A stretch of DNA of 64,000 nt, taken from the sequence record MT446392.1; one strand, written 5' to 3'. Below, in pieces: positions 1 through 64,000 of the stretch (positions within the stretch are counted from its first letter, which is position 1; each line of letters opens with the position of its first letter). Origin of the DNA: Escherichia virus TH15. Below the pieces are notes generated by a model. It did not search any database and was not told the origin of the DNA. It saw nothing but the letters and a program-made list of their open reading frames with translations. The translations under genes were made by a program, and so were the position numbers.

Positions 1-4
1 TAAA

Positions 5-385
5 ATGTATAAAGTGTACGCGGATTATCAGGCAAACCCATCTGACAAACCAGAATGTCAAATTGGGTGGGCGCATGACACCCTGCTTGAAGCGGTAGAT
101 AACGCCCAGAAATTAGGATATAGTTACGTAGATATTGTTCAACCATCTGGAACGGTTATTACTCTTGAAGAATTCAAGAATATCAAAACAAACTTTTTAC
201 TCTTTGCTGGCGATAGCTATTATCCCCGGGGCGGTTATGCAGACCTAATCGCAAAAGCCGCTACCGAAGATGAACTGCGTGATATCATTAAAGAAAACGA
301 GAATAAGCCTCAATATGGTTCTAACCGTTTTGACTGGTGGCAGATTGTTAATGCCAATACTCATACTATTGTTGATGAAGGTTGA
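5..385 (+). CDS. hypothetical protein
   Basis: 126-aa ATG ORF; stop overlaps start region of next gene. Confidence 0.55.
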   Translation: MYKVYADYQANPSDKPECQIGWAHDTLLEAVDNAQKLGYSYVDIVQPSGTVITLEEFKNIKTNFLLFAGDSYYPRGGYADLIAKAATEDELRDIIKENENKPQYGSNRFDWWQIVNANTHTIVDEG

Positions 386-387
386 TT

Positions 388-864
388 ATGAATATTAAAT
401 TTGGTCAGACCATCCCTAAAGGTTATGTGATTGAAATTGAAACCTGGGAAAATGATGGTGACAACTATAAAACCCAGACAATATTTGGTGTAGAAGAACA
501 AGAAATCCAGCAGTACAAATATATCCTGGAACTTTTTCAAGGCTCTCATTGTAACTATCCAGATAAATGTGGTAATTCAGAATGGGACGTAGTTAAAGAC
601 TTTCTTATCGCACACATTGAATCTGGTGTAAAATCTGGTCAATTAACTCCTGAATTCATTAACAAAACACTTTGTATTGAAAATCTGGAAAACCTGGTTG
701 AAGGTGACAACGGCCAGGAATTTGAATTATTGTGTTCTCTCCAGGAATTGCTGGGCGAGCCGGTGGAATATGATAGCGTTTTGCGCGTAGTTTCGTGGGT
801 AAAATTATACATCATCGAAGAAGAAATCCAAATACCAAACGTTAAAGCACTTAATATGCTTTAA
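388..864 (+). CDS. hypothetical protein
   Basis: Track start 382 is TTG; ATG at 388 follows GAAGG SD. Confidence 0.55.
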   Translation: MNIKFGQTIPKGYVIEIETWENDGDNYKTQTIFGVEEQEIQQYKYILELFQGSHCNYPDKCGNSEWDVVKDFLIAHIESGVKSGQLTPEFINKTLCIENLENLVEGDNGQEFELLCSLQELLGEPVEYDSVLRVVSWVKLYIIEEEIQIPNVKALNML

Positions 865-942
865 GAGTTATGTGTTATTATTAATAAGTACCCTCTATTA
901 CCAAAGGTTCTTCCCTCAAAGAACCTCTCATAATAGAATTAA

Positions 943-1016
943 GGCCCTGTAGCTGGACGGTCAAGCGAGCGACTCATAATCGCTGGATGGTGGTTCGATT
1001 CCACCCAGGGCCACCA
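943..1016 (+). tRNA. tRNA, anticodon CAT (Met or lysidine-type Ile)
   Basis: Cloverleaf: acceptor GGCCCTG/CAGGGCC, anticodon stem AGCGA/TCGCT loop CTCATAA, T-arm GGTGG-TTCGATT-CCACC, encoded CCA. Confidence 0.85.
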
Positions 1017-1150
1017 AACTTATTTTAAATTATCATGGCGATAGGTATTGTAGATGCGGTTCGATTCCGTCCGGGGTAAGTGCCCTAGCATGCTTGGAGC
1101 ATGAGTGACTTAATATTGGTGGTTCGAGTCCACCCCGCTATGAACAAACA

Positions 1151-1226
1151 CGAGGCATAGCTCAGAAGGAAGAGCAAGGACCTTCTAAGTCCTAGGTCGT
1201 AGGTTCGATTCCTACTGTCTCGACCA
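1151..1226 (+). tRNA. tRNA-Arg, anticodon TCT
   Basis: Acceptor CGAGGCA/TGTCTCG, D-arm AGCTCAG, anticodon stem AGGAC/GTCCT loop CTTCTAA, T-arm GTAGG-TTCGATT-CCTAC, CCA. Confidence 0.85.
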
Positions 1227-1540
1227 AACAAGAAACCGGGTCGCTACCGGTAAGTCGTCGGACTGAAGTTCCCTGTTTAAGGACTGACATTAATAAATCT
1301 TTATGTTTTGTTAATGACCCCTTATCTCACAGCTGAAACGGCGCACCTAATTATCGATTCGAGGAAATATCTTTGCCGTAAGCCGAGTGGCGTTTTTGAC
1401 GGAACGTTCGGATATGGTCGAGATATGGCCTTTTAAAAATATTGAGTAGCGTCAACTACTTGATAACCGGGTTCGAATCCCGGCGTATCGTACAAACACT
1501 TGCCTAGCAGGTGGAACCCCGACAAGGTTACCCTAGGTTA

Positions 1541-1571
1541 AAGCCCCTCCCGAAAGGTTGGGGCTTTTTTA
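1541..1571 (+). terminator. rho-independent terminator after tRNA cluster
   Basis: GC stem AGCCCC/GGGGCT then T6. Confidence 0.6.
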
Positions 1572-1577
1572 TAAATA
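1570..1577 (+). promoter_or_regulatory. T4-type late promoter TATAAATA
   Basis: Exact TATAAATA ~27 nt upstream of ATG 1604. Confidence 0.45.
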
Positions 1578-1603
1578 TAACGTACCCATAACTAAGGAAA
1601 TTT

Positions 1604-2158
1604 ATGAAACTTTTAAAATATCTAAGCTGGATTCTGTTAGTGCCACTGGATTTCATTTCAATGATTCTGGCTGTTATCCTTGCACCATTTGTAGTGCCGT
1701 TCCATAACAAAAAGACTGGTAAGCTTCCGTTCGGATTTGACTGGATGATGACATACGATAATCCAATTGATGGTGACCGTGGTCATGTTAAACGTTGGGA
1801 AAAAATCAGAAAATGGCCGTTAGGTGTTTACTTCCAGCGAGTGGCCTGGCTCTGGCGAAATAAAGCCTACAATTTTGCTTATCATAAGCTGGGTCGCGAT
1901 TGCGATTCTAAATTCCATTATAAAGGTAATCCTGATGTTGAATCGGGCTCCCCGGATAAAGCTCACCATGGCTGGCTCTGGATGTGGAATGATAATGCAT
2001 GGGGCGTGTTCGCTTCCGTACCTTATCTTAAAGTTGGTGGAATCACCTTTTATCTGCGCGTGTATTGCGGTTGGAAGCTCAAAAGTCTTCTGTCCCGTCC
2101 TATCCCGAAAGCTATGTTAGCCTTTCATATCAATCCCTTCCGTTTTTATAAGAACTAA
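1604..2158 (+). CDS. hypothetical membrane-anchored protein
   Basis: 184-aa ORF, N-terminal hydrophobic helix, AAGGAAA SD. Confidence 0.6.
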   Translation: MKLLKYLSWILLVPLDFISMILAVILAPFVVPFHNKKTGKLPFGFDWMMTYDNPIDGDRGHVKRWEKIRKWPLGVYFQRVAWLWRNKAYNFAYHKLGRDCDSKFHYKGNPDVESGSPDKAHHGWLWMWNDNAWGVFASVPYLKVGGITFYLRVYCGWKLKSLLSRPIPKAMLAFHINPFRFYKN

Positions 2159-2162
2159 TCGA

Positions 2163-2186
2163 ACCCGCTCCGGCGGGTTTATTTTT
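2163..2186 (+). terminator. rho-independent terminator
   Basis: Stem ACCCGC/GCGGGT then T-rich run. Confidence 0.55.
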
Positions 2187-2205
2187 AATATTTCTTCAAA
2201 AAGTA

Positions 2206-2235
2206 GTGTACATCCGGATTGACCGGGTGCATAAT
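2206..2235 (+). promoter_or_regulatory. T4-type early promoter
   Basis: -35 GTGTACA, 17-nt spacer, -10 CATAAT; A-rich upstream. Confidence 0.6.
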
Positions 2236-2285
2236 GATTCCATACTGAGTTACACACTGAATCACAAAAACTTTGGAGAAATAAA

Positions 2286-2711
2286 ATGAACTTTCTGACC
2301 CTGACCTCTGCATTCTCTGTTACCCGCATCACTAACAAAATGGTTGCTGATGAAGTATGTGAAATCTGCATTCGTGAAGATGCACTTATCCATCTGACTT
2401 CAACCCAAATTGTTGCCATCGCCAAGTCCCTTAATTCTGAACTGAAGGTAAACACCAAACAGTCAAAAGAATCCATCATTGAATTAATCCAAGCTGAAAT
2501 GATTGAATTCCCAATTGAAGAAGTTAAAGAAGAAAAAATCCAGTCCAAATCTGGTAACGCCCGTGACATTTGCTTCCAGGCATTTGCAGAAATTGATATG
2601 AATGATAATGCAGCTCGTCGCGCTCTGATTGATGACCTGGTTACTACCCATGATATCAAAAAGACTGTTGTTCAGTCTTATGCTTCCAACTTCCGCAAAG
2701 CTCAAAAATAA
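2286..2711 (+). CDS. hypothetical protein (paralog of 2795..3238)
   Basis: 141 aa; C-terminal NxAARRALID...VQSYASNFRK shared with next gene. Confidence 0.6.
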   Translation: MNFLTLTSAFSVTRITNKMVADEVCEICIREDALIHLTSTQIVAIAKSLNSELKVNTKQSKESIIELIQAEMIEFPIEEVKEEKIQSKSGNARDICFQAFAEIDMNDNAARRALIDDLVTTHDIKKTVVQSYASNFRKAQK

Positions 2712-2722
2712 TTGAGAAAAGT

Positions 2723-2752
2723 GTTTTACTTCCAAGTGGGATAGTGTATAAT
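2723..2752 (+). promoter_or_regulatory. T4-type early promoter
   Basis: -35 GTTTTACT, -10 TATAAT, followed by conserved leader. Confidence 0.55.
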
Positions 2753-2794
2753 TATCCCATACTGAGTTACCAAATAAACAAACGGGATAATAAA

Positions 2795-3238
2795 ATGAAA
2801 ACTTCAAAACTGGTTAAGTACGTTAAACTGGCATTAAACAACTCTTCTGAAGCTGAAGCGCAATCCGCAGCGCGTATGTTCTTCAAACGTCTGACAGCTG
2901 AAGGTATTTCATTTAACCCGGCAGTATTTGGTATCACTCGTGGCGAAGCTGCTAAACTGGCAACTCTGGCAGGTAAAATTTTTAAAGGTCTGAATGATGG
3001 ACAGGTTAAACCAGAAGTTAAACCTACTCCTAAAGCTGAACCAAAAGCTGAGTGTAAGGCACCTAAACGCTCCGGTATGAGCAACAAAGATTTATGCTAT
3101 GATATGTTCAAAACTGTTAATATGTCTAATGGTGCTGCTCGCAGAGCTGTTATTGATATGATTGTGCGTGAGTTTGGATTCAACAAAGCATCAGTTCAAT
3201 CTTATGCTTCCAACTTCCGCAAAGAATTTGAAATTTAA
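2795..3238 (+). CDS. hypothetical protein (paralog of 2286..2711)
   Basis: ATG at 2795 after GGGATAATAAA; track ATG 2744 lies inside promoter. Confidence 0.6.
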   Translation: MKTSKLVKYVKLALNNSSEAEAQSAARMFFKRLTAEGISFNPAVFGITRGEAAKLATLAGKIFKGLNDGQVKPEVKPTPKAEPKAECKAPKRSGMSNKDLCYDMFKTVNMSNGAARRAVIDMIVREFGFNKASVQSYASNFRKEFEI

Positions 3239-3245
3239 TTCAAAA

Positions 3246-3265
3246 AGGGGGTATACAAGCCCCCT
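3246..3265 (+). terminator. GC hairpin (terminator-like) containing a promoter -35
   Basis: Stem AGGGGG/CCCCCT, 8-nt loop holding GTATACA. Confidence 0.5.
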
Positions 3266-3280
3266 GCTTTAAGGCATAAT
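3251..3280 (+). promoter_or_regulatory. T4-type early promoter embedded in hairpin
   Basis: -35 GTATACA in hairpin loop, 17-nt spacer, -10 CATAAT. Confidence 0.55.
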
Positions 3281-3319
3281 GATTCCATACTGAGTTACCA
3301 AATAAAACTGGAGAATAAA

Positions 3320-3625
3320 ATGAAATTCATCATCAACCTGGCGCTTGTTGACTTTGATAAAACTGGTAATTTCGCATCTGCTGAAAATATGATTCGCAAC
3401 ACTAAGTTCAAAGTGCAAGTCCAGCAGGCGGTAGCAAAAGAGTTCTTTACTGATAAATTAACCCACGTTGTCAATCACCTGAATGTGCAAGTTAAATTCA
3501 CTCGTAAAGCAGAAACTACAGTTGAATTTGATTTTGAATGTCGTTACCATGATGAATATGTTCGCCGCATCCTTAATATTGTATCTGATGAACTTTACTA
3601 TGGTGTGCAGGAAAACAAAATCTAA
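3320..3625 (+). CDS. hypothetical protein
   Basis: 101-aa ORF with GGAGAATAAA SD. Confidence 0.55.
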   Translation: MKFIINLALVDFDKTGNFASAENMIRNTKFKVQVQQAVAKEFFTDKLTHVVNHLNVQVKFTRKAETTVEFDFECRYHDEYVRRILNIVSDELYYGVQENKI

Positions 3626-3629
3626 ATCA

Positions 3630-3659
3630 GTGTACGCTTTAACGGGAACATGATAGTAT
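3630..3659 (+). promoter_or_regulatory. possible early promoter
   Basis: -35 GTGTACG, 17-nt spacer, weak -10 TAGTAT; overlaps 8-bp inverted repeat GGGAACAT/ATGTTCCC. Confidence 0.35.
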
Positions 3660-3701
3660 GTTCCCTGGATAATAAAACATTAACCAACTGAAGGAAATAC
3701 C

Positions 3702-4295
3702 ATGAATACTTTAAAGAAACTTGTTGAATTCATCCGCTCCAAACTGGGTACTGCAATGGCACAAAACCTGTCTATTGAAGACCAATATACTAAAGCGGCA
3801 ACAACCCTGATTGACAAGATTACTGAGCTCCAGACTGCCCACGTTAAGTCTGTTAATGAAGAAAAACGCATCCGCGAGTTAGCGAATGAAAAAGACCAGC
3901 TCGCTGCTTCAAAAGAGCGTGAAATCCGTAAACTGATTGCTGATGGTGCTGATGTTCAGGTCCATGCTAAACTAGGTCTCCTGTATCGCCACACGGCTAA
4001 ACAACTTCGTAAGAAGGCAGATGATTATGTTGAAATGCGTAATGAAATTAAATTGAAAGTTAAAGAGCTGGATGATTCTCGTCAGGAACTAGCTGTTAAA
4101 CTGGAATACATCCGCGAAACTCGTAAGGTATCTGCCCTGGGTATTGCGACTGCAGATGATGTTGTTGAAATCGCTGCATTGACTAAGATTGATATTGAAG
4201 ACACTCTGATGCGTGTTGAAACCTTCAAAGGCCCACAGGTTGGTGTGGATACCACATCCGCTGACATTGAAGAATACATCAATTCACTTAAGTAA
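3702..4295 (+). CDS. hypothetical coiled-coil protein
   Basis: 197 aa, charged heptad-rich sequence, AAGGAAA SD. Confidence 0.6.
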
Positions 4296-4301
4296 GATAA
4301 A

Positions 4302-4318
4302 AGGGGGCTTTGCCCCCT
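4302..4318 (+). terminator. GC hairpin, weak terminator
   Basis: Stem GGGGGC/GCCCCC loop TTT; no strong T-run. Confidence 0.4.
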
Positions 4319-4338
4319 AATTGGGAGAGGAGAATATT

Positions 4339-4893
4339 ATGACTTCATACGATAATCTTATATCAAATGTAGAATGGTTTGGCGGCAGTGGTCTTGCCAC
4401 TGAAACTAATACAGTTCTTTATAGAATCCGTGGTGACCTAGGTTATTCCAATGATTTCTTAAGAAGAACAACTAGTCGGGGCGATACTACCAAATTACCT
4501 TTTATTTTTGCTTTGGCTGAAGACCTTTCTTTCGCAGATGCCTTGGAAATTATTGACGTGAATCTGGGCATTCAACGAGTGGAATTCGCTGGACTACGTT
4601 ATTCAGTGTATGCATTAAACGACCCTAGCGATTATAGACAACTTATTGATGCAGACGATGATTATCATTTAGTGTGTTATTTGATGTTAGAAAATGGTGA
4701 CCACTTTGGAATGGTTGACCGCCGTCCAACTTACTCTGATATTAAAAATTATGATAAAGATGAGCTTACTATTTTGGCTGCTGAGTATACATCAGAGAGT
4801 CGTAAGCAACAACGGAAGCTTAATCGTTTTATTACTGAATGTCGTGAATATGCTAAAGGGGTTCAAAATGCGAACGCTATATCTGCCAAGTAA
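4339..4893 (+). CDS. hypothetical protein, C-terminal FITECR tail
   Basis: Track start 4321 is TTG; ATG 4339 after GGAGAGGAG SD. Confidence 0.55.
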   Translation: MTSYDNLISNVEWFGGSGLATETNTVLYRIRGDLGYSNDFLRRTTSRGDTTKLPFIFALAEDLSFADALEIIDVNLGIQRVEFAGLRYSVYALNDPSDYRQLIDADDDYHLVCYLMLENGDHFGMVDRRPTYSDIKNYDKDELTILAAEYTSESRKQQRKLNRFITECREYAKGVQNANAISAK

Positions 4894-5227
4894 ACCAGAA
4901 AAATTTGTATACGCGGACAAGATTGATAAAGACCTTATGCCTCCATTTGGAGCTTTGTCCATGTGCATCGTTGGGGTTATAATGATGGTGCTTTGTGGGG
5001 ATATGGATATCATTAGTGTCGGAGTCGCCTGGACACTAATAATCGCAACTCCTTTTATTACAGTCCTGAGTATGATTTTGATAAATGTGTGGCATCAAAA
5101 TCATATGAATAAAGGATATCGTGGACGAGTTAAAGAGTGGGAACAAAAATGTGTTTCCCTACAAAAAGAGCACAAAATTAAATGTGCAGAAGAATTTATC
5201 AAGGAGGTTCGCAATGGAACGGCCTAG
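4868..5227 (+). CDS. hypothetical membrane protein, C-terminal FIKEV tail
   Basis: ATG 4868 after AAAGGGG SD; hydrophobic helices; overlaps upstream gene end. Confidence 0.5.
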   Translation: MRTLYLPSKPEKFVYADKIDKDLMPPFGALSMCIVGVIMMVLCGDMDIISVGVAWTLIIATPFITVLSMILINVWHQNHMNKGYRGRVKEWEQKCVSLQKEHKIKCAEEFIKEVRNGTA

Positions 5228-5567
5228 TCTTGCACTACATGTTTATCAATTGGCTGAATATGATATTGGTGCCAATTTATTATTAGGGATTGTTACCGCT
5301 ATGCTCGGGGGCTTGGTTGGCCTGGTAATGACCACAGTTATGGCTGCAATCGAGGGAGTCATGCCTATTGAGATGGGCTTCTTTATGATAATTGCTCCGG
5401 CTGTTGTAGCCTATTTTATCCCGGTTGTGTATGATATCTGTCACACAAACACCTTGAATGCTCCCATCCGTAAGAGATACGCTTTGGCAATGGCTGAGTA
5501 TAATAAGTTCCTGGACAAAACAAAACGTAATGAACTTGAAACCTTTATTAAGGAATGTAAATCATGA
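5214..5567 (+). CDS. hypothetical membrane protein, C-terminal FIKECK tail
   Basis: ATG 5214 after AAGGAGG SD; hydrophobic helices. Confidence 0.55.
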   Translation: MERPSLALHVYQLAEYDIGANLLLGIVTAMLGGLVGLVMTTVMAAIEGVMPIEMGFFMIIAPAVVAYFIPVVYDICHTNTLNAPIRKRYALAMAEYNKFLDKTKRNELETFIKECKS

Positions 5568-5854
5568 ATAAAATTGAAATCGCTATCCCTAAGTATTATG
5601 ATGAGAAATCTGCAGAAAAAGCTATCTATTCTCTTCTAAATAAGACTTCTGAAATTGAAACACATTGTGAAGAAATCGCTGATGAATATGGCATTGAATT
5701 CAGCACCGGCGATTACGGCACAGGTCGTACATACCACCCAGTCGGTTATGAATGCTCTGAATGGTTTACCCATCATATTGAAGCCAATGGCGGTCGGGTT
5801 GAAAATGGTGTTGTTACCGTTGGTGCTTGGGTCTCCTCTTCTGAGATGTGTTAA
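5564..5854 (+). CDS. small protein, WVSSSxxC-tail family member 1
   Basis: 96 aa; ends GAWVSSSEMC; ATGA overlap with upstream gene. Confidence 0.55.
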   Translation: MNKIEIAIPKYYDEKSAEKAIYSLLNKTSEIETHCEEIADEYGIEFSTGDYGTGRTYHPVGYECSEWFTHHIEANGGRVENGVVTVGAWVSSSEMC

Positions 5855-5863
5855 GGAAATGGT

Positions 5864-6145
5864 ATGATGAACGATTACAGTAAAAATAAAGAACTGGCCA
5901 ACGCAGTAAACGAAATCCATAAAGCTATTCGGCGCGCCGAGGAAATTGCAGACAAATATGAGACTCATTTTAATATATACCCTGCTCGCGGTATGGGCGG
6001 TGACTATTATTCTCCTGGCGCCTTGAAAGCTGACCTTGCTCATTGGGAAAACTACGGTGAAGCCCAATACGCCATTGTTAACCAACATGACTACACAACG
6101 GACCTTGAAAAAGGTGGTTGGGTTTCCTCTTCTTCTGAATGTTAA
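5864..6145 (+). CDS. small protein, WVSSSxxC-tail family member 2
   Basis: 93 aa; ends GGWVSSSSEC; TAAGGAA stop-SD junction. Confidence 0.55.
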   Translation: MMNDYSKNKELANAVNEIHKAIRRAEEIADKYETHFNIYPARGMGGDYYSPGALKADLAHWENYGEAQYAIVNQHDYTTDLEKGGWVSSSSEC

Positions 6146-6153
6146 GGAATTAT

Positions 6154-6351
6154 ATGTCCCGTGAATTAGATTGTGCAATCCGTACTGCTGCGGCAGCTAT
6201 TGAAAACGTTATCCAGATTTGCAAAGAAGAACGCGAAGAAGCTGATATCTATATTGACGGTCAGCGTAATCTGGAACAACATATTACGCTTTATAATGGT
6301 TGTATTACTATTAGTGGTACCTCTTGGGTGTCCTCCTCTTACGAATGCTAA
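6154..6351 (+). CDS. small protein, WVSSSxxC-tail family member 3
   Basis: ATG 6154 after TAAGGAA; ends TSWVSSSYEC. Confidence 0.55.
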   Translation: MSRELDCAIRTAAAAIENVIQICKEEREEADIYIDGQRNLEQHITLYNGCITISGTSWVSSSYEC

Positions 6352-6359
6352 GGAAATAA

Positions 6360-6587
6360 ATGACTACTAAAACTGTTAAAGAAATTGAAGACCAAATCCG
6401 TGCACTAATCTGTGAAGGTGAACAGCTGGCCGATAAAACTGGTGAATACTTTCATGTATATGCTGACAGTCTTCAACGATATATTCCTGCGGGCTGTCCA
6501 GAATATGAAGAATATGACTGGATTCGCGGTGATTATGGTATCCCAGAAGGTAAAGGTTTCTGGTACACCTCCTCTATGTCTTGCTAA
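6360..6587 (+). CDS. small protein, WxSSxxC-tail family member 4
   Basis: 75 aa; ends GFWYTSSMSC; TAAGGAA junction. Confidence 0.55.
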   Translation: MTTKTVKEIEDQIRALICEGEQLADKTGEYFHVYADSLQRYIPAGCPEYEEYDWIRGDYGIPEGKGFWYTSSMSC

Positions 6588-6596
6588 GGAATAAAA

Positions 6597-6821
6597 ATGT
6601 CTGATATTAATGAATTAGAAAAAGCAGCTCTTGAACTGGCTGCGCTGTATAAGAAAGTTAAAGATATGGCTTCTGCTCAAGATTTCGGTATTGAGCTCGA
6701 TGATTATGATGGCGAAGTTCGTCTTGAAGACTGGTTGAACAGCTCTTGTTATGGTGAAGAAGCTGGTCGAACCTTCGTTGCTCACCCGGATGGTAAAATC
6801 TGGTACCCGAGCAGCTGCTAA
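6597..6821 (+). CDS. small protein, WxSSC-tail family member 5
   Basis: 74 aa; ends KIWYPSSC; TAAGGAA junction. Confidence 0.55.
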   Translation: MSDINELEKAALELAALYKKVKDMASAQDFGIELDDYDGEVRLEDWLNSSCYGEEAGRTFVAHPDGKIWYPSSC

Positions 6822-6865
6822 AATTATCACAAGGATGTGATAGGAGGACTTATGCACAAGATTTA

Positions 6866-6895
6866 GTATACAAGTCTAAAGAAACATAGTATCAT
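6866..6895 (+). promoter_or_regulatory. T4-type early promoter
   Basis: -35 GTATACA, 17-nt spacer, -10 TATCAT. Confidence 0.5.
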
Positions 6896-6923
6896 TATCT
6901 CGTCAACTAATGAGGAAATCAAT

Positions 6924-7154
6924 ATGTGGTATTACGCCCCAATGGCTGATGAGCCTGTGAAAATTAGTCGCGCTAAGTTTACAAAGATTTACGGCCTCGT
7001 TTATAAGAAGTCTGATTACGGTGTTCGTTTTGAAGATGCACACTGTATCAACGACCCTTATAATGAAGACCTCTATGGCAAATTGGTTCCTATCGTTAAG
7101 GGGTCCGCCTCTGAGATGATAGATGAATCTAATATCTCTGCTGCTGAAATTTAA
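6924..7154 (+). CDS. hypothetical protein
   Basis: 76-aa ORF after TGAGGAAA SD. Confidence 0.5.
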   Translation: MWYYAPMADEPVKISRAKFTKIYGLVYKKSDYGVRFEDAHCINDPYNEDLYGKLVPIVKGSASEMIDESNISAAEI

Positions 7155-7172
7155 GTTACTGAGGAAAATATT

Positions 7173-8132
7173 ATGATGTTAGTTATTGGCTCTCGCGCAT
7201 TACATAACGCCGGTCTGATTGAAAGTAAGAAAATTGAAAACTCTGATTGGGATTTTATCGCTGACCAGGGTTCCTGGAACAGCTTTAAAACCCAGATGAT
7301 GGGGCAGCATGTTCATGTGGATAACCCAGATGTGCAAGCTTTTAAATGTATGCACAATGGTAAAGAAACTTATTTTGAAGCGTACATCGTCCGCGCACTG
7401 ACAAGTGTTCGTGAGTTGACTGATGAGTTGCAAGAGGAAGATTTTACTTCCAGTTATCGTCTGCTCAAATATGCAAAGGCAAATATTCAGAAAGACCGTC
7501 TATCTGGTTTTTACTGGGCGACCCCTGATATTTGTCTGGCAATTAAATTGTCTCATCGTTACCTGAAGAACAATCCATTCTTCCTGAAGACAATGAGCCA
7601 TATTAATTACCTTCGTAATAAGGGTGTTGTTCTTAATGATGAACTACAAAAAATCATGCAACAACGACAGGCAGAAACACTGTCATATAGTCACCCTAAA
7701 CTAGACGTGGGCAAGAAAACTTTCTTTAATGATACAATCTATACCCTTGACCATGACTCCATCCACGAGGCCGTGGCGCTTGCTGATAAGCCTGCATATA
7801 AGTTCTATATGAAGGATGATTCAGAAGTCATGACCTCACGTGAAAAATTTGAAGCACTCCCTGATGTTATTAAACTGGCAGGGGTTTATGAAGAAGCATG
7901 TGTGCTCGCTCTGGAGCGTTCGCAGGTTCCTAACGAGTTTAGTATCCCGGCCAGTCATAGCTTCCATATGGCTCTGGAAAAAGTCTGCACCTCCATTACT
8001 TCTGGATGGTTTCGTGAGTATGCCTGGGAACATTACCAGGATGTGGTTAATATGTACAACACCCTGGGTCGCGAAGACTATGTTAAACGTTTCAAGGCTA
8101 ACCAGCATTTAATTCGTCCTTTTTCAAAATAA
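7173..8132 (+). CDS. hypothetical protein with possible nucleotidyltransferase-fold motif
   Basis: 319 aa; N-terminal IGSRALH...SDWDF resembles GS...DxD. Confidence 0.6.
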   Translation: MMLVIGSRALHNAGLIESKKIENSDWDFIADQGSWNSFKTQMMGQHVHVDNPDVQAFKCMHNGKETYFEAYIVRALTSVRELTDELQEEDFTSSYRLLKYAKANIQKDRLSGFYWATPDICLAIKLSHRYLKNNPFFLKTMSHINYLRNKGVVLNDELQKIMQQRQAETLSYSHPKLDVGKKTFFNDTIYTLDHDSIHEAVALADKPAYKFYMKDDSEVMTSREKFEALPDVIKLAGVYEEACVLALERSQVPNEFSIPASHSFHMALEKVCTSITSGWFREYAWEHYQDVVNMYNTLGREDYVKRFKANQHLIRPFSK

Positions 8133-8134
8133 GT

Positions 8135-8164
8135 GTGTACAACCAAATGGGGCTATGACATAAT
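8135..8164 (+). promoter_or_regulatory. T4-type early promoter
   Basis: -35 GTGTACA, 17-nt spacer, -10 CATAAT. Confidence 0.6.
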
Positions 8165-8191
8165 GGTCCCACAATCAATGAGGAAAATATT

Positions 8192-8878
8192 ATGAACGGT
8201 CCTAAAACTTTTAATAGTCAAGCTCGTGCAGTTGGTGGTTTTGCACATAACGTACAAAATGACCAAATCAAAAATGAACCAATGTTCTTTAACTGTGATT
8301 TGAGTTTTGCTTGGGATAATGGTGGTCCAATCACTCGTAGCTTTATTGCCAATCTCCCAATTGATTGGACTAATCAACATGTTGTGTTTGATTCACGTGC
8401 GCATATGTTAATGCCAGGTTGGTATCCAGCTATCCCTGGCTATCATCATGATGATGTTCCTCGTCCACCCATTCCAACAGGACAACATTTTATTACTGCA
8501 GGACAACCTGATTATGACAATCCTCGCTATTTGTCTGAACACATTCTTGGTCTTGTTAACGCTGATGTGTGCCCTACCCATTTTGCTACAGGCGAAGCCA
8601 CCTTTAGTGAAATCCCAGAAGGTGAACTGATTTATCGCCAATGGCATAAAGAAGTTCTGGCTAAAATTGAATCAGGTGAATTAGAGCAATGGGAAGCTCC
8701 TGACCGCACACTCCTGCAGTTTAATTGTCATACCTGGCATACTGGTTCCCAGACAGTGCGCAATGGCTGGCGTTGGTTTGGTCGTGTATCTCGTAACACT
8801 GACCGTGTTAAAAATATTACCAATGAAATCCGCGTTAATGCCCAAGTATATCTGGAATTCCCTATGGAGGGATGGTAA
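8192..8878 (+). CDS. hypothetical protein
   Basis: 228-aa ORF after TGAGGAAAA SD. Confidence 0.6.
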   Translation: MNGPKTFNSQARAVGGFAHNVQNDQIKNEPMFFNCDLSFAWDNGGPITRSFIANLPIDWTNQHVVFDSRAHMLMPGWYPAIPGYHHDDVPRPPIPTGQHFITAGQPDYDNPRYLSEHILGLVNADVCPTHFATGEATFSEIPEGELIYRQWHKEVLAKIESGELEQWEAPDRTLLQFNCHTWHTGSQTVRNGWRWFGRVSRNTDRVKNITNEIRVNAQVYLEFPMEGW

Positions 8879-9453
8879 TGATGTATGAACCCGGTTGCAT
8901 GGGTGATATGAAAGGTCCACAAGGATGTGCAGGTATTCCAGTTCCAAGAGATGAATTTATGATTACCAAAAGATATTGGGCAAACCTTGATGATGGTGAT
9001 GAAGGAATCAAGGTGGAAAACGTTGATTGGTCGCACTGTAACCGTCATATGAAAGAGCTTTTGATTGAGGAATATAAAATGAAGCACATCGTTAAAGGTT
9101 GGCAACCAGAACCACATAAAGAACAAACACCTGACCCATTGATTTGTTATAGTGAAAAATATGGTTTTCGTACATGGAGCGATGAATATGACAAGTTGGT
9201 GTGCTCCAGGTTCTATGTTTGGATGGGAATACTATTTTTTCCAATCCTGTGGTTTTTCCTGACAACGAAAAATGACTTGCCAATTTGCGTATTCGGGGCA
9301 GCAGTATCTGCGGCCATTGCAGGTATTATCGCATCATTTTTGTGGACCTCTGTTATTGAAGTACCTTTTCGTATTTCTAAAGTTAAAAAGGTATATGACA
9401 ATATCACAAAGAAAAATACATTAAACTCTTTTATTGAGGAATGTCGTAAATGA
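8878..9453 (+). CDS. hypothetical membrane protein, C-terminal FIEECRK tail
   Basis: GGAGG SD then ATG 8878/8881; hydrophobic helices; tail matches 4339-5567 family. Confidence 0.55.
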   Translation: MMYEPGCMGDMKGPQGCAGIPVPRDEFMITKRYWANLDDGDEGIKVENVDWSHCNRHMKELLIEEYKMKHIVKGWQPEPHKEQTPDPLICYSEKYGFRTWSDEYDKLVCSRFYVWMGILFFPILWFFLTTKNDLPICVFGAAVSAAIAGIIASFLWTSVIEVPFRISKVKKVYDNITKKNTLNSFIEECRK

Positions 9454-9686
9454 GTATTGCAATTTATATTAAATCAGAGTCATGTGATTCTTACCTGTAT
9501 TCCTATGATAAAGGTACGCCCGAAGTTGAAATCAAAGATGATTTAGAAATTGACCTGGACTTGTTCCGCCCGATTTCTGAATACAGAGTTCAAACTTCTA
9601 GTAGTGAATCGCCATCAACAGAAACACGTATTGAAATTATTATGGCCGAAATCTTTAAAAAATCTTGGGAACGTGATGATGAGTAA
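9450..9686 (+). CDS. hypothetical protein
   Basis: 78-aa ORF, ATGA overlap with upstream gene. Confidence 0.45.
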   Translation: MSIAIYIKSESCDSYLYSYDKGTPEVEIKDDLEIDLDLFRPISEYRVQTSSSESPSTETRIEIIMAEIFKKSWERDDE

Positions 9687-10137
9687 GAAAAACGTGGTGA
9701 AAGAATTATCTGCTGGCATTATTTTCATGACTGAAGATAAAGAGTTATTCATGGGTCGTGTGACTGGTTCTCGCAAACCGGGTATGCCTGCACATAAATG
9801 GGATATCCCTAAGGGTCATGTTGAAGCCGGCGAATCCCCGATTGAAGCGGCTATGCGTGAATGTGAAGAAGAAACAGGCTTTACCCAGTATGACCCGGCA
9901 TTCTTAAAAGACCTAGGCGAGTTCCGTTATTCAGATAACAAAAACCTTCACCTGTTTTTGTACACGGTCCCGGTCGAGCATGAGCAATTCAGACATAGTA
10001 AATGCTCCGCATATCATACATTCCCGGATGGTAGTTCGGTCCCAGAGTTTGATGCATTTGCTCTGATTAAACCGAGTCAATGGCAATACGTAATGGGTAA
10101 ATCGATGTATAAGGTTTTGACTCAAATTTTCGGATAA
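9676..10137 (+). CDS. nudE: Nudix hydrolase (T4 NudE-like)
   Basis: Nudix box GHVEAGESPIEAAMRECEEETG; ATG 9676 after GGAACG; position upstream of e as in T4. Confidence 0.8.
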   Translation: MMSKKNVVKELSAGIIFMTEDKELFMGRVTGSRKPGMPAHKWDIPKGHVEAGESPIEAAMRECEEETGFTQYDPAFLKDLGEFRYSDNKNLHLFLYTVPVEHEQFRHSKCSAYHTFPDGSSVPEFDAFALIKPSQWQYVMGKSMYKVLTQIFG

Positions 10138-10148
10138 TAAATACACAT

Positions 10149-10904
10149 ATGAATTATCTAAAAATATATGAATCTTTAATAGTATCTGCTATTAAAAGAC
10201 CTCTTACACAAGGATACACCGAAAAACATCATATTTTACCGAAATCGATGGGTGGTAATGATTCTATTGATAATTTAGTTACCCTTACCGCCCGTGAACA
10301 TTTTATTGCACACTTATTATTGGCAAGAATTTTTAAGAATCGCGAAATGTGGTCCGCTGCATATATGATGGCTTCAACAAGTCTAACTAACTCGGATAGA
10401 CATAGATGCTCGTCACATTTATATGAATTATTGCGTAAACAAGCGTCGGTATATAATTCAGGTGAAAATTCTCCAAATTGGGGAATAAAACGTTCTGAAG
10501 AAACACGATTAAAAATGTCAATTTCAAAAATGGGTATCAGGAATCCAATGTACGGTATTCCACAATGTTTGGAACACTCTCATAAAATTAGCCTTGGTGT
10601 TACCGAAGCTTTTAAAAATCCAGAAATGAAAGAACGCCACCGTCAAAGTGTTTCTGGAGAGAATAATGGGTTTTATGGAAAAAAACATTCCGAAAAAAGT
10701 TTGGAAAAACAGCGGAATACAAAACGGAAAGGATTTCCTTGGGACAATTATTTGGAATTGTACCCAATTTGGGTTTCATTAAATTGCCCCAAGCATCCAA
10801 CATTCACAAATGAACTTGTTAAATTGGGATACCCCAAAAAGAAGCTTGTTCGAATAGTGGAAGAGTTTAAAAATGAATATATTCGAAATGCTACGCATAG
10901 ATGA
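10149..10904 (+). CDS. HNH homing endonuclease
   Basis: HNH motif [31 protein letters not shown]; inserted between nudE and e. Confidence 0.8.
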
Positions 10905-11361
10905 AGGTTGTAAATTAGATTTGTATAAAGATACCGAGGGGTACTATACCATTGGTATCGGGCAACTGATAACTAAGAACCCATCGAAAGATGTTGCTCG
11001 TGCCGAGCTCGACAAGCTCATGGGTCGCGTCTGTAATGGTCGCATAACCCAGCACGAAGCTGAAACATTGTTTAACCGTTCGGTCGAAAAAGCTAAAGCC
11101 GGAATATTGAGGCATCCTGTCTTAAAACCTGTTTATGATGTACTGGATGAAGTTCGTCGTTGTGCACTCATTAATATGGTATTCCAGATGGGTGTTGCCG
11201 GGGTTGCTGGTTTTCCTAAGGGACTGCGATTGCTCAAGGCCAAATCGTGGGAAGCTGCTGCTAAGGAACTGGCGGACTCAAGATGGTATAAAGTCCAGAC
11301 TCCAAACCGGGCCAAACGAGTTATTGAAACTTTCCGTACTGGAACTTTTGACGCTTATTAG
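10873..11361 (+). CDS. e: lysozyme (T4 gene e endolysin)
   Basis: Near-identity in N-terminal [12 protein letters not shown]...[13 protein letters not shown] to T4 lysozyme. Confidence 0.95.
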
Positions 11362-11390
11362 TTTACATCTCCAAACGATAGGGTTATAAT
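11361..11390 (+). promoter_or_regulatory. T4-type early promoter
   Basis: -35 GTTTACA, 17-nt spacer, -10 TATAAT. Confidence 0.65.
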
Positions 11391-11416
11391 GACCCTATCA
11401 ACTACGGAGAACAAAC

Positions 11417-11833
11417 ATGACTCGCATTAATTTAACCCTGGTATCTGAACTTGCTGACCAACACCTTATGGCTGAATACCGCGAGCTTCCTCGCGTGTTT
11501 GGTGCTGTTCGTAAGCATGTGCAAAATGGTAAAAAGGTGTCTGACTTTAAAATCCCATCATCTTTTCTTTTAGGAACTGGTCATGTCACCTTCTTTTATG
11601 ATAAGCTTTTGTTCCTTAAAAACCGTCATCAAGAACTTATTGCTGAATGTTTAAAGCGAGGGTTTAATATAAAAGATATTTCTACCCAAGATTTAAATGA
11701 TATTCCTGATGAATGGAAGAATGATTATCAACCATCAATCTGGTCAATTGAAATCAGTCAATCCAGACTGAATGAGAAAATTTCTCAAAAGCCTACCTGG
11801 TACAAATACTATGGGAAAGCTGTGTACGCTTAA
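11417..11833 (+). CDS. denV: pyrimidine dimer DNA glycosylase (endonuclease V)
   Basis: [34 protein letters not shown] matches T4 DenV. Confidence 0.95.
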
Positions 11834-11851
11834 CTAAAAAGGTTGTATAAT
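11822..11851 (+). promoter_or_regulatory. T4-type early promoter
   Basis: -35 GTGTACG, 17-nt spacer, -10 TATAAT. Confidence 0.65.
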
Positions 11852-11881
11852 GATTTTATCAACCAAACAATGGAATATAAA

Positions 11882-12145
11882 ATGAAAACTTATCAAGAAT
11901 TTATTACTGAATCTGCCAAAGCTCCTGCTGGTTCCTTTAAAGTCCGTGCCTTCGCTGGTGATGCTGAAGACTTTGGCTCACTGAAGCGCAACGGTTATTC
12001 TTTCTTTGGTGGTGATGGTAAAGAAATTGTTACCTATGCAAAACGTCGCGAAATCGCATTCGTGGTTGCTGGTAAGAAAGTATCCCCAGAAGATATTGAA
12101 GTTGACTTTGAGACCTTTGGTATTGTTTCTGGCGGTAAAGCTTAA
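11882..12145 (+). CDS. internal-protein-like (capsid targeting sequence)
   Basis: Starts MKTYQEFITE, matching the T4 internal-protein capsid targeting sequence MKTYQEFIAE. Confidence 0.6.
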   Translation: MKTYQEFITESAKAPAGSFKVRAFAGDAEDFGSLKRNGYSFFGGDGKEIVTYAKRREIAFVVAGKKVSPEDIEVDFETFGIVSGGKA

Positions 12146-12147
12146 CT

Positions 12148-12176
12148 GTTTACTTTATGATGGGATAGTGTATAAT
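12148..12176 (+). promoter_or_regulatory. T4-type early promoter overlapping the next start codon
   Basis: -35 GTTTACT, 16-nt spacer, -10 TATAAT whose last bases form the ATG at 12175. Confidence 0.55.
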
Positions 12177-12474
12177 GTTAACTTATCAAGAATTTATCAC
12201 AGAAGCCAAAGTTCCTAAAGCATTTCAAATTGGGGTTCAAGGCAATTTAGACCAACAATATGTTGATGCTATTGTAGCAAGCCTCGGTAAACAAGGGGTG
12301 CAAGTGGATTTGGTTGATTTTACCAAAGGCAATACTTTTAATATTGTTACATCTAAAGGTTCTTTAGCTAAAGTTAAAAAGGCCTTTGGCGTAGCACAAG
12401 CATACGAAATCGACCATTCTGAATTCGAAAATAAAGGTCGCCAGAACACAATTAAAGGCTCTGGTTCTTTTTAA
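12175..12474 (+). CDS. internal-protein-like (capsid targeting sequence)
   Basis: Starts MLTYQEFITE; paralog of 11882..12145. Confidence 0.55.
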   Translation: MLTYQEFITEAKVPKAFQIGVQGNLDQQYVDAIVASLGKQGVQVDLVDFTKGNTFNIVTSKGSLAKVKKAFGVAQAYEIDHSEFENKGRQNTIKGSGSF

Positions 12475-12570
12475 TAAAGGCAAACCGACCCTCTCCTCAT
12501 GAACGTCGTGTCCTCTGAGTGATGGACCTTTCCCTACCTGTAATAAGGTCGAGCCCGAGTGCGGTAAGGG

Positions 12571-12600
12571 GTTTACATTCGGATACATGGATGAATTAAT
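12571..12600 (+). promoter_or_regulatory. possible early promoter
   Basis: -35 GTTTACA, 17-nt spacer, weak -10 ATTAAT. Confidence 0.4.
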
Positions 12601-12638
12601 GTGCCAAGGAATGGCCCCAAAACCTTAAGAGAAACAAT

Positions 12639-13184
12639 ATGAGAACTTTTTTAACTGGACCTTATCTATCCCTGATGAATGCTTTTACCCACCATTCTGA
12701 TGCTCGAATAGAAGAACTTTGTAAGACCGATTGTTATATTCCTCCAATGGAAGTCTTGCTCAAAGAATACTGCACACTCCGTATGGATGGCGGGCGACAA
12801 TCAGGTAAATCTACTGCAGTAACTAATTTTGCTGCTAACTGGATTTATGACGGAGGTACAGTAATTGTCCTGTCTAATACCTCGGCTTATGCAAGAATTT
12901 CATCCGATTCTATCAAAAATGATTTTATTCGTTTTAGCGCGGAAGATATTCGTTACCGGCTTTTCCATGATTCATTACGTAGCTTTATCGGTAATAAAGG
13001 TTCTAAATTCCGTGGCCTTGCGCTTTCACGCGTATTGTATATAATTGATGAACCTATTAAAGCTCCTGATATGGACAAGATTTACGATATCCATATGAAA
13101 ACTGTACAACACTGCTGCCATGCTCATTGTTTTAAAACGGGTGAAACAGTTCGTCCTCAATTTTTTGTGATTGGAATGCAATGA
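12639..13184 (+). CDS. small P-loop NTPase
   Basis: Walker A GGRQSGKST and Walker B VLYIIDEP. Confidence 0.65.
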   Translation: MRTFLTGPYLSLMNAFTHHSDARIEELCKTDCYIPPMEVLLKEYCTLRMDGGRQSGKSTAVTNFAANWIYDGGTVIVLSNTSAYARISSDSIKNDFIRFSAEDIRYRLFHDSLRSFIGNKGSKFRGLALSRVLYIIDEPIKAPDMDKIYDIHMKTVQHCCHAHCFKTGETVRPQFFVIGMQ

Positions 13185-13537
13185 TGAATACTATCGAAGT
13201 TTTTGAATATTGTTATAGCAGCTCCGCTTGTAATAAAAAGGCCCTCGTAGAAAACTATGAGATATTCCATTTTAAACCTAAACGGTATCGTTTGACTAAA
13301 GGTCCATTCAAGGGACAACAGGTTCTCTGTACCGCACCAAATGAACGTCTGATGAATATCATTCCATATTTCAAAATGGAATTCATTGGCAGACGTTATA
13401 AAGGGCTAATCACTCAAAGCCTGATGGCTTATGGCTCTGATCCGATTTTGATGGAACAAACCGAATTTAAAAAGTTTTATACAGGTTCAGCCGTTTTAGC
13501 TGAACCTAAAGGCTTTACGGTGGCCCATCATGGCTAA
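13181..13537 (+). CDS. hypothetical protein
   Basis: 118-aa ORF, ATGA overlap. Confidence 0.55.
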   Translation: MMNTIEVFEYCYSSSACNKKALVENYEIFHFKPKRYRLTKGPFKGQQVLCTAPNERLMNIIPYFKMEFIGRRYKGLITQSLMAYGSDPILMEQTEFKKFYTGSAVLAEPKGFTVAHHG

Positions 13538-13748
13538 ATTGATTATCGAAGGTTCTGATGAAGCCTTGAAAAGATTCGTTGAATGGTTTAATGGCCCGGG
13601 CGAACAAGACTTTCTGGAAGTCTGGGACGGTGGTCAATGGAATGGTAAAGAAATGGTTTACCCAACTACCTATATCTCCGTGCAAGGGTGGACTGACAGA
13701 CTTCGTTTGGTAGAATATGATATCGCAACTGGCGAGGAAGTGAAATGA
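13530..13748 (+). CDS. hypothetical protein
   Basis: 72-aa ORF, overlapping start. Confidence 0.5.
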   Translation: MAKLIIEGSDEALKRFVEWFNGPGEQDFLEVWDGGQWNGKEMVYPTTYISVQGWTDRLRLVEYDIATGEEVK

Positions 13749-14008
13749 TTGAAGATATCAAAGGTTACAAGCCACATACCGACGATAAAATCGGTAAAGT
13801 GAACGCTATTAAAGATGCAGAAGTTCGTCTTGGATTGATGTTTGATGCTCTGATTGAAGAAGCATATATCTTGAAAGAAAATGAAACAGAGCAACAAACC
13901 AAAGAAGATATGGATGCAGTGCAGGCTCTTAAGTATGCTAAGCAACATCTAAAAGAAGCCAGCATGTGGGCATGTCGTGCAGTATTTCGACCCGAGGAAA
14001 AATACTAA
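13745..14008 (+). CDS. hypothetical protein
   Basis: 87-aa ORF, ATGA overlap. Confidence 0.5.
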
Positions 14009-14313
14009 TGGCGCAGATTAATTCTGGTTTTGGTTATGAGTTATCAACCGCTTCTCATCGCCGCATAAATGATTCCAATCCGTTTGGATTCACATCGAAA
14101 CAGCCAAAAATTCAAAGTCTAGACGATTTCCAGGAAGTTATTCGTAAGGCCTTTCAGGACTACGGGAACTATCTTAAAGAAGATTCAAACGACTGTCTTG
14201 AAGAAGATGAAATTGCTTACTACGAGCAACGCCTTGAACAGCTTAAGAATTTGCACGCTGTTCGTGCCGAAGTCTCACAATCATTAAATAAGCTAATTCG
14301 TTTTAAAGAATAG
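14008..14313 (+). CDS. hypothetical protein
   Basis: ATG 14008 after GAGGAAAAA SD. Confidence 0.5.
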
Positions 14314-14342
14314 TGTACAAGCAGGTTGAAATGAGTTATGAT
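14314..14342 (+). promoter_or_regulatory. T4-type early promoter
   Basis: -35 GTGTACA, 16-nt spacer, -10 TATGAT. Confidence 0.5.
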
Positions 14343-14369
14343 TATCCCATCAAACAAAAGGAGATAATC

Positions 14370-14828
14370 ATGACTACTATCGATTCAAGTGTTTACATTC
14401 GCCGCAATAAACTTCGTCGTATTTTTGAAACGGAGTTCCTCAAAATTAATAATGCTATCAACAAGGCTTGTAAAGAAGCAGGCCTTGAAGCATTCTTCAT
14501 TAAGTACAGTCCACACCTGTTGGACCGTGCAATCCAACGTGAAATTGACGAACAATATGTTTTTGACTTGTTTGGAAAAATCACACCACATGTAAAAGAA
14601 ATTGTTGAATTCCTGGAGATGAAACCACTCCCGGAAGTTGAAGCACAAATTGACCCGAATGTGAACTACCGTCCACTTCGTCTGGAAATCACAGACAAGA
14701 ACCTATGGTTAGGAATGACAGTTAACCCAGCTCTTCCTGGGAAGTCTCCAACCATGTGTTGTCGTATGGCGTTTGTTAACTCTAATCGTCTGGAAGGAAA
14801 AATTAGCACAAAAGTGATTTATATCTAA
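14370..14828 (+). CDS. regB: RegB endoribonuclease
   Basis: MTTIDSSVYIRRNKLRRIFETEF...HLLDRAIQREIDE matches T4 RegB; ATG 14370 after AAGGAG. Confidence 0.85.
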   Translation: MTTIDSSVYIRRNKLRRIFETEFLKINNAINKACKEAGLEAFFIKYSPHLLDRAIQREIDEQYVFDLFGKITPHVKEIVEFLEMKPLPEVEAQIDPNVNYRPLRLEITDKNLWLGMTVNPALPGKSPTMCCRMAFVNSNRLEGKISTKVIYI

Positions 14829-14838
14829 TGGGGAATTC

Positions 14839-15381
14839 ATGAAAAAAGTAATAGCCACTTTACTATTGACAGTTAGTATGTCTGCCCATAGCGTAGAGCC
14901 TACTTTCAGTAATGAACAGATGGAAAATCTTCAATATGCGTATGCATTTGGAGAACAGTTCCAGAAAAATGGTAAGTACAAAGAAAATCCGCACCAACAT
15001 AATGGTTTGGGATATATCATGGCTGGATTAACCTGGCAGGAAAGTTCTGCCGGGGTTAATACAGGATTAAATAAAGATAAGCATCATGCATATGGTATAT
15101 TCCAAAATTATCTTCCAACCGTGCGCGAGCGCGTAAAACAGGTTGGGTGGACAATGACAGATAAAGAAATAATCAAGATGATAAGCAAGAGAGAGAACAG
15201 TGCACGCTGGGCTTATATTGAGCTTTCATACTGGTTGAACATTCACAAGGGGGACATAAGAAAAACACTATCATCATATAACGCAGGGTGGAATGTGAAA
15301 GCTGGAAATACGTATGCTTCACAGGTCCTAGAAAAAGCTAACTACTTAAAATCACGAGGCCTATTAAAAACGGTGGATTAA
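14839..15381 (+). CDS. periplasmic lytic transglycosylase (SLT-like) with signal peptide
   Basis: Signal peptide MKKVIATLLLTVSMSAHS; motifs WQESSAG, AYGIFQ, SYNAGWN. Confidence 0.65.
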   Translation: MKKVIATLLLTVSMSAHSVEPTFSNEQMENLQYAYAFGEQFQKNGKYKENPHQHNGLGYIMAGLTWQESSAGVNTGLNKDKHHAYGIFQNYLPTVRERVKQVGWTMTDKEIIKMISKRENSARWAYIELSYWLNIHKGDIRKTLSSYNAGWNVKAGNTYASQVLEKANYLKSRGLLKTVD

Positions 15382-15741
15382 ATGGTAAGAGTCATAACTT
15401 TAGCCATAGGGTTAGTATTCAGCACGGGAGGAATAGCTTCAGTACAGAGCGATGATAATAATAGCATCATAGAATATGCAACGAGGACGGCCAAAGATTA
15501 TTGTGCATCAAGCAATGTGGATTGTGTAATCCAGTTTAGTGCCAAACTCACTGCTGCATATAAAGACGGTCAAAATGATGTTGAACACACTCTTATGAAA
15601 AAGAGTATTTTATCCAACAAATATGAAAAGAAACTATTTGAAATGGATTGTATTCTGTCGAGTGCCAAATATAAAGCGGCCTGCACCAGTATGGTTGACA
15701 GGTTAGTCGATTCCTATAACAGAGGATTGAACTCTAAATGA
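15382..15741 (+). CDS. hypothetical secreted protein
   Basis: 119 aa; hydrophobic signal-like N-terminus; several Cys. Confidence 0.55.
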   Translation: MVRVITLAIGLVFSTGGIASVQSDDNNSIIEYATRTAKDYCASSNVDCVIQFSAKLTAAYKDGQNDVEHTLMKKSILSNKYEKKLFEMDCILSSAKYKAACTSMVDRLVDSYNRGLNSK

Positions 15742-16202
15742 TTGTTAACTATATTAAGGGCGATATTGTCGCCCTTTTTCTCGAAGGAAACATCATAGCT
15801 CATGGCTGTAATTGTTTCCATACAATGGGTTCAGGCGTTGCTGGCCAACTGGCAAAGGCTTACCCAAAAATTTTAGAAATGGATAAGACATCAACTGAAT
15901 ACGGTTCCCGAGAAAAACTCGGTGATATGTCTATCGTTTTTAAACATAAACCAACTGGATTTGGTATGTGCTATAACCTTTATACCCAGTATGAACCGGG
16001 TCCAAATCTGGATTATGGTGCTTTAGTAAATTGCATGATAGAATTAAATCGACAAGCAGAATCCCTTTTGTTCAAGCCTGTGATTTATATTCCCAGGATT
16101 GGATGTGGTATTGCAGGTGGTGATTGGGATAAGGTTTCCCGGTTAATTGATATGTTTACTCCTGACATTGATTTGATAGTGGTGGATTATGAGTCAAACT
16201 AG
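15738..16202 (+). CDS. macro-domain-like protein (putative ADP-ribose binding/hydrolase)
   Basis: GDIV...GNIIAHGCN...GSGVAGQL and IPRIGCGIAGG resemble macro-domain motifs. Confidence 0.55.
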   Translation: MIVNYIKGDIVALFLEGNIIAHGCNCFHTMGSGVAGQLAKAYPKILEMDKTSTEYGSREKLGDMSIVFKHKPTGFGMCYNLYTQYEPGPNLDYGALVNCMIELNRQAESLLFKPVIYIPRIGCGIAGGDWDKVSRLIDMFTPDIDLIVVDYESN

Positions 16203-16395
16203 TATTCTTAAAAATGCTCACTGTGAAAAGTGTAAATGGCCAGTTGTTTTTGCTTTATGCAACGATGAAATGATATGTGATTTTGATTATTGGTGCTATT
16301 GTTCTAATAAAGGGTGTGTGAATCATGCAGGCGCCGGTTTCTATTCCGGGTTTCAACCGTATCCAGACTTTGTAAAACAAGGTGAACCGAAATGA
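16189..16395 (+). CDS. hypothetical Cys-rich small protein
   Basis: 68 aa with 9 Cys. Confidence 0.5.
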   Translation: MSQTSILKNAHCEKCKWPVVFALCNDEMICDFDYWCYCSNKGCVNHAGAGFYSGFQPYPDFVKQGEPK

Positions 16396-16577
16396 GTTTA
16401 AGTATTAGTCAGAAAAGTAGATTGTTTGAGCTTATCCATGAGCTTTTGGACGAGCATACGGAAGCGAACGCTTTTTATGATGAATACGGCCCGATAGATG
16501 CCGAACATCAGGAAGAATTTGCTAATCGGTTTGATGAGAAAGAAAACGAATTAATTGCTTATGTGAATACTCTTTAA
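16392..16577 (+). CDS. hypothetical protein
   Basis: 61-aa acidic ORF. Confidence 0.5.
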   Translation: MSLSISQKSRLFELIHELLDEHTEANAFYDEYGPIDAEHQEEFANRFDEKENELIAYVNTL

Positions 16578-16586
16578 GAAGGTGAT

Positions 16587-17159
16587 ATGGCGAGTTTAAT
16601 TTATCATTACGCAGCAATGAATGCAGGCAAAACAGCTTCATTGCTGACTGCAGCTTATTCCTATAAAGAGCGTGGAATGAGTGTGCTTTTGCTAAAACCT
16701 GTTATTGATAATCGGGACTCGGAATCTGAAATTAAATCACGTATTGGTATTAGCCAGGAAGCAAACCTGGTAACGGCCGACATGAACCTGTTTGAATTCT
16801 ATAAATGGGCCGAGTCTCAAAAGGATATCCATTGTGTCCTGGTTGATGAAGCTCAATTTTTGTTACCAGAGCAAATTGACCAGTTAGCACGAGTGGTTGA
16901 TAATTACAATATCCCCGTTATGTGTTACGGGTTAAGAACAGATTTTCGGGGTCAATTATTTCCCGGTTCAGCCAGACTTCTGGCTATTTCGGATAAACTG
17001 GTTGAATTAAAGGGCGTCTGCCATTGCGGCCGGAAAGCAACCATGACCGCTCGAGTAATCGACGGTGCTGCTGTAAAGGACGGCGAGCAAGTGTTAGTCG
17101 GTGGGAATGAATCGTACGTATCTTTATGCAGGAAACATTGGCTCGAATTGACAAGCTGA
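16587..17159 (+). CDS. tk: thymidine kinase
   Basis: P-loop NAGKTASLL, VDEAQF, C-terminal CHCGRKAT zinc ribbon. Confidence 0.95.
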   Translation: MASLIYHYAAMNAGKTASLLTAAYSYKERGMSVLLLKPVIDNRDSESEIKSRIGISQEANLVTADMNLFEFYKWAESQKDIHCVLVDEAQFLLPEQIDQLARVVDNYNIPVMCYGLRTDFRGQLFPGSARLLAISDKLVELKGVCHCGRKATMTARVIDGAAVKDGEQVLVGGNESYVSLCRKHWLELTS

Positions 17160-17166
17160 GGTCCTT

Positions 17167-17442
17167 ATGATATATAAGATTTGGACGTATATCTCTATTT
17201 TTGTTATTGCTGGAATTGCATTTATCCCCACACAAACAGATAGCGAGAGATATGAAAGGGAAATTGAAATAGTAGCAAGCACGTACCATTCTGTTAATAA
17301 AGAATGCCCGAATAAAAATGGAATAAATTTACAAAAAGCACATTATATGCTGACTGTTACTAGCCCAGTGCAAAGAATATGGGTTGATAGACATTTTTCT
17401 GATTTATTTGCAATATATTGTTTCAAGTTTAAAAGATTATAA
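17167..17442 (+). CDS. hypothetical membrane-anchored protein
   Basis: 91 aa, N-terminal TM helix. Confidence 0.5.
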   Translation: MIYKIWTYISIFVIAGIAFIPTQTDSERYEREIEIVASTYHSVNKECPNKNGINLQKAHYMLTVTSPVQRIWVDRHFSDLFAIYCFKFKRL

Positions 17443-17445
17443 ATA
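17438..17445 (+). promoter_or_regulatory. T4-type late promoter TATAAATA
   Basis: Exact TATAAATA upstream of rI. Confidence 0.4.
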
Positions 17446-17516
17446 CAGTTACTAACTAGTATTCCGCTATGTTAAGGCTGCAAAGCGTAATCATGACCAA
17501 CAATAAGGAGTCCTTT

Positions 17517-17813
17517 ATGGACCTTATTCGAGGACTTTCTCTAAGTCTATTACTAATGGGCTGTTTAGGCCCAAATCTGTCCTCTGCTACAGATGGTAAA
17601 TTTACCCAGTATGCAGATAGTGCGATGCAAATCTATTCGCAATTCAAAGAACCCAGCGTCGAGCAGTCCGAACAATTTTGGGCTTTTATTAAAACCGAAT
17701 GGAACAATAAGAGTCAATGTGTAAATGAAATCACATGTCAAATTGATGGCCGGGCTGCTGCAGTCGAATACGCTAAATTAATGAAGGTAAAATTGGAAGA
17801 TGAAATTCGATGA
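17517..17813 (+). CDS. rI: lysis inhibition regulator rI
   Basis: Signal-anchor then EQSEQFWAF...AAAVEYAKLMKVKLEDE resembles T4 rI; position next to tk. Confidence 0.75.
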   Translation: MDLIRGLSLSLLLMGCLGPNLSSATDGKFTQYADSAMQIYSQFKEPSVEQSEQFWAFIKTEWNNKSQCVNEITCQIDGRAAAVEYAKLMKVKLEDEIR

Positions 17814-18183
17814 TTTCGTAACAGGTCGTGGGTCTGAGGTGGATTCATACATTGGGTGGCTATTAACCTCTTTAGCATATTTTAAGTCCGCCCATCTTGA
17901 AACCAAAAGTTACGCCCGCCATAAAGCTTATGATTTCTACTTCACAGAAATCCAAGGTCCACTCGACCAGTTCAGTGAGCAATGGTTAGGTTACAGCGGG
18001 AAACAATACAAAGCTGCATTACCGTCCGCCTCGGACTTGCCGAAAGATACAATTTTGTTTTTAGATGAAATGATTAAAAGCTCGGAAAGAGTCTATAAAG
18101 TTGTACCCAAGGCTATTCAATCGACTCTGGACGATATCGTTGGAGTTTTCTTTCAGACTAAGTATCTGTTAACACTAGAGTAA
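17800..18183 (+). CDS. hypothetical protein
   Basis: 127-aa ORF overlapping rI end. Confidence 0.5.
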   Translation: MKFDDFVTGRGSEVDSYIGWLLTSLAYFKSAHLETKSYARHKAYDFYFTEIQGPLDQFSEQWLGYSGKQYKAALPSASDLPKDTILFLDEMIKSSERVYKVVPKAIQSTLDDIVGVFFQTKYLLTLE

Positions 18184-18190
18184 TTCAAAA

Positions 18191-18216
18191 GGTCTGCCTT
18201 CGGGTGGACCTTTTTT
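18191..18216 (+). terminator. rho-independent terminator
   Basis: Stem GGTCTGCC/GGTGGACC, loop TTCG, T6. Confidence 0.6.
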
Positions 18217-18225
18217 CATTTAGGG

Positions 18226-18255
18226 GTTTACATCCTCATAAAAAGGGTGTACTAT
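18226..18255 (+). promoter_or_regulatory. T4-type early promoter
   Basis: -35 GTTTACA, 17-nt spacer, -10 TACTAT. Confidence 0.5.
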
Positions 18256-18283
18256 TATCCCATCAACTACTGAGGAGAACACA

Positions 18284-18487
18284 ATGAGAATTAAAAATAT
18301 CAAGATTGATGCAGTTAATACTGGTGATGAGGTTGTTATCTATCTTAATGATTATGCAATCTTTATGGACAGTGCCACTGATGAAGAAGTGGTTGAACTC
18401 TTACAGAAAGCTCCATTTGAACTGTGTGAAGAAGATGCTACTCATCTTTCATCAGCAATTTTCTCATTATCATATGTGGTGGAATAA
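18284..18487 (+). CDS. hypothetical protein
   Basis: 67-aa ORF after CTGAGGAG leader. Confidence 0.5.
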   Translation: MRIKNIKIDAVNTGDEVVIYLNDYAIFMDSATDEEVVELLQKAPFELCEEDATHLSSAIFSLSYVVE

Positions 18488-18723
18488 TGAAACTTACAAA
18501 TACCATGGTTTCATTGGAATATGAAACCAATAATCATATTCTTGAAATTAAGATATTTGATGACAGAAGCATATTTGCTGATTACAGGGGGTACAGAATC
18601 CGCTTGGAAAAGGAACAGCTTAAAGATGTTGAGCTTTTTAAAGAAACATTAAAAAGTTGCGGGTGTAAACTGAAAAATACTCAAGTCCAAGAATTAATTT
18701 CTACCATTATCAAATACTGGTGA
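18487..18723 (+). CDS. hypothetical protein
   Basis: 78-aa ORF, TAATG overlap. Confidence 0.5.
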   Translation: MKLTNTMVSLEYETNNHILEIKIFDDRSIFADYRGYRIRLEKEQLKDVELFKETLKSCGCKLKNTQVQELISTIIKYW

Positions 18724-18726
18724 TAT

Positions 18727-18909
18727 ATGATTACTTTAGAACAAATTGAAAAAATTATTAAACTCGCTCGCGATATTGAAATTGACTCATATGAACTAGC
18801 TGTTGAACATTGCGAAGGATATTCATATTCTGGGATAGAGCAGTGCAAACGTGATTTAAATGGTTCTAAAGAAAAATTAGTCGCTTATCTAAACGAGTTG
18901 AAAGCATAA
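18727..18909 (+). CDS. hypothetical protein
   Basis: 60-aa ORF. Confidence 0.5.
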   Translation: MITLEQIEKIIKLARDIEIDSYELAVEHCEGYSYSGIEQCKRDLNGSKEKLVAYLNELKA

Positions 18910-19166
18910 TGGCTGTTGGATTTGCAAAAGATGGTGCTGAACAGTTAGAGATGGAAGCGGTTGTACAAGCCGCTATCACCCATGCGAGAGCACAGGTTTC
19001 AGTTGAAAGGGAGTCTGCTAAATTCTGTTTTGACTGCGATGAAAAAATTCCTGAAGCGCGGAGACAAGCGATTAAAGGTGTGATATATTGTGTTGGTTGC
19101 CAATCAATGCATGATAAAGTTTTTAAACGTGAGCCACGTAACTGTTGGCATAGGAGCATGAGATGA
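18909..19166 (+). CDS. TraR/DksA-family C4 zinc-finger protein
   Basis: CFDCDEKIPEARRQAIKGVIYCVGCQ C4 motif. Confidence 0.6.
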   Translation: MAVGFAKDGAEQLEMEAVVQAAITHARAQVSVERESAKFCFDCDEKIPEARRQAIKGVIYCVGCQSMHDKVFKREPRNCWHRSMR

Positions 19167-19258
19167 TTTACTATCTTGAACCTTGGGCTTGGTTAATAAT
19201 GGCTGTAGGGCCTGTTTTAATTGGTTTATTCTTTTCATGGTTAGCGAGGAAACTGTAA
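19163..19258 (+). CDS. hydrophobic micro-protein (31 aa)
   Basis: ATG after TAGGAGCATGAG; single TM helix; TAATG junction to next gene; below track cutoff. Confidence 0.3.
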   Translation: MIYYLEPWAWLIMAVGPVLIGLFFSWLARKL

Positions 19259-19473
19259 TGTTATACGACCCTAGTGGTAATTCTGAAAATGGTGTGATTG
19301 TTCTGGAGCCTGAGCATCCGACTGGTGATGTATACCGTACCGTTGAAGTGTGTGAATGTAATTTCGTTGAAGGAAATACCGGTGGGATTTCCATTGAGCA
19401 AGATGATGATGTTATTTACCTGGATGCAAGCCAAGTAGAAGCTCTTTATAGTATTTTAAAACATAACCGTTAA
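19258..19473 (+). CDS. hypothetical protein
   Basis: ATG 19258 after GCGAGGAAA; track start 19183 lacks SD. Confidence 0.45.
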   Translation: MLYDPSGNSENGVIVLEPEHPTGDVYRTVEVCECNFVEGNTGGISIEQDDDVIYLDASQVEALYSILKHNR

Positions 19474-19485
19474 GAGGAAATTAAA

Positions 19486-20040
19486 ATGATTATTGAAAAA
19501 TCTGGGTTGTTTGGTGACCTGACTGCCGATGTAATTGATAATGCAATCGTGCTTAAACAAGAAGATGATACAGTCGTTTTGACCATTCAAGATATTCAGA
19601 ACCTGTACGAGTTGTCTGTTATTGATGCAGAGCAGTATATTCGAACTCGTAATCGTGTCTTTAAAATTAACGATGAAGTTGTGGCTTGGTTGTATCGAGG
19701 TGAAAATGGCTTTAATCTGGAAACCGAATGGGCTTGTTTATCCATTAAAAACCGTTCAGAATTTTTAGAGAAAATTTTTAAACTCTTCCAAGAAGAGTGT
19801 GTACCTGAGCTCGAATGGAAAATCCCCGGTTGTGATGCTATTATACATTCAAGCGAAACCTTTGAAGGTGATGAAGAAGGTGATTATAATACTGAATTCA
19901 GTGTCTACCAATATCAAGGTCGCGATATGTTATCTATCATCCAGACCCACGGTGGTGAAGCTGAAGTAGTATTCACTAAAGACGAATTAAAAGTTCTGGT
20001 AAAATACCTGAACACTGTTATCCCAACTATGAACCCTTAA
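19486..20040 (+). CDS. hypothetical protein
   Basis: 184-aa ORF after AAGAGGAAA SD. Confidence 0.6.
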   Translation: MIIEKSGLFGDLTADVIDNAIVLKQEDDTVVLTIQDIQNLYELSVIDAEQYIRTRNRVFKINDEVVAWLYRGENGFNLETEWACLSIKNRSEFLEKIFKLFQEECVPELEWKIPGCDAIIHSSETFEGDEEGDYNTEFSVYQYQGRDMLSIIQTHGGEAEVVFTKDELKVLVKYLNTVIPTMNP

Positions 20041-20050
20041 GGAAAATATT

Positions 20051-20503
20051 ATGATTATCAATACAAACTCTTGGCACGCTAAATTACACGACCGTTTTTA
20101 TGACCGTCATTCTCGACCACACTCTTTGTGTGCTTACTTCTGGAAAATTGTATGGGCCTGTTTTGTTTGTGCAGGTTTTATTGGCAGTACAGTCTTCTGC
20201 TTAACTGTTGCAGGTGCTGGTGTATTGGAGCAGTTCTTTGTATTAAGTATTCCGGTTGGTTTAGGGCTAGGGTTTATTTTAGGACTGGCTACAATGGCTA
20301 TTATTCTGGCGGTAGTATTTGGTTTAATGTATGGTCTAATGAATTTATGGTCCTGGTATGATTTACGTAAAGAAGAAAAAGAATGGGAACGAATTAAAGC
20401 TGGGCGTGAAGGCCGAGAAACTAAAGAAAACGTTTTCATTCAATATATCAAAGCTCGTAAATCTAAGATGTGCCCGGTAATCCATTTTGAGGCGAAGAAA
20501 TGA
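20051..20503 (+). CDS. hypothetical multi-pass membrane protein
   Basis: 150 aa with several hydrophobic helices. Confidence 0.55.
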   Translation: MIINTNSWHAKLHDRFYDRHSRPHSLCAYFWKIVWACFVCAGFIGSTVFCLTVAGAGVLEQFFVLSIPVGLGLGFILGLATMAIILAVVFGLMYGLMNLWSWYDLRKEEKEWERIKAGREGRETKENVFIQYIKARKSKMCPVIHFEAKK

Positions 20504-21510
20504 GAACAGTTATGAAGGGCTATTTTGGCTCACATCTTTATGGAACAAGTACTCCGGAATCTGATGTTGATTTTAAAGAAATCTTTGTTCCACACCCACG
20601 TGACATTCTGTTAGGTACGGCTATGAACCATACCAACTTGAACACGAATAATACGGCATCCAAAAACACTAAAGACGATGTTGACCACGAGCTTTATAGT
20701 CTGAAATATTTCTTTAAACTGGCGGCTGAAGGCGAAACTGTTGCTCTGGACATGATTCACACTCCGGCTAACCTGGTAGTCAAATCCGATTTACCAGATG
20801 TATGGAAGTTTATCCAAGACAACCGTTCACGGTTCTATACGACCAACATGAAAGCATATTTGGGGTACGTCCGTAAGCAAGCTTCAAAATATGGTGTTAA
20901 AGGTTCTAGACTGGCTGCTTTACGTGGTGTACTGGCAATTGTTAACCAGATTCCTGAACAGTGGGTTGACTACCAAGAAGATGGTTCGACTAAACAACGT
21001 CGCACTAAAGTTGAAGATATTAAGCATCGTCTCCCAGAGAACGAATTCTGTGAATGGGTATTCCATAACCATGAGAAAACTGGCCCTCAAACGTTTTATA
21101 CTGTTCTCGGTCGCAAATACCAAACTACTTTGTCATTAATCGAGCTTAAGCAATCTCTGAATAAACTTGATGCTGAATATGGTGAACGTGCTCGTAAGGC
21201 TGAAGCTAACGAAGGTATTGACTGGAAAGCTCTGAGCCACGCTTATCGTGCTGGATATCAGTTGAAGGAAATTTATATGACCGGTGACCTTCAATATCCT
21301 TTACGAACAGCCCCATTTATCCTTGAAATCAAACAAGGGCTACATGCTTTTAAAGATGTACAGGCTGAACTTGAAGCTATCGTTGATGAAGTCGAAACTA
21401 ATGCCATCTGGGCTGCTAAGAACGGTATGCCCGATAAGGTAGACATGAAGTTCTGGGACAAGTTTGTTGAAGAGGTATATCTTGACAACCACAATTCCTA
21501 TTATTGTTAA
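20500..21510 (+). CDS. putative nucleotidyltransferase-fold protein
   Basis: N-terminal GSHLYGTSTPESDVDF fits GS-x(9-13)-DxD nucleotidyltransferase motif; ATGA overlap with membrane gene. Confidence 0.65.
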   Translation: MRTVMKGYFGSHLYGTSTPESDVDFKEIFVPHPRDILLGTAMNHTNLNTNNTASKNTKDDVDHELYSLKYFFKLAAEGETVALDMIHTPANLVVKSDLPDVWKFIQDNRSRFYTTNMKAYLGYVRKQASKYGVKGSRLAALRGVLAIVNQIPEQWVDYQEDGSTKQRRTKVEDIKHRLPENEFCEWVFHNHEKTGPQTFYTVLGRKYQTTLSLIELKQSLNKLDAEYGERARKAEANEGIDWKALSHAYRAGYQLKEIYMTGDLQYPLRTAPFILEIKQGLHAFKDVQAELEAIVDEVETNAIWAAKNGMPDKVDMKFWDKFVEEVYLDNHNSYYC

Positions 21511-21516
21511 ATTCTA

Positions 21517-21540
21517 AGGACCCTTCGGGGTCCTTTTTTA
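21517..21540 (+). terminator. rho-independent terminator
   Basis: Stem GGACCC/GGGTCC, loop TTCG, T6. Confidence 0.65.
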
Positions 21541-21552
21541 TTTTAAAAAGTA

Positions 21553-21582
21553 GTGTACAACAAGATGGTCATGAGGCATAAT
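21553..21582 (+). promoter_or_regulatory. T4-type early promoter
   Basis: -35 GTGTACA, 17-nt spacer, -10 CATAAT. Confidence 0.6.
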
Positions 21583-21622
21583 GATTCCATACTGAGTTAC
21601 CAAATAAAAACGGGAGAATAAA

Positions 21623-21829
21623 ATGTTAGAATTAATCAAAGCTGCTGGTGAAAAAGGTCTGATGGTTAACACTCGTGACCCTGAACAACGTCAAGCATTT
21701 GGTGAGTTAAAAGCCAAAGGTCTGGTTAAAGCATCCCTTGGTATTGGTAATGCTTTGCGTGTGACTTTGACCCCTGCAGGTAAAGCAATGTTCTTCCCTA
21801 AACCATTACCAAAACGTCGTCGCAAGTGA
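21623..21829 (+). CDS. hypothetical basic protein
   Basis: 68 aa, C-terminal KRRRK. Confidence 0.5.
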   Translation: MLELIKAAGEKGLMVNTRDPEQRQAFGELKAKGLVKASLGIGNALRVTLTPAGKAMFFPKPLPKRRRK

Positions 21830-21835
21830 GGAATT

Positions 21836-22138
21836 ATGAAAAAGTATGAAATTGACATGATTGATGCATGTCTTAAATCTGCTGACCATTTTAAGTTGAA
21901 AATGCACAAGTTAAGAGGAATGGTCAAAACTCCAGAAGAGAAGAAACGTTATGCTCTGAAGGAGAAATGTAAAGCTCTTATCATGATGGATAAGATGCAA
22001 ATGGTCGCCGCAGAAGCCCACAGGACAAGAAAAGCAGAGGCCCTTGGTGTTTATATGGCTGAACAGATTCATCGCGCACAGCAAGCCGTTAAGAGCGCCT
22101 GGTTCAGTGGCAGTGATGGTGAAAGAACTTTTAATTAA
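21836..22138 (+). CDS. hypothetical protein
   Basis: 100-aa ORF after GAGGAA. Confidence 0.5.
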   Translation: MKKYEIDMIDACLKSADHFKLKMHKLRGMVKTPEEKKRYALKEKCKALIMMDKMQMVAAEAHRTRKAEALGVYMAEQIHRAQQAVKSAWFSGSDGERTFN

Positions 22139-22140
22139 AT

Positions 22141-22170
22141 GTGTACACCAGTATGGGAGCGTGACATAAT
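22141..22170 (+). promoter_or_regulatory. T4-type early promoter
   Basis: -35 GTGTACA, 17-nt spacer, -10 CATAAT. Confidence 0.6.
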
Positions 22171-22208
22171 GTTCCTATACTGAGTTACCAAACAAACGGG
22201 AGAATAAA

Positions 22209-22733
22209 ATGGAAGCCAAATCAATCTTTAATCTGATTAATTACAATAATGGTAATTTTAAATCAGAAGCACAAAGCAAGTTCTTTAATGATGTTGCTTG
22301 TGCAGGTGAGATTACAGTATCAGGCGGTCAAACTTATAAAAACGCCTGGAACTGGATTGTAAATGTTGATTCAGTTGGTATTGTTGATGTGTATAAAAAC
22401 ACCAACAAAAACCGCTCTTTGTTCTGGTCAAGAGAGACTAATGCTGAGTATCAGGCAACAAGAGCAAAGAAAAATATGCCTACTGAATCTGATGTACAGA
22501 ACATCAAATCAGATATCCAATATTATGATGGTCTGATTGCTGAACAACAAGCAGTGCTTGATAAGTTCAATGAAATCAAAGCATGTAAAGAGATTCCTGA
22601 ATTCATGAGGGAATCAGTTAATGAACAATACAATCTCACTTCAGAGCGTATTGAAACCTATACCAAACAAAGAGCAGAGCGCCAGGTACTCCTTCAGAAG
22701 TTTGAAGAGCGTTTAAAGACGGTTCTCGCATAA
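22209..22733 (+). CDS. hypothetical protein
   Basis: 174-aa ORF. Confidence 0.6.
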   Translation: MEAKSIFNLINYNNGNFKSEAQSKFFNDVACAGEITVSGGQTYKNAWNWIVNVDSVGIVDVYKNTNKNRSLFWSRETNAEYQATRAKKNMPTESDVQNIKSDIQYYDGLIAEQQAVLDKFNEIKACKEIPEFMRESVNEQYNLTSERIETYTKQRAERQVLLQKFEERLKTVLA

Positions 22734-22759
22734 ACGCTTTATACCAAGGATGGTATAAT
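22733..22759 (+). promoter_or_regulatory. possible middle-type promoter (MotA-box-like)
   Basis: AACGCTTTA, 12-nt spacer, -10 TATAAT. Confidence 0.4.
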
Positions 22760-22796
22760 GGTTCTGACCTTTGATTAATCTATTGAGGAAAATAAT

Positions 22797-23210
22797 ATGT
22801 CACAAGCAATTAATGAAATTCGTTCTGAAGTTAAAAAAGCAGTTAAATTTAACAGTATTCCGAGCACTAAAGATGTGGTTTTAAATGTTTTATATATGAT
22901 GTGGAATAAGTTCAATGTTTGTACTAATTCTGCTGAATTCACTAAAATCTTTAATAAAACAACGGGCTTGCTTACATTAGAAGACCGAGTCATGAAATCT
23001 CTTCATCGTTCAGGTATGTTGTCTCGTGCTAATGCCAAAATTTTACTTAAAAATTATAATAAAGGTTATGACCTTTATGGTCGTGCGATTAGCACCATGA
23101 CATTTGATGAAGTGGTCAAAGACCTTCATACTAACCAACGCCGTTTATTGGCATTAGGTGCTCGTTTAGCAAGCGGTCAAGATAAACAAATGACCTTTAA
23201 AAACCAATAA
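22797..23210 (+). CDS. hypothetical protein
   Basis: 137-aa ORF after TGAGGAAAA. Confidence 0.6.
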   Translation: MSQAINEIRSEVKKAVKFNSIPSTKDVVLNVLYMMWNKFNVCTNSAEFTKIFNKTTGLLTLEDRVMKSLHRSGMLSRANAKILLKNYNKGYDLYGRAISTMTFDEVVKDLHTNQRRLLALGARLASGQDKQMTFKNQ

Positions 23211-23319
23211 TTCTTTAGATTATAAACTATTTAATGTTATTAAAGGTCAAAATGAAGGCGAATACAGTATTTCTTCTTTTAGTGGATGTCAATACGAAAA
23301 CTGGAAATTCCATCTTCGT

Positions 23320-23646
23320 TTGGCTTTGTCTGAACTCGAACATCATGGGGTTCTTACCTTCTATGATGTTAAAACTGGAGGCGTCCAGCGTATTAAACTA
23401 TGTCAAATTAAAGACCGAGTTGTAGTTGATAGTCCTTCAGAACAAGCTCCTAAAATGGAACCTGTTCCAGTGCGAAGCAATGAAAAATATTCAGAGCAAA
23501 TTGAGCTTTTCACTAAACAGATTGAAGAGCTTAACATCACCATCCAGCAGCAAGATGATGAAATTTTCCGTCTGTCAGGACTGAATAATGCAGCGAAAGC
23601 CGAACGTCAGAAACTGATGAACGTTATTAAATTGCTTAAGGATTAA
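23320..23646 (+). CDS. hypothetical coiled-coil protein, start unresolved
   Basis: Frame open from 23236 with no in-frame ATG; track start is TTG; nearby ATG 23252 is in another frame. Confidence 0.35.
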   Translation: MALSELEHHGVLTFYDVKTGGVQRIKLCQIKDRVVVDSPSEQAPKMEPVPVRSNEKYSEQIELFTKQIEELNITIQQQDDEIFRLSGLNNAAKAERQKLMNVIKLLKD

Positions 23647-23648
23647 TT

Positions 23649-23729
23649 ATGGAATGGCTTGCTGTTCTTGGTTATGTATTCGTTGCCACAGGTATTCTGT
23701 GGCTGATATTCTCAAATATTGTAGGTTAA
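23649..23729 (+). CDS. hydrophobic micro-protein (26 aa)
   Basis: Single TM helix; TAATATG junction to next gene. Confidence 0.3.
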   Translation: MEWLAVLGYVFVATGILWLIFSNIVG

Positions 23730-23730
23730 T

Positions 23731-23946
23731 ATGGAAATTGTAGGTTTTATTCTCCTTTACTTTATGTTAGGATTCATGACGACCATTATCATTCATAAAT
23801 CGGGTGATTGGAATCCAATCGAAATTGAATCAAGTTATGATGCAGTATTCATTACACTAGTATGGCCTCTGCTTTGGTTTGCTTTGGCAATTATGATGGT
23901 GTTTTGGCCTATTGCTAAATTCTATGAAAAATTATTTGGACTATGA
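23731..23946 (+). CDS. hypothetical membrane protein
   Basis: 71 aa, two hydrophobic helices. Confidence 0.5.
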   Translation: MEIVGFILLYFMLGFMTTIIIHKSGDWNPIEIESSYDAVFITLVWPLLWFALAIMMVFWPIAKFYEKLFGL

Positions 23947-23947
23947 T

Positions 23948-24847
23948 ATGAAAATTAAAACTCGCGCTGAATATGCTAGTAGTTATGAACCACATGACGG
24001 TCGTGTGACTCGTCTTATCGCAATGAATTCTTTGGTTAACTTTGGCAAAATCAAATCAGGTTCTGCTACCCAGGGGTATGGTCAACGTATTGTAAGAATT
24101 AACTCTCTGAATGATTACTGCCGCCGCCCAGCGTTTTTGTTTGGTGCCACGGTTCGTAAGAGTATCAAGGAAATTCTGGCCGGCGGATTTCGTATTCGCA
24201 AAGCTCCGGTTAACATCAAGAACTATAATTTTAACTCTGACAACTTGATTATCAATATCAAGAATGATGGTGTACAGATTAAGTTCAAACCAACTACCAA
24301 GGGCGATGTTGCTCTTTGTCATAACTTTAAAGAGGTTATGGGTATTGCGCTGTTTTATATGCGCCATGCTGTTGAATCGTACACGTTTGATGAAGATACA
24401 AATTATATCCACCAAACGGAAAAATTCCTCAAAACTATAGTCATTGATATTAAATTAACTAAAGAATATCTTTTGTCTTATGCTCCTTATCAAGAGAAAA
24501 ATGAACCAGAAGAGGAAAAGGAACCAGAAATGGAACGTATCCCTACCGCATCATATGGCCCAGCATTTGCAGGTCAGTTTAAATCTTACGACCAGACTAA
24601 AATTTCACCACTGGAAGTTAAAAATATGTATCAATGGAAAATCCAGCCAAACAGCTCTCTTGAAATCTTTAACCCACCAATGAAGCCTATTGAGAGCTAT
24701 CATGCTGATGCTATCCGGGAATCAGTTAACCGCTTAAATGGTCTGATTGAAGATGAGAAAAAGGGTATCCAGGATGTTCTGAATCGCATCAAGAATATGG
24801 AAAAACAACGCAATAAATTGCAAGCGGCAATCAAAGCATTAAAATAA
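23948..24847 (+). CDS. hypothetical protein
   Basis: ATG 23948 just after upstream stop; 299 aa. Confidence 0.65.
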   Translation: MKIKTRAEYASSYEPHDGRVTRLIAMNSLVNFGKIKSGSATQGYGQRIVRINSLNDYCRRPAFLFGATVRKSIKEILAGGFRIRKAPVNIKNYNFNSDNLIINIKNDGVQIKFKPTTKGDVALCHNFKEVMGIALFYMRHAVESYTFDEDTNYIHQTEKFLKTIVIDIKLTKEYLLSYAPYQEKNEPEEEKEPEMERIPTASYGPAFAGQFKSYDQTKISPLEVKNMYQWKIQPNSSLEIFNPPMKPIESYHADAIRESVNRLNGLIEDEKKGIQDVLNRIKNMEKQRNKLQAAIKALK

Positions 24848-24848
24848 T

Positions 24849-24878
24849 GTTTACTTCCAAGGATGGAGGGAGTATAAT
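24849..24878 (+). promoter_or_regulatory. T4-type early promoter
   Basis: -35 GTTTACT, 17-nt spacer, -10 TATAAT. Confidence 0.6.
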
Positions 24879-24905
24879 GAATTCCTACTTTATGAGGAGA
24901 ACACT

Positions 24906-25898
24906 ATGACACGTAATGAATATATCCAGGCCTTTAACTCAACTATCGACACAAAAGTAAAACCATTAATAGGTGAATCGGCTATCCTTTTAATTATCAA
25001 TTTCTGGTTAAATCAGATTGACTCGACAATTGTTGCATCTGGACGCTTCAAGAAAGACATTGCAACTATTGCGAGTCGTGCTGGTAACGATGATATCAAG
25101 AAAACTTTTAAAAGTTCCCGAGTCCTGGCATACCTGGTTAATAAAGACCTTCTTAACAAGTTTGGTGTTGAATCCAGACGTGGTAAAGGTACAATTGGAT
25201 ATCATTGGTTTGGCGATGTTGAAAAATACTATCTTGATAAACAAGGCTATACTGCTTCTGAATTCGCAAATTGTTGGGCTCGTGAATTCAGAGATAACAA
25301 AATGTCTATCATCAAATCAGCGACAAAATTGATGGGTGGTGATTTTCGCACTATCTCCCATTTGGCTGAGCACATGATAAATGTTAAAGATTCTGGTGAA
25401 AACCAGGTAATTATTGCAGTTAAGTATGAATTCTTTACGCCAGTGGCTACTCCAGAAAATGTCAAAAAGTACCTTGATGTTGCCTGTACGCTTACTCATC
25501 AGCTGCAGTGTGCACTTAATTATATGCGCACTGTTGAAAAAATTAAAGTAGACCCTATCACCAGTGCTCATGGTTGGAAAGGTTGGAAAATTGTGGTGAC
25601 ATTACGCGAAGTTAAATGTGCAAAGCAACCAACTGTTGCAGAAATCTATAAAAAGAAAAGTGAGGAAATTATGAATGCTCCGCATGAAGTTACTACCCTT
25701 GAAGACCTGATTGATAACCTGAATAATGAGCCAGTGAAACAAAAAGCGCCTGAAATTGTTGCCCTGGAAACAGCGTATAATGAAGCTCTTGCTGTTAATA
25801 AAAAGGCAACTGAAGACTATACAAAAGCCAAGCGACTTTGGGAAGAATCAACCAATCGTCTGGATAAACTGGAACAGGCTCTGGAGCTGTTGAAATGA
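24906..25898 (+). CDS. hypothetical protein
   Basis: 330-aa ORF after TGAGGAGAA. Confidence 0.65.
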   Translation: MTRNEYIQAFNSTIDTKVKPLIGESAILLIINFWLNQIDSTIVASGRFKKDIATIASRAGNDDIKKTFKSSRVLAYLVNKDLLNKFGVESRRGKGTIGYHWFGDVEKYYLDKQGYTASEFANCWAREFRDNKMSIIKSATKLMGGDFRTISHLAEHMINVKDSGENQVIIAVKYEFFTPVATPENVKKYLDVACTLTHQLQCALNYMRTVEKIKVDPITSAHGWKGWKIVVTLREVKCAKQPTVAEIYKKKSEEIMNAPHEVTTLEDLIDNLNNEPVKQKAPEIVALETAYNEALAVNKKATEDYTKAKRLWEESTNRLDKLEQALELLK

Positions 25899-26212
25899 AA
25901 AATCGTTTAAGAGAAGATATTGCTGCAGCCTCTAATACAGATTTATTGAAATTTATTAAAGAAGCCGAGCTCGATGAAATTAAATTGAATGGAAAAATTC
26001 ATGGCTGTGATGATTATAGCCGAGATATTCCTGATTGGAATGCTATTATTAAAATTGTCGAACGTCGTGAAAAAGCTTCTAAGAACGTTCCTAACTGTCC
26101 TATGTGTGGAACTGAACAAGTCCAGTTGATTCAATGGCGACATAATCCGCTTCAGTATAAATGTCGCATGTGTAAACACAAATTTGAGAGAGATGAAAAT
26201 GGCAAAGCGTAA
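25895..26212 (+). CDS. hypothetical zinc-ribbon protein
   Basis: CPMCG...CRMCKH motif. Confidence 0.55.
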
Positions 26213-26444
26213 AGAATATGTTGAGACCGCCGAAAGGGTGGTCCGTGAATTAACTCTGGCCTATTATAAAGAACACGGCAAATTTCCGGATAGTTATTCG
26301 GTATTGAAATCCGCTTTAACCCGTTCGTATAATAATATCCTTACTGAAGTGCATGATATCAGAAATGCACACCTTAAAGAAACTGGAACAGAGCTTGACC
26401 GCTCTGAAGTATTCAAACAAGTATTAGGAATTCAAGATGTTTAA
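26199..26444 (+). CDS. hypothetical protein
   Basis: ATG 26199 after GAGAGAGATGAAA. Confidence 0.5.
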
Positions 26445-26700
26445 AGTATATGGCTATGATTCAAACATTCATCGTTGTGTTTTCTGCGACAATGCAAAAC
26501 GTCTACTTGACGTTAAAAAACAGCCTTACGAATTCATCAACGTGATGCCTGAAAAAGGTGTGTTTGATGATGAGAAGATTGCTCAACTCCTGGCTGCACT
26601 TGGTCGCGAATCCCAAATTGGTTTGACTATGCCACAAGTGTTTGCTCCTGACGGAAGTCATATTGGTGGCTTCGACCAACTGCGAGAATATTTCAAATGA
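26437..26700 (+). CDS. nrdC: glutaredoxin/thioredoxin NrdC
   Basis: [24 protein letters not shown]... near-identical to T4 NrdC. Confidence 0.9.
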
Positions 26701-26864
26701 TTGAATTAATGTTGGGTGTTTTGTATCTTATCATTGGTATTGGTTATGCTAAGACCCTAGCTAAATTAGATGATTTCGGTGCAGGTGATTTTTGTTGGTG
26801 GCTGACGTCTATGATTTGTTGGCCTTTATTTCTGGTTGGTGCTTCATTCTGGAACTTTAAATGA
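26697..26864 (+). CDS. hydrophobic small membrane protein (55 aa)
   Basis: ATGA overlap with nrdC stop; two TM helices; below track cutoff. Confidence 0.4.
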   Translation: MIELMLGVLYLIIGIGYAKTLAKLDDFGAGDFCWWLTSMICWPLFLVGASFWNFK

Positions 26865-26886
26865 TTGACGAATTTATGGTGGAATT

Positions 26887-27195
26887 ATGATTGGATTAAA
26901 TGAACAGACTATTTTTCTAGGTGATGGTACCGAAGATGACCTAGAATATAAACTCTATGAATACATGGTAGCCCTGGCGAAAGAAGAAGGTATTGACTTT
27001 GCTGTGGCTAATCCATATGGCGAGAACACCGTTGTAATCGGTGGCACTGCTTATGAAGTCCAATGGCAATACGTTGGGCTTGAATCTGAAGAATATGAAG
27101 AAGATAAGCATGGCGATTGGCATCCGGTTGGTCCTTGGTATTGGGACGACGGCGAGCCTGATTTTGAAGTAAGTAGTTATTGGTGTGACCGTTAA
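26887..27195 (+). CDS. hypothetical acidic protein
   Basis: 102-aa ORF. Confidence 0.55.
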   Translation: MIGLNEQTIFLGDGTEDDLEYKLYEYMVALAKEEGIDFAVANPYGENTVVIGGTAYEVQWQYVGLESEEYEEDKHGDWHPVGPWYWDDGEPDFEVSSYWCDR

Positions 27196-27311
27196 GCCAT
27201 GGTATACCGCTCGATGGGAAACTGTCGAGCCAGAGGAACCGGTTTACAACGGTTTCGAAACAGAGTATAATGAACCTTCAAACAATGATTTAATCGATAT
27301 GGAGTTTGGAT

Positions 27312-27485
27312 ATGAGTACCAAAATTGAAGTTGGCCGTCACAAAGGCCGTTTAATTGAACATTCTCTTTACGAGTTGTCGGATTCTCGTAAGTTACCTGA
27401 TGAAGAATCTGCTTTAATTTTTGCCGCGGCAGATTATATTCATTGGCTTGAAGCCCAACTTCGCTTTTCTGATGAGGTCTTTTAA
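27312..27485 (+). CDS. hypothetical small protein (57 aa)
   Basis: GGAG SD; TAATG junction to next gene. Confidence 0.35.
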   Translation: MSTKIEVGRHKGRLIEHSLYELSDSRKLPDEESALIFAAADYIHWLEAQLRFSDEVF

Positions 27486-27754
27486 TGTTTTTAGAAATTG
27501 TTAATATTCATGCTGCTCAATCAGGTTTTATGAAAGAGCTTCAAGACGCGGGATTTAAAAATGGTGATGTTATCCAGGCGTTAAGACAACGTTTTGACCC
27601 TGATGTTGAATGTAATGTTTGGGACGTTGTTGAAGCAGATGAATACCTTTTTGATACCATAGAAATTGAAGGGTCATGGACCTGTATCACTGAGTATATG
27701 ATAATTGATAATGGTAACGTTGAATGCCATTATCCTTGTTTTAGGATTGTTTAA
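27485..27754 (+). CDS. hypothetical protein
   Basis: 89-aa ORF. Confidence 0.5.
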   Translation: MFLEIVNIHAAQSGFMKELQDAGFKNGDVIQALRQRFDPDVECNVWDVVEADEYLFDTIEIEGSWTCITEYMIIDNGNVECHYPCFRIV

Positions 27755-27930
27755 TGAAAACTAAATTAGTCTATACTGAAAAATTAAATGGTGCCAAGGT
27801 CTGGAAACTTCTTATCAAAGGAAGTCCTACCGACCAGTTTATGGCCACCTGTGTGGGATTGTATACTCGTCCTACCAAAAAGATGATTCGTCAATTTAAA
27901 CGGTTGCATCGCTCTTTCTATAATATTTAA
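27754..27930 (+). CDS. hypothetical small basic protein (58 aa)
   Basis: TAATG junction; below track cutoff. Confidence 0.35.
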   Translation: MKTKLVYTEKLNGAKVWKLLIKGSPTDQFMATCVGLYTRPTKKMIRQFKRLHRSFYNI

Positions 27931-27966
27931 TAAATACCCTTATCTAATAATGGTAGGGGTTAAATT

Positions 27967-29043
27967 ATGCAAGATTATGGCCATTGGTCTGTATTTGAAG
28001 AAGTTGACATTAAAAATTATATTGGGTTTGTGTACGTGATTACATTTGAAGACGGTCGCAAATATGTTGGTGCTAAAAAGATTTGGAAACGAATCAAAGC
28101 AGCTCCATGCACATTCAAGCGCGGTCCCAAAAAAGGTTTTGAAGAATCTGATTGGAAAACCTACACATCCTCATCAAATGAGTTAAACTCAATTCTGGAA
28201 AATGGTATAAAGCCAAAAGAAATGATTATCATGGGTTGGTATCCAACTTGGGGTAAAACACTTATGGCTGAAATGGAAATGCAACTAGCTAATGATGTTT
28301 TGCGAGACCCAATGTGGCTCAACAAACAGATTGGTGGTCATTTCAACCCCAACTGTTTTGATGATTTGACTCAAGATGATATTGCTCGATGGATTGAATT
28401 TGACAAAGGCAATGAACATGTTAATTGGCCTGTGATGTATAAAATGGGTCAGAAAACTAAATATGTTAAACCTGACGAAGTTGAAAATTATTTGGCGAAG
28501 GGTTGGCAGTTTGGGCGTTCTCGTTCAGAAAAGCATGGAATAATTACCAATTGTTCTTCGTATAAAATTTGGGATTACCAGACTGATACGGAAGTTGAAG
28601 TCGTTAACCAAACCGAGTTCGCGCAAGAAAATGAAATCTCTGCAAGTCATTTAACCAGACTGTTACAGGGTGATTTAGACCTAATTCAGGAACGTTGGGG
28701 CTTACCTCCGACCATTGCACGACAAAGATACAAATTTGCTTTGGCTGATGATAGTGTAAAATTTATATCGAACGCTGATGTTGAACAATATTTTGGTGTT
28801 GGTCGCGGTGGTTGTGCAAAAATATTAAAAGATGGAAAAATTAAAAAGTTGGTCGTGGAAGACAAAAAATCGCATAAAGCAAAACTTGCAACCATGGATT
28901 TAGTCAAAACAGTTCGACATGAAAAAGTTTCACAAATGGAATTAAACTTTTTCAAAGATATGGTTAATCCGCTATCTCAAACTGAAAGAGATAACTTAAC
29001 AGTATGGCTCGAAAGCTATATACAGTATTTAAAAAACAACTGA
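27967..29043 (+). CDS. GIY-YIG homing endonuclease-like protein
   Basis: N-terminal IGFVYVITFEDGRKYVGAKK GIY-YIG-like motif; 358 aa. Confidence 0.65.
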   Translation: MQDYGHWSVFEEVDIKNYIGFVYVITFEDGRKYVGAKKIWKRIKAAPCTFKRGPKKGFEESDWKTYTSSSNELNSILENGIKPKEMIIMGWYPTWGKTLMAEMEMQLANDVLRDPMWLNKQIGGHFNPNCFDDLTQDDIARWIEFDKGNEHVNWPVMYKMGQKTKYVKPDEVENYLAKGWQFGRSRSEKHGIITNCSSYKIWDYQTDTEVEVVNQTEFAQENEISASHLTRLLQGDLDLIQERWGLPPTIARQRYKFALADDSVKFISNADVEQYFGVGRGGCAKILKDGKIKKLVVEDKKSHKAKLATMDLVKTVRHEKVSQMELNFFKDMVNPLSQTERDNLTVWLESYIQYLKNN

Positions 29044-29181
29044 GGAAATCGCTCAAATGATTAATTTTTATGGCTACATATTTTATGCTTTAGCTGAATC
29101 TATGAATGATATTATCCGCCGCATGGGTGACGAGTATCCTTCTCAATGGCTATTCCTCGTAACCAATACAGGACCTTTCTA

Positions 29182-29397
29182 ATGAATAATTTTCGCAATG
29201 CGGCGGCAGATATCCTGGCAAACATAACGCTTGTGTTGTTCATCGTTTGTCTGCTTATTCTGGCTATCCCGTTTGGTTTGCTGTTTGTTATCATCGGTTG
29301 GTTAAGCACTAATCCTGGCCTCGAAAGCTCTGAATTCAACAAAAGAATCCAGGCTATTCATAATACCATTGCAAAAATGCTGAAGGTGAAAGAATGA
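29182..29397 (+). CDS. hypothetical membrane protein
   Basis: ATG 29182; TM helices. Confidence 0.45.
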   Translation: MNNFRNAAADILANITLVLFIVCLLILAIPFGLLFVIIGWLSTNPGLESSEFNKRIQAIHNTIAKMLKVKE

Positions 29398-29693
29398 AAC
29401 GTTTTGAAGAATATGTAGCTACTAATTGGACCGCATGGGACAAGTTCGGTGATGAATGGTACTTCCATGACTGTGACTTGGACCCGAAATTCTTTGCTGA
29501 TAAAGAAGAAGACCTTAAAGATATCTATGCTCTATCTGAGATTCATGGAATCAAACCGACGGTTTATTTCTCTTTCGACGACACTGGTTTCCTTGTACAG
29601 GTTTATGTCCCGTATGCAACCGCCAGCGATGAAGAAGTTATTAAAACCTGGAACTACCAAGGAGTGATTTCCTGTGGGCCAAAACTCGACTAA
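29394..29693 (+). CDS. hypothetical protein
   Basis: 99-aa ORF, ATGA overlap. Confidence 0.5.
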   Translation: MKRFEEYVATNWTAWDKFGDEWYFHDCDLDPKFFADKEEDLKDIYALSEIHGIKPTVYFSFDDTGFLVQVYVPYATASDEEVIKTWNYQGVISCGPKLD

Positions 29694-29991
29694 GATTGAA
29701 ATCTATGGTATCCCCGAAGAAGTCGGTCGATGCCCTGGTTGTATGCACGTCAGGAGCCTTCTGGGCTCCTTAAACCTTCCTTATACATTCTATTCAGTCC
29801 TTAACAAACAAGGCTCTGAAATCGCTTATGACAGGCCATTAATCGTGTCTTTGGCTAAGCGTGCTGGATATCCTACCCTTAACATTCGTTACCCAGTGAT
29901 TTTTGTCAATGATGAAAAAATGACCAATATTCCTGCCTTTAAAACAAAACTGATATCCCTGGGGTATGACCAGGACTTAATTGAAGATTAA
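29674..29991 (+). CDS. thioredoxin/glutaredoxin-like protein
   Basis: CPGC motif after first beta-strand; GTG start preceded by AAGGAG. Confidence 0.5.
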   Translation: MGQNSTKIEIYGIPEEVGRCPGCMHVRSLLGSLNLPYTFYSVLNKQGSEIAYDRPLIVSLAKRAGYPTLNIRYPVIFVNDEKMTNIPAFKTKLISLGYDQDLIED

Positions 29992-30013
29992 AAAGGGGTG
30001 TACAAGCCCCTTT
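29992..30013 (+). terminator. GC hairpin (terminator-like) containing a promoter -35
   Basis: Stem AAAGGGG/CCCCTTT with GTGTACA in loop. Confidence 0.5.
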
Positions 30014-30027
30014 GAATGATGTATCAT
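29998..30027 (+). promoter_or_regulatory. T4-type early promoter embedded in hairpin
   Basis: -35 GTGTACA, 17-nt spacer, -10 TATCAT. Confidence 0.5.
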
Positions 30028-30058
30028 TATCCCATCAACTACTGATGAGGAAAACAAA

Positions 30059-30241
30059 ATGGTTATTCAAGATAAAGAAATTAAAGTTGACCGGTATTAT
30101 TCTGTAAATGGCTATCCTGTACAGGTAACCAAAGTGACTGACCAAGATGTATGGTATCGTCCTTTGAAATGGCCTGATGCTCCGTTGATGGTGTGTGACC
30201 GTAGCTTGTTCAATACAGTTGCAAAAGGACCTAAATTATGA
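30059..30241 (+). CDS. hypothetical protein
   Basis: 60-aa ORF after TGAGGAAAA. Confidence 0.45.
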   Translation: MVIQDKEIKVDRYYSVNGYPVQVTKVTDQDVWYRPLKWPDAPLMVCDRSLFNTVAKGPKL

Positions 30242-30486
30242 GCCTTAAATTGCACGCAATGAAAAATATCATTACCCTTAATCTGGATGATGAGCGTCTG
30301 ATTTTTCTCACCATCACTGATAAGAATATTGAAATTGCAAATGGTCCTAAGACTTATTGTTGCCCAGTAAAAAATTGGAAGCATGTAACCTTTTTGTCCC
30401 TGGGCGAACGTCTGGAAGACCTTAAGTTGGATTTGGGTATCAAAGATATCCAGTATATCAAAAATCTTATTGACGCTAACTGCTGA
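30238..30486 (+). CDS. hypothetical protein
   Basis: 82-aa ORF, ATGA overlap. Confidence 0.5.
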   Translation: MSLKLHAMKNIITLNLDDERLIFLTITDKNIEIANGPKTYCCPVKNWKHVTFLSLGERLEDLKLDLGIKDIQYIKNLIDANC

Positions 30487-30493
30487 GGTAACT

Positions 30494-30787
30494 ATGGGTA
30501 AAACTATTCGTCGCAAAGAATTGTCTGTAAAAGATTTTTATTATTCAGGGCGTCGTCAGGCGCGCTGTGGTGTAAGTCAGGAACAAGTTGAAGAAAATAT
30601 CTTCCGTTCAGACAAATGGAAGCGTATGCGTGGTGTTGATTCAGAAGTTAAGAATGAGATGAATCGTCAACTGCGTAAAGAAGTTCGTCAGTTGAAAAAA
30701 GATGTGTACGTTGAGGATGATTTTGATTATAATACTTCTCATCGTGTTGCAAAGCGTAAATCAAATGAATGTTACCGTTATAGCTGA
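30494..30787 (+). CDS. hypothetical basic protein
   Basis: Track start 30470 is TTG; ATG 30494 after GAGG. Confidence 0.5.
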   Translation: MGKTIRRKELSVKDFYYSGRRQARCGVSQEQVEENIFRSDKWKRMRGVDSEVKNEMNRQLRKEVRQLKKDVYVEDDFDYNTSHRVAKRKSNECYRYS

Positions 30788-30794
30788 GGAAAAT

Positions 30795-30926
30795 ATGAAT
30801 ATCAAACGAATGTTTTTTAAGCAGGGGTTATACACTTTAAATGCTACTCCAAAGGGTGATACAACTAAGTGGTCAGTAAATGACTGGATTAAATTCATTG
30901 ATGAAAATGGCAATTGGAAAATTTAA
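30795..30926 (+). CDS. hypothetical small protein (43 aa)
   Basis: ATG after TGAGGAAAA; upstream part of track ORF overlaps previous gene. Confidence 0.35.
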   Translation: MNIKRMFFKQGLYTLNATPKGDTTKWSVNDWIKFIDENGNWKI

Positions 30927-31124
30927 ATGAATCCTGAATCTAAATTATCACAGCGAATTGCCGAATCTCGTCGTCAGTTCTTTGAAAATATGATGGCCCA
31001 AGGTATTGATGACGAAGTTTTTCTGAACTGGTTTTGGAATCACAAATATTCAAGCTGTTCAGGAGCAATATTAATATCCGTCGCATTGATGTATGAAGGA
31101 TGGAAAGCCGCTAAAGCGCAGTAA
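30927..31124 (+). CDS. hypothetical protein
   Basis: 65-aa ORF. Confidence 0.45.
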   Translation: MNPESKLSQRIAESRRQFFENMMAQGIDDEVFLNWFWNHKYSSCSGAILISVALMYEGWKAAKAQ

Positions 31125-31191
31125 AAACCAACGGGGTCATGGTATAATGACCCCAAGGATAATAAAATTTTAATTGAATGAGGAATATATC

Positions 31192-31518
31192 ATGACTGCA
31201 TCTATCACTAACACCATCGCTAATTTCGCATTTGCTAAAGTCAACACTCTGATGAAATCTGGTTTCGTTACTCCTGAGATTCTGGACCAGTGGGAAGGTG
31301 ATGTACAGAAGTTGATTATTGCAGAAGGTCAGACAATGGGTAAAGCACGTATTCGTGAAAGCCTTGTTCAGTATATCCTGAATGAATTTGATGTAGTAGC
31401 GTTTGGTCTGCCGCTCCCACGTGAAAACAAAGAAGTTTCTGACAAAGCCATCAAGCGCATGAATTCCCAGCGCAAGAAAGGTTTTGTTGACCTGAAAATT
31501 GTTAAGGGCGAGAAATGA
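31192..31518 (+). CDS. hypothetical protein
   Basis: ATG 31192 after TGAGGAA. Confidence 0.55.
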   Translation: MTASITNTIANFAFAKVNTLMKSGFVTPEILDQWEGDVQKLIIAEGQTMGKARIRESLVQYILNEFDVVAFGLPLPRENKEVSDKAIKRMNSQRKKGFVDLKIVKGEK

Positions 31519-31781
31519 TTAAAATTAAACTCTCTCATTATGAGAAAAACCTGGAAATGATTACTATGAAAGAAGAACTCCTAAATGATATCCGCTTTAC
31601 GGGTTACGCAGTTCAATTTAATGATGTTGGTGTCCTCCAGATTGAAGGCGACCACTTTATTATTGAATATGAATTCAAGCAGTATTGGTTGTATGCCAAA
31701 GATGAAGTTGGCGGGATTGATTATGTTGACCAGTTTGATAAGCTTGATGATGTTTTAGAAGCTGCCCAATTGGTGCACTGA
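31515..31781 (+). CDS. hypothetical protein
   Basis: 88-aa ORF, ATGA overlap. Confidence 0.5.
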   Translation: MIKIKLSHYEKNLEMITMKEELLNDIRFTGYAVQFNDVGVLQIEGDHFIIEYEFKQYWLYAKDEVGGIDYVDQFDKLDDVLEAAQLVH

Positions 31782-32047
31782 TGCACATCAATCATACAAT
31801 GATATCCGTCCAGGACCTGGGAACGTTTTGGGTGGATGAATTCATGAAAATAACATTCTTCCCACACGCAGAAGGGTATGGCTCCTGGGAATCTCATATC
31901 AGCATGTTGAATGAAGGTCAATACCGCAACGAGCATGACCGGCTGATGGAATTCATTAGTGATGCTGAGGTTATCCCTTATATTGACATCCACGAATTTA
32001 AGGCAATTATGGAGAAGGTCTTCCAGGCTTACTGTTTACTTCGCTAA
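31781..32047 (+). CDS. hypothetical protein
   Basis: 88-aa ORF, overlap with upstream stop. Confidence 0.5.
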   Translation: MHINHTMISVQDLGTFWVDEFMKITFFPHAEGYGSWESHISMLNEGQYRNEHDRLMEFISDAEVIPYIDIHEFKAIMEKVFQAYCLLR

Positions 32048-32072
32048 CGCTTTGTATCAAGGATGATATAAT
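32046..32072 (+). promoter_or_regulatory. possible middle-type promoter upstream of gene 55
   Basis: AACGCTTTG, 12-nt spacer, -10 TATAAT. Confidence 0.4.
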
Positions 32073-32095
32073 ATTCATATACTAAGTGAGGCGAT

Positions 32096-32653
32096 ATGAA
32101 CGAAATTAAATTAACCAAGAATAACTATGTAAATAATAAAGAGCTTCTGAAAGCTATTTCGGAGTGGAAACAGAAGCTGAATGCGAACACCGACCCAAAT
32201 AAAATTATTCGCCAGAACGATGTTATTGGTCTGGCAATTATGCTTATAGCCGAAGGTCTTAGCAAACGTTTCAACTTTTCAGGATATACCCAATCTTGGA
32301 AGCAGGAAATGATAGCGGACGGAATTGAGGCCGCAATAAAAGGTCTTCATAACTTCGACGAAACAAAATACGATAATCCACATGCTTACATAACAATGGC
32401 TTGCTTCAATGCTTTCGTTCAGCGTATCAAAAAAGAACGTAAAGAAATGGCAAAGAAATATAGCTACTTCGTCCATAACGTGTACGATTCACGTGACGAC
32501 GATATGGTGGCTCTGGCTGACGAAACATTTATCCAGGACATCTATGACAAAATGACACAGTACGAATCCTCCTTAGTTAAAGCGCCAGGGTCTGATAAGA
32601 GCGCCAAAGATAAAGAAGGTGATTTGGATTTTTTATATGGAACATCAATTTGA
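32096..32653 (+). CDS. 55: late-transcription sigma factor gp55
   Basis: [16 protein letters not shown]...[19 protein letters not shown] matches T4 gp55. Confidence 0.9.
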
Positions 32654-32870
32654 TATTACCGATTTTTTAGATAAAATCGAGGAAGACTTTACAGCGCTCC
32701 CATATTTCATTAAACTTTATCTGCGAGACATAAAAGGTCTTCCAATTGATATCGACCCTTTAAACGTCCGGAATCTGGAATTTACTTCACCGGATAATAA
32801 CGTTGATTACCGTTATCATGTGGATAATGCTAATCTATATTTTACAATTGAGTTAACTCCCAAGGATTAA
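32637..32870 (+). CDS. hypothetical protein
   Basis: ATG 32637 overlapping end of 55. Confidence 0.45.
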
Positions 32871-32871
32871 T

Positions 32872-33183
32872 ATGCAAGCTCCAGATATTTCTCAACTGAC
32901 CGATAAGCAGATTGAAGAAGCACAGGAACGTCTCGAAGAAGCGAACGCACTCGAAGCTACCAGCCAGGCAGCAAAGATTCTGAAAAAGAATGCTCGTGAA
33001 ATTGAACGCCTGAATAAGCATGCTCAAGGGGCAGTGCTGGAAAACAATTTTGAAGCATACAAATATGCTTTAGTTAAACTGCGTGGAATTTACCGCCAAC
33101 CAGTTACGGAAGACCTGATTAAGTTGATGTGGGAAACTACTCGCAAGCAAATTTGGGAAATCGTAAATGGCATTAGTAAATAA
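32872..33183 (+). CDS. hypothetical coiled-coil protein
   Basis: 103-aa ORF. Confidence 0.5.
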   Translation: MQAPDISQLTDKQIEEAQERLEEANALEATSQAAKILKKNAREIERLNKHAQGAVLENNFEAYKYALVKLRGIYRQPVTEDLIKLMWETTRKQIWEIVNGISK

Positions 33184-33367
33184 ACCTTTTAAACGGCTTC
33201 TTGTTGGAGCCGCTTTCAGACTTCGCTCATATGGTAATATCTGTATTAAGCAGACTGAAACCGAATACAAAATGATTGGCCAGTATTCTGACGGTATTTT
33301 TCAGATTGAGCCAGTAGCGAAGGTGTGGGTTGATTCACATCAACTTAAGAAATGGTGGCAAAGGTGA
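33167..33367 (+). CDS. hypothetical protein
   Basis: 66-aa ORF. Confidence 0.35.
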   Translation: MALVNKPFKRLLVGAAFRLRSYGNICIKQTETEYKMIGQYSDGIFQIEPVAKVWVDSHQLKKWWQR

Positions 33368-33459
33368 TAACATGGACGGCGGGCTAATGAAAGACGAACA
33401 TCCAGATTTTTAAGAGGTCATATGAATGACGAGTACGAAAAAGTTTAAGAGACTACGTT

Positions 33460-33633
33460 ATGATGAATTCGACGGATTTTGATAAGATTAAATCTGACAA
33501 AAATGAGATGATGCTTCAATTTGAAGCCGCTCGTATTAAAGCAGAAAATGAAGGTACTATTACCTATAAACCCATCAAGTTCAAGTCTTCTCATGAACCT
33601 CTGTATGGTGTATTAATTGGAAAGGAAGCCTAG
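33460..33633 (+). CDS. hypothetical small protein (57 aa)
   Basis: ATGATG start, weak SD; stop inside terminator hairpin. Confidence 0.3.
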   Translation: MMNSTDFDKIKSDKNEMMLQFEAARIKAENEGTITYKPIKFKSSHEPLYGVLIGKEA

Positions 33634-33646
33634 TGCTTCCTTTTTT
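33623..33646 (+). terminator. rho-independent terminator
   Basis: Stem GGAAGC/GCTTCC then T6. Confidence 0.6.
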
Positions 33647-33670
33647 GCTTTATAGTCGGGATGATAAAAT
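33644..33670 (+). promoter_or_regulatory. T4 middle-type promoter (MotA box)
   Basis: TTTGCTTTA, 12-nt spacer, -10 TAAAAT; upstream of gene 47. Confidence 0.5.
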
Positions 33671-33690
33671 GAACCAACTGAGGAGAACAT

Positions 33691-33834
33691 ATGGAATTAT
33701 TTTTAGGATATGTCGTGTTATTCATGGCATTCTACACATTCACACGAACTTGTTGGATAGGATTCTTTTCTACTCCTGACGGGTTCATCTCATTAATTTT
33801 ATTTTGCATTGCGATAACGGCGCTTGGCTTATGA
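33691..33834 (+). CDS. hydrophobic small membrane protein (47 aa)
   Basis: ATG after TGAGGAGAACAT; ATGA overlap with gene 47. Confidence 0.4.
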   Translation: MELFLGYVVLFMAFYTFTRTCWIGFFSTPDGFISLILFCIAITALGL

Positions 33835-34850
33835 AAATTTTAAATTTAGGTGATTGGCACTTAGGTGTCAAAGCTGACGACCCATGGGCTCAAAACATTC
33901 AACGCGATGGTATTTTACAGGCGATTGCATATTCCAAGGCAAATGGGATTAAAGTCTGGATTCAATATGGTGATATTTTTGACGTCCGTAAGGCCGTAAC
34001 GCATAAGACGATGGAATTCAGCCGCGAGATTATGGAACTCCTTCGTGAAGCAGGAATTACTATGCACACGATAGTCGGGAACCATGACATGAATCTGAAG
34101 AATAAGATTCATCCTAATGCTATCACTGAACTCCTGAATAAGTATGACCATGTTAAAATCTACGACAAGCCAACGACTGTTGATTTTGACGGTTGTCAGA
34201 TTGATATGATTCCATGGATGTGTGACGAGAACGCGACTGACATTCATCAACACATCAAAACTTCTGGTGCCGAATATTGCATCGGTCATTGGGAATTAAC
34301 TGGGTTTTATTTCTATAAAGGATTGAAATCTCACGGACTTGAGCCTGATTTCCTTAAGAAGTACAAGCAAGTTTGGTCTGGTCACTTTCACACCATTTCA
34401 GAAGCTGCAAACGTTAAGTACATCGGTACACCATGGACATTAACAGCAGGTGATGAGAATGACCCGCGCGGATTCTGGGAATTTGATACCGAAACCGAAG
34501 AGATGAAATTTATTCCGAATGAAACCACCTGGCATCGGAAGATTTTCTATCCAAACGAAACTATTAACTACGACGACTTCAAAGACTTATCAGTCCGTGT
34601 TATTGTAGAAAAAGTCGATAAAGACCTGACCAAGTTCGAATCTGAATTAGAAAAGCGTGTGCATGAATTGCGTGTTGTCAATAAGGTTGATAACAGTGTT
34701 GATACATCAGATTCCGAAGAAGAGTTAGACATAAAACGCTTAACTGATATGATGGCAGAATATATCGATGCATTACCTGATGCCAATGAGAAAGAATCAA
34801 AAGCTCTCAAAGCATTGGCCAACAAATTATATCTTGAGGTGCAACCGTGA
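33831..34850 (+). CDS. 47: recombination endonuclease subunit gp47 (Mre11-like)
   Basis: MKILNLGDWHLG, GDIFD, GNHD phosphoesterase motifs; matches T4 gp47. Confidence 0.9.
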   Translation: MKILNLGDWHLGVKADDPWAQNIQRDGILQAIAYSKANGIKVWIQYGDIFDVRKAVTHKTMEFSREIMELLREAGITMHTIVGNHDMNLKNKIHPNAITELLNKYDHVKIYDKPTTVDFDGCQIDMIPWMCDENATDIHQHIKTSGAEYCIGHWELTGFYFYKGLKSHGLEPDFLKKYKQVWSGHFHTISEAANVKYIGTPWTLTAGDENDPRGFWEFDTETEEMKFIPNETTWHRKIFYPNETINYDDFKDLSVRVIVEKVDKDLTKFESELEKRVHELRVVNKVDNSVDTSDSEEELDIKRLTDMMAEYIDALPDANEKESKALKALANKLYLEVQP

Positions 34851-35110
34851 GACTTTATGATTTTAATGAAGCGGGACTTGAACATATCCGCGAATGTGAT
34901 GTGGTTGACGATGATAACCAACCGAATACGATTAAGTATTGGTTTGAAGCCATTACTGACCGGGAAACCGGCCAACTTATCAAAGTCTATGTAGTCACTG
35001 ATTGGGCTGTAGAATTTAGCTTTAATGTAATGGAAGATGATACTCCAGAGACATTAATTCATATGGCTGAATCATGTATCAAGGATGCTTATTACGATGA
35101 AGACTTTTAA
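34847..35110 (+). CDS. hypothetical protein
   Basis: 87-aa ORF between 47 and 46. Confidence 0.55.
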   Translation: MRLYDFNEAGLEHIRECDVVDDDNQPNTIKYWFEAITDRETGQLIKVYVVTDWAVEFSFNVMEDDTPETLIHMAESCIKDAYYDEDF

Positions 35111-36779
35111 GCTAAAGAAAGTTATCTATAAAAATATCATGTCAGTTGGAGCGCAAGCAATTACGGTTCAACTTGATAAAGTCCAGAAAACTCTGGTGAC
35201 CGGTAAGAACGGTGCAGGTAAATCAACCTTCCTTGAAGCCGTTACATTTGCATTGTTTGGTAAGCCTTTTCGTGATGTTAAGAAAGGGCAGTTGATTAAC
35301 TCGAGCAACAAAAAAGATATGCTCGTTGAATTGTGGATGGAATATGATGGAAAAGAATACTATATCAAGCGTGGGCAAAAACCCAATGTTTTTGAAATCT
35401 CTTGTGGCGGTGAACGTCTTGATGAATCTGCCAGCAGTAAAGACTTCCAAGCAGAATTTGAACAGCTTATCGGAATGTCATACGCCAGTTTCAAACAGAT
35501 TGTCGTGCTCGGCACAGCTGGATATACCCCTTTCATGGGCCTATCCACTCCTGCAAGAAGAAAACTTGTCGAAGACCTGTTAGAGGTTTCTGTACTGGCG
35601 GATATGGATAAGCTGAACAAATCTCTTATCCGTGAAGTCAACAGTCAAATCCAGGTGATTGATGTTCAGCATGATGGTGTTGTGCAACAGATTAAAATCT
35701 ACCAGGACAACGTTGAAAAGCAGAAAAAATTATCAGGTGATAATCTGCTGCGGTTGCAAACGATGTATGATGATTTGGCTTCAGAAGCTCGTGATATCAA
35801 ATCAACGATTGATGAAGCAACGACAAGATTGACCGAGATTATTTTGGGCGAAGACCCTGAACAGGAACTGACGAAAGTCAAGCAAGAATCGTTCCTGATT
35901 AAATCGAAAATCGATAGCTTCCGTAAAGTAATCGGTTTGTACGAGAAAGGCGGTTGTTGCCAAACGTGTTTGAGTCAATTGTCGCCAGGAGACTCCATAG
36001 TCCCCAGGATTGAGACAAAGATTGAAGAGTATAATCGTGAGTCTGATAGCCATAAAGCTCTCCAGGCCTCCATTCAGGAGCGATTTGATGCGTACGCTGA
36101 AGCAAGACAAAACCAACGTACAATAGCTCAAGAGATTCAAACTAAGAAACAAACATTAATCCAGACTGTGGATAAAGCTAAAAAGGTTAAGACGTTAATT
36201 GAACAAGCTAAGTCTGAATTCATTGACCATGCCGATGATATTAAAACGCTTCAAGACCAGCTTGATAAAATAGTCAAACAGAAATCTGACCTTGTTATGG
36301 AAAAATATCAACGTGGTATCTTAACTGATATGTTGAAAGATTCTGGAATCAAAGGCGCGATTATTAAGAAATATATTCCTATCTTTAATAAGCAAATTAA
36401 TGCTTATCTGAAAGTTATGGAAGCTGATTATAGTTTTACGCTTGATGAAGAATTCAACGAAACAATTAAATCTCGTGGGCGTGAAGACTTTAGCTATGCA
36501 TCATTTAGCCAGGGTGAAAAAGCTCGTATCGATATTGCATTGTTGTTTACATGGCGTGATATTGCTGCGAAAGTATCTGGTGTGCAAATTAGTACGTTGA
36601 TTCTGGATGAGGTCATGGATTCAGCCACTGACGCCGAAGGCATCAAAGCTATCCAGGCAATTATCAATAAATTAGAAGGTCAAAACGTGTTTATCATTAG
36701 CCATCGTGAACACGACCCAGAAGCATATGGGCAGCATCTTCAAATGAAAAAAGTTGGTCGATTTACTGTTCTGGAATGA
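35097..36779 (+). CDS. 46: recombination endonuclease subunit gp46 (Rad50-like ATPase)
   Basis: Walker A GKNGAGKST, coiled coil with CxxC hook, C-terminal signature/Walker B; ATG 35097. Confidence 0.9.
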   Translation: MKTFKLKKVIYKNIMSVGAQAITVQLDKVQKTLVTGKNGAGKSTFLEAVTFALFGKPFRDVKKGQLINSSNKKDMLVELWMEYDGKEYYIKRGQKPNVFEISCGGERLDESASSKDFQAEFEQLIGMSYASFKQIVVLGTAGYTPFMGLSTPARRKLVEDLLEVSVLADMDKLNKSLIREVNSQIQVIDVQHDGVVQQIKIYQDNVEKQKKLSGDNLLRLQTMYDDLASEARDIKSTIDEATTRLTEIILGEDPEQELTKVKQESFLIKSKIDSFRKVIGLYEKGGCCQTCLSQLSPGDSIVPRIETKIEEYNRESDSHKALQASIQERFDAYAEARQNQRTIAQEIQTKKQTLIQTVDKAKKVKTLIEQAKSEFIDHADDIKTLQDQLDKIVKQKSDLVMEKYQRGILTDMLKDSGIKGAIIKKYIPIFNKQINAYLKVMEADYSFTLDEEFNETIKSRGREDFSYASFSQGEKARIDIALLFTWRDIAAKVSGVQISTLILDEVMDSATDAEGIKAIQAIINKLEGQNVFIISHREHDPEAYGQHLQMKKVGRFTVLE

Positions 36780-36802
36780 GCCTCTTATTGAGGCTTCATT
36801 TT
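36779..36802. terminator. bidirectional terminator hairpin between convergent genes
   Basis: Stem GAGCCTC/GAGGCT(T)C with T-rich flank. Confidence 0.5.
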
Positions 36803-37501
36803 GCAGTTATCAAAATGCCAACGTTTCATATTAGCTGGTGTACCGACTACATTACAGTGTGGACACTGAATTTTGGGGTCCACCTTTTTCTTCCGGTTTG
36901 GATTGGATTTGCAGAATTGTCGGTGAGTGGATATAACACACTTTTTACCTTCAATACCACAAAATTCACAAGTTAAAATTTCATGTTTAGCTTGTTTTAA
37001 TCCTACTGAAATTTTTTGCTTTCGTTCTTCTGAAATAGTATGAACAACCTTGTTTGGACCTTTGGAACAGTTATCAAAATGCCAACGATTCATATTGCCA
37101 ACGAGACCGGTTTTTCCACAATGTGGACATTCAACTCTCGGTTTTAATTTGGCAGATTCTGACATTTTCTTTCTGGTTTCATCGGAGAAAATTTTATTTT
37201 GTTGAGCTTCCAAGTTTTTACGACGAAGCCATCCAAATAATTTGTTTTTGCTTCTGTCGGTGTTTGGTGCAGAAACTGTCATCATGCGTGCGGCATAGAC
37301 CAAAGAAGCATTATTTGGATGCATTTTGACCAACAGTTGATGACAAACGAAATGTTCCTCGGGAGTTAAATCAACAAGATTTGAAGCGTCGTCTGCCCCA
37401 CCCATACAACGGGGTATAATGTGATGACTTTCAGAGTATGTGGTTAATTTGCGATTCAATGCTCTGCTAATAAGCTTTTGGTAAATGATGTTATAATTCA
37501 T
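36785..37501 (-). CDS. HNH homing endonuclease with zinc-finger repeats
   Basis: SESHHIIPRCMGGADDASNLVDLTPEEHFVCH plus repeated CPHC...WHFDNC; start at internal ATG with AAGGG SD. Confidence 0.7.
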   Translation of the reverse strand: MNYNIIYQKLISRALNRKLTTYSESHHIIPRCMGGADDASNLVDLTPEEHFVCHQLLVKMHPNNASLVYAARMMTVSAPNTDRSKNKLFGWLRRKNLEAQQNKIFSDETRKKMSESAKLKPRVECPHCGKTGLVGNMNRWHFDNCSKGPNKVVHTISEERKQKISVGLKQAKHEILTCEFCGIEGKKCVISTHRQFCKSNPNRKKKVDPKIQCPHCNVVGTPANMKRWHFDNCKMKPQ

Positions 37502-37541
37502 ATCAGACCCTTGTTTGATACTGCAACGGATAATATTATTT

Positions 37542-37733
37542 ATGAGCAATTTTTTAACCGGGCAGCATTTACTGGCTGTCCCCGAAATTAAACGATATGT
37601 GTTAGTTAATACCTTTTCGAAAGATGAACACCTAGTTACTGAACGTGACTTACAAAACGCTTTCGGTGAAGAATATGTTAAAATAATCGCGAACAGACAC
37701 AAAGCCTGGTTCGCATATGAATACTTTGATTAA
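37542..37733 (+). CDS. hypothetical protein (uncertain)
   Basis: 63-aa ORF in divergent intergenic region; weak SD. Confidence 0.3.
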   Translation: MSNFLTGQHLLAVPEIKRYVLVNTFSKDEHLVTERDLQNAFGEEYVKIIANRHKAWFAYEYFD

Positions 37734-37756
37734 TTGAATTGAATAGAGAGAATATT

Positions 37757-38164
37757 ATGAACAACGTAACTGCTAAAGATATCCAAGTTAAAACCATCCG
37801 CACCGACGCTAACCCACATAACCAAAACCGCATCCGTAAATCCTGGGTCCTGGCATGTGATGAAGTATCTGCCACCCGTCTGAAATCACTTCCTCAAGAA
37901 GTTAAATTTATGTTGTATGGTGTTATTGATACTGATGTATCTGATAAGTGGATTGAACTGATGCAACGTCATTACACCGAATCTCTGGCAGCTGGTGCTA
38001 AACTGGTTATCGACCGTGACGGCTCCGAACGTCTAGAAGATGATTACTGTGTTGACTTCGATGACCACCTGGTCCAAGCTGGTTCTATTATTGCTGCGCA
38101 ACTTCCAGAGTATATTGAATCTCTTCCGGAAGCTATCCGCAAACAAATGGCAGTTGTTGCGTGA
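37757..38164 (+). CDS. rpbA: RNA polymerase-binding protein RpbA-like
   Basis: Position between 46 and 45 as in T4, similar size; not sequence-verified. Confidence 0.45.
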   Translation: MNNVTAKDIQVKTIRTDANPHNQNRIRKSWVLACDEVSATRLKSLPQEVKFMLYGVIDTDVSDKWIELMQRHYTESLAAGAKLVIDRDGSERLEDDYCVDFDDHLVQAGSIIAAQLPEYIESLPEAIRKQMAVVA

Positions 38165-39048
38165 ATTTGATTTATAAAATAACCTTTATAACAAGGGAAC
38201 AAAATAACGAATTCCCTTGTTATTATATTGGTTCAAAGGTTGATGCGACATTTAACGGTCAAAATATTCTCGACAAAAATAATAAAATTTATACAGGTTC
38301 TCCGAATTCAAAATACACTAAGCTGTATAATGAATTGATTGATAGAGGTGACTATATTGTTACTATCATTGGAGAAACAAAGCAGGACCCAAGAAAAATA
38401 GAAAATATTTTTCAAATGTCAGTTAAAGCTGTAACCAATGAGAAGTACTTTAATAAAACGTATGCTCACGACCAAAGCCGGTATGATGCTCCTGGATATG
38501 CTCCATACCGAAACTTGAAAACAGGTAAAGTCGTTAAATTGCATCCATCTGAACTTACATCTGATTATGTTGGTGTTCGTAAAGACTGCTCAATTTCGGA
38601 TAAGCACATTCAAGCAATTAAAGACTTTCAAAAAGAATATTGGACTGCCGAAGCTCGACAAGCAAGGTCTATTGAAGTCAAAAATCGTTATAAAGATGCC
38701 GAGTATGCTTTAAAATTCAAAGTTATAATGAATACATCTGAAGTATACGAAAAATATTTAAAATCAATTACTGAATATTGGAATAATTCAGATAATAGAA
38801 TAAAGGCTTCAAAACGAGCAACTGAAAGAAATGCTAGTCCTGAGTTTAAAGAAAAATTTAGGAAATCCAAAGCAAGGGGAACCTGGTTGCAGTATGAAGA
38901 TGAACTTAAAACATTGTGGAATGCTTTAGGTCAACCGGGGTATATTAAGTTTAGAAAACACGCCATTGAACATGGGTTTAATGATGAAAATTATCAGGGT
39001 GCAATCCGGTCCTGGTCAAATTATTATGTTAATAGGAAAATGAAATGA
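38161..39048 (+). CDS. GIY-YIG homing endonuclease-like protein
   Basis: N-terminal IYKITFITREQNNEFPCYYIGS motif; GTG/TTG start; inserted between rpbA and 45. Confidence 0.65.
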   Translation: MNLIYKITFITREQNNEFPCYYIGSKVDATFNGQNILDKNNKIYTGSPNSKYTKLYNELIDRGDYIVTIIGETKQDPRKIENIFQMSVKAVTNEKYFNKTYAHDQSRYDAPGYAPYRNLKTGKVVKLHPSELTSDYVGVRKDCSISDKHIQAIKDFQKEYWTAEARQARSIEVKNRYKDAEYALKFKVIMNTSEVYEKYLKSITEYWNNSDNRIKASKRATERNASPEFKEKFRKSKARGTWLQYEDELKTLWNALGQPGYIKFRKHAIEHGFNDENYQGAIRSWSNYYVNRKMK

Positions 39049-39740
39049 AATTTAGTCGTGACACCATCGCAGTTCTGAAAAACTTCACCTCCATCTACTC
39101 TGGCATTATGCTTAAGCCGGGTAATACCATCTTGACTCGTTCCGTAACTGGAGCGTCATATGGCGAAGCCGAAATCAATGATACAATTGACTTTGAAGCT
39201 GCGATTTATGACCTGAACGGCTTCTTAAGTATCCTGGGCCTGGTAACTGACCAAGCTGAAGTATCTCTAGCTGAAGACGCATCAAACATCATTATCAAAG
39301 ACCAACGTTCAACGATTCACTGGCCTGCAGCAGACCCGAGCACTATCGTGTTCCCTGCTAAGAAGATTCCTTTCCCGGTAGCTAAGGTTATCTTCGACCT
39401 GAAAGGCAGTGACCTGCAGCAGCTTCTGCGTGTGGCTGGTGGTTTGTCTCTGGATACTTTTGCAATCACCAACAAAGACGGTAAGATTGTTATCCATGGT
39501 TATAACCAGCTCGAAGATAAAGAATTAGCGCGTCCATTGTATTCCCTGGTGTGTGGTGATTACGAAGGTGATGCAGCGTTTAAATTTATCATTAACAAAC
39601 TGAACATGAAAATGATTCCGGCTGATTACCGTGTTATGCTTTGGGCGAAAGATGATAAATTTGCTACGAAGTTTGAAGGCACACAAGCAAGTTATGTGAT
39701 TGCAATGGAACAAGGCTCTAGCCACGAATTCCAAGATTAA
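39045..39740 (+). CDS. 45: sliding clamp gp45
   Basis: 231 aa; extensive match to T4 gp45 (IHWPAADPST, FIINKLNMKM, LWAK). Confidence 0.95.
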   Translation: MKFSRDTIAVLKNFTSIYSGIMLKPGNTILTRSVTGASYGEAEINDTIDFEAAIYDLNGFLSILGLVTDQAEVSLAEDASNIIIKDQRSTIHWPAADPSTIVFPAKKIPFPVAKVIFDLKGSDLQQLLRVAGGLSLDTFAITNKDGKIVIHGYNQLEDKELARPLYSLVCGDYEGDAAFKFIINKLNMKMIPADYRVMLWAKDDKFATKFEGTQASYVIAMEQGSSHEFQD

Positions 39741-39743
39741 TAA

Positions 39744-39761
39744 ATGGGGCTTCGGCCCCAT
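39744..39761 (+). terminator. GC hairpin with UUCG loop
   Basis: Stem ATGGGGC/GCCCCAT; no T-run. Confidence 0.4.
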
Positions 39762-39794
39762 GGAGTATTGAGTAGAAACTAATGAGGAAAATAT

Positions 39795-40754
39795 ATGTTA
39801 ACGGTTAATGACAAAGAATTCATGTGGGAACAAAAATACCGCCCAGGTACATTATCAGAGTGTATTCTGCCGGCTCATGATAAAGAAACATTAGAGGCGA
39901 TTGTTAAAAAAGGTTTGATTCCTAACTTGATTCTGGTCAGTAGTTCCCCTGGTACTGGTAAGACAACAGTTGCGAAAGCTATGTGCGCGGATACGAATTC
40001 TGATATGCTGTTTGTTAACGGCTCCGATTGCCGAATTGACTTTGTGCGTAATGAATTGACTCGCTTTGCATCATCCAAATCAATCGAAGGACGCCGTAAG
40101 GTAATCGTGATTGACGAGTTCGACCGCGCGGGTCTGGCGGAATCCCAGCGACACCTCCGTAGTTTCATGGAAGCTTATTCAAGCAACTGTTCTATCATTA
40201 TGACCGCGAACAACATCGATGGTATCATCACTCCATTGCAGTCCCGTTGTCGTGTGATTAAATTCGGTGAGTCAACCGATGAAGACCGCACCTCCATGCT
40301 TAAGCAGATGATTCATCGTTCAGTGGCTATCTGTAAGAACGAAGGTGTTGAAATCGAAGACCTGAAAGTTGTTGCTGCCCTGGTTAAGCATAACTTCCCG
40401 GACTTGCGTAAGACAATTAACGAGCTTGACCGTTACTCTGCGAAGGGTGTTATCGATTCTGGTATCTTAAGTATCGTGACAAATAATCGCACTCCAATCG
40501 ATGATGTGATTGATGCCCTTAAAGACCGTAACTTTAAAGTTCTTCGTGGTCTGGCACCGAAATTTGCAAACGATTATTCAAACTTCATTGCCAAGCTCGC
40601 TGATGAAATGTATGGCAAACTGACTGGTGCAAGCATCATCCGTATGTATGAAATTGTGGGTGAGAACAATCAGTATCACGGGCTGGCAGCGAACACCGAA
40701 GTTCACCTGACCTACTTGTTTGCTCAACTGGCTGGGGAAATGAAATGGCTGTAA
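39795..40754 (+). CDS. 44: clamp loader large subunit gp44
   Basis: AAA+ Walker A SPGTGKTT, Walker B VIVIDEFD, SRC motif. Confidence 0.95.
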   Translation: MLTVNDKEFMWEQKYRPGTLSECILPAHDKETLEAIVKKGLIPNLILVSSSPGTGKTTVAKAMCADTNSDMLFVNGSDCRIDFVRNELTRFASSKSIEGRRKVIVIDEFDRAGLAESQRHLRSFMEAYSSNCSIIMTANNIDGIITPLQSRCRVIKFGESTDEDRTSMLKQMIHRSVAICKNEGVEIEDLKVVAALVKHNFPDLRKTINELDRYSAKGVIDSGILSIVTNNRTPIDDVIDALKDRNFKVLRGLAPKFANDYSNFIAKLADEMYGKLTGASIIRMYEIVGENNQYHGLAANTEVHLTYLFAQLAGEMKWL

Positions 40755-41323
40755 GTCTCTTTGATGATGACGTTCAATTAAACGAACATGAGGTTGCGTG
40801 GAAATCACGCGACTTTAACAAAATTCAGGAATTGTCTGATTCATACAAAGAGAAAGCCGAAAATGAATTGTTTGCGATTCTTAATGATGTCACCGTGAGT
40901 AAAAAGCCTCGGTGTCTGATTCAATCGGAAAACTATAATAAATTTTGGTTGGACAATGCCCTGAGCCAACATGTTGATTGTATTATGCAGGTCAATGTGA
41001 TGAACTTAATCGGGGCCGGGTTAACAGACCAGCAGCATTACAATTATCTGTTGCATGCAGTTCCACAAGGCAAGCGTTATGGCAAATGGGCGAAGGCTGA
41101 GCCGGATGTAGTCAGCGTCCAGCTTGTGTTAAAGCTTTTAATGAAATATTATACAATTAATGCAGATGATGCTTTGATGTATATGGAAACATTGAAAGTC
41201 AAAGGTAGTCTTAAAGATGTTTTGAAAAAGACAAAGGGTCTGGTGACGGATGAATTCTTAAAGACCGTTACCAGTAATGTGAAAGAACAAAAAGAAATTA
41301 AAAAACAAATATTGGAATGGTAA
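40745..41323 (+). CDS. 62: clamp loader small subunit gp62
   Basis: 192 aa directly after 44 with overlap; T4 synteny. Confidence 0.85.
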   Translation: MAVSLFDDDVQLNEHEVAWKSRDFNKIQELSDSYKEKAENELFAILNDVTVSKKPRCLIQSENYNKFWLDNALSQHVDCIMQVNVMNLIGAGLTDQQHYNYLLHAVPQGKRYGKWAKAEPDVVSVQLVLKLLMKYYTINADDALMYMETLKVKGSLKDVLKKTKGLVTDEFLKTVTSNVKEQKEIKKQILEW

Positions 41324-41324
41324 A

Positions 41325-41693
41325 ATGATTGAAATTACATTAAAGCAACCTGAAGACTTCCTGAAAGTTAAAGAAACTCTGACCCGTATGGGCATCGCAA
41401 ATAATAAAGACCGTGTGCTGTACCAGAGCTGTCACATCCTCCAAAAGCAAGGTCGTTACTATATTGTTCACTTCAAAGAAATGCTGCGCATGGATGGCCG
41501 CCAGGTGGATATTGATGGCGAAGACTATCAGCGCCGTGATTCCATCGCTCAACTGCTCGAAGACTGGGGCTTAATCGCTATCAAAGAAGAAGAGCATAAT
41601 GAATTGTTCGCAGTAACAAATAACTTCCGTGTTATCTCATTCAAACAAAAAGACGACTGGAAGCTCGTGGCCAAATATACAATTGGAAATTAA
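41325..41693 (+). CDS. regA: translational repressor RegA
   Basis: MIEITLKQPEDFLKVKETLTRMGIANNKD... near-identical to T4 RegA. Confidence 0.9.
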   Translation: MIEITLKQPEDFLKVKETLTRMGIANNKDRVLYQSCHILQKQGRYYIVHFKEMLRMDGRQVDIDGEDYQRRDSIAQLLEDWGLIAIKEEEHNELFAVTNNFRVISFKQKDDWKLVAKYTIGN

Positions 41694-41694
41694 T

Positions 41695-41913
41695 ATGAAT
41701 ACTGAAATTAAACAAGAATTGATGAATGACATTAAAGTTGCTTATGGATTGACTGAAGACCAGACCGTATTTGACCTTGATGAAGATTTACAGCTAGAAT
41801 TCCAAAAAGAATTTGAAAGGGCTGTTAATCCAAACTGCAAAGTTTTCCAAGCCGTTATTAAAACTATTACATCCGAAGGCGTAAGGTATACTCGTCATGC
41901 GGTAGAAATTTAA
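41695..41913 (+). CDS. hypothetical protein
   Basis: ATG 41695 overlapping regA stop. Confidence 0.5.
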   Translation: MNTEIKQELMNDIKVAYGLTEDQTVFDLDEDLQLEFQKEFERAVNPNCKVFQAVIKTITSEGVRYTRHAVEI

Positions 41914-41916
41914 AGC

Positions 41917-41937
41917 AAAGGGACTTCGGTCCCTTTT
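41917..41937 (+). terminator. rho-independent terminator
   Basis: Stem AAAGGGAC/GTCCCTTT loop TTCG. Confidence 0.6.
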
Positions 41938-41998
41938 GTAGTATAATAGCGTCAAGTCATAAAACAAAAGTCAATCACTCGACTATAAAGGAAACCAA

Positions 41999-43522
41999 AT
42001 GCAAGAATTTTATTTAACTATCGAACAAATCGGTGACAACCTGCTCGAACGGTACATTGACAAGAATGGTCATGAACGTGTTCGTGAAATCCCTTATGCT
42101 CCATGCTTGTTTATGCATGCTCGCGAAGACCAGGCTGCAAAGTATACAGACATCTATAATAAAGGTTGTGTGAAAAAAGAATTCGATTCCATGCGTGATG
42201 CATCCCAGTGGATGAAGCGCATGAACGATATGGGCCTCGAAGCTATGGGTATGGACGATTTCAAACTCGCGTACCTGAGCGACCGTTACCCACATGAAAT
42301 CAAATACGATTCAAGTAAAATCCGTGTGGCTAACTTCGATATCGAGGTGACATCTCCTGATGGGTTCCCTGAGCCGTCTGAAGCACGTCACCCTATCGAT
42401 GCCCTGACGCACTATGATTCGGTAGACGATAAATTCTATGTCTTTGACCTTTTGAGCTCGCCATACGCCACTGTGGAGCAATGGTCTATTGATATTGCTG
42501 CTAAGCTGCAGGAAGATGGCGGTGATGAAGTCCCCGAAGAAATCCTGGAAAAAATTGTTTATATGGCTTTCGATTCAGAAGAAGAAATGCTCCAGCAGTA
42601 TTTGGTATTCTGGAACGAGAAAACTCCGGTTATGTTAACTGGTTGGAACATCGAGAAATTTGATATTCCGTATATCTACAACCGCATTAAAAATGTATTT
42701 GGTGAAGCTACGGCCAAACGTCTGAGCCCACATCGTCGTACAAAAGTTAAAGTCATTAACAACGGCTTTGGTGAAGAACAAGAAATCATTCAGATTCTGG
42801 GTATCTCTGTTCTGGATTATCTGGACCTGTACAAAAAGTTCAGCTTCACAAACCAACCGTCTTACTCGTTGGACTATGTTGCGGAATCTGAGCTGGGTGT
42901 TGGTAAACTTCCGTATGATGGCCCGATTTCTAAATTACGTGAATCCAATCACCAGCGATACATCAGCTATAACATCATTGACGTTTATCGTGTTGTGCAG
43001 ATTGACCGTAAGCGACAGTTCATTAACCTGAGCCAATCGATGGGTTATTATGCAAAGATGCAGATTCAGTCTGTATTCAGCCCAATCAAAACTTGGGATG
43101 CGATTATCTTTAACAGTCTGAAGACTCAAAACAAGGTTATCCCTGAAACCAAATCACATGTTCGTCAATCGTTCCCTGGTGCATTTGTTAAGGAACCGAT
43201 TCCGAACGCATACAAATATGTAATGAGCTGTGACTTAACATCTCTGTATCCGAGCATCATCCGACAGATTAACATCAGTCCAGAAACGATTGCCGGGTCA
43301 TTTGCACCAGCCCAGATGCACGAATACATCGCAGGAACTGCTGACCGTCCATCTGATGCATTTAGTTGTGCGCCAAATGGTATGATGTATTTTAAAGATG
43401 TTGCGGGTATTATTCCGACAGAAGTTGAGAAAGTTTTTAATCAACGAAAAACCGAAAAGAAAAAGATGTTGGCGGCACAACGTAATAGTGAATTGATTAA
43501 AGAAATTTTACATGGAAAATAA
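41999..43522 (+). CDS. 43: DNA polymerase gp43, N-terminal fragment
   Basis: 507 aa: 3'-5' exonuclease region and pol motif A (DLTSLYPSII); ends where the endonuclease gene begins. Confidence 0.9.
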   Translation: MQEFYLTIEQIGDNLLERYIDKNGHERVREIPYAPCLFMHAREDQAAKYTDIYNKGCVKKEFDSMRDASQWMKRMNDMGLEAMGMDDFKLAYLSDRYPHEIKYDSSKIRVANFDIEVTSPDGFPEPSEARHPIDALTHYDSVDDKFYVFDLLSSPYATVEQWSIDIAAKLQEDGGDEVPEEILEKIVYMAFDSEEEMLQQYLVFWNEKTPVMLTGWNIEKFDIPYIYNRIKNVFGEATAKRLSPHRRTKVKVINNGFGEEQEIIQILGISVLDYLDLYKKFSFTNQPSYSLDYVAESELGVGKLPYDGPISKLRESNHQRYISYNIIDVYRVVQIDRKRQFINLSQSMGYYAKMQIQSVFSPIKTWDAIIFNSLKTQNKVIPETKSHVRQSFPGAFVKEPIPNAYKYVMSCDLTSLYPSIIRQINISPETIAGSFAPAQMHEYIAGTADRPSDAFSCAPNGMMYFKDVAGIIPTEVEKVFNQRKTEKKKMLAAQRNSELIKEILHGK

Positions 43523-44210
43523 ATTGCATTTTGTGTATAAAATTACAAATAACATTAATGGTAAAATTTACATCGGTGTTCACAGCACCGATGATATTAA
43601 TGATGGATATTTGGGCAAAGGTACTTTAATTCAGAAAGCTATTAAAAAATATGGGAAATCTAATTTTAAAAAGGAAATTTTGGAATTTTTCGAGGACCGC
43701 ACTTCAGCCTTTGACAAAGAGCGAGAGCTTGTAACCAGAGAATTTGTCAGTTTGACAACAAACTATAATTTAAAAACTGGCGGCGAAGGTGGTGCAATGT
43801 ATGGTAAAACCAATCCGATGTATGGTCGAACATATAGGAAGTCGGAATCAGAGAAGACCCAAATTTCGTTGCGATTTAAAAATGTTCCCAAAACCAACCA
43901 GCACAAACAAAACCTATCCAATTCATTACTCGGTAAACCCAGACCGGACATCGCTGAGAGACAGCGCGGATTGTTACCCTGGAATGTTAATTCTATTCGC
44001 AATAACAAAACCAGACTAAGAAAATTCGCCGACCTGGATATTATTTTCGATTATTGGTCTAGTCATAAATGTGGTGTTAAAGCATTAGCGAATTGGTATC
44101 AACTGGCGACGTATAATGAATTAGCATCCGTTATGCGATTCATTAAAAAGTATGGTGACCCGCGACTGAATGGTGATTGGAAAAAATTTAAGGCTGACTA
44201 TGAATATTGA
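43512..44210 (+). CDS. GIY-YIG homing endonuclease inserted in gene 43
   Basis: N-terminal HFVYKITNNINGKIYIGVHS GIY-YIG motif; overlaps both polymerase ORFs. Confidence 0.75.
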   Translation: MENKLHFVYKITNNINGKIYIGVHSTDDINDGYLGKGTLIQKAIKKYGKSNFKKEILEFFEDRTSAFDKERELVTREFVSLTTNYNLKTGGEGGAMYGKTNPMYGRTYRKSESEKTQISLRFKNVPKTNQHKQNLSNSLLGKPRPDIAERQRGLLPWNVNSIRNNKTRLRKFADLDIIFDYWSSHKCGVKALANWYQLATYNELASVMRFIKKYGDPRLNGDWKKFKADYEY

Positions 44211-45375
44211 TTATAATGCTGATTTTACAGAAGAACAAATCGAATACTTAAAAACTTTGTCTAAAGATGAATTGGAACACCATTTATACAATTCTCAAAT
44301 GGCTGAAGTAGCTGCAAACACCGCGCAGATTAACCGTAAACTGCTTATCAATAGCTGTTATGGTGCTCTGGGCAATATCTGGTTCCGTTACTTTGACCTG
44401 CGAAATGCAACTGCGATTACATCTTTCGGGCAACTTGCATTGCAGTGGATTGAGCGTAAAGTTAACGAATACTTCGATAGTGTTTGTGGTACAAGTGGTG
44501 AGACTTACGTATTCTATGGCGATACTGACTCCATTTATATCCAGTGCGATAACCTGATTAAAAAGGTTGGTGGTGAATCTAAATTCCGCGATACAAACCA
44601 CCTGGTTGACTTCATGGACAAGTTTGCAAAAGACCGTCTGGAACCGGCAATTGATAAAGCTTTCCGTGAACTGGCCGAATACATGAACAATAAACAGCAC
44701 CTTATGTTTATGGACCGTGAAGCGATTGCATGTCCTCCGCTGGGTTCTAAAGGCGTGGGTGGATTCTGGACGGCGAAGAAGCGTTATGCGTTGAACGTGT
44801 ATGATATGGAAGGCACACGATATGCTGTTCCGAAACTGAAAATTATGGGTCTGGAAACTCAAAAGTCGAGCACTCCAAAAGCATGTCAGAAAGCTCTGAA
44901 AGAATGTATCCGTCGCATGCTGCAAGAAGGTGAAGAATCTCTGCAGACATACTTCAAGGAATTCAATAAGGAATTTAATGAGCTTAACTACATGACCATC
45001 GCAGGTGTATCATCGGTTAACAACATCCAGAAATATAATGAGGGCGGTTTCCCTGGATTTAAGTGCCCGGCTCATATCAAAGGTGTGCTTGCATATATGC
45101 GTGCAACTAAAGGGCTGAAGACTGTTCCGCAAATCATGGAAGGGGAAAAGGTGTATGTGCTTCCTCTTAAAGTTGGTAATCCGTTTGGCGAAACCGTGAT
45201 TGCGTGGCCATCAGGGATTGAACTCCCGATTGAAATTCGTGACCAAGTCTTGCAGTGGATGGACTACAACACACTGTTCCAGAAGACTTTTGTTAAGCCA
45301 TTGACAGGGTTCTCTGAAGCAGCTAAGGTTGATTACGAGAAAAAAGCATCTCTTTTTGATATGTTTGATTTTTAA
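44200..45375 (+). CDS. 43: DNA polymerase gp43, C-terminal fragment
   Basis: 391 aa: pol motif B KLLINSCYGALG and motif C YGDTDS; 507+391=898 aa, the length I recall for T4 gp43. Confidence 0.9.
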   Translation: MNIDYNADFTEEQIEYLKTLSKDELEHHLYNSQMAEVAANTAQINRKLLINSCYGALGNIWFRYFDLRNATAITSFGQLALQWIERKVNEYFDSVCGTSGETYVFYGDTDSIYIQCDNLIKKVGGESKFRDTNHLVDFMDKFAKDRLEPAIDKAFRELAEYMNNKQHLMFMDREAIACPPLGSKGVGGFWTAKKRYALNVYDMEGTRYAVPKLKIMGLETQKSSTPKACQKALKECIRRMLQEGEESLQTYFKEFNKEFNELNYMTIAGVSSVNNIQKYNEGGFPGFKCPAHIKGVLAYMRATKGLKTVPQIMEGEKVYVLPLKVGNPFGETVIAWPSGIELPIEIRDQVLQWMDYNTLFQKTFVKPLTGFSEAAKVDYEKKASLFDMFDF

Positions 45376-45377
45376 GT

Positions 45378-45407
45378 GTTTACAATGGCAAAGGATTGCC
45401 GTATGAT
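45378..45407 (+). promoter_or_regulatory. T4-type early promoter
   Basis: -35 GTTTACA, 17-nt spacer, -10 TATGAT. Confidence 0.5.
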
Positions 45408-45447
45408 TACTCCATCAATTACTGATGATTAACTTAAGGATATTAAA

Positions 45448-45690
45448 ATGGAAACATTAATTGCGGGTACTGTTGTTCTTGGTGCTGGTTCTTTCTTCTT
45501 GGCTGCACTGACCTATTTTCTACCGTGGATTATCGCGCTACTGCGTGGAACCAAAAGTAATTGCGGAATCTTCTTTGTTAACCTTCTGTTAGGTTGGACA
45601 ATGGTTGGGTGGTTTATTGCGTTTATTTGGGCACTCGTTGCTGAACGTAAATCAAACGCACAGTTAATTATCATCAAGGAAACCAAATGA
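45448..45690 (+). CDS. imm: small membrane protein, Imm-like
   Basis: 80 aa, two TM helices, adjacent to 43 as T4 imm; not sequence-verified. Confidence 0.45.
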   Translation: METLIAGTVVLGAGSFFLAALTYFLPWIIALLRGTKSNCGIFFVNLLLGWTMVGWFIAFIWALVAERKSNAQLIIIKETK

Positions 45691-45830
45691 AGATAATTAC
45701 AATTATTGTACTGATTGCATTTTTTAGTATGTCAATCTATTGGGCAATAATGACTCCGCATATGATTCCAACTTTAATTTTGGGTTGGATATTTTTGGGA
45801 CTCCAAGCCCGTTATGAATGTTTTAATTGA
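45687..45830 (+). CDS. hydrophobic small membrane protein (47 aa)
   Basis: ATGA overlap with imm-like gene; below track cutoff. Confidence 0.35.
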   Translation: MKIITIIVLIAFFSMSIYWAIMTPHMIPTLILGWIFLGLQARYECFN

Positions 45831-45840
45831 GGAAAATACA

Positions 45841-46344
45841 ATGAAAAAGTTAGCTATCGCAGCTGTTATGCTGCTATCTGGTTGTGCTTACCAGGGTGAT
45901 GTAGTTAATGTCAGTGAAATTGGTAAAGCGCGAATTGCTGCAGACCGTCAGGTGCATAATGGTTCCTTTGATTTCAAAGGTGGTACTGGGCTTATCTACA
46001 AACGCGACAATAGTCAGTGTGGAAATAACTGCGCGAAATATGCTCAACAAGAAATTGAGTACAAACGCGAGCAAGCTGCGAAGCATGATGAAGTAATCGC
46101 TAAATTAGAAGCAGAAACTAAGCGACAAAATGACTTGGATACTGTTAACCAGATTTCACAGGTCTGCATGTCTTACATCAATATGCAGATAAACATCATG
46201 CGCGCGGAAGCTTATCAGGCAGCGGAGACTGGTTCTCCAAAAGCCAATGAGTATCGCGATATGTATCAGCGTTCTGCTCAAAATCGTCTGAGCTATATTA
46301 ATAAATGTGTGGCTAAAGAGAAAGCCCGCCAAGGTATTAACTAA
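45841..46344 (+). CDS. putative lipoprotein
   Basis: ATG 45841 after TGAGGAAAA; signal peptide with lipobox LLSGC. Confidence 0.6.
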   Translation: MKKLAIAAVMLLSGCAYQGDVVNVSEIGKARIAADRQVHNGSFDFKGGTGLIYKRDNSQCGNNCAKYAQQEIEYKREQAAKHDEVIAKLEAETKRQNDLDTVNQISQVCMSYINMQINIMRAEAYQAAETGSPKANEYRDMYQRSAQNRLSYINKCVAKEKARQGIN

Positions 46345-46348
46345 CATT

Positions 46349-46376
46349 AATTGCTCTAAAAATACAGTGATATAAT
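46349..46376 (+). promoter_or_regulatory. T4 middle-type promoter (MotA-box-like) for uvsX
   Basis: ATTGCTCTA, 13-nt spacer, -10 TATAAT. Confidence 0.5.
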
Positions 46377-46429
46377 TATCCTATCTTAAACCTGTGAGAA
46401 AAATATAATGGTGCCTATGGAAAAAATGA

Positions 46430-47608
46430 ATGTCTATTGCAGATTTGAAATCCCGTTTGATTAAAGCTTCTACATCCAAAATGACCGCGACTCTTACCAA
46501 GTCCAAGTTTTTTAATGATAAAGATGTAGTTCGTACAAAAATCCCGATGCTGAACATTGCAATCAGCGGTGCACTAGATGGTGGTATGCAGTCAGGTTTG
46601 ACTATTTTTGCTGGTCCGTCAAAACACTTTAAATCCAATATGGGTTTAACGATGGTCTCTGCATATATGAACAAATACCCCGAAGCAATCTGTTTGTTCT
46701 ATGATTCAGAATTTGGTATCACAGAAGCCTATCTGCGTGCAATGAAAGTAGACCCGGAACGTGTTATTCATACACCAATCCAGTCGGTTGAACAATTGAA
46801 AGTTGATATGGTTAACCAGCTTGAAGCAATTGAGCGTGGTGAAAAAGTCATTATCTTTATTGACTCAATCGGTAACATGGCGTCGAAAAAAGAAACAGAA
46901 GATGCGATGAACGAAAAAGTCGTTGGTGATATGACTCGCGCTAAATCCCTGAAATCTCTGTTCCGTATTGTTACCCCATATTTTAGTATCAAGGATATTC
47001 CTTGTGTCGCGGTTAACCATACAATTGAGACGATTGAGATGTATAGCAAAACCGTTATGACCGGTGGTACAGGTGTTATGTATTCTGCGGACACCGTATT
47101 CATTATCGGCAAACGCCAGATTAAAGAAACCGGTAAAGAGCTTGAAGGTTTCCAATTTGTACTGAACGCCGAAAAATCTCGTATGGTCAAAGAGAAAAGT
47201 AAATTCTTCATTGATGTAAAATTCGATGGTGGTATTGACCCGTATTCTGGCCTGCTTGATATGGCAATGGAAATTGGATTTGTGGTGAAGCCGAAAGTTG
47301 GTTGGTATAACCGTGAATATCTTGATGTTGAGACCGGTGAAATGGTCCGCGAAGAAAAATCATGGCGAGCAAAAGATACTAACTGCACTGAATTCTGGGG
47401 CCCGCTGTTCAAGCACGAACCTTTCCGTGATGCAATCAAACGTCATTACCAACTGGGTGCAATCGATAGCAATGCTGTTGTTGATGCCGAAGTTGATGAG
47501 CTTATTAGTTCGAAAGTTGAAAAATACTCTGCACCAGAAGGCAAATCAAAACCATCTGCGGCAGACATCGAAAACGATTTAGATATGATGGAAGACCTTG
47601 ATGAGTGA
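46430..47608 (+). CDS. uvsX: recombinase UvsX (RecA-like)
   Basis: 392 aa; long identical stretches to T4 UvsX (KSRLIKASTS, FAGPSK, KSKFFIDVKFDGGIDPYSGLLDMA). Confidence 0.95.
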   Translation: MSIADLKSRLIKASTSKMTATLTKSKFFNDKDVVRTKIPMLNIAISGALDGGMQSGLTIFAGPSKHFKSNMGLTMVSAYMNKYPEAICLFYDSEFGITEAYLRAMKVDPERVIHTPIQSVEQLKVDMVNQLEAIERGEKVIIFIDSIGNMASKKETEDAMNEKVVGDMTRAKSLKSLFRIVTPYFSIKDIPCVAVNHTIETIEMYSKTVMTGGTGVMYSADTVFIIGKRQIKETGKELEGFQFVLNAEKSRMVKEKSKFFIDVKFDGGIDPYSGLLDMAMEIGFVVKPKVGWYNREYLDVETGEMVREEKSWRAKDTNCTEFWGPLFKHEPFRDAIKRHYQLGAIDSNAVVDAEVDELISSKVEKYSAPEGKSKPSAADIENDLDMMEDLDE

Positions 47609-47942
47609 TATCGATTTATCTGATTTAGATAATTTCGAGAAAGATGCGGAGGGAGCTAAGGCTCCTTCTGTGCCTTACTACGAAAAAAGTTTGGAGATTA
47701 TCCGGCAATCCATGGGAACTGTACGACAGGAAATTCTGTTATCACTTCCCGATGGGTCCAGTCACATCGTGTACGTAACCGGAATTAAAATTGAACCATC
47801 TGGAAAAGTTTCAGTTGATTTCGGCACCCCTTCTGAAGACCGCAAAGCGGAGCTTGCAGTGCATGTAGAAAAGTGTGTTACAATGCAAATACAAGATGAA
47901 ATTGATAAGATTAAAATGAAAAAGAGGTGGTGGAAGTGGTAG
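47601..47942 (+). CDS. 40: gp40-like protein
   Basis: Size and position between uvsX and 41 as T4 gene 40; ATG 47601. Confidence 0.5.
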   Translation: MSDIDLSDLDNFEKDAEGAKAPSVPYYEKSLEIIRQSMGTVRQEILLSLPDGSSHIVYVTGIKIEPSGKVSVDFGTPSEDRKAELAVHVEKCVTMQIQDEIDKIKMKKRWWKW

Positions 47943-49366
47943 AAACTATTTTATCCCAGCTACTCTTTAACAAGGAATATTTTGTTAAAGTCTGGCCATA
48001 TCTGAATAATACATATTTTGAAAAGGGTCCTGCGAAGACCCTTTTTAATACGATTAACGAACATGTAAAAGAATATCAAGCAGTGCCAACTAAGACTGCA
48101 CTTGATATCGCGCTCGACGGTTCTGACCTTTCTGAAGTTGAATATGAAGGCACAAAGAAACTCTTAGGAGTCCTGGCCGATACTCCAGAAGACCAGGAAT
48201 GGTTGGTCAGAGAAACCGAGAAGTATGTACAGAAGTCTGCGATGTTCAATGCCACATCCAGGATTATCGAAATCCAGAGTAATGCCGAACTTCCGAAAGA
48301 TAAGCGTGATAAACGAATCCCGGATATCGGGGCTATCCCTGACATTATGCGCGATGCATTGTCTATTTGTTTTGACTCTGCTCTGGGCCATGACTGGTTA
48401 AACGATTACGAAGCTCGATTCCAGACTTATCTGAACAAATCGAAGAAAGTTCCGTTCCGTATTAACATCCTGAATAAAATTACGAAGGGTGGAGTTGAGT
48501 ACGGTACAGAGAACGTTTTACTAGCCGGGACAAACGTCGGGAAATCCCTTGGACTCTGTTCATTAGCCGCTGACTATCTTCAGACTGGTCATAACGTTCT
48601 TTATATAAGCATGGAAATGGCTGAAGAAGTATGTGCCAAACGTATTGATGCCAACTTGCTGGATGTGTCTCTGGATGATATTGATGAAGGTCATATATCA
48701 TGGGCGGAATATAAAGCTAAGATGGAAAAATGGCGTGCTTCCGGGACTCTCGGGACTCTGAAGATAAAACAATATCCAACTGGGGGCGCGCATGCGGATA
48801 CCTTCCGTGCATTACTGAACGAGTACAAACTGAAGCAAGGATTTGTACCAGATGTGATTATTGTTGACTACCTGGCAATCTGCGCAAGCTCAAGACTGAA
48901 AACGTTTACCGAAAACAGTTACGGCCTGATTAAGATGGTTGCAGAAGAACTTCGTGGTCTGGCGGTCGAGAAAAATGTGGTCCTATGGACCGCGGCGCAG
49001 ACAACCAGGGGCGCGAACGTTGCAGCTGAGATTGATATGGCTGACATCGCAGAATCCTTTGGTATTGCTCACACGGCTGACTTTATGTTGGGTGTTGTTG
49101 AGACCGAAGAATTCGCTCAAATGGGACTGCAGTTAATCAAACAGCTTAAGTCTCGTTATGGCGATAAGAACTACTATAATAAATTCAAGATGGGTGTTAA
49201 GAAAGGTAATCAACGCTGGTATGAGGTTGATGATGATTCAGCTCCTAAACAAGGCCCTACGGTGAAAGAAGCCACTGGTGAGATGAATCGTCAGGCTGAA
49301 ATGAATAGACAAACCAGGGTCAACAGGAGCGACCTGGATGACCTTGCCGCTCAAATGAAATTTTAA
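47936..49366 (+). CDS. 41: replicative DNA helicase gp41
   Basis: DnaB-like; Walker A AGTNVGKS; GTG at 47936 gives MVETILSQL matching T4 MVEIILSHL. Confidence 0.9.
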   Translation: MVETILSQLLFNKEYFVKVWPYLNNTYFEKGPAKTLFNTINEHVKEYQAVPTKTALDIALDGSDLSEVEYEGTKKLLGVLADTPEDQEWLVRETEKYVQKSAMFNATSRIIEIQSNAELPKDKRDKRIPDIGAIPDIMRDALSICFDSALGHDWLNDYEARFQTYLNKSKKVPFRINILNKITKGGVEYGTENVLLAGTNVGKSLGLCSLAADYLQTGHNVLYISMEMAEEVCAKRIDANLLDVSLDDIDEGHISWAEYKAKMEKWRASGTLGTLKIKQYPTGGAHADTFRALLNEYKLKQGFVPDVIIVDYLAICASSRLKTFTENSYGLIKMVAEELRGLAVEKNVVLWTAAQTTRGANVAAEIDMADIAESFGIAHTADFMLGVVETEEFAQMGLQLIKQLKSRYGDKNYYNKFKMGVKKGNQRWYEVDDDSAPKQGPTVKEATGEMNRQAEMNRQTRVNRSDLDDLAAQMKF

Positions 49367-49374
49367 AATATTTT

Positions 49375-49397
49375 AAAAGGGGCTTACAGCCCCTTTT
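49375..49397 (+). terminator. terminator hairpin containing a promoter -35
   Basis: Stem AAAAGGGG/CCCCTTTT, loop CTTACAG. Confidence 0.6.
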
Positions 49398-49411
49398 TCT
49401 TATGTTATAAT
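49383..49411 (+). promoter_or_regulatory. T4-type early promoter embedded in terminator hairpin
   Basis: -35 CTTACA in loop, 17-nt spacer, -10 TATAAT. Confidence 0.5.
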
Positions 49412-49437
49412 GACCCTATCAACTACTGGAGAATAAA

Positions 49438-49755
49438 ATGAAAACTATTGATTGCAAAGCGGAATACAAAGTTTATTATCATGGCTCAAGCTCTAATGCT
49501 GGAATCCAAAATATGCTTTGCCCTCCTGATGCAACTGGTGTTCTGTCAGAAGTTGGGCGCAAGAAAAATTTAGGGCGTGTGTTTTTTACTGAAGATATTG
49601 GTTTGGCACGTATCTATGCAGGAAGAGCAGCTCGTTCAGTGGGAGGAGAACCCCGTCTTTATCGTGTGATTGCACCTGTTGATGTGGTTTGTTTAAATGA
49701 TACTAAAGGCGCAACAGTTTATCACGCAGACTGGGCGTTTTGTGAGGAAATCTAA
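49438..49755 (+). CDS. hypothetical protein
   Basis: 105 aa; ends EEI with GAGGAAATCTAA forming SD of next gene. Confidence 0.55.
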   Translation: MKTIDCKAEYKVYYHGSSSNAGIQNMLCPPDATGVLSEVGRKKNLGRVFFTEDIGLARIYAGRAARSVGGEPRLYRVIAPVDVVCLNDTKGATVYHADWAFCEEI

Positions 49756-49968
49756 ATGTATAAATTAGAGAACGTAGTGTTTATTGGTTGGTTTGAAAAT
49801 GGTAATATGTTTACCAAAGAAACCGCGCTGGATGTTAGTGACCAAAAAATGATTGAATGGGTTACGGTGCAGTATGCAGAGGTGAATAATGCGCTGGTGA
49901 AAGCCTTTGTTAATGACAATAAAGTTTTTGAATGTGATTATCGTATCCACTTATCTGAGGAAATCTAA
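49756..49968 (+). CDS. hypothetical protein
   Basis: 70 aa; NALVKAFVNDNKVF shared with next gene; ends EEI. Confidence 0.5.
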   Translation: MYKLENVVFIGWFENGNMFTKETALDVSDQKMIEWVTVQYAEVNNALVKAFVNDNKVFECDYRIHLSEEI

Positions 49969-50310
49969 ATGGCTTTTAATCCAGAAGACCGCGTAAAAGT
50001 AACAATCAAAGTGAGTGCTGTTGGCGTTCCATCTTTTGAGCGCTCAAGTATGTTCCATCCCGCAGGTATTCACTGGTATGTTCAGAAGACTGCTGATAAC
50101 TATAATGCGCTTGTTGAAGCTTTTGTTGATGACAAGCTAATTCATAAAGTAGACATGCGTAAGGGTACCGCATTGCGTAATCTGATTTTGACCGTTGAAG
50201 CGCAACTGTTAAATGAAGAAATCTGCCTTACTGATATTGAAGCAGCTCTTCATATTGCACGTGCTGAATATTACAACTTGACCGGTTTTTCAGTTGAAGG
50301 CGAAAAATAA
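49969..50310 (+). CDS. hypothetical protein
   Basis: 113 aa; paralogous core NALVEAFVDDKLIH. Confidence 0.5.
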   Translation: MAFNPEDRVKVTIKVSAVGVPSFERSSMFHPAGIHWYVQKTADNYNALVEAFVDDKLIHKVDMRKGTALRNLILTVEAQLLNEEICLTDIEAALHIARAEYYNLTGFSVEGEK

Positions 50311-50340
50311 GTGTACAACAAAGGGATAATGCAGTATATT
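50311..50340 (+). promoter_or_regulatory. T4-type early promoter
   Basis: -35 GTGTACA, 17-nt spacer, -10 TATATT; flanked by 9-bp inverted repeat AGGGATAAT/ATTATCCCT. Confidence 0.5.
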
Positions 50341-50368
50341 ATCCCTATCAACTACTGAGGAGATTGAA

Positions 50369-50662
50369 ATGAAAAAGTTATTAATCGCGGCAATTCTTAC
50401 CGTAGCATCATGTGGTACAGCTCCTGTAACCGCTGGACTTGATAAAGACCTTTGTGAGTGGTCTATGACTGCTGACCAGACTGATGTTGAACATCAGATT
50501 TATGCTGATATCATGAATATTACTAAACGTGACCGCCCAGATATGGTTAAAGAAGTATCTGACCAACTGGCTTCTGGCGACGTTATGCAGTATAACTATG
50601 TTCTGTATTGCGATGCTTCATTTGACAACAGCAAGATTGTTCAATGGGTTACAGGTGAATAA
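50369..50662 (+). CDS. putative lipoprotein
   Basis: Signal peptide with lipobox TVASC. Confidence 0.55.
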   Translation: MKKLLIAAILTVASCGTAPVTAGLDKDLCEWSMTADQTDVEHQIYADIMNITKRDRPDMVKEVSDQLASGDVMQYNYVLYCDASFDNSKIVQWVTGE

Positions 50663-50663
50663 A

Positions 50664-51104
50664 ATGATTAACAGAAATTTAGTTATCAAAAAACTTCGTT
50701 GTAAAAATCAAAATGCACAGGCATACAGGATGTTTTGGAGCGACGACCCCATCCAATACCTGGGTTATTTTCTTGTTGATAGTGATAATAGAATTACGTT
50801 TGCTCATAAACTTCTTAACAAAGAATTAAACCATTGGCAAGAACTTATTGCGGTCAAGTCTAAATTATTTTCGCGCAATACAATGCACCAATTGGTTTAT
50901 TTTTTCGCTGATGGTATTCCTGACAAGGTTGAATTTGATGGGTTTGAATTTAAAGACATCAACCCTGATAATGAATTGAATGACAGTATTGTTAATATGG
51001 GTATCCCGGGTAAGTACATCAAAAACAGTCTTTTGAAACTTCTGGAAACTCCTGTATATTCAGTTGACGACCAAATTTTTAATGCCTTCATGAAGCGAGA
51101 TTAA
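50664..51104 (+). CDS. hypothetical protein, C-terminal DDQIFNAFMKRD tail
   Basis: ATG 50664 after GGTGAATAAA; track ATG 50529 overlaps upstream gene. Confidence 0.55.
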   Translation: MINRNLVIKKLRCKNQNAQAYRMFWSDDPIQYLGYFLVDSDNRITFAHKLLNKELNHWQELIAVKSKLFSRNTMHQLVYFFADGIPDKVEFDGFEFKDINPDNELNDSIVNMGIPGKYIKNSLLKLLETPVYSVDDQIFNAFMKRD

Positions 51105-51105
51105 T

Positions 51106-51465
51106 ATGAGTTATTATAATTTTCTGAATTTTGAACTGGTGAGCAATAATGATGGTAATGCCCGTTATGAATTTCGTGAGCCTCGGTTTAATCAGGCGAT
51201 TGGTTATATTATCGTTAAAGATGATGTTATCATAAAGGCTCGCTCATTTATGGTAATGAGTGGACCTTATGAAGATACTCGTGGCTATCCATTTGATAAA
51301 AAGAATGTACGCGATTGTGCAGCATGGATAACCGGAAACCCTGAAATTGGGGTCATGATATCTACTGAAGCAAATGACATTCTGGAAGGGGCTTGGGTTA
51401 AAGCTCAAGAACTGCCTACTGATATTGATGACCAGATTTTTAATGCCTTCATGAAGCGAGGTTAA
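51106..51465 (+). CDS. hypothetical protein, C-terminal DDQIFNAFMKRG tail
   Basis: 119 aa; last 12 codons repeat those of previous gene. Confidence 0.55.
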   Translation: MSYYNFLNFELVSNNDGNARYEFREPRFNQAIGYIIVKDDVIIKARSFMVMSGPYEDTRGYPFDKKNVRDCAAWITGNPEIGVMISTEANDILEGAWVKAQELPTDIDDQIFNAFMKRG

Positions 51466-51466
51466 T

Positions 51467-51688
51467 ATGTTTGTTTTGACCCAATTCTCTAAAGCAATAT
51501 ATAGTTACTCTTGTCAGTGGGAAGTCTTTATTGATACTCCTTCGCCTAAGTATGGTGTTTTTGGACGAGTAACTACACAAGCTTACGTTGCGCGACCGAC
51601 TAAACGTCAGATTCGTAAGCTTAAAAAGGCACATCGTCAATTGATTAAAAGAAGGGAACAATATGAGTGCAATGTGTACGGGCTCTAA
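51467..51688 (+). CDS. hypothetical basic protein
   Basis: 73-aa ORF. Confidence 0.45.
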   Translation: MFVLTQFSKAIYSYSCQWEVFIDTPSPKYGVFGRVTTQAYVARPTKRQIRKLKKAHRQLIKRREQYECNVYGL

Positions 51689-51854
51689 GATTTCGGTCTT
51701 CCAGATTTTTGAAGAATATGAAATCGTGTCGCAAGACCAAGAAGCAATCCATGTTATCGCTGATGATGGTGTTACCTGGATTATTCCATTGTATCATGAA
51801 GACACTTATGAAGTGACTGATGCAAATGGTGATAAAGCTATCTTCGTTGTATAA
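51663..51854 (+). CDS. hypothetical protein
   Basis: 63-aa ORF. Confidence 0.4.
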   Translation: MSAMCTGSKISVFQIFEEYEIVSQDQEAIHVIADDGVTWIIPLYHEDTYEVTDANGDKAIFVV

Positions 51855-51857
51855 ATA
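51850..51857 (+). promoter_or_regulatory. T4-type late promoter TATAAATA
   Basis: Exact TATAAATA 17 nt upstream of ATG 51874. Confidence 0.45.
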
Positions 51858-51873
51858 GCGGAAAGGGGGTGTT

Positions 51874-52041
51874 ATGAAAACATTCAAAGATTTTATAAAC
51901 GAAGATATGGTTGCAGGTGATGCAGGTGGAAACCCAACTAATATCGCAACAGGTACCACTTCCGGGGCAGTTGTCAATAAAGGCCCTGAACAAATCCCAT
52001 CAAAAAAGCGTAAGAATAAAGACGATAAACCTACAGTATAA
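51874..52041 (+). CDS. small protein with capsid-targeting-like N-terminus
   Basis: 55 aa starting MKTFKDFINED after GGAAAGGGGG SD; below track cutoff. Confidence 0.4.
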   Translation: MKTFKDFINEDMVAGDAGGNPTNIATGTTSGAVVNKGPEQIPSKKRKNKDDKPTV

Positions 52042-52058
52042 TGGTCCTTCGGGGCCAT
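52041..52058 (+). terminator. GC hairpin with UUCG loop
   Basis: Stem ATGGTCC/GGGCCAT. Confidence 0.4.
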
Positions 52059-52073
52059 TGAAATGAGGAAACT

Positions 52074-53102
52074 ATGTCATATATTGATAGAGAATTTGCA
52101 ATCAGAGCTTTATCGTATCAACCACGTTATAGAGAAGTCACCGGGAGCACATTTAAGGCAAACTGTCGTTGTAAGGTTTGCGGTGACTCCCAGAAAGATT
52201 CACACAAGGCCCGATTCTGGGCGTATACCAATCCGTCTGATGGTGCGGTTTACGTGAAATGTTTTAACTGTGACTACTCCACGCATATAAGCAAATACAT
52301 AAAAGAGTTTGAGCCGGATTTGCACCGGGAATATATGGTTGAGAAGTACAAGGAAAACGCCTTCGGTCGACAACGTAATGAAGTTGCAGAAGCTCCGAAA
52401 GAACAAGAAAAAACTCCGGTTATTGAAGAGCTTGCTTTTTGCGAAAGAATCGATACTTTACCAGAAGAGCATCCGATAGTTAAGTATGTAAAAAGTCGGT
52501 GTATTCCGAGCAATGTTTGGAACCGGTTATGGTTTACAAACAAATGGCCTGCATTAGTTAACTCCGTTAATCCTGGGACGTATAAGAATGAAACGAATGA
52601 ACCACGCTTGGTTATTCCTATCTTCAACGGCAAAAAAGAAATCGAATCTTTCCAAGGACGAGCTCTTCGCAAAGATGCACCACAAAAATATATCACAATC
52701 AAAGCTCACCCAGAAGCTTCCAAAGTCTACGGAGTAGACAAGATTGATGAGCGCAAACGTGTGTGGGTAATGGAAGGTCCGATTGATAGTTTGTTTATCC
52801 CTAACAGCATTGCGATAACTGGCGGCACATTGTCATTGGAAGCGGTTCCTTATCCAGAAACCAGAGTATGGGTAATGGACAACGAGCCAAGACATCCTGA
52901 TACGATTAAACGTATGAAGAAGCTCGTTGAGGCTGGTGAAGCCGTTATGTTCTGGGATAATGCGCCATGGCATACAAAAGACATAAATGAGATGGTTAAA
53001 TCAGAAGGGGCAACCCCTGAACAAATCGAATCATATATGGCTGATAACGTTGCCCAAGGGTTGATGGCAAGAATGCGACTTTCGAAGTACGCAAAAGTTT
53101 AG
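52074..53102 (+). CDS. 61: DNA primase gp61
   Basis: 342 aa; zinc-binding CRCKVCGD...CFNCDY, C-terminal TOPRIM; matches T4 gp61. Confidence 0.9.
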   Translation: MSYIDREFAIRALSYQPRYREVTGSTFKANCRCKVCGDSQKDSHKARFWAYTNPSDGAVYVKCFNCDYSTHISKYIKEFEPDLHREYMVEKYKENAFGRQRNEVAEAPKEQEKTPVIEELAFCERIDTLPEEHPIVKYVKSRCIPSNVWNRLWFTNKWPALVNSVNPGTYKNETNEPRLVIPIFNGKKEIESFQGRALRKDAPQKYITIKAHPEASKVYGVDKIDERKRVWVMEGPIDSLFIPNSIAITGGTLSLEAVPYPETRVWVMDNEPRHPDTIKRMKKLVEAGEAVMFWDNAPWHTKDINEMVKSEGATPEQIESYMADNVAQGLMARMRLSKYAKV

Positions 53103-53299
53103 GAAGGGATTCCGGTAAAGTAACCGATGATGGAATGGATATGCTCCATTGTGACCTGGGGTAAGATAACCCCTTGTGTTGCGGCGATAGGCACAACCAG
53201 TAAGTTCCATAGGAAAACATCAAGAGCTAAAAAACCCATGATAAGCTTCTTGTCTTTCTTACTGGTTAATTTCCATATCTGATAGAATAATGTTCCCAT
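53099..53299 (-). CDS. small hydrophobic membrane protein (antisense paralog B)
   Basis: Minus strand; start at internal ATG with GGTGGA SD; paralog of 53308..53505. Confidence 0.45.
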   Translation of the reverse strand: MGTLFYQIWKLTSKKDKKLIMGFLALDVFLWNLLVVPIAATQGVILPQVTMEHIHSIIGYFTGIPS

Positions 53300-53307
53300 A
53301 ATTCCAC

Positions 53308-53505
53308 CTATACAAGGCCGATTAATGCCAGTGAAACATCTACAACTGATTCGAAGGCAACGACTGGAAGCACAAGACCGTGCGCCAGTGCAATCGGTGC
53401 TACAATAAAGTTCCATAAAAGAACTATACCTAGCACAGAAAACGTCAGAATCATTCGCTTGCGACTGCCTTTGATGGCTTGAATTAAACTAGAAAGTTTT
53501 AGCAT
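53308..53505 (-). CDS. small hydrophobic membrane protein (antisense paralog A)
   Basis: Minus strand; strong SD AGGAGG 4 nt before ATG; 65 aa, two TM helices; no + strand ORF here. Confidence 0.5.
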   Translation of the reverse strand: MLKLSSLIQAIKGSRKRMILTFSVLGIVLLWNFIVAPIALAHGLVLPVVAFESVVDVSLALIGLV

Positions 53506-53524
53506 ACATCCTCCTTTCTTTTAT

Positions 53525-53551
53525 TTATGCTTCAACTCAATATGATATAAT
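53525..53551 (+). promoter_or_regulatory. T4 middle-type promoter (MotA box) for gene 56
   Basis: TTTATGCTTCA, 11-nt spacer, -10 TATAAT. Confidence 0.5.
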
Positions 53552-53587
53552 TAACATACAAACAACATGAATTGATAAGGAAAAATA

Positions 53588-54106
53588 ATGGCACATTTTA
53601 ATGAATGCAGTGGTCTGATTACTGGTGTTGATAAAGCTGAAGAAGCTTATTTTAATGCTCTGATTCACGAAGATAAAGACCCTCTGCAAGTTATGCTTGA
53701 TATGCAGAAATCATTGCAGGTTCGTCTGGCTAATGACCGCGAATATTGCTATCATCCAGATAAACTGGCCACTGCGGGTGATGTTGTTGCCTGGATGCGT
53801 GAACAAAAAGATTGTATTGATGACGAATTCCGTGAACTTCTGACATCCCTTGGTGAAATGTCCAAAGGTGAAAAAGATGCGTCGGCTGTGTGGAAAAAAT
53901 GGAAAGCTCGTTACCAAGAAGCTCAAGCCAAGCCAATTTCTGAAATGTCTCCTGAAGACCAGCTTGAAATTAAATTTGAACTAATTGACATTATGCACTT
54001 TGTATTCAACATGGCTATTGGCCTTAATATGTCAGCAGAAGAAATATTCAAGCTTTATTATCTGAAGAATAAAGCCAACTTTGAGCGTCAAGACAACGGT
54101 TATTAA
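53588..54106 (+). CDS. 56: dCTP pyrophosphatase gp56
   Basis: MAHFNECSGLITGVDKA...REYCYHPDKLATAGDVVAWMREQKDCIDDEFRELLTSLGEMS near-identical to T4 gp56. Confidence 0.9.
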   Translation: MAHFNECSGLITGVDKAEEAYFNALIHEDKDPLQVMLDMQKSLQVRLANDREYCYHPDKLATAGDVVAWMREQKDCIDDEFRELLTSLGEMSKGEKDASAVWKKWKARYQEAQAKPISEMSPEDQLEIKFELIDIMHFVFNMAIGLNMSAEEIFKLYYLKNKANFERQDNGY

Positions 54107-54109
54107 TGA

Positions 54110-54117
54110 TATAAATA
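54110..54117 (+). promoter_or_regulatory. T4-type late promoter TATAAATA
   Basis: Exact TATAAATA ~32 nt upstream of soc. Confidence 0.55.
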
Positions 54118-54148
54118 CATCTGTAATTAAACAACAAAGGAGTTTATT

Positions 54149-54382
54149 ATGGGTGGTTTCGTTAATATCAAAACCTTTACGCATGCAGCTGGTGAAGGTA
54201 AAGAAGTTAAAGGTACCGAGGTTTCGGTTCCGTTTGAAATCTATTCTAATGCGCATCGTATTGCTAATGCTCATTATCAGACTTTCCCTTCGGCGGTAGC
54301 GGCCTACTCAACTGTGGTCACTGATGCTGCTGACTGGAAGACCAAAAACGAGGCAATGTTTACGCCGACTGCTATTGTTTAA
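54149..54382 (+). CDS. soc: small outer capsid protein Soc
   Basis: GFVNIKTF...AHYQTFPS..AAYSTV matches T4 Soc. Confidence 0.8.
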   Translation: MGGFVNIKTFTHAAGEGKEVKGTEVSVPFEIYSNAHRIANAHYQTFPSAVAAYSTVVTDAADWKTKNEAMFTPTAIV

Positions 54383-54384
54383 TT

Positions 54385-54410
54385 AAAGGGAACCTTCGGG
54401 TTCCCTTTTT
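54385..54410 (+). terminator. rho-independent terminator
   Basis: Stem AAAGGGAACC/GGTTCCCTTT loop TTCG then T-run. Confidence 0.65.
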
Positions 54411-54433
54411 GCTTTTAATAGAGATGGTATAAT
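54408..54433 (+). promoter_or_regulatory. possible middle-type promoter
   Basis: TTGCTTTTA box-like, ~10-nt spacer, -10 TATAAT. Confidence 0.35.
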
Positions 54434-54458
54434 TATTTCAATTACAGAGGAGAATACT

Positions 54459-54656
54459 ATGTTAAACCGTTGGATTAAACCAAATAAAACTTTAGATGAA
54501 GTTATTGCCCATGATGTCCATTTTAAGTATGGCCTGGGTGTGTTTGATGAGGTTATCGTACATTCATTCATGATGCACGATGATGATTCTTTAGAATTCA
54601 ATATTGAAATCCGTTGTGATGATGGTAAAGTTGAATTTAAACGAGGTTTCCTATGA
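54459..54656 (+). CDS. hypothetical protein
   Basis: 65-aa ORF after AGAGGAGAA. Confidence 0.5.
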   Translation: MLNRWIKPNKTLDEVIAHDVHFKYGLGVFDEVIVHSFMMHDDDSLEFNIEIRCDDGKVEFKRGFL

Positions 54657-55000
54657 TTAGTTGGCTCAAGAATTTATTCAAGACTAAACCAGGTGAAGGT
54701 GTGGTTCCTATTGCGCCATCGGATGTTAAACTAAGAGAATATGTTTACATGGGTGATGGTATGATGGAAGAAGTTATTCGTCAACCAGAAAAAGCTGGTA
54801 ATGTTGGCACAGGTGCATTGCCGTTGAATTCTAAAAAGTTAAAAGAACATTTGGATGCTCGCCGTACAAGTCATATCGGTACTACTTCGATTGTGGTGAC
54901 TGCGGCTGCGGTTAGTTCGTGGACAGGTGATTCATCTTATTCATCTTATTCATCATATGATTCAGGAAGCTGCGATTCGTCTTCCAGCTCGTGTGATTAA
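54653..55000 (+). CDS. hypothetical protein with Ser/Tyr-rich C-terminal tail
   Basis: 115 aa ending SSYSSYSSYDSGSCDSSSSSCD. Confidence 0.5.
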   Translation: MISWLKNLFKTKPGEGVVPIAPSDVKLREYVYMGDGMMEEVIRQPEKAGNVGTGALPLNSKKLKEHLDARRTSHIGTTSIVVTAAAVSSWTGDSSYSSYSSYDSGSCDSSSSSCD

Positions 55001-55195
55001 ATGAGAATTACAAGTTGGCTTAAAGATTGGTTAGTTACTCCAGGGATTGATGATTCCTGGGTAGCCCGAGCCGAGGAAGAAATGCAACGTGAAGCCGAAG
55101 AATGGGCTGCTAATGGTATTAAAGCCATGCAGGAAAAGAAGACTGAACGAGCAGCCCTTAAACTGATGCGTGATATCTACGGAGATAAATCATGA
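55001..55195 (+). CDS. hypothetical protein
   Basis: 64-aa ORF. Confidence 0.45.
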
Positions 55196-55341
55196 CACAA
55201 GAAGAAGCTGAACGCCAGGCAAAAGAAGCACTGGATTTGCTTTTGAAAATTGGCAGTAAAATGATGGAAGAAAACGAAAAGTACATCAAGGAAAATAAAG
55301 TTCCTGATGGTCCATTAGTCGGTAAGAGGAAAACATTATGA
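55192..55341 (+). CDS. hypothetical small protein (49 aa)
   Basis: ATGA overlaps both neighbours. Confidence 0.35.
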
Positions 55342-55826
55342 AAGTATACGAATTAGAATTTTACGTCCGTGATTCGGCAGGCCAAACACGACCTTACGAT
55401 GCAACAGCCTGTCTTATCTTTGCATATAATGGCATGGATTCGGTTACTGAGTTGGAAACAAAATTAATGAACCTGACGATGCCAGAAAATGTCACGATGA
55501 AGGTATTTCATAACAAAAACGTTAATGTGGCTGAAGGGTGTCCGTTTACTGTTTCCGAAGCTCTACACATCAAAGGCTATCGCCACCCGGACCCATATGC
55601 AGAAGGTACTGCGGATATTTTCTATAAAGATAGAGATAAAATGGCCACTGAACGACTTAAAGGTCGCACATATCTGATTTCCACTACCGACGACCTTGCT
55701 GAAGTTGAACGTCAGATTTGGAAGCACTTTGATATTGGTCTACGCTTTACTTTAACAGAAGAAGCTATTCAAGATACTAAAATGCGTGCTCGTATGTATG
55801 GTTACGGTCCGATTGGTGGTTACTAA
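55338..55826 (+). CDS. hypothetical protein (mrh-position)
   Basis: 162 aa; position between soc and the ART genes corresponds to T4 mrh; not sequence-verified. Confidence 0.55.
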
Positions 55827-56002
55827 TGGATTTATTTGAACTTTTTGAAGAGCCTAAAGCGCATACGGAAGCCCGTGTGGACCTAGTTGACGAACTTGAT
55901 GCGATTATACAGAAGCATGGTTTTAGTCTCCCATTGGAAGTTCTACGCGACCTGGCCTCATATTACGACGACCCACCTCCGTGGGCACCATGGGGGAAAT
56001 GA
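55826..56002 (+). CDS. hypothetical small acidic protein (58 aa)
   Basis: TAATG junction; below track cutoff. Confidence 0.3.
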   Translation: MDLFELFEEPKAHTEARVDLVDELDAIIQKHGFSLPLEVLRDLASYYDDPPPWAPWGK

Positions 56003-56235
56003 TGAACTGGTTAACAAATATTCCCACATCGGCGCAGGATATCGACCGTAAACACGCTCATAAGGAAATCGAGCAACAAAAAATTAATCGTGTACAAAGG
56101 CTTAAGATTGAATCCGAGACAATTAAAGCCAAACGACCAACAGAATCGAAAAGTTCTTACTCATCATGCCAATCCCCAATTGGCATGGCCGCAGACATCG
56201 CTATCTTCGGCGTCCCACTTGGAGTATTTAAGTAG
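55999..56235 (+). CDS. hypothetical protein
   Basis: ATG 55999; track start 55981 is GTG. Confidence 0.4.
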   Translation: MMNWLTNIPTSAQDIDRKHAHKEIEQQKINRVQRLKIESETIKAKRPTESKSSYSSCQSPIGMAADIAIFGVPLGVFK

Positions 56236-56264
56236 TTTACTTACTCCCCTCCTAATGACATAAT
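56235..56264 (+). promoter_or_regulatory. T4-type early promoter
   Basis: -35 GTTTACT, 17-nt spacer, -10 CATAAT. Confidence 0.6.
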
Positions 56265-56291
56265 GGCCTTTCTTACAACAGAGAGGCCATT

Positions 56292-56852
56292 ATGAACATC
56301 ATCAAATCTGATACCGAACCCAACCAGTTAAAATTTAGTGAAATGGAGATAGCTTCATTGTTTGAATGTCGCACATCAAAGGTTGACAAAACCTTGCATT
56401 CAAACGTCAACTCAATCATCAAGTCAAGGTTATCTGTACCTGATACAGTCTTGTATCGCGGGGTTACCCAGCAAGAGATTGATTTGTTAGATGAAGCAAA
56501 AGAATCAATGCAACCTTTTGAATTTGGAAGAATAACTTCCTTTACAGAAGACTACGGTATTGCCAGGGATTTTGCTGCAATGGAATATGTGACAAGGACT
56601 ATCGTCAGATTGAATCAGACCAAAGCTTTTTGTTACCATGATGCGATGCGCAAAATCGCGCTTGATGTTCCACTGGAATTCTTCAATACTGCTTCTGGTT
56701 CCAAACAGGCAGCTACATTAAGGCGTGAAGAATACATGGACATGATTGATTCTGAGCTTGAATGGTTTGTTCCAGTTGACCAGAAATACGTGATAGTTGA
56801 TGCTGGATTTGTTGGTGATTATTATGTTCTTGACTGTGTACAAGAACAATAA
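56292..56852 (+). CDS. ADP-ribosyltransferase-like protein (ModB position)
   Basis: R-S-E-type motifs: LYRGV, TSFTED, SELEW; T4 synteny soc-mrh-modB-modA-srd. Confidence 0.6.
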   Translation: MNIIKSDTEPNQLKFSEMEIASLFECRTSKVDKTLHSNVNSIIKSRLSVPDTVLYRGVTQQEIDLLDEAKESMQPFEFGRITSFTEDYGIARDFAAMEYVTRTIVRLNQTKAFCYHDAMRKIALDVPLEFFNTASGSKQAATLRREEYMDMIDSELEWFVPVDQKYVIVDAGFVGDYYVLDCVQEQ

Positions 56853-56865
56853 GACACGTTAAGAT
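56836..56865 (+). promoter_or_regulatory. possible early promoter
   Basis: -35 GTGTACA inside upstream coding end, weak -10 TAAGAT. Confidence 0.35.
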
Positions 56866-56896
56866 GTTCCTATCAACTACTGATGAGGATAATAAA

Positions 56897-57511
56897 ATGC
56901 TGTACACTGATGACGTTTTGAATGGAATTATTGACACTGCCGCTTCTAGTGAGTCTTTTCGTGACCAATGTCAAGCAGAGATTGATGCTCTTTATACAGA
57001 TAATGAGCAATCAGTACTCTGGCAGTGTATGGAAAATAAACCCGACCTGATTCAAGAAGACTTAACCAGGATTATCCGCAACAATCTGACTAAAGAAATT
57101 CCTACAAAATTGTATCGTGGGATTTCGCAGAAAACCATGGAATACCTGGAATCAGAAGGGTGTGTTGGCGGGATTATCAACTTTGACAGAGTGATGAGTT
57201 TTTCCAGGGACTGGCAGGTTGCAAGAAATTTCGCATCATATAGCTTCTATGGTACAAGGAATATTTTCTGCATAAACAATGCACCTTATGCGTATAACTA
57301 TCAGGAAGCAATCTTTAAAATGATTTGCGGCGCTCCTCCTGAAGAGTTCAATGGTGCATATCCAGAAGCAACCAGGAAGTCAAACTTACACCTGGTTAAT
57401 GATGAGGATGAGTTTATGTTTCCCGCTGGGACTACGCTTCGCGTAGATTTAATTGAGACACACCCATTGAATAACCTGTATACTGTTTGGCATTTAACTG
57501 TTTTGAACTAA
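56897..57511 (+). CDS. ADP-ribosyltransferase-like protein (ModA position)
   Basis: LYRGI, MSFSRD, EDEF motifs; ATG 56897 after TGATGAGGATAATAAA. Confidence 0.6.
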   Translation: MLYTDDVLNGIIDTAASSESFRDQCQAEIDALYTDNEQSVLWQCMENKPDLIQEDLTRIIRNNLTKEIPTKLYRGISQKTMEYLESEGCVGGIINFDRVMSFSRDWQVARNFASYSFYGTRNIFCINNAPYAYNYQEAIFKMICGAPPEEFNGAYPEATRKSNLHLVNDEDEFMFPAGTTLRVDLIETHPLNNLYTVWHLTVLN

Positions 57512-57570
57512 CTAAAGACCTTAGAACCATTATACACAGTAAAAATAAAAGCGTTAAAGGTGAAAAAGTA

Positions 57571-57599
57571 GTGTACATAAAAGATGAATAGTGTATAAT
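57571..57599 (+). promoter_or_regulatory. T4-type early promoter
   Basis: -35 GTGTACA, 16-nt spacer, -10 TATAAT. Confidence 0.6.
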
Positions 57600-57646
57600 G
57601 ATTCCGTACTGAGTTATTCAATCGTCCGTAAGATGAGAAAAATATC

Positions 57647-58393
57647 ATGACTTTATCAAAAACCAAAACGCTGAAAGTTAAACGTCGTCTGGAACACACT
57701 CAAGCTTCTGCTAAACGTCGCGGTAAGGACTTTAACCTGGATTTCAATTACCTGGTTAACATTCTTGACCAAAAAGTTTGTGCTTATTCTGGTGAAGCAT
57801 TTAATAACTCTATTGAAGGTGAGAAGTTATCATTAGAGCGTTTTAACAATGATATTGGTTATATCAAAGGTAATGTTATTCCTGTTAAAAAGAAATACAA
57901 TACCATGCGTTCTGATTGGTCCCTGGGTGAGCTTAAACAACGTCGTGATGATGTTGCTGTAAAAATTGCTCGCCCATCTGCCAAGAAGATTGAAAAGTTA
58001 AATCTGACTTCAGAGAAATGGGAACAGATTAAAAAGTCATACAACCATATAAAGAACATCCAGCACAAACGTGAGAATCGCGTTAAGCATTATGCCCAAA
58101 TGAGTAAATCAGAGCAGTCAAAAGAAAACCAATTAAAAATGGTTGCTCTGAAGGCTCGCATTGATGGTTCCCGTATTGCGGAAGGTCATGAGCTTACTAA
58201 ATTGAACGTCTTACTCAAAGGTAATGACTGGAAAGTTACCAAGAAATTAACTGATGCTGAAACGCTTTTTGATTGCTATGATAAAATCATTCAAGGTCTT
58301 GAGCGTTTTGAGAAGATTGGTTTTATTGGTAAATTAAAACTGAAACGTGGTCTACCTTTGAACGCGTCAATTTTTAAACTGATTAGAGGTTAA
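57647..58393 (+). CDS. hypothetical basic protein (srd-position)
   Basis: 248 aa between ART genes and dda, where T4 srd lies; not sequence-verified. Confidence 0.5.
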   Translation: MTLSKTKTLKVKRRLEHTQASAKRRGKDFNLDFNYLVNILDQKVCAYSGEAFNNSIEGEKLSLERFNNDIGYIKGNVIPVKKKYNTMRSDWSLGELKQRRDDVAVKIARPSAKKIEKLNLTSEKWEQIKKSYNHIKNIQHKRENRVKHYAQMSKSEQSKENQLKMVALKARIDGSRIAEGHELTKLNVLLKGNDWKVTKKLTDAETLFDCYDKIIQGLERFEKIGFIGKLKLKRGLPLNASIFKLIRG

Positions 58394-58394
58394 T

Positions 58395-58694
58395 GTGATG
58401 TACTACGCTTATGTATTGGTTTACAAAGATAAGGATGGATTTGAACATCCATTGGAGTATGATGGGAAGGTTACCTTGTATACCACAAAGTTCGCCGCGG
58501 ATTATGAACTTGCCAACTATTCATACACCACAAAAAGATATTTAAGTATGGGACGTATTGAAACTTTGTACATTCCAAGAAAATGGTGGTTTGATAAGCG
58601 GGAAACCAAAACTGTGTTCCCTACAGAAGACCGTGCAAGAGAACTGAAATTGGTTTTAGATACTGTTAATGTTAAGCGAGTAAAATTGGCATGA
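58395..58694 (+). CDS. hypothetical protein
   Basis: 99-aa ORF. Confidence 0.5.
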   Translation: MMYYAYVLVYKDKDGFEHPLEYDGKVTLYTTKFAADYELANYSYTTKRYLSMGRIETLYIPRKWWFDKRETKTVFPTEDRARELKLVLDTVNVKRVKLA

Positions 58695-60019
58695 TTAAAT
58701 TTGAAGACTTGAACACAGGACAAAAAGAAGCTTTTGATTATATCACCCAAGCTATTCAGCGACGTTCAGGGGAATGTATCACTCTGAATGGTCCAGCTGG
58801 TACAGGTAAGACTACTCTGACAAAATTTGTCATTGACCACCTAGTACGTAATGGAGTTTTGGGAATTGTGCTTGCTGCACCAACTCACCAGGCAAAAAAG
58901 GTTTTATCCAAATTGTCTGGTCAAACAGCGAATACAATCCATAGCATCCTGAAGATTAACCCAACCACATATGAAGACCAAAACATTTTTGAACAGCGCG
59001 AAATGCCTGATATGTCAAAATGTAATGTTCTGATTTGTGATGAAGCAAGTATGTATGACGGGCCTCTGTTTAAGATTATTTGCAATTCTGTTCCTGAGTG
59101 GTGTACCATTCTTGGGATTGGTGATATGCACCAGCTGCAGCCAGTTGACCCAGGAAGCACACAGCAAAAGATAAGTCCATTCTTTACACATCCTAAGTTC
59201 AAACAGATTCATCTGACTGAGGTCATGCGAAGCAATGCTCCTATCATTGAAGTGGCGACAGAAATTCGTAATGGTGGTTGGTTCCGTGATTGCATGTATG
59301 AAGGCCATGGTGTACAAGGTTTCACCTCACAAACCGCTTTAAAGGATTTCATGGTAAACTATTTCAGTCATGTAAAAGATGCTGATATGTTGATGGAAAA
59401 CAGGATGTATGCGTACACGAATAAATCAGTTGAAAAACTGAATAATATTATTCGTCGCAAGCTCTATGAAACGGATAAAGCATTTTTACCGTATGAAGTC
59501 CTGGTTATGCAAGAGCCGCACATGAAAGAGCTGGAATTTGAAGGTAAGAAATTCAGCGAAACCATTTTTAATAATGGTCAGTTGGTTCGTATCAAGGATT
59601 GCAAATACACTTCCACCATTCTCCGTTGTAAAGGGGAATCGCACCAGTTGGTAATTAATTACTGGGACCTGGAAGTTGAGTCAATTGATGAAGATGAAGA
59701 GTATCAGGTTGACCGTATCAAAGTTTTACCAGAAGACCAGCAACCAAAATTCCAGGCATATCTGGCGAAAGTTGCTGATACATACAAACAGATGAAAGCT
59801 GCTGGTAAACGTCCAGAGTGGAAAGACTTCTGGAAAGCACGCCGGACCTTCTTGAAAGTTCGTGCTCTTCCAGTCAGTACAATCCACAAGGCGCAGGGTG
59901 TTTCAGTAAACAAAGCATTCATCTATACTCCATGCATCCATATGGCTGAAGCTTCATTAGCGAGCCAGTTGGCTTATGTAGGAATCACACGAGCGAGGTA
60001 CGACGCATATTATGTATAA
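58691..60019 (+). CDS. dda: DNA helicase Dda (SF1B)
   Basis: Walker A GPAGTGKTT, LICDEASM, C-terminal KAQGVSV; matches T4 Dda. Confidence 0.9.
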   Translation: MIKFEDLNTGQKEAFDYITQAIQRRSGECITLNGPAGTGKTTLTKFVIDHLVRNGVLGIVLAAPTHQAKKVLSKLSGQTANTIHSILKINPTTYEDQNIFEQREMPDMSKCNVLICDEASMYDGPLFKIICNSVPEWCTILGIGDMHQLQPVDPGSTQQKISPFFTHPKFKQIHLTEVMRSNAPIIEVATEIRNGGWFRDCMYEGHGVQGFTSQTALKDFMVNYFSHVKDADMLMENRMYAYTNKSVEKLNNIIRRKLYETDKAFLPYEVLVMQEPHMKELEFEGKKFSETIFNNGQLVRIKDCKYTSTILRCKGESHQLVINYWDLEVESIDEDEEYQVDRIKVLPEDQQPKFQAYLAKVADTYKQMKAAGKRPEWKDFWKARRTFLKVRALPVSTIHKAQGVSVNKAFIYTPCIHMAEASLASQLAYVGITRARYDAYYV

Positions 60020-60251
60020 GGTATATAAAGAAGATTTAGATAATCTTATCTACGGTATTCATGATGCCGTTGAATTTTACGAAGATAATCCGACTATCGT
60101 CCAACAGGGCAATTATGTTTTACTGGAACTGAGTCTTATCCAGAAACGTATGGCTGCGATTGAATATTTTAACAATGAAGAGCCAGGGATTTTTATCTCT
60201 GACTATGTTGCTGGTGAAATTCAGAAATTAAAAGAGATGTGCGATGATTGA
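60012..60251 (+). CDS. hypothetical protein
   Basis: 79-aa ORF. Confidence 0.5.
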   Translation: MYKVYKEDLDNLIYGIHDAVEFYEDNPTIVQQGNYVLLELSLIQKRMAAIEYFNNEEPGIFISDYVAGEIQKLKEMCDD

Positions 60252-60927
60252 TGCTATTATTGACTTTGAAACTCTGGGAAACGGCTCGAAGGGAGCCGTT
60301 ATTGACCTGGCTCTGATTACATTTGAATCTGACCCTGCTATTGTGGAATCGTTCGAAACTCTGGTTAATCGCGGTAAACGAATTAAGTTCAGCCTAGAAT
60401 ACCAGAAAGGTAAACGTCTGTTTGACACAACAACTATGGGTTGGTGGAAAAAGCAATCTCCAGAAGCTCGTGTTAACCTGGCGCCGACGGCACAAGATGT
60501 TGATACTCTGACTGGTATCCAACAAGCGATTGATTATCTGAAGGGTAATGGAATTAACAAATACGAAAGCCTTATGTGGTGTCGTGGAATGTCTTTTGAC
60601 TTCCCGTTGTTTGTTGACCTTATTCGCGACCTGCAGCGCAATGAGGGTATCCCTGAGCGCGAATTGAATACCTATGACCTGGAACCAGTTGTATTCTGGA
60701 ACCAGCGAGATATCCGAACAGCAATCGAAGCACTGTCACTCGTCCGTAAGATGTGTGAAACTCCGTTACCGAAGGGGACTTTGGATGGATTTGTAGCGCA
60801 TGATAGTGTGCATGATTGTGCGAAAGATATTCTTATGTTGAAGTACGCCCAGCGCTATGCTCTTGGTTTAGATGAAGTTCCTGCCGAAGAAGATGCAGAC
60901 CCGTTATCTTTACCAAAAAAACGATAA
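60244..60927 (+). CDS. dexA: exonuclease A (DEDD family)
   Basis: 227 aa; IIDFETLG, HDSVHDCAKD; matches T4 DexA. Confidence 0.9.
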   Translation: MIDAIIDFETLGNGSKGAVIDLALITFESDPAIVESFETLVNRGKRIKFSLEYQKGKRLFDTTTMGWWKKQSPEARVNLAPTAQDVDTLTGIQQAIDYLKGNGINKYESLMWCRGMSFDFPLFVDLIRDLQRNEGIPERELNTYDLEPVVFWNQRDIRTAIEALSLVRKMCETPLPKGTLDGFVAHDSVHDCAKDILMLKYAQRYALGLDEVPAEEDADPLSLPKKR

Positions 60928-60933
60928 AAAGTA

Positions 60934-60963
60934 GTGTACAAGGCCAATGGAAAGAGACATAAT
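60934..60963 (+). promoter_or_regulatory. T4-type early promoter
   Basis: -35 GTGTACA, 17-nt spacer, -10 CATAAT. Confidence 0.6.
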
Positions 60964-60994
60964 CATCTCATCAACTACTGATGAGGAAAACAAA

Positions 60995-61252
60995 ATGATT
61001 ACTTCTTTTAAAATTGGTCAACAATATGAAATGTCTGCTATTCAAGCTGCTGAAGCAGGTCTGACCAAAGCGTTTGAATGTGCATTTACAAATATTCGTG
61101 GTAAAATCTTTACTGTCAATAAAGTTGCAGTATATGATAAAGAAACAGACATGAACAAAGGCATCTACCTGAACGTGTCAAACGCAAAAGGTCGTCGTGA
61201 AATTATGGTTGTGCAACCTAATCAACTAGCGATGTTCAACGAGGTGGCATAA
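60995..61252 (+). CDS. hypothetical protein
   Basis: ATG 60995 after TGATGAGGAAAACAAA. Confidence 0.5.
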   Translation: MITSFKIGQQYEMSAIQAAEAGLTKAFECAFTNIRGKIFTVNKVAVYDKETDMNKGIYLNVSNAKGRREIMVVQPNQLAMFNEVA

Positions 61253-62007
61253 TGAAACCAGAATTTATTGACTTTGATATCACAAGCATGTATGTTTGCC
61301 CAATTAAACCATTAAAACTTGAGAAACAAAATATGACTATTGAAATTAACAAAACTTATCATCTGATTGAACCTATTATTCAAAACGCAGCTATGATTTC
61401 TGGGTATGAAACTCTGACTGATGCTTTAGGTGAAGGTGAATTTGTTGTTGAAACTTTTGTAAAAAGTAACTGGTTTGATAAAGCATATATTTTGCATGCC
61501 CGTCGTCTGGATACTAATGAAGTAGAAAAAATTATGGTTTATGAAGCTGAGATTGAACTTTTCAAAGAAGTTGAAGAAACTCCTATTAAAGTTGGTAAAA
61601 CATATCAGCTTATTGAAGATGATAGTCAGTTTGGAAAGACTGTCGCACTGCATGCAGGTTGGCGTGTGCTGAAAGGTATTTTTGGATTTACTCCATTTAC
61701 CGTAAAAACAGTTAAGTACCGCACTCACTTAAGCATCTTTGAATTTACTGCAGTCAATGAATCAGGCGAGCATCTTGAAGCTATCCTTTACCCGCGTGAA
61801 TCTGTACTGCTGGAAGAAGTTAGCGAGCTGGGTGACCCTATTGACTTGCTATGTAAACCAGTTCAAATCAAACGCCCATTTAACAGTTCCATTTGTGGTT
61901 GGGTAACAGACCAGTGGATTGAAGATGGTGTTGAACTCCTGAACGTCGTCCATGCTGGTGAATTTACTGTTGTCCCGCGTTCCATGGTTGTTCAAATTTT
62001 TAATTAA
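61252..62007 (+). CDS. hypothetical protein
   Basis: 251 aa; C-terminal GWVTDQWIEDGVELLNVV shared with next gene. Confidence 0.6.
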   Translation: MKPEFIDFDITSMYVCPIKPLKLEKQNMTIEINKTYHLIEPIIQNAAMISGYETLTDALGEGEFVVETFVKSNWFDKAYILHARRLDTNEVEKIMVYEAEIELFKEVEETPIKVGKTYQLIEDDSQFGKTVALHAGWRVLKGIFGFTPFTVKTVKYRTHLSIFEFTAVNESGEHLEAILYPRESVLLEEVSELGDPIDLLCKPVQIKRPFNSSICGWVTDQWIEDGVELLNVVHAGEFTVVPRSMVVQIFN

Positions 62008-62012
62008 GTTTA

Positions 62013-62042
62013 GTGTACAAACTCTTGGGGCCAGAGTATAAT
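62013..62042 (+). promoter_or_regulatory. T4-type early promoter
   Basis: -35 GTGTACA, 17-nt spacer, -10 TATAAT. Confidence 0.6.
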
Positions 62043-62084
62043 GGTCCCACTGGAGAATAAACTTATTAACCAAGAGAGAAAATT

Positions 62085-62639
62085 ATGAAAGTTGAAGCTG
62101 GCGAAATCGCTCGTGTATCCAAAAAATCTCGTTCAAGAGCTGCTGGACGTTTTGTTGAGGTTGTCGGTATTCGTACTAATTTAGTAGGCGGAATTAAAGA
62201 AGTTAAAGTGCGCATCATTCCTAAAAATGGTCAGACTGAAACTCAATTCGCTTACGTGCATCCTAAATTCCTGGAATCAACCGAATTTACTGGGTATATC
62301 GCTCCTGTGGTTGAAGAAGTTGAATCCCATGATGGATACGTATGCGAAAGCAATGATATTCGTGGTGTGATTGCCCAAGACGTTGAAACCATTGACCAGT
62401 CTCATGTTGGGGTTGATTTTAAATGGAAATTAGGTAAAGGTGTCTTTTTTGTTTCGCCTAAGCCATTTGAATACATTTGCAAGTATGGTCCGACTTATGA
62501 AACCACTAGTATGTCTGGTTATATCACAGACCAATGGGTTGAAGATGGGGTTAAACTGTATAATATTGTGTTCCTTGGTACCTTTAAGGTAATTCCTGAA
62601 AGCTTTATCGTTGAGTATGCTGATATTCATTTTGCTTAA
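62085..62639 (+). CDS. hypothetical protein
   Basis: 184 aa; C-terminal GYITDQWVEDGVKLYNIV paralogous segment. Confidence 0.6.
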   Translation: MKVEAGEIARVSKKSRSRAAGRFVEVVGIRTNLVGGIKEVKVRIIPKNGQTETQFAYVHPKFLESTEFTGYIAPVVEEVESHDGYVCESNDIRGVIAQDVETIDQSHVGVDFKWKLGKGVFFVSPKPFEYICKYGPTYETTSMSGYITDQWVEDGVKLYNIVFLGTFKVIPESFIVEYADIHFA

Positions 62640-62689
62640 ATTATAAAATAATGATAGGGTAATTTTGCCCTATCAATGAGGAGAATATT

Positions 62690-62914
62690 ATGTTCAATGA
62701 AGATTGTGTGACCACTTCCCTGACCGCTGAAGAGTTTTGGGACACCGCTGAAAGTGATAAAGTGATTGTTAAGAAAAACATCAATGAGTTTCTTTGCACA
62801 ACTGATATCATTTATGTGTATGAAAATAAAGACGCACAGCTACCAAGCTATGCTTTGTTCCGCGAAGAGTCAGAAGATGGTACAGATTTTTGGAAGGAGA
62901 CTTATAATGTCTAA
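62690..62914 (+). CDS. hypothetical protein
   Basis: 74-aa ORF after TGAGGAGAA. Confidence 0.45.
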   Translation: MFNEDCVTTSLTAEEFWDTAESDKVIVKKNINEFLCTTDIIYVYENKDAQLPSYALFREESEDGTDFWKETYNV

Positions 62915-63266
62915 ATTTGAAACTGATAAATGGTATTATTTTAAAGACAATGCTTCTGAAAGTAGATTCCGTTTGTTATGCACGGATAATGATAATATAG
63001 CTGATGCTATAATCAATGGCGAAGGGTTTAGACCAGTCAAAATTGAAGGTGGCGATGTGTATAAAATAGAATTGTCAACCGGTGGGATGGAGAGTCTATT
63101 CATAACAGAAGAGGAATTCCATTTCTTTGAAGAAGAAAAAGATGACGGCGATGAAGAAACTGAAGCTCCAGAAATCACTGCATTCCCATTGACTAAAATC
63201 ACCATTAGTAATAATGAAGAAGCCTGGTCAGTTTTCCAGATGTTGAAAGCACACTTTAAGGAATAA
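62907..63266 (+). CDS. hypothetical acidic protein
   Basis: ATG 62907 after GGAGACTTATA. Confidence 0.5.
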   Translation: MSKFETDKWYYFKDNASESRFRLLCTDNDNIADAIINGEGFRPVKIEGGDVYKIELSTGGMESLFITEEEFHFFEEEKDDGDEETEAPEITAFPLTKITISNNEEAWSVFQMLKAHFKE

Positions 63267-63273
63267 TTTAGAG

Positions 63274-63447
63274 ATGCCACTTTATGATTACAAATGTCAA
63301 TCCAAAGACTGTGCGAAAGAATACGAAAAAATCAAGAAAATCTCTGAAAGAGATAATGATGTTTGCCCTGATTGCCATCGGCTGGCTGTTCGGCTAGTCT
63401 CGGCCCCTAAACATGTTAATGGCGGGTTTTACGACCTGCTTAAATGA
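63274..63447 (+). CDS. FmdB-like zinc-ribbon small protein (57 aa)
   Basis: MPLYDYKCQSKDC...CPDCH pattern; below track cutoff. Confidence 0.4.
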   Translation: MPLYDYKCQSKDCAKEYEKIKKISERDNDVCPDCHRLAVRLVSAPKHVNGGFYDLLK

Positions 63448-63453
63448 GGAAAT

Positions 63454-63714
63454 ATGAAATATATTAATCGTTCTATCGCCGGGCTGGTTTTGGCTGTTTC
63501 ATTGGCTGGTTGTACTGACGCAGATAATGCCGTTCGTGTATTAGATGCAAACGGCTATGAGCAAATCCAAATCACCGGATATAACTGGTTTGGATGCTCT
63601 AAAGATGATTTCCAGCATACTGGTTTTACAGCAGTGGGTCCAACTGGTAAGAAAGTTGAAGGAACTGTTTGTTCTGGATTGTTGCTCAAGAACAGTACCA
63701 TCCGATTTGAATAA
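63454..63714 (+). CDS. putative lipoprotein
   Basis: Signal peptide with lipobox LAGC. Confidence 0.55.
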   Translation: MKYINRSIAGLVLAVSLAGCTDADNAVRVLDANGYEQIQITGYNWFGCSKDDFQHTGFTAVGPTGKKVEGTVCSGLLLKNSTIRFE

Positions 63715-63720
63715 GGCCTT

Positions 63721-63747
63721 ATTGCTTTAAAATATGTGACTTATAAT
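63721..63747 (+). promoter_or_regulatory. T4 middle-type promoter (MotA box)
   Basis: ATTGCTTTA, 12-nt spacer, -10 TATAAT. Confidence 0.45.
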
Positions 63748-63753
63748 ACCTCC

Positions 63754-64000
63754 ATGAACTTAAAACAATTTATTGAAGAAAATCTTTTAACTAAAAATCC
63801 GAATAGACTAAACGGAAATTTATTTAAAAATGATTTAGAATTTGCAAAGAAATTTTGGGAAAAACATCCCGAGGAAGCAAATGCCTTTAGAGCAGAAGCA
63901 CTGGAATGTCAGGGAGGTAAAAGAGAACAACATCCGTATAACGAGGTCTGTTATCGTATTTTACATGATATAAAAGGGAAAGTCCTGTGTAAGTGTGGCA
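63754..64000 (+). CDS. hypothetical protein, 3'-truncated by window end
   Basis: Frame open to window end; ATG only 6 nt after the -10, so start uncertain. Confidence 0.35.
   Translation, partial: MNLKQFIEENLLTKNPNRLNGNLFKNDLEFAKKFWEKHPEEANAFRAEALECQGGKREQHPYNEVCYRILHDIKGKVLCKCG

What the first reader, a model, noticed from the sequence alone, without database searches (positions are those of the whole stretch)
41999..45375. DNA polymerase gene 43 split into two ORFs by a free-standing GIY-YIG endonuclease gene
The PolB polymerase is encoded as an N-terminal ORF (41999..43522, exonuclease region plus motif A DLTSLYPSII) and a C-terminal ORF (44200..45375, motifs B KLLINSCYGALG and C YGDTDS). 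A 232-aa GIY-YIG endonuclease ORF (43512..44210) sits between them and overlaps both by about 10 nt. The two fragments sum to 898 aa, the length I recall for T4 gp43, and the break aligns without loss of residues, so either the polymerase works as two polypeptides or the pieces are rejoined post-transcriptionally. The ORF overlaps leave no obvious room for a structured group I intron core. Split gene 43 has been reported in some T4-related phages, but the insertion site between motifs A and B deserves confirmation.
Basis: partly seen in the sequence, partly recalled or inferred. Interest (0 to 1): 0.7.

Follow-up and report, generated by a model that had tools for sequence, protein, structure and literature searches.

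The report
Mobile endonuclease cassette splitting phage DNA polymerase
In this T4-like E. coli phage the replicative DNA polymerase gene is cut in two at the tip of the "fingers" by a selfish GIY-YIG homing-endonuclease cassette; this layout is already known from an Aeromonas phage, so it is a rare but not new kind of finding, here in a host that is easy to work with.

Summary
There are three intact ORFs in three frames: 43A (41999-43522, 507 aa), a Seg-type GIY-YIG endonuclease (43512-44210, 232 aa) and 43B (44200-45375, 391 aa). Each junction overlaps by 11 nt.

No intron, intein or stable RNA structure is present. Rfam found the introns in phage 25 and G2285, which served as positive controls.

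It is not a simple insertion. An 875-nt cassette (43451-44325) replaces 213 nt of the uninterrupted gene 43 of the closest relatives (VR26, SP18, VR7). The cassette holds the last ~20 codons of 43A, the endonuclease gene and the first ~40 codons of 43B. Identity to VR26 is perfect right up to both edges.

The same cassette occurs in at least 3 Gaprivervirus backgrounds and one Dhakavirus-type background, from independent assemblies. All three ORFs are under purifying selection.

The break falls in the same alignment column as in the split polymerases of Aeromonas phage 25 and Acinetobacter phage 133, and at the corresponding position in E. coli phage G2285 (RB69 residues N505-L514).

The most likely mechanism is a two-subunit polymerase plus endonuclease-driven gene conversion. 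I class it as a new member of a known kind (seg43(25), Petrov 2010), of moderate interest.

The parts
41999..43522 (+). Gene 43A. It encodes the N-terminal polymerase subunit (507 aa): N-terminal and exonuclease domains, palm motif A (43232-43261) and the first fingers helix. That helix carries the equivalents of RB69 R482 and K486 (NQRKTEKKK, 43439-43465).
   Evidence: ORF list. Pfam PF03104 and PF00136. Alignment to RB69 PDB chains. dN/dS 0.04-0.07.
43512..44210 (+). Free-standing Seg-type GIY-YIG homing endonuclease gene (232 aa). It has an I-TevI-like catalytic domain (aa 1-95), a NUMOD3-like linker and an uncharacterised helical C-terminal domain (aa ~170-232).
   Evidence: Pfam GIY-YIG/SegE. 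PHROG 314 'homing endonuclease', E 1e-45. An AF2 model whose N-terminal domain matches I-TevI 1mk0/1ln0 at probability 1.0. dN/dS 0.12-0.16.
44200..45375 (+). Gene 43B. It encodes the C-terminal polymerase subunit (391 aa): second fingers helix with motif B (44338-44373), palm motif C (44515-44532) and the thumb.
   Evidence: ORF list. Pfam PF00136. The start aligns with the 43B starts of phage 25 and Acj133 and matches that of G2285. dN/dS 0.01-0.03.
43451..44325 (+). The mobile cassette (gene-conversion tract), 875 nt. It contains the 43A tail (43451-43511), the endonuclease gene and the 43B head (44211-44325). It replaces 213 nt of the uninterrupted allele.
   Evidence: Identity to VR26 is perfect over 43145-43450 and 44326-44429 but 55% in between. 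The boundaries are the same in the Dhakavirus-type locus L025 compared with QL01.
43512..43522 (+). 11-nt overlap (ATGGAAAATAA): the endonuclease start codon lies inside the end of 43A. There is no Shine-Dalgarno sequence, and the start is GTG in L025.
   Evidence: Sequence. Conservation across 7 loci.
44189..44210 (+). Shine-Dalgarno sequence TAAGG (44189-44193), then the 43B ATG (44200), which overlaps the endonuclease stop TGA (44208-44210) by 11 nt.
   Evidence: Sequence. TTTAAGG is invariant in 7 endonuclease-carrying loci. The region is unstructured.

Best explanation
The window comes from a Gaprivervirus-type T-even phage of E. coli. Its gene 43 carries an 875-nt mobile cassette at the tip of the polymerase fingers subdomain. 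The cassette holds a free-standing Seg-type GIY-YIG homing endonuclease gene, flanked by its own versions of the 43A 3' end and the 43B 5' end.

What is shown:
- The cassette splits the PolB gene into two cistrons, both intact and strongly conserved.
- Close relatives either have it or lack it, with razor-sharp boundaries.
- It sits in several different genetic backgrounds and in two genera.
- There is no intron or intein.

What is inferred:
1. The polymerase works as a non-covalent gp43A-gp43B heterodimer. The two antiparallel fingers helices and the shared palm sheet hold the halves together. The dNTP-binding residues are then supplied by both chains (RB69 R482/K486 on 43A; K560/N564/Y567 on 43B).
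2. All three ORFs are read from the gene 43 transcript. 43B starts from its own conserved Shine-Dalgarno sequence. The endonuclease is made at a low level by coupling to 43A termination, since its start is weak and lacks a Shine-Dalgarno sequence.
3. In mixed infections the endonuclease cuts the uninterrupted gene 43 of related phages near the fingers-tip coding region. Recombinational repair then copies the cassette in, together with its divergent and therefore cleavage-immune flanks (intronless homing).
4. The split itself is probably older than this endonuclease, because the same site is split with different contents in other lineages.
For: Anatomy.

No re-joining mechanism:
- Rfam found nothing at E<=10 in 41500-46000, while the introns of G2285 (83.6 bits) and phage 25 (64.2 bits) were detected as controls.
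- Folding z-scores at the junctions are +0.6 to +1.0.
- The three ORFs are in three frames.

Functional maintenance:
- dN/dS is 0.04-0.07 for 43A, 0.01-0.03 for 43B and 0.12-0.16 for the endonuclease.
- The endonuclease is 232 aa, and the 11-nt overlaps at both junctions are the same, in 7 loci from at least 6 samples.

Mobility:
- 66 related phage records all lack the cassette.
- Identity to VR26 is perfect up to 43450 and again from 44326, but 55% inside.
- Window and L027 are 98.9% identical in the cassette but only 94.7-95.8% in the flanks. L027's flanks are 98.2-98.5% identical to endonuclease-free VR26, and L026's flanks are 97-97.5% identical to endonuclease-free SP18.
- The same cassette, with the same boundaries, sits in a Dhakavirus-type genome whose isolate relatives are unsplit.

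Same split site as a validated precedent:
- The A/B boundary falls in the same MAFFT column in phage 25 and Acj133, and G2285 breaks at the corresponding position in a direct sequence comparison (43A C-terminus ...IKEILASK, 43B N-terminus MNLTYTQDF...).
- The review PMC2988022 reports that split 43A/43B co-purify and have polymerase activity, citing Petrov et al. 2010.

Other points:
- Mapping to RB69 residues.
- The endonuclease has an I-TevI-like fold.
- Expression signals: an invariant Shine-Dalgarno sequence precedes 43B, and there is no + strand late or MotA promoter motif inside the gene.
Against: - No biochemical or genetic data exist for this phage. Heterodimer formation, endonuclease activity and the cleavage site are all inferred by analogy.
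- The endonuclease is only 40-46% identical to seg43(25) and to the G2285 enzyme, in the catalytic domain only, and its C-terminal domain is unrelated. Target specificity therefore cannot be transferred from those enzymes.
- The endonuclease has no recognisable ribosome-binding site or promoter, so its expression is conjectural.
- Sharp cassette boundaries could also arise from ordinary homologous recombination in the conserved blocks that flank a hypervariable region, with no endonuclease cut involved.
Confidence: 0.8

Rival explanations
1. The two halves are re-joined into one polymerase by RNA splicing (a group I intron carrying the endonuclease ORF), by protein splicing (an intein) or by translational bypass.
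For: Phage 25 and G2285 do carry a group I intron in gene 43B. T4 has intron-encoded GIY-YIG enzymes and a translational bypass in gene 60 (general knowledge).
Against: No Rfam hit appeared even at E<=10, although the same tool found both control introns. The junction RNAs fold no better than shuffled sequence. The endonuclease ORF fills the whole gap and overlaps both neighbours. The three ORFs are in three frames. There is no intein or Hint domain. 43B has its own conserved Shine-Dalgarno sequence and ATG.
Confidence: 0.03
2. The split is a sequencing or assembly artefact, or gene 43 is a decaying pseudogene.
For: At least one phage record (Klebsiella phage CPRSB) shows a polymerase fragmented by frameshift errors.
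Against: The same architecture is seen in at least 6 independent assemblies at 65-99% endonuclease identity. Start and stop contexts are clean. Both halves are under strong purifying selection. All catalytic motifs are intact.
Confidence: 0.02
3. This endonuclease created the split de novo. It transposed into an intact gene 43 of an enterobacterial T-even ancestor, and the divergent flanks are later adaptive or immunity mutations rather than imported sequence.
For: In every enterobacterial locus of this type the split and the endonuclease occur together. The review lists such 'transposition-like' insertions, for example mobE in nrdA and mobA in gene 39/60.
Against: The same site is split with other contents elsewhere: a seg43(25)-type endonuclease plus spacer plus intron in phage 25 and G2285, 2.9 kb of small ORFs in Acj133, and unrelated small genes in metagenomic lineages. 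The window's 43B head is 62% identical to that of G2285, which carries a different endonuclease. About 20 of the top 150 representative clusters are stand-alone 43B-type proteins.
Confidence: 0.15
4. The cassette spreads only by ordinary homologous recombination across a hypervariable fingers tip. The endonuclease is inactive or serves another role, such as excluding competitor phages, without promoting its own copying.
For: The cassette edges coincide with highly conserved polymerase blocks (KVFNQRK and TAQINRKLLINS), which are natural crossover points.
Against: The endonuclease ORF is under purifying selection (dN/dS 0.12-0.16). The family-invariant residues Y9, Y20, E70 and N86 are retained. 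Presence/absence polymorphism with co-converted flanks is the classic signature of Seg/Mob homing (review).
Confidence: 0.1

Closest known systems
seg43(25) cassette in the split gene 43 of Aeromonas salmonicida phage 25 (Petrov, Ratnayaka & Karam 2010, J Mol Biol 395:457; summarised in PMC2988022)
   Same: The gene order is 43A, then a free-standing SegD-like GIY-YIG endonuclease, then 43B. The A/B break is in the same alignment column. The catalytic domains are 46% identical. According to the review, the split halves co-purify and are active.
   Different: Phage 25 has a 44-nt untranslated spacer with a stable hairpin, a 267-aa enzyme with a Zn-ribbon-like 'CPHC...RWHFD.C' C-terminus, and a group I intron in 43B. 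The window has no spacer (11-nt overlaps), no intron, a 232-aa enzyme with an unrelated helical C-terminal domain, and a different host group.
Escherichia phage vB_EcoM_G2285 (Mosigvirus, MK327933), gene 43 region annotated 'unable to determine intron/exon boundaries'
   Same: It is an E. coli T-even phage with 43A (506 aa), an endonuclease gene and 43B at the same site. Its 43B N-terminus is 62% identical to the window's over 47 aa.
   Different: Its endonuclease is the seg43(25) type (277 aa). It has a 43-nt spacer with a hairpin and a group I intron (Rfam 83.6 bits). It is unique among 50,697 phage records.
Aeromonas phage 44RR and Acinetobacter phage 133 split gene 43
   Same: Acj133 breaks in the same column. 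44RR is reported as split by an untranslated spacer only.
   Different: Neither has an endonuclease gene between the halves. Acj133 has about 2.9 kb with 9 small ORFs between them.
mobE in nrdA of Aeromonas phage Aeh1 (Friedrich et al. 2007 PNAS) and mobA in T4 gene 39/60
   Same: A free-standing homing endonuclease gene lies inside an essential replication or nucleotide-metabolism gene, giving 'genes in pieces' whose products reassemble into an active enzyme.
   Different: These are HNH-family enzymes in different host genes.
I-TevI and the T4 Seg endonucleases (SegA-G)
   Same: They share the GIY-YIG catalytic fold (Foldseek probability 1.0 to 1mk0/1ln0), a modular catalytic domain-linker-DNA-binding domain layout, and intronless homing with co-conversion.
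   Different: I-TevI is intron-encoded. The T4 Seg genes lie between genes, not inside one. Protein identity to any phage-record Seg is at most 44%.

Membership tests
Split PolB (gp43A + gp43B) of T4-related phages | The PolB gene is in two cistrons, breaking between motifs A and B at the fingers tip, at the same position as the described cases | tested here: met
   The break is in the same MAFFT column as in phage 25 and Acj133. It maps to RB69 N505/L514.
Split PolB (gp43A + gp43B) of T4-related phages | Both halves are intact, with all catalytic motifs, and are evolutionarily maintained | tested here: met
   Motif A is in 43A and motifs B and C are in 43B. dN/dS is 0.01-0.07.
Split PolB (gp43A + gp43B) of T4-related phages | [quoted passage not shown] | tested here: not met
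   43A, the endonuclease ORF and 43B overlap by 11 nt each, so there is no untranslated spacer. G2285 and phage 25 have spacers of 43-44 nt.
Split PolB (gp43A + gp43B) of T4-related phages | gp43A and gp43B form a complex with polymerase activity | not testable with these tools
   Reported for the Aeromonas phage enzyme. Here it is only inferred.
Free-standing GIY-YIG (Seg-type) homing endonuclease | A GIY-YIG catalytic domain with the conserved residues | tested here: met
   Pfam PF01541 and PF19835. PHROG 314. I-TevI fold. Y9, Y20, E70 and N86 are invariant in the family alignment.
Free-standing GIY-YIG (Seg-type) homing endonuclease | Not embedded in an intron or intein | tested here: met
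   Rfam was negative while the positive controls were detected. No Hint or intein domain.
Free-standing GIY-YIG (Seg-type) homing endonuclease | Presence/absence polymorphism at one locus among close relatives, with co-converted flanks | tested here: met
   None of 66 related records carries it. The boundaries are sharp, and the cassette sits in at least 3 backgrounds and 2 genera.
Free-standing GIY-YIG (Seg-type) homing endonuclease | Site-specific double-strand cleavage of the endonuclease-free allele and super-Mendelian inheritance | not testable with these tools
   Needs a cleavage assay and phage crosses.
seg43(25) orthologue | Full-length homology to the phage 25 enzyme, including the DNA-binding domain | tested here: not met
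   Only aa 7-94 align (46% identity). The C-terminal halves are unrelated.
Group I intron with an endonuclease ORF | A catalytic intron core (P1-P9) flanking or containing the ORF | tested here: not met
   No RF00028 hit at E<=10. No excess RNA structure. No non-coding sequence is available.

The most novel reading that the evidence does not exclude
The polymerase-coding ends of the cassette may not be passive hitch-hikers. These ends are the 43A tail ...KKKMLAAQRNxELIKEILxGK* and the 43B head MN(I/L)xY...YLK(T/S)LSKx(E/D)LE.HL. They could be a portable 'split adaptor' that makes a two-piece PolB viable. It would travel with whichever endonuclease occupies the site, and it would have seeded split polymerases across very distant T4-like lineages. 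An N-terminal L-S/T-x-x-E-L motif is present in 16/21 stand-alone 43B-type cluster representatives but in only 2/31 unsplit ones. It is also absent at that position from RB69, T4, VR26 and QL01. If this reading is right, it would amount to a naturally evolved, transferable split site for B-family polymerases.
Probability: 0.25. Interest if true: 0.6.

Novelty: new member of a known kind. Interest (0 to 1): 0.4.

Why it matters
Split B-family polymerases with a homing endonuclease between the halves were characterised in Aeromonas phages. This locus brings the same layout into E. coli T-even phages (Gaprivervirus and Dhakavirus), which are much easier to manipulate.

Natural endonuclease-free partners are available that are 99-100% identical right up to the cassette edge (VR26, SP18, QL01). 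That makes three questions directly testable:
- how a replicative polymerase tolerates a break that puts its dNTP-binding residues on two chains;
- what the endonuclease cuts, and how far co-conversion extends;
- whether the split or the endonuclease came first.

There is also a practical point. Annotation pipelines and phylogenies built on gp43 will mis-handle such genomes. G2285 is annotated only as 'unable to determine intron/exon boundaries'.

Tried and rejected
- **Exact-sequence look-ups** of the window's 43A, endonuclease and 43B products found nothing on record. The cluster table nevertheless shows an identical endonuclease (P0125) on a 171,591-bp NCBI contig, which could not be fetched.
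- **IMG/VR scan** with the endonuclease found only relatives at 49% identity or less.
- **A 78-aa fingers-tip query** against the 5.8-billion-protein database returned only 5 fragments and cost one search.
- **Klebsiella phage CPRSB**, with its 'three-piece' polymerase, is a frameshift-ridden assembly and is irrelevant.
- **The 'gp43A' literature hit** was actually 'gp43am'. Petrov 2010 itself is not held, so its content is taken from the review PMC2988022 and from my memory of the abstract.
- **Searches for endonuclease-specific expression signals** found nothing: no TATAAATA, no + strand MotA box inside gene 43, no hairpin sequestering the ribosome-binding site.
- **A Foldseek search** gave no solved match for the endonuclease's C-terminal domain.
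- **The L-S-x-x-E-L motif** cannot be treated as proof of a single origin of split forms. Phylogenetic non-independence was not controlled, and 2 unsplit polymerases also carry it.
Full report
**1. Observation**

The ORF list shows three intact ORFs on the + strand:
- 41999..43522 (507 aa);
- 43512..44210 (232 aa);
- 44170/44200..45375 (401/391 aa).

Pfam assigns the PolB exonuclease and PolB domains to the first ORF, GIY-YIG/SegE_GIY-YIG to the second, and PolB to the third. Motif A (DLTSLYPSII) lies in the first ORF. Motifs B (KLLINSCYGALG) and C (YGDTDS) lie in the third.

Both junctions are 11-nt overlaps, ATGGAAAATAA and ATGAATATTGA. The three ORFs are in three different frames. The two halves sum to 898 aa, which equals T4 gp43. 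The closest relatives have 904 aa, however, and about 6-7 residues are missing at the break.

**2. The host phage and the exact extent of the element**

Megablast places the region in Gaprivervirus-type E. coli/Shigella phages (VR26, SP18, VR7 and others) at 94-95% identity. All 66 matching records have an uninterrupted 2715-nt gene 43, and none covers the middle of the query.

Alignment to VR26 shows that this is not a plain insertion. Homology stops at 43504 and resumes at 44296 by BLAST. Base by base, 306 nt are perfectly identical up to 43450. Differences then cluster from 43451 to 44325, followed by 104 identical nt. An 875-nt cassette therefore replaces 213 nt of the uninterrupted allele. 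The cassette contains the last ~20 codons of 43A, the endonuclease gene and the first ~40 codons of 43B.

**3. It is real, recurrent and mobile**

The 5.8-billion-protein search found full-length 232-aa relatives at 98% and 65% identity. The members of their clusters lie on contigs from at least six independent samples. Every locus fetched has the same 43A, endonuclease, 43B layout and the same 11-nt overlaps. One member is identical to the window's protein and sits on a 171,591-bp NCBI contig, presumably the source genome.

Cassette and flanks have separate histories:

| Comparison | Cassette identity | Flank identity |
|---|---|---|
| Window vs L027 | 98.9% | 95.8% / 94.7% |
| L027 vs endonuclease-free VR26 | not applicable | 98.2% / 98.5% |
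| Window vs L026 | 91% | 95.3% / 95.5% |
| L026 vs endonuclease-free SP18 | not applicable | 97.5% / 97.0% |

A fourth host background is L025, a Dhakavirus-type genome. Outside the cassette it is 95% identical to QL01 and IME08, both of which are unsplit. It carries a 65%-identical endonuclease with the same cassette boundaries. Inside the polymerase-coding flanks, the window is 75-79% identical to L025 but only 50-62% identical to its own congener VR26. This is the pattern expected of a homing element that co-converts flanking sequence.

**4. Selection**

Nei-Gojobori estimates give dN/dS of 0.04-0.07 for 43A, 0.01-0.03 for 43B and 0.12-0.16 for the endonuclease, at dS values from 0.3 to saturation. 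Both polymerase halves and the endonuclease therefore encode functional proteins.

**5. No re-joining mechanism**

- A permissive Rfam scan (E<=10) of 41500-46000 found no intron. The same library found the group I introns of phage 25 (64 bits) and G2285 (84 bits), but nothing in L025 or L026.
- The junction RNAs fold no better than shuffled sequence, with z-scores of +0.6 to +1.0.
- No intein domain was found.
- 43B has an invariant TTTAAGG Shine-Dalgarno sequence 6 nt upstream of ATG 44200 in all seven loci. The upstream in-frame ATG 44170 is closed by a stop in L025/L024.
- The endonuclease start has no Shine-Dalgarno sequence, is GTG in L025, and lies 11 nt before the 43A stop. This suggests low-level translational coupling (inference).
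- No late-promoter TATAAATA and no + strand MotA box lies within the gene. All three ORFs are therefore probably read from the gene 43 transcript (inference).

**6. Where the break is in the enzyme**

Alignment to RB69 gp43 PDB chains puts the last 43A residues at RB69 H504/N505 and the first 43B residue at L514, with a 7-residue gap. The numbering is consistent, because motif B K560/N564/Y567 falls where expected.

From established RB69 structural work (Wang et al. 1997; Franklin et al. 2001; recalled from memory), residues 469-572 form the fingers, a pair of long antiparallel helices. R482, K486 and K560 bind the incoming dNTP. The break is thus at the distal tip of the fingers, and it distributes the dNTP-binding residues over both chains. 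I infer that the halves are held together by the helix pair and by the palm sheet, which takes motif A from 43A and motif C from 43B.

**7. Comparison with known cases**

The review PMC2988022 describes seg43(25). This is a segD-like free-standing endonuclease between 43A and 43B of Aeromonas phage 25, together with an untranslated spacer and a group I intron. Phage 44RR has the spacer only. The review also states that the split halves co-purify and are active, citing Petrov et al. 2010.

I fetched phage 25 and Acinetobacter phage 133. In a MAFFT alignment the A/B boundary falls in the same column in the window, phage 25 and Acj133.

A tblastn search with the 43B head then uncovered E. coli phage G2285, a Mosigvirus. 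Its polymerase region is annotated only as 'unable to determine intron/exon boundaries'. It actually has 43A (506 aa), a 43-nt spacer with a hairpin, a 277-aa seg43(25)-type endonuclease, and 43B interrupted by a group I intron. G2285 was not in the MAFFT alignment; its 43A end (...IKEILASK) and 43B start (MNLTYTQDF...) correspond to the same break by direct comparison. Its cassette is unique among 50,697 phage records.

The window's endonuclease shares only its catalytic domain (40-46% identity) with those enzymes and has an unrelated C-terminal domain. Its best match in any phage record is 44%. An AF2 model shows an I-TevI-like N-terminal domain, with Foldseek probability 1.0 to 1mk0/1ln0. 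The helical C-terminal domain has no solved match.

**8. Is the split older than this endonuclease?**

An exhaustive HMMER search with 43B found that about 20 of the top 150 representatives (clusters at 50% identity) are 350-391-aa proteins. They begin with Met at the fingers tip. Where context could be fetched, the genes upstream are unrelated small ORFs, not an endonuclease or 43A. This resembles Acj133, which has 2.9 kb of small ORFs between the halves.

Different occupants at one site, and homologous 43B heads next to different endonucleases (window vs G2285, 62% identity), suggest a particular history. The split-type ends probably predate this endonuclease, and in Gaprivervirus and Dhakavirus the split arrived together with the cassette.

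One observation remains unexplained. An N-terminal L-S/T-x-x-E-L motif is present in 16/21 stand-alone 43B-type representatives but in only 2/31 unsplit ones. It is also absent at that position from RB69, T4, VR26 and QL01. This could reflect shared ancestry of a portable split module. It could equally be convergent helix capping of the new N-terminus. Phylogenetic non-independence was not controlled.

**9. Verdict**

The architecture is already known in kind (seg43(25) of phage 25). What this locus adds:
- a distinct Seg endonuclease in a compact form without spacer or intron;
- occurrence in enterobacterial T-even phages;
- precisely defined conversion-tract ends;
- population evidence for recent horizontal spread in two genera.

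I class it as a new member of a known kind, of moderate interest. Its main value is as a tractable E. coli system for studying split-polymerase function and intronless homing.

Noticed in passing
window 10149-10904 (+): A 251-aa HNH endonuclease with three NUMOD3 motifs (Mob-like). It sits in a 728-nt window-specific insertion relative to VR26, next to the lysozyme e / nudE region.
   Followed up: partly
window 27967-29043 (+): A 358-aa SegE-type GIY-YIG endonuclease (Pfam E 3e-33). It occupies about 1057 nt where VR26 has about 437 nt, near gene 49.
   Followed up: partly
window 36785-37504 (-), possibly to 37702: A minus-strand HNH-like ORF with repeated 'CPHC...G...NM.RWHFDNC' zinc-ribbon modules. 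The same module forms the C-terminus of the seg43(25) and G2285 endonucleases. It is absent from VR26 at this site but present in L025 and L027.
   Followed up: partly
L035 (Escherichia phage vB_EcoM_G2285, MK327933) 1104-4905: The deposited annotation leaves the polymerase unresolved. The region is actually 43A (1104-2624), a 43-nt spacer with a hairpin, a seg43(25)-like endonuclease gene (2668-3501), and 43B starting at about 3501 and interrupted by a group I intron (3637-3853). This is the phage 25 architecture in an E. coli phage.
   Followed up: yes
Escherichia phage PSD2002 (OK335775) 166533-166823: Its 'DNA polymerase' matches the G2285 intron region at 95% identity but lacks the endonuclease part. 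It may be an intron-only gene 43 allele annotated as one CDS.
   Followed up: no
43B-type proteins P0135-P0275; window 44257-44274 (LSKDEL): An N-terminal L-S/T-x-x-E-L motif is present in 16/21 stand-alone 43B-type representatives but in only 2/31 unsplit polymerases. Unsplit T-even enzymes have L-S-x-x-x-L there.
   Followed up: partly
VR26 record 47698-48462 (mobD), 15132-15803 (segF): VR26 carries mobD and segF at sites where the window has nothing. Homing-endonuclease content is reciprocally polymorphic between these close relatives.
   Followed up: no
whole window: The MotA-box core TGCTTNA occurs 82 times against 51 +/- 7 expected from shuffles. This is consistent with T4-type middle promoters. 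None lies on the + strand inside gene 43.
   Followed up: no

What the first reader, a model, noticed from the sequence alone, without database searches (positions are those of the whole stretch)
45376..46429. T4 gene 42 and beta-gt are missing from their syntenic slot although dCTPase gp56 is present
In T4 the interval between gene 43 and uvsX holds imm, 42 (dCMP hydroxymethylase) and beta-glucosyltransferase. Here it holds only an imm-like gene, a 47-aa membrane peptide and a lipoprotein. Likewise nothing alpha-gt-sized lies between 55 and 47 (32654..33830). Yet gp56 dCTPase, which excludes cytosine from DNA in T4, is encoded at 53588. The DNA modification genes are therefore relocated, replaced or absent. 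The lipoprotein next to imm is a candidate superinfection-exclusion factor.
Basis: partly seen in the sequence, partly recalled or inferred. Interest (0 to 1): 0.45.

Follow-up and report, generated by a model that had tools for sequence, protein, structure and literature searches.

The report
T4-like phage likely using 5-methylcytosine
This T4-like coliphage really does lack the usual genes for modifying its DNA cytosines, and its close relatives point to a replacement: their thymidylate synthase carries the one amino-acid change known to turn that enzyme into a maker of 5-methylcytosine nucleotides.

Summary
Between gene 43 (stop 45375) and uvsX (start 46430) the window holds only imm, a 47-aa membrane peptide (T4 42.1-like) and a lipoprotein. 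No gene 42, beta-gt or alpha-gt homologue occurs anywhere in the 64 kb. gp56 is intact, 81% identical to T4.

The phage is a Gaprivervirus. This gap is genus-wide and two papers already call it a puzzle. Sister Dhakaviruses (JS98, VR5) fill the slot with a 5-gene cassette: a 5-hydroxy-dCMP synthase plus arabinosylation genes.

The complete SP18 genome has one thymidylate-synthase-family gene, "td". In all six Gapriverviruses checked, td has Asp at E. coli position 177, with Leu143 and Asp169 kept. That is the published signature of a dCMP methylase. 114 of the 120 nearest homologue clusters have Asn. Two other T4-like phages reported to lack gene 42, Morganella MP1 and Acinetobacter 133, show the same Asp.

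Published restriction data say VR7 DNA has modified, unglycosylated cytosines. I therefore infer 5-methylcytosine replaces cytosine, as in phage Xp12. The td gene lies outside the window and no chemistry was done.

A two-gene module (2286-3238) co-occurs with Asp177 enzymes in four phage lineages. The lipoprotein's role remains unknown.

The parts
44170..45375 (+). C-terminal ORF of the split DNA polymerase gene 43; left border of the slot
   Evidence: 94% to SP18 gp43 C-terminal part and 60% to T4 gp43
45379..45407 (+). Promoter-like site TTTACA-17-TATGAT upstream of imm
   Evidence: Consensus scan, 10 of 12 matches; the number of such sites is not above the shuffles
45448..45690 (+). imm, superinfection immunity membrane protein
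   Evidence: PF14373 7.6e-18; phrog_1039; 51% to T4 Imm and 68% to JS98 Imm
45687..45830 (+). 47-aa hydrophobic peptide, homologue of T4 42.1 / JS98 gp044; its start overlaps the imm stop (ATGA)
   Evidence: phrog_3610 1.2e-26; 59% to JS98 gp044; 57% over 30 aa to the T4 gap between 42 and imm; VR7 annotates it as 42.1
45841..46344 (+). Lipoprotein of unknown function, 167 aa from the likely start: lipobox LLSGC, conserved CGNNC, helical C-terminal half
   Evidence: Sequence; phrog_1754, unknown function; 52% to JS98 gp043; AF2 model helical with pLDDT ~90 for residues 100-160 and the only fold match is the JS10 orthologue
46345..46429 (+). 85-bp junction where T4 has 42/beta-gt/segA and JS98 has gp042-gp038. 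Its left end resembles the sequence after JS98 gp043; from GTGATATAAT onward it matches the JS98 uvsX leader
   Evidence: 93% over 60 nt to the JS98 uvsX upstream region; JS98 carries a similar AAAAATA-GTG-TATAAT motif on both sides of its cassette
46430..47608 (+). uvsX; right border of the slot
   Evidence: 99% to SP18 UvsX and 79% to T4 UvsX
32619..33779 (+). Empty alpha-gt slot between 55 and 47: only a-gt.5, a-gt.4, a-gt.3, a-gt.2 and 47.1 homologues
   Evidence: no alpha-gt hit in the window
53588..54106 (+). gene 56 dCTPase/dUTPase, intact
   Evidence: 81% to T4 gp56, 88% to VR7, 73% to SP18; phrog_173 NTP pyrophosphohydrolase 1.1e-40
2286..2711 (+). First gene of a two-gene module (141 aa) that co-occurs with Asp177 thymidylate-synthase homologues; candidate accessory of 5mC genomes
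   Evidence: phrog_9997; 99% to SP18, and no hit in the JS98 parts then fetched (14-80 kb) or in T4 14-44 kb; clear homologue RF1_59 in Erwinia phage RF1
2795..3238 (+). Second gene of the module (147 aa from the internal ATG): two three-helix domains joined by a Lys/Pro/Ala-rich linker; its C-terminal domain is shared with the first gene
   Evidence: phrog_18416; found in only 39 of 50,697 phage records: the Gapriverviruses plus partial records fPSFA and DCP80, then MP1, 133 and RF1; model; no PDB fold match

Best explanation
The window comes from a Gaprivervirus, a T-even-type coliphage. In this genus the slot between imm and uvsX has lost the cytosine-modification cassette. T4 has gene 42 plus beta-gt there. 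Dhaka- and Mosigviruses have a 5-hydroxy-dCMP synthase plus arabinosylation genes there.

The phage still removes cytosine with gp56, which converts dCTP and dCDP to dCMP. Its relatives also keep Alc, DenB, DenA, Ndd and the gp1 dNMP kinase.

The replacement base is most likely 5-methylcytosine. The genus's only thymidylate-synthase-family enzyme is the 'td' gene next to frd, outside this window. It carries Asp instead of Asn at E. coli position 177, which switches the substrate from dUMP to dCMP. It keeps Leu143 (methyl rather than hydroxymethyl product) and Asp169 (not a 5-hydroxylase).

Inferred pathway: dCTP -> (gp56) dCMP -> (td-Asp177) 5-methyl-dCMP -> (gp1, host Ndk) 5-methyl-dCTP -> DNA. 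dTMP would come from host ThyA, or from deamination of 5-methyl-dC nucleotides by the phage Cd.

Shown: the empty slot, the absence of other family members in SP18, and the residue signature with its distribution. Inferred: the enzyme activity, the base in virion DNA, and that this particular phage carries the same td allele.
For: - Identity: about 96% to 32 Gaprivervirus records over 44000-48000.
- SP18, VR7 and the window share the order 43-imm-42.1-lipoprotein-uvsX.
- JS98 and VR5 carry gp038-gp042 in the slot. gp039 is a thymidylate-synthase homologue (E 3.6e-8 to T4 gp42) with Asn at position 169 and Glu at 143, the 5-hydroxy-dCMP synthase signature of Lee et al. 2026 (PMC13326640).
- A six-frame profile search of all but the first 1.4 kb of SP18 finds one family member only, td, E 1.6e-172.
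- td of SP18, VR7, TH57, ECML-359, P8 and CJ20 reads LPFDIGSY with MALPPCH and RSVDV. JS98 and T4 td read LPFNIASY.
- Among the 120 nearest homologue clusters, 114 have Asn and 5 have Asp: 4 Gaprivervirus-type plus one other T4-like contig.
- The Asp-type td occurs in 32 phage records. All 25 empty-slot records that were listed are among them.
- Morganella MP1 and Acinetobacter 133, which PMC8056088 also lists as lacking known cytosine-modifying enzymes (133 keeping Alc, DenB and dCTPase there; alc and denB are annotated in MP1), also have Asp177 with Leu143 and Asp169. Their enzymes are only 27-53% identical to each other and to TH57 td.
- Literature. Asn->Asp makes thymidylate synthase a dCMP methylase (Liu & Santi 1992, cited in PMC8670742). 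Asp177 homologues expressed with T4 gp1 put 5mdC into E. coli DNA, and 5mC phages need no second synthase (bioRxiv 10.1101/2024.12.05.627091). VR7 DNA 'has modified cytosines' and is unglycosylated; the legend labels the T4 mutant control hydroxymethylated but uses only the general wording for VR7 (PMC6326788 Fig. S4).
- gp56 alleles cross genus borders: window 88% to VR7 and 81% to T4; SP18 85% to JS98. This argues gp56 is an ordinary dCTPase.
Against: - td is not in the window. The source genome was not found in the phage collection, IMG/VR or the exact-protein index, so the allele of this very phage is unseen.
- No nucleoside chemistry exists. The VR7 restriction data are qualitative.
- Whether gp56, Alc and DenB spare 5-methyl-C is untested. 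That gp56 cleaves dUTP but not dTTP suggests a C5 gate, but this rests on my own knowledge of T4 gp56.
- Fully 5mC DNA should be attacked by McrBC, Mrr and McrA. Yet Gaprivervirus RZ is recorded on E. coli K-12 MG1655, so an anti-restriction function must be assumed.
- The rule that residue 143 decides methyl versus hydroxymethyl is a correlation, not a proof.
Confidence: 0.66

Rival explanations
1. The td-Asp177 enzyme does not simply methylate. The virion base would be 5-hydroxymethylcytosine without sugar, or an undescribed cytosine derivative, perhaps finished by genus-specific genes of unknown function.
For: VR7 DNA is described only as having 'modified cytosines'. The residue-143 rule is correlative. 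Gaprivervirus td differs from other T-even td at about 34 fixed positions, several near the active site: positions 149, 179 and 182 in E. coli numbering. A two-gene module of unknown function tracks Asp177 enzymes.
Against: Leu143, Asp169, the full C-terminus and the adjacent frd are all kept, as in true methyl-transferring synthases. The Fig. S4 legend labels the T4 mutant control hydroxymethylated but uses only the general wording 'modified cytosines' for VR7. Five of seven predicted Asp177 enzymes, and the Xp12 enzyme, made 5mdCMP. No glycosyl-, methyl- or carbamoyl-transferase domain was found in the window ORFs scanned.
Confidence: 0.14
2. The DNA contains ordinary cytosine. gp56 serves mainly as a dUTPase, and Alc and DenB have drifted to other roles, as in the gene-42-less Krisch- and Pseudotevenviruses.
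For: Gene-42-less T4 relatives with gp56 homologues exist and are scored as lacking cytosine replacement (PMC12115623 Table 4). BREX, which is blocked by glycosylation, restricts VR7 fully.
Against: Those genera lack alc and denB, whereas Gaprivervirus has both. VR7 DNA behaves as cytosine-modified. The window's gp56 is 81% identical to T4's, and gp56 alleles are shared with cytosine-replacing genera. This reading does not explain a genus-wide Asp177 in the only thymidylate-synthase homologue.
Confidence: 0.07
3. In this particular phage, gene 42 or a 5-hydroxy-dCMP synthase, with transferases, has been moved to the ~106 kb not covered by the window, so its DNA is ordinary hmC or arabinosyl-5hoC.
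For: Only 64 kb is visible. The genome is mosaic and full of homing endonucleases. Other genes have moved or are missing here: gp49, nrdD and nrdG are absent from their SP18 position, and gp49 sits near frd in P8.
Against: No such gene exists anywhere in SP18. The published genus-level table scores Gaprivervirus as lacking it. The modification cassette sits in this same slot in T4, JS98 and VR5.
Confidence: 0.05

Closest known systems
Xanthomonas phage Xp12 / Pseudomonas phage PaMx74 type 5-methylcytosine replacement (thymidylate-synthase homologue acting as dCMP methylase)
   Same: A single thymidylate-synthase-family enzyme with Asp at position 177. The nucleotide is modified before polymerisation. 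A dCMP-deaminase-family gene is present. No second synthase is needed.
   Different: Here the enzyme is the orthologue of T4 td: 286 aa, 65% identical to T4 td over its full length, next to frd. It sits in a T-even genome that also has gp56, Alc, DenB, DenA, Ndd and gp1. The 5mC itself has not been demonstrated.
T4 hydroxymethylcytosine pathway (gp56, gp42, gp1, alpha-gt, beta-gt)
   Same: Same gene order, and the same gp56 (81%). The relatives have the same gp1, Alc, DenB, cd and frd. The imm and 42.1 neighbours of gene 42 are retained.
   Different: Gene 42 and both glucosyltransferases are absent. td carries Asn177->Asp instead.
RB69 / Dhakavirus 5-hydroxycytosine arabinosylation cassette (Lee et al., NAR 2026, PMC13326640)
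   Same: It occupies the same imm-uvsX slot in the sister genus (JS98 gp038-042, VR5_042-046). The neighbouring lipoprotein and 42.1-like peptide are shared.
   Different: The whole 5-gene cassette is missing here. The junction is a single promoter-like sequence resembling both flanks of the JS98 cassette.
Lactobacillus casei thymidylate synthase N229D / E. coli N177D laboratory mutants
   Same: The same single residue change in an otherwise complete thymidylate synthase.
   Different: This is a natural allele, fixed in a phage genus, with about 34 further lineage-specific substitutions.

Membership tests
T-even hmC system (T4 type) | dCMP hydroxymethylase gp42 (thymidylate-synthase homologue with Asp177 and an acidic residue at 143) | tested here: not met
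   No hit in the window or in the SP18 genome.
T-even hmC system (T4 type) | alpha- and/or beta-glucosyltransferase | tested here: not met
   tblastn found nothing in the window or SP18. Both syntenic slots are empty.
T-even hmC system (T4 type) | dCTPase gp56 | tested here: met
   53588-54106, 81% to T4 gp56, full length.
5-hydroxycytosine / arabinosyl system (RB69, Dhakavirus) | 5-hydroxy-dCMP synthase: thymidylate-synthase homologue with Asp169->Asn | tested here: not met
   JS98 gp039 has no homologue in the window or SP18. Gaprivervirus td keeps Asp169.
5-hydroxycytosine / arabinosyl system (RB69, Dhakavirus) | Sugar-nucleotide and glycosyltransferase genes (JS98 gp038, gp040-042) | tested here: not met
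   tblastn found nothing in the window or SP18.
5-methylcytosine-replacement phages (Xp12 type) | Thymidylate-synthase homologue with Asp at 177 and a hydrophobic residue at 143 | tested here: inconclusive
   Met in 6 of 6 Gapriverviruses checked and in all 4 Gaprivervirus-type protein clusters. The gene of this phage lies outside the window and could not be retrieved.
5-methylcytosine-replacement phages (Xp12 type) | Virion DNA has 5mC in place of C | not testable with these tools
   Only indirect evidence: VR7 DNA 'has modified cytosines', unglycosylated (PMC6326788 Fig. S4).
5-methylcytosine-replacement phages (Xp12 type) | Enzyme makes 5-methyl-dCMP from dCMP | not testable with these tools
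   Inferred from the residue rules.
Imm superinfection immunity protein (PF14373) | Match to the family model above the curated cut-off | tested here: met
   64.6 bits against a cut-off of 27.9.
   MKKLAIAAVMLLSGC.
   No Pfam, NCBIfam or named PHROG family; the only fold match is the JS10 orthologue. The phenotype is not testable here.

The most novel reading that the evidence does not exclude
Gapriverviruses, together with Morganella phage MP1 and Acinetobacter phage 133, form an unrecognised class of T4-like phages. In this class, cytosine is fully replaced through a td-derived Asp177 enzyme, giving either 5mC or a still undescribed derivative built on it. The window's two-gene module (2286-3238) is found only in phage lineages with Asp177 enzymes, including the unrelated Erwinia phage RF1. 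It would be a dedicated accessory of such genomes, for example an inhibitor of methyl-dependent restriction or a modified-DNA-binding protein.
Probability: 0.2. Interest if true: 0.8.

Novelty: new variant of a known kind. Interest (0 to 1): 0.6.

Why it matters
Two papers (2021, 2025) leave open how Gapriverviruses can keep dCTPase, Alc and DenB without any known cytosine-modifying enzyme. One of them withholds a phage-therapy recommendation for the genus on that ground.

A conserved Asn177->Asp change in td gives a specific prediction that one LC-MS run can test: 5-methylcytosine DNA. I found no report of it for any T4-like phage in the paper library I could search.

If true, three consequences follow:
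- T-even phages have used at least three chemistries (hydroxymethyl, hydroxy, methyl) on one cytosine-exclusion chassis.
- 'Thymidylate synthase' is mis-annotated in these genomes.
- These phages should be sensitive to methyl-dependent restriction and to BREX, but resistant to many type II enzymes.

The co-occurring two-gene module is a candidate new counter-defence factor.

Tried and rejected
- Gene 42 or transferases elsewhere in the window: tblastn and profile searches were negative. Pfam scans of 20 window ORFs showed no glycosyl- or methyltransferase.
- A hidden second thymidylate-synthase homologue in the genus: the six-frame HMM search of SP18 found only td.
- A Gaprivervirus-specific enzyme outside the window: the SP18 versus JS98 comparison found only homing endonucleases and small ORFs.
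- Retrieving this phage's own td: the gene-43 endonuclease marker has no match in the phage collection, IMG/VR or the exact-protein index.
- A group I intron to explain the split gene 43: no Rfam match.
- Function of the lipoprotein: only orthologues were found, and the AF2 model is half low-confidence with no informative fold match.
- Function of the 147-aa module protein: no family match and no significant PDB fold match; the best was a double homeodomain at E=1.2.
- Extending the module/Asp177 association to metagenomes: contigs are too short to hold both genes.
- Two literature searches were poorly targeted and uninformative; one short-peptide search added nothing.
- No paper was found stating that Gapriverviruses contain 5mC. 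Subscription literature was not searchable.
Full report
**What is in the sequence**

The window is a T4-type early region read on the + strand. The order is 55 (32096-32653), 47, 46, 45, 44, 62, regA, gene 43 (41999-45375), then the flagged interval, then uvsX (46430-47608), 40, 41, 61 and 56 (53588-54106).

The flagged interval holds three genes.
- imm, 45448-45690 (PF14373).
- A 47-aa hydrophobic ORF, 45687-45830, whose start overlaps the imm stop.
- A lipoprotein ORF, 45814-46344. Its likely start is 45841, behind a GAGGA ribosome-binding site, with lipobox LLSGC.

T4 gp42, beta-gt, alpha-gt and Dam give no tblastn hit better than E=1.1 anywhere in the 64 kb. Profile searches of all six frames find no thymidylate-synthase-family protein in the window. 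Between 55 and 47 there are only homologues of a-gt.5, a-gt.4, a-gt.3, a-gt.2 and 47.1. gp56 is full length and 81% identical to T4 gp56.

**Which phage, and what relatives have in the slot**

Megablast places the window in the genus Gaprivervirus. The closest records are TH57, ECML-359, vB_YenM_P8, SP18 and the VR phages at about 96% identity, and 32 records cover the region. SP18 and VR7 have the same order: 43, imm, 42.1, lipoprotein, uvsX.

T4 has 43, imm.1, imm, an unannotated 42.1-like ORF, 42, beta-gt, segA and uvsX.

The sister genus Dhakavirus (JS98, VR5) has imm, gp044 and the lipoprotein gp043, followed by five extra genes, gp042 to gp038, before uvsX. None of those five has a homologue in the window or in SP18.
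- JS98 gp039 is a divergent thymidylate-synthase homologue (E 3.6e-8 to T4 gp42).
- It has Asn at E. coli position 169, Glu at 143 and Asp at 177.
- Lee et al. (NAR 2026, PMC13326640) showed this signature marks 5-hydroxy-dCMP synthases, and named Dhakaviruses among the arabinosyl-5-hydroxycytosine phages.

So the slot is a modification cassette site, and it is empty in this genus.

The 85-bp junction (46345-46429) matches the JS98 uvsX leader at 93% from GTGATATAAT onward. Upstream of that it resembles the sequence after JS98 gp043. JS98 carries a similar promoter-like motif on both sides of its cassette. This fits loss or exchange of the cassette by recombination between repeated early-promoter sequences. 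That last step is inference.

**The puzzle is already published**

SP18's complete annotation has no gene 42 and no transferase. It does have 56, denA, denB, alc, ndd, gene 1, cd, td and frd. tblastn confirms the absence.

Nikulin et al. [quoted passage not shown]

Gordeeva et al. 2018 (PMC6326788) give restriction data. VR5, a Dhakavirus, has glycosylated DNA. VR7, a Gaprivervirus, 'has modified cytosines' in unglycosylated DNA. The legend labels the T4 mutant control hydroxymethylated but uses only the general wording for VR7.

**The proposed answer**

A six-frame profile search of all but the first 1.4 kb of SP18 finds exactly one thymidylate-synthase-family gene, td (E 1.6e-172). I aligned it with JS98 td, T4 td (PDB 1TIS), T4 gp42 and JS98 gp039.
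- SP18 td reads RSVDVFLGLPFDIGSY where JS98 and T4 td read ...PFNIASY.
- This puts Asp at E. coli position 177, with Leu143 (MALPPCH) and Asp169 kept.
- The same is true of td in VR7, TH57 (the closest relative of the window), ECML-359, P8 and CJ20. These include two alleles only 86% identical to each other.

In a search of 5.8 billion proteins, the 120 nearest clusters split as follows: 114 have Asn, 5 have Asp, and 1 did not match the motif pattern. Four of the five Asp clusters are Gaprivervirus-type. The fifth comes from another T4-like metagenomic contig with frd.2, frd.1 and frd upstream.

The Asp-type td occurs in 32 phage records. All 25 empty-slot records listed are among them.

Gaprivervirus td is a distinct lineage. 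It is 64-70% identical to other T-even td proteins, which are 72-98% identical to each other. It has about 34 fixed differences from them.

**Why Asp177 matters**

The published residue rules are as follows.
- Asn177->Asp converts thymidylate synthase into a dCMP methylase (Liu & Santi 1992; Hardy & Nalivaika 1992; cited in PMC8670742, and PMC13326640).
- An acidic residue at 143 correlates with hydroxymethyl products.
- Asp169->Asn correlates with 5-hydroxylation.

A 2024 preprint (10.1101/2024.12.05.627091) adds three points. Asp177 homologues expressed with T4 gp1 put 5-methyl-dC into E. coli DNA. The Xp12 enzyme does the same. 5mC phages make dTTP by deaminating 5-methyl-dC nucleotides, so they need no second synthase.

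The Gaprivervirus gene set is gp56, td-Asp177, gp1, cd and frd. That is what such a pathway requires.

**Independent support**

The 2021 paper lists Morganella phage MP1 and Acinetobacter phage 133 as the other T4-like phages without known cytosine-modifying enzymes. It reports Alc, DenB and dCTPase homologues for 133, and alc and denB are annotated in MP1.

Their only annotated thymidylate synthases also have Asp177 with Leu143 and Asp169: MP1 reads GLNFDLIQ and Acj133 reads GKPFDIASY. These enzymes are only 27-53% identical to each other and to TH57 td.

gp56 alleles also cross genus borders. The window's gp56 is 88% identical to VR7's and 81% to T4's, while SP18's is 85% identical to JS98's. 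This argues that gp56 is the same working dCTPase regardless of which C5 group the phage installs.

**Limits**

- td lies roughly 30 kb beyond the window.
- The source genome is not in the phage collection, IMG/VR or the exact-protein index. The allele of this phage is inferred from its genus.
- No chemistry was done.
- It is untested whether gp56, Alc and DenB spare 5-methyl-C.
- It is unknown how fully methylated DNA escapes McrBC and Mrr in K-12 hosts, on which Gaprivervirus RZ is recorded.

I put 0.66 on 5mC via td-Asp177. The rivals are another product of the same enzyme (0.14), plain cytosine (0.07), and relocated modification genes in the unseen part of the genome (0.05).

**The three genes of the interval**

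imm is a clear family member. The 47-aa peptide belongs to phrog_3610 and matches VR7 '42.1', JS98 gp044 and the T4 gap between 42 and imm.

The lipoprotein is the JS98 gp043 orthologue (52%, phrog_1754, unknown function).
- Residues just after the lipid-modified Cys resemble T4 Imm.1.
- It has a conserved CGNNC motif and a confident helical C-terminal half.
- It has no informative family or fold match.

A role in exclusion is possible from its position next to imm, but nothing else supports it.

**A further lead in the window**

ORFs 2286-2711 (141 aa) and 2795-3238 (147 aa) are paralogues. They share a C-terminal three-helix domain ending in VQSYASNFRK, and the second has a Lys/Pro/Ala-rich linker. 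They gave no hit in the JS98 parts then fetched (14-80 kb) or in T4 14-44 kb.

The 164-aa form occurs in only 39 of 50,697 phage records:
- the Gapriverviruses, plus partial records fPSFA and DCP80;
- Morganella MP1;
- Acinetobacter 133 (C-terminal domain only);
- Erwinia phage RF1, an unrelated PolA-type phage that has both paralogues.

RF1's thyA also has Asp177 (GLPHDILF), with a deaminase gene 4 kb away.

All four lineages that carry the module therefore have an Asp177 enzyme. No hit was seen in Xanthomonas or Pseudomonas phages at E<1e-5. The module's function is unknown, and no significant PDB fold match was found. A role tied to methylated genomes is a hypothesis only.

Noticed in passing
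window 41999-45375: DNA polymerase gene 43 is split into two ORFs (507 aa and 401 aa) by a free-standing GIY-YIG homing endonuclease gene (43512-44210, 45% to T4 SegA). No group I intron was detected by Rfam. None of the Gaprivervirus records matched in the phage collection has the insertion. This recalls the split gene 43 of Aeromonas phage Aeh1, a resemblance from my own memory and not tested here.
   Followed up: partly
window 2286-3238: A two-gene paralogous module (141 aa and 147 aa) shares a C-terminal domain. It occurs only in phage lineages whose thymidylate-synthase homologue has Asp177: Gaprivervirus, Morganella MP1, Acinetobacter 133 and Erwinia RF1. It is a candidate accessory of predicted 5mC genomes.
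   Followed up: partly
window 27967-29043: A 358-aa SegE-like GIY-YIG endonuclease (PF19835, 3e-33) sits where SP18 has gp49 (endonuclease VII), nrdD and nrdG. None of those three is found anywhere in the window. In phage P8 an endonuclease VII gene lies near frd instead.
   Followed up: partly
window 36785-37702 (- strand), 38161-39048, 10149-10904: Three more homing-endonuclease genes: one on the minus strand between 46 and 45.2 (phrog_655), one between rpbA and 45 (phrog_7504), and an ORF at 10149-10904 with tblastn similarity to the homing-endonuclease genes T4 mobC and an SP18 homologue. With the two above, the window holds at least five.
   Followed up: no
window 53588-54106: gp56 is mosaic across genera. 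The window's allele is 88% to VR7 and 81% to T4 but only 73% to SP18, while SP18's is 85% to JS98. VR7 carries segF next to 56. Homing-driven exchange would fit this pattern, but that mechanism is from my memory of T4 SegF and was not tested.
   Followed up: partly
window 46345-46429; L006 (JS98) flanks of gp042-gp038: The JS98 modification cassette is bracketed by two similar promoter-like sequences (AAAAATA..GTG.TATAAT). The window has one hybrid copy at the junction. This suggests cassette loss or exchange by recombination between repeated promoters.
   Followed up: partly
L017 (Logan SRR24146912 contig, 5.4 kb): Another T4-like lineage, known only from a metagenomic contig with frd.2, frd.1 and frd upstream, has a 292-aa td with Asp177. 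It shares many derived residues with Gaprivervirus td.
   Followed up: no
window 49969-50310: A 113-aa ORF next to dmd (phrog_23762) has weak similarity to Dmd over ~36 residues. It is absent from SP18 and JS98 at this position.
   Followed up: no
window 53103-53587: There is no dam methyltransferase between 61 and 56, where T4 has one. SP18 and JS98 likewise lack it.
   Followed up: no

Follow-up and report, generated by a model that had tools for sequence, protein, structure and literature searches.

Positions 49438 to 50310 of the analyzed window (the whole 64 kb stretch of Escherichia virus TH15 DNA) are occupied by three genes on the plus strand, which lie in a single reading frame with one TAA between each (offsets 318 and 213 nt, divisible by 3). 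Genes 1 and 2 (49438-49755 and 49756-49968) end in ...AFCEEI-TAA and ...HLSEEI-TAA, respectively, and both times the next ATG follows the TAA with zero gap. Both junctions are on the plus strand and have the form T-GAGGAAATC-TAA-ATG: J1 at 49743-49758 (Shine-Dalgarno (SD) bases GAGG at 49744-49747, gene 1 stop at 49753-49755, dmd start at 49756-49758) and J2 at 49956-49971 (SD at 49957-49960, dmd stop at 49966-49968, gene 3 start at 49969-49971). The 15-mer GAGGAAATCTAAATG, hereafter J, is present on the plus strand in exactly two copies, 49744-49758 and 49957-49971, and is absent from the rest of the 64 kb window; the T ahead of it extends the exact repeat common to both junctions to 16 nt (49743-49758 / 49956-49971). 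The exact 15-mer at both junctions bears out what the first-pass annotation had noticed here, namely that genes 1 and 2 end in EEI with the next ATG abutting.

Gene 1 (105 aa) encodes a conserved protein of T4-like phages (phrog_2110) with homologues in 609 phage records. Sequence and profile searches of Pfam and PDB gave no meaningful match for it. The top matches of its AF2 model (pLDDT 88) to PDB folds are all ART-fold (Arr with TM 0.57, KptA, cholera toxin A and ParT) and weak, with a best E of 0.02; a fold resembling that of ADP-ribosyltransferases is predicted. The C-terminus, ...WAFCEEI, encodes the GAGGAAATC of the junction. It belongs to a conserved motif, WAF[CV]E[EQ][IL], with E103 in at least 90% of sequences, that is kept from coliphages to Klebsiella, Acinetobacter and Aeromonas phages, where the downstream genes are unrelated, and residues 99-104 form the terminal beta strand of the model. 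Because this C-terminus is so widely conserved and forms the last strand, and because Dmd ends in R-G-stop elsewhere, EEI is native to gene 1 and an ancestral structural part of its product.

Gene 2 (70 aa) is dmd, encoding the Dmd antitoxin, which acts against the toxins RnlA and LsoA (PMC8266594). Its product matches the Pfam Dmd family over the full length (PF17587, E 4e-20, 72.3 bits, cut-off 27) as well as solved Dmd structures (PDB 5i8j, E 1e-22; 5hy3_B, E 1e-16). Behind the Dmd core, whose last residues are ...CDYR (up to residue 63), comes an extra tail, IHLSEEI. Past a conserved D-x-R the tails of Dmd proteins diverge: the linker residues between core and EEI differ by lineage (I, K, N, SKP, IHLS), and the EEI tail is missing wherever J2 is absent (T4, ST0, CJ20, MX01). 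Since Dmd ends in R-G-stop in T4 and in Mosigvirus ST0, its EEI tail was most probably copied from the end of gene 1. The two EEI endings are thus unequal, ancestral in gene 1 and added on Dmd. A simple microhomology model, in which J crossed over with the ancestral dmd end (cGAGGAtaa), was considered and rejected, as it would leave Dmd out of frame with EEI-stop.

Gene 3 (49969-50310, 113 aa) encodes a chimera, with a Dmd-like region at residues ~16-65 and an unrelated C-terminal part at ~66-113, whose homologue in phage ESCO10 is a 50-aa ORF standing by itself, and is confined to Gaprivervirus (15 records). All three genes had been taken as a paralog set. This does not hold for gene 1, which is unrelated to Dmd (hhalign probability 0.3%), and does hold for genes 2 and 3, which are paralogous by BLASTP (31% identity over 58 residues, E 2e-6), by the match of gene 3 to the PHROG Dmd family (E 9e-6) and by hhalign of its Dmd-like part (probability 90%, E 2e-6). 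The match of gene 3 to PF17587 covers profile positions 29-59 only and lies under the gathering cut-off of 27 (19.1 bits, E 1.7e-3). Judged by these comparisons, the N-terminal half appears to be a diverged Dmd-like domain and not a Dmd. A single-sequence AF2 model (pLDDT 46) was too poor for fold assignment. A patch of the dmd core, NNALVKAFVNDN (49886-49919, plus strand), is 85% identical over 34 nt to positions 50102-50135 in gene 3, at a spacing of 216 nt. Gene conversion behind this patch was rejected: on manual reading of the codons, synonymous sites match at 5 of 8 identical residues, as expected from protein-level constraint alone.

At J1 and J2 alike the GAGG precedes the ATG by 8 nt. 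Its pairing with the 3' end of 16S rRNA, at a predicted -7.5 kcal/mol, ranks in the top quartile among 144 predicted genes, random positions having a median of -3.1. In GAG-GAA both third codon positions are invariant across 13 lineages, whereas 16 of the 17 preceding codons vary at the third position, and all 15 bases of J, the Ile codon and the stop codon used among them, are strongly conserved in four genera. Spacing, duplex energy and third-position invariance agree with the earlier proposal that the terminal Glu-Glu codons serve as the downstream SD, and the GAGG of J is a good one; a junction variant in KIT01, AAGGAAATC, retains the AAGGA core. RNA folding gave no significant structure at J1 or J2 (z -0.9 and +1.9) and no masking hairpin of the sort that would enforce coupling, an Rfam search found no known RNA family at the junctions, and J has no dyad symmetry or inverted-repeat structure. 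Translation may be coupled across J; independent initiation is equally possible because the junction RNA is unstructured.

In consensus scans only weak promoter and terminator matches fall inside 49438-50310, and strong ones flank the block. At its head, on the plus strand, a terminator-like stem-loop overlaps a sigma-70-like promoter (49375-49411). The stem-loop (49375-49397) has a 10-pair stem followed by a T run, and the promoter has a -35 box CTTACA at 49383 and a TG-extended -10 box TATAAT at 49406-49411, matching the consensus at 10 of 12 positions. From its architecture, as described in PMC2839356, this element was classed as of the promoter-early stem-loop (PeSL) type. Parts of the leader are found again elsewhere in the window (49404-49426 at 11383-11405, and 49425-49443 at 3307-3325). 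The right-hand edge is a PeSL-like promoter and stem-loop on the same strand (50312-50368, stem 50322-50346) before the spackle gene (50369-50662, plus strand; T4_Spackle, E 1e-43). The leader CCCTATCAACTACTGAGGAG is conserved ahead of the spackle gene, and positions 49406-49428 are repeated at 50335-50357. A single early promoter, at 49383-49411, appears to serve all three genes.

The junction was compared in about 30 related genomes, comprising cultured coliphages and a few assemblies. The exact 15-mer occurs there in seven gene-family pairs: gene1>dmdA, gene1>dmdB, gene1>Zn, dmdA>Zn, dmdB>Zn, dmdB>dmdA and dmdA>gene3. After gene 1 it is identical in Gaprivervirus, Dhakavirus, Kanagawavirus and Yersinia phage P8, and where the 15-mer of J2 stands in other phages, the gene behind dmd is an unrelated Zn-ribbon gene or another dmd. 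In Dhakavirus the locus has dmdA alone, dmdB alone, or a tandem dmdB-dmdA with three copies of J. Judged by match length, dmdA is the only dmd in about 15 records (JS98 for example) and dmdB in about 12 (QL01 and PSD2002 for example), and three Dhakavirus records match dmdB-J-dmdA-J-Zn as one piece, KIT01 being a fourth B+A array. Kanagawavirus isolates and 10 Logan contigs carry gene1-J-Zn without dmd. Mosugukvirus PM2 has the order gene1-Zn, also without dmd, and a variant junction, GAGGAAATCTGATG. Because the sample consists mostly of isolates that are close relatives, these contexts are not independent events; roughly five to seven such events lie behind them.

Variation in the junction itself is also informative. 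The gene 3 homologue of VR25 and VR7 stands behind a different junction, GAGGAAACAAAATGA, so the exact J is dispensable for function and is not homogenised everywhere. In Mizar the derived form TAAAATG is found at both J1 and J2, and Shf125875 has it at J2 and, with an extra A inside GAGG, at J1. The repeat around the dmd of P8 reaches 25 nt with one mismatch (J plus ATGGAAGAG.TTG), the Dmd of this phage starting with MEEF as does the product of its Zn gene. Larger collections added little: a scan of IMG/VR for the bare 15-mer gave two T4-like contigs with two copies each, the rest of the matches listed being nearly all single and chance-like, and a Dmd-based search of the same database gave only 5 loci. 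The J-cassette-J pattern was found in six IMG/VR contigs only (155-172 kb), several of them already in the comparison and none from an environmental sample, and in no metagenome contig.

The modules on either side of J are discordant in their similarities. Compared with JS98, gene 1 of the window is 83% identical and dmdA 95%. In P8, gene 1 is 95-97% identical to Gaprivervirus, dmd 73% identical to that of the window and the Zn gene 95-96% identical to Dhakavirus, and Mizar has a gene 1 that is 97% identical to that of ST0 with a dmd 70% identical to ST0 and 84% to VR25. Between JS98 and phage 005 the ATG of J1 is the exact point at which identity falls from 95% to ~48%, and identity is regained ~25 nt before J2; between P8 and JS98 it recovers at J2. 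In the pairs P8/CJ20 and Mizar/ST0 the last ~140 aligned bases of gene 1 are 100% identical until ~10 nt before J. Altogether three or four recombination breakpoints fall within ~25 nt of J. Gene-edge breakpoints are also expected from random recombination combined with selection for intact genes. A length of 15-16 bp is short for UvsX-type homologous recombination, and the true crossover substrate may be the conserved 3' end of gene 1 or the 3' end of dmd, of which dmdA and dmdB share ~33 nt.

Taken together, we consider it probable that J is a compact in-frame stop-start linker that was copied onto Dmd-family cassettes and acts as a joint at which cassettes are gained, lost, swapped and stacked. 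The seven contexts, the tandem arrays with three copies of J, the discordant modules and the breakpoints lend comparative support to the first-pass suggestion that the junction may be a recombination joint. The first nine bases of J would derive from the native last three codons of gene 1 (Glu-Glu-Ile), and Dmd-family cassettes would have received whole copies of J at their 3' end, so that a protein otherwise ending in D-x-R(-G) bears EEI as a scar. Each downstream gene would thereby receive an unstructured, good SD and a start codon directly after the upstream stop. As a direct repeat flanking a cassette, J would preserve both frame and start region, so that a crossover in J, or in a few conserved adjacent bases, could insert, delete, replace or stack whole genes undamaged. 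The series gene1-J-Zn, gene1-J-dmdA-J-Zn, gene1-J-dmdB-J-Zn and gene1-J-dmdB-J-dmdA-J-Zn, and gene1-J-dmdA-J-gene3 in the window, would be the result. We infer that J itself is the crossover substrate and not a mere marker of module edges, and that copying went from J1 to J2.

An ancient tandem duplication could by itself have given the arrangement in the window, if [J + dmd] was doubled once, the second copy became gene 3, and J was frozen as a selected start region with no role in recombination. The Dmd-like half of gene 3 does begin immediately after J2, the repeat spacings of 213 and 216 nt are compatible with one duplicated unit, the SD bases are clearly under selection, and the core patch is accounted for by constraint on the protein. 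Yet J2 also stands before the unrelated Zn-ribbon gene, as J1 does in phages without dmd, and the dmdA-only, dmdB-only and B+A states coexist on near-identical backgrounds, with module similarities that are discordant. The contrast in conservation is also difficult to reconcile with one old duplication: J is identical at 15 of 15 positions, while the paralogs share 31% of their amino acids and the linker residues differ. Moreover, the dmd>gene3 junction of VR25 has drifted, so selection alone does not freeze J. We therefore regard duplication alone as unlikely.

Statistics of the window would by themselves leave room for convergence of J1 and J2, without shared descent, on an optimal start region (GAGGAAA, an A/T-rich spacer and TAA abutting ATG). 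Exact 16-mer pairs arise in dinucleotide shuffles at a mean of 1.5 per window, and a single such pair within the window alone is unremarkable. Other, unrelated genes of the window have start regions identical over 16-18 nt, and J-like sites with at most two mismatches number 6 against 0.26 expected, the 4 non-exact ones directly preceding an ATG, which suggests a general start-region consensus. Some of the identity of J could be convergent, as only ~2-3 bases are free given GAGGAAA, the abutting TAA and ATG. Under a position-weight model built on 147 predicted start regions, however, identical 16-mers are expected 0.004 times among all pairs and 6e-5 times among adjacent pairs, and both copies terminate precisely at the start codons of adjacent genes. 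The related phages weigh further against convergence: Dmd lacks the EEI tail in just those phages that lack J2, the derived TAAAATG is found at both junctions in the Mizar lineage, the P8 repeat continues 10 nt beyond the ATG into coding sequence, and the majority of junctions in the same genomes have sequences other than J. It is these comparative data, and not window statistics, that rule out chance, and convergence is very unlikely.

Least probable of all is that J is an operator recognised by a phage translational regulator, with a RegA-type repressor as candidate, that would place the linked genes under common control: conservation of all 15 bases in four genera and a likeness to the T4 gene 44 operator, which resembles AAUGAGGAAAUUAUG, are all that speak for it, and it leaves the cassette polymorphism, the mosaic breakpoints and the added EEI tail unexplained, J having no structure or known RNA family and existing as variants in KIT01, VR25, PM2 and ST0.

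A second reused gene end lies 1.1 kb away. The 45 nt of tail and junction at 51064-51108 (plus strand; DDQIFNAFMKRD-TAA-T-ATG) are repeated at 51425-51469 with 93% identity. This tail is common to two otherwise unrelated proteins and equals the C-terminus of AdfA (T4 gp61.2); in the second tail-bearing protein only residues 103-119 match the AdfA profile (positions 195-211). The AdfA-tail repeat appears, from sequence, to be a parallel case to J. A PADLOC search returned nothing of note.

The cassette-joint reading of J has several consequences. If J-type linkers are crossover points, this would explain how promoter-less small anti-defence genes move between T4-like phages with their neighbours intact, and why Dmd variants occur single, swapped or stacked. 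The repeated tail-stop-start unit would then be a signature for finding exchangeable counter-defence cassettes, and the prediction would follow that the antitoxins encoded by gene 3 and dmdB differ in the toxins they act against. In annotating such genes, a short C-terminal tail, for instance EEI on Dmd or DDQIFNAFMKR on proteins that are not AdfA, may then be a recombination scar and not a functional part. More tentatively, T4-like coliphages might maintain, between genes 41 and 61, an array of promoter-less counter-defence cassettes, in which the copied EEI-stop-start unit closing each cassette, and likewise the AdfA tail, doubles as start region and as homology by which co-infecting phages gain, drop or stack cassettes undamaged, and in which stacks such as dmdB-dmdA, or dmdA-gene3 in the window, are adaptive sets of antitoxins that widen the range against toxins of the RnlA/LsoA type.

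Literature searches gave no direct precedent for tandem dmd genes or Dmd paralogs, nor for recombination joints at the level of the gene junction. J shares features with several known systems. With translational coupling, which is general in bacteria and T4, it has in common the GAGG in the last codons of the upstream ORF, the absence of a gap between TAA and ATG, and co-transcription as judged from consensus scans. The dmd>61.4 junction of T4 (CGA GGA TAA T ATG) is similar, with its SD within the last codons of the upstream gene, there Arg-Gly. Ordinary coupling junctions, however, are specific to one gene pair, whereas J is one exact unit in seven gene-pair contexts. In the modular theory of lambdoid phages, short conserved boundary sequences were proposed to target homologous recombination, with exchange of whole modules (PMC3974807). 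Those boundary sequences belong to another phage group, and J differs from them in being also a start region and part of a protein, and in having tandem allelic cassettes stacked between its copies. The likeness to integron cassettes is one of layout only: promoter-less single genes in one orientation, a common promoter, a repeated site and adaptive (anti-defence) cargo. The locus has no integrase and no imperfect inverted repeat of the attC type, and recombination at J would be homology-driven.

The PeSLs of T4-like phages (Arbiol et al. 2010, PMC2839356; Comeau et al. 2014, PMC4122927) are cassettes at which crossovers have been observed between the SD and the -10 box, and they are where close relatives differ by the gain, loss or replacement of genes (PMC2839356, PMC4122927). 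A further feature of PeSL cassettes is the formation of mini-circles through recombination of the repeats on either side (PMC2839356). Like J, they are short repeats that end in SD and ATG and flank single genes in variable (hyperplastic) regions, and the genes flanked by J are likewise gained, lost or replaced among close relatives. The three-gene block is itself bounded by PeSL-like elements (49375-49411 and 50312-50346), both with a promoter. In contrast, J has no promoter hexamers and no stem-loop, is only 15-16 nt long and lies inside a transcription unit, and nine of its bases are coding, so that each insertion appends EEI to the upstream protein. We place J with the PeSLs in the repeat-mediated shuffling known from T4-like phages, as a variant that lacks a promoter and is partly coding.

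The window is Gaprivervirus DNA, from a T4-like coliphage (~96% identity to EAWsc9, PSD2001 and VR20); on one side of the three genes studied is gene 41, encoding the replicative helicase (47927-49366), and on the other gene 61, encoding the primase (52074-53102). Gene 2 (49756-49968) encodes Dmd, as indicated by Pfam PF17587 (E 4e-20) and strong matches to the solved structures 5i8j and 5hy3. T4 uses Dmd as an antitoxin against RnlA and LsoA, two RNase toxins of the host (PMC8266594). Gene 3 (49969-50310) is, by sequence comparison, a chimera of a Dmd-like N-terminal part and a separate C-terminal part. Residues ~16-65 form a diverged Dmd-like domain (BLASTP E 2e-6, PHROG Dmd E 9e-6, hhalign probability 90%), with a Pfam Dmd match under the curated threshold, and residues 66-113 match a stand-alone 50-aa ORF in phage ESCO10. 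This ESCO10 gene (889-1041 in the own coordinates of the extracted stretch L135) lies 3' of a Zn-ribbon gene and is the counterpart of the last 48 residues of gene 3 (window 50164-50310), so either gene 3 would be a fusion or ESCO10 would retain a gene 3 remnant. The annotation given to the ESCO10 ORF, 'cef modifier of suppressor tRNAs', is wrong. Gene 1 (49438-49755; 105 aa) has family members in 609 records of T4-like phages of many host genera, from coliphages to Aeromonas phages, and matches no Pfam family; the best PDB matches of its confident AlphaFold model (pLDDT 88) are only to ADP-ribosyltransferase-fold proteins (Arr, KptA/Tpt1, cholera toxin A and ParT) and are weak (E 0.02). It is named ADP-ribosyl transferase in a few GenBank records and is found directly 5' of Dmd, inside a counter-defence locus. 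The first-pass annotation regarded all three genes as a paralog set, which applies to genes 2 and 3; gene 1 is unrelated to Dmd.

Genes 1 and 2 both end in Glu-Glu-Ile (EEI) followed at once by the next ATG, as had been read from the sequence and was checked here (AFCEEI-TAA and HLSEEI-TAA). The resulting 15-nt stop-start unit, GAGGAAATCTAAATG (hereafter J), which combines a Shine-Dalgarno sequence, the EEI codons, TAA and ATG, has exactly two copies in the 64 kb, 49744-49758 (J1, after gene 1) and 49957-49971 (J2, after dmd); counting the T before it, the identical stretch is 16 nt long. All three ORFs are in a common reading frame with single TAA codons between them. Readthrough would hypothetically yield fusion proteins, and the base after TAA is A at both stops. 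Just 5' of gene 1, a good promoter and a terminator-like hairpin overlap (49375-49411), and a second hairpin/promoter element (50312-50346) lies 3' of gene 3, both matching the layout described for the promoter-early stem-loop cassettes (PeSLs) of T4-like phages (PMC2839356). Because no comparable promoter/hairpin element was found within the three-gene block, genes 1-3 are probably a single early transcript.

At J, GAGG lies 8 nt 5' of the ATG, with a predicted pairing to the 16S rRNA 3' end of -7.5 kcal/mol, which ranks with the strongest quarter of 144 predicted genes (median at random positions -3.1 in the same comparison). The GAG-GAA codon pair is unchanged across 13 lineages while 16 of the 17 codons preceding it show third-position variation, which is direct evidence of nucleotide-level selection on the Shine-Dalgarno sequence. 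The proposal that the terminal Glu-Glu codons serve as the Shine-Dalgarno of the downstream gene is thus supported. Folding prediction indicates unstructured RNA around J1 and J2, so the ribosome-binding site would be accessible, with nothing enforcing coupling. It is ordinary for a Shine-Dalgarno to sit within the upstream gene and for stop and start to abut; T4 has this at dmd>61.4, there via Arg-Gly codons. In the window, the junction catalogue also contains several TAAGGAA...ATG junctions between small genes at 5540-6600 (starts 5564, 5864 and 6597), a type that the first-pass annotation had named for another array.

A larger sample had been asked for as a check, and in it the exact 15-mer links seven gene-family pairs in ~30 distinct genomes or contigs, with no environmental sample among them and many of them close relatives, so that an estimated five to seven independent events are represented, not dozens. 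With dmdA and dmdB denoting two Dmd variants and Zn the Zn-ribbon gene, the pairs are gene1>dmdA, gene1>dmdB, gene1>Zn, dmdA>Zn, dmdB>Zn, dmdB>dmdA and dmdA>gene3. Gene 1 is joined to Zn by J, without any dmd, in Kanagawavirus isolates and ten Logan contigs, and this gene order recurs in Mosugukvirus PM2, where the junction is the variant GAGGAAATCTGATG. Dhakaviruses with flanks 88-97% identical show three cassette states: dmdA only (about 15 records), dmdB only (about 12 records; ~50% amino-acid identity to dmdA) and dmdB-J-dmdA, in which as many as three copies of J follow one another (four records: fDHCT2, ABTNLsp5, 04086 and KIT01). The tandem divergent dmd genes occupy 302-700, 287-685 and 1038-1436 in the extracted stretches of ABTNLsp5 (L144), fDHCT2 (L145) and KIT01 (L146), respectively; the annotations of KIT01 and fDHCT2 show two dmd genes. 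Unequal or reciprocal exchange at a direct repeat would be expected to give these three states, together with the dmd-less state of other genera. The KIT01 middle junction is mutated to AAGGAAATCTAAATG, so dmdB ends in IKEI. A different junction, GAGGAAACAAAATGA, links dmd and the gene 3 homologue in VR25 and VR7, so exact J is not essential, nor is it homogenised everywhere. In VR5 the Zn-ribbon gene that follows J2 is cut to 39 codons (L127, 3205-3325), an example of cassette decay at this position.

The EEI ending is native to gene 1, because its C-terminus, WAF[CV]E[EQ][IL], is kept even in Klebsiella, Acinetobacter and Aeromonas phages with unrelated downstream genes and forms the last strand of the predicted model. 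The Dmd core ends at D-x-R, followed by G-stop in T4 and Mosigvirus ST0 and by SNEK-stop in CJ20, MX01 and KIT01, where the next elements are a promoter and the spackle gene. Dmd carries an EEI tail only where another gene directly follows, after lineage-dependent linker residues (I, K, N, SKP or IHLS). The simplest reading is that the Dmd tail would be a copy of the gene 1 ending, brought with the junction. We lean, with some reserve, towards J being a dual-use unit, a start region built from the native gene 1 end that would then have been copied onto Dmd-family cassettes, and a frame-preserving direct repeat at which cassettes could be inserted, deleted, swapped and stacked. A single ancient duplication, with J maintained by selection only, fits poorly with the Zn-gene contexts and the cassette polymorphism and appears unlikely.

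Module similarities are discordant across J. Between the window and JS98, dmdA is 95% and gene 1 83% identical; in P8, gene 1 is of Gaprivervirus type (95-97%), dmd is distinct (73%) and the Zn gene is of Dhakavirus type (95-96%), and Mizar has a Mosigvirus gene 1 (97% to ST0) with a dmd only 70% identical to ST0 and 84% to VR25. Breakpoints fall at J or close by. Between JS98 and phage 005, identity drops from 95% to ~48% exactly at the J1 ATG and recovers ~25 nt 5' of J2; P8 regains identity with JS98 at J2. The final ~140 aligned gene 1 bases are 100% identical, to ~10 nt before J, in both P8 vs CJ20 and Mizar vs ST0. A derived TAAAATG form occurs at both Mizar junctions, and in Shigella phage Shf125875 at J2 and at a J1 with an additional A, GAAGGAAATCTAAAATG. 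That A shifts the gene 1 frame, hence the annotated 149-aa protein overlapping dmd (L143, 176-625); it reflects a sequencing error or else a genuine frameshift at the joint. The repeat flanking dmd in P8 extends into coding sequence (25 nt, one mismatch), so P8 Dmd begins MEEF, as the Zn protein does. The shared TAAAATG forms and the extended P8 repeat argue for copying rather than convergence, and pure convergence on an optimal start region, which the junction co-variation and the P8 repeat contradict, is very improbable. Still slightly less credible is J as a candidate regulatory operator, which leaves the mosaicism unexplained. For the dual-use reading, fifteen bases are short for homologous recombination, and the conserved gene 1 end, or ~33 nt common to the dmdA and dmdB 3' ends, may share the recombination work; selection for intact genes likewise favours breakpoints at gene edges.

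One exact 16-mer pair in the window is unsurprising, as shuffles average 1.5, and the window holds 138. Under a position-weight model of start regions, 6e-5 identical adjacent pairs are expected. Nearly all 138 pairs are repeated promoter, leader and start-region sequence 5' of unrelated genes, which makes repeated regulatory sequence a general property of this genome. The families, exact repeats of 16-36 nt (2229-3307, 11383-11405, 18254-18278, 21574-21625, 22177-22211, 30033-30061, 49404-49443, 50347-50363, 56872-56889 and 60969-60997), resemble mobile regulatory cassettes of the PeSL type, here in a Gaprivervirus. Unlike them, J is without a promoter and lies inside coding sequence.

J is not the sole reused gene end in the locus, which is dense in counter-defence and exclusion genes (Dmd, spackle and AdfA-tail proteins). 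The adjacent ORFs 50664-51104 and 51106-51465 (146 and 119 aa) are otherwise unrelated and have the last ~15 residues and the next junction in common, as a 45-nt direct repeat of 93% identity (51064-51108 and 51425-51469; DDQIFNAFMKR[DG]-stop plus the next start). The repeated tail equals the C-terminal end of AdfA, the anti-DarT factor that T4 encodes in gene 61.2 (PMC11257639), and suggests gene replacement with a right-hand crossover within the AdfA 3' end. The ORF after spackle could start at GTG 50529 (191 aa, 134-nt spackle overlap) or ATG 50664 (146 aa, one base past the spackle stop), and public annotations of relatives conflict (50529-51104 vs 50664-51104). The 146-aa form is called 'serine/threonine protein kinase' in the EAWsc9 annotation; a Pfam search gave no match at E <= 0.01.

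A literature search found no paper describing a J-type unit or tandem dmd arrays. Repeat-based cassette shuffling in T4-like variable regions is already known, in the form of PeSLs (PMC2839356, PMC4122927). Like them, J flanks gained and lost genes, but it lacks their promoter and stem-loop. J therefore does not count as a PeSL but as a smaller variant, promoter-less and partly coding, inside a PeSL-bounded unit.
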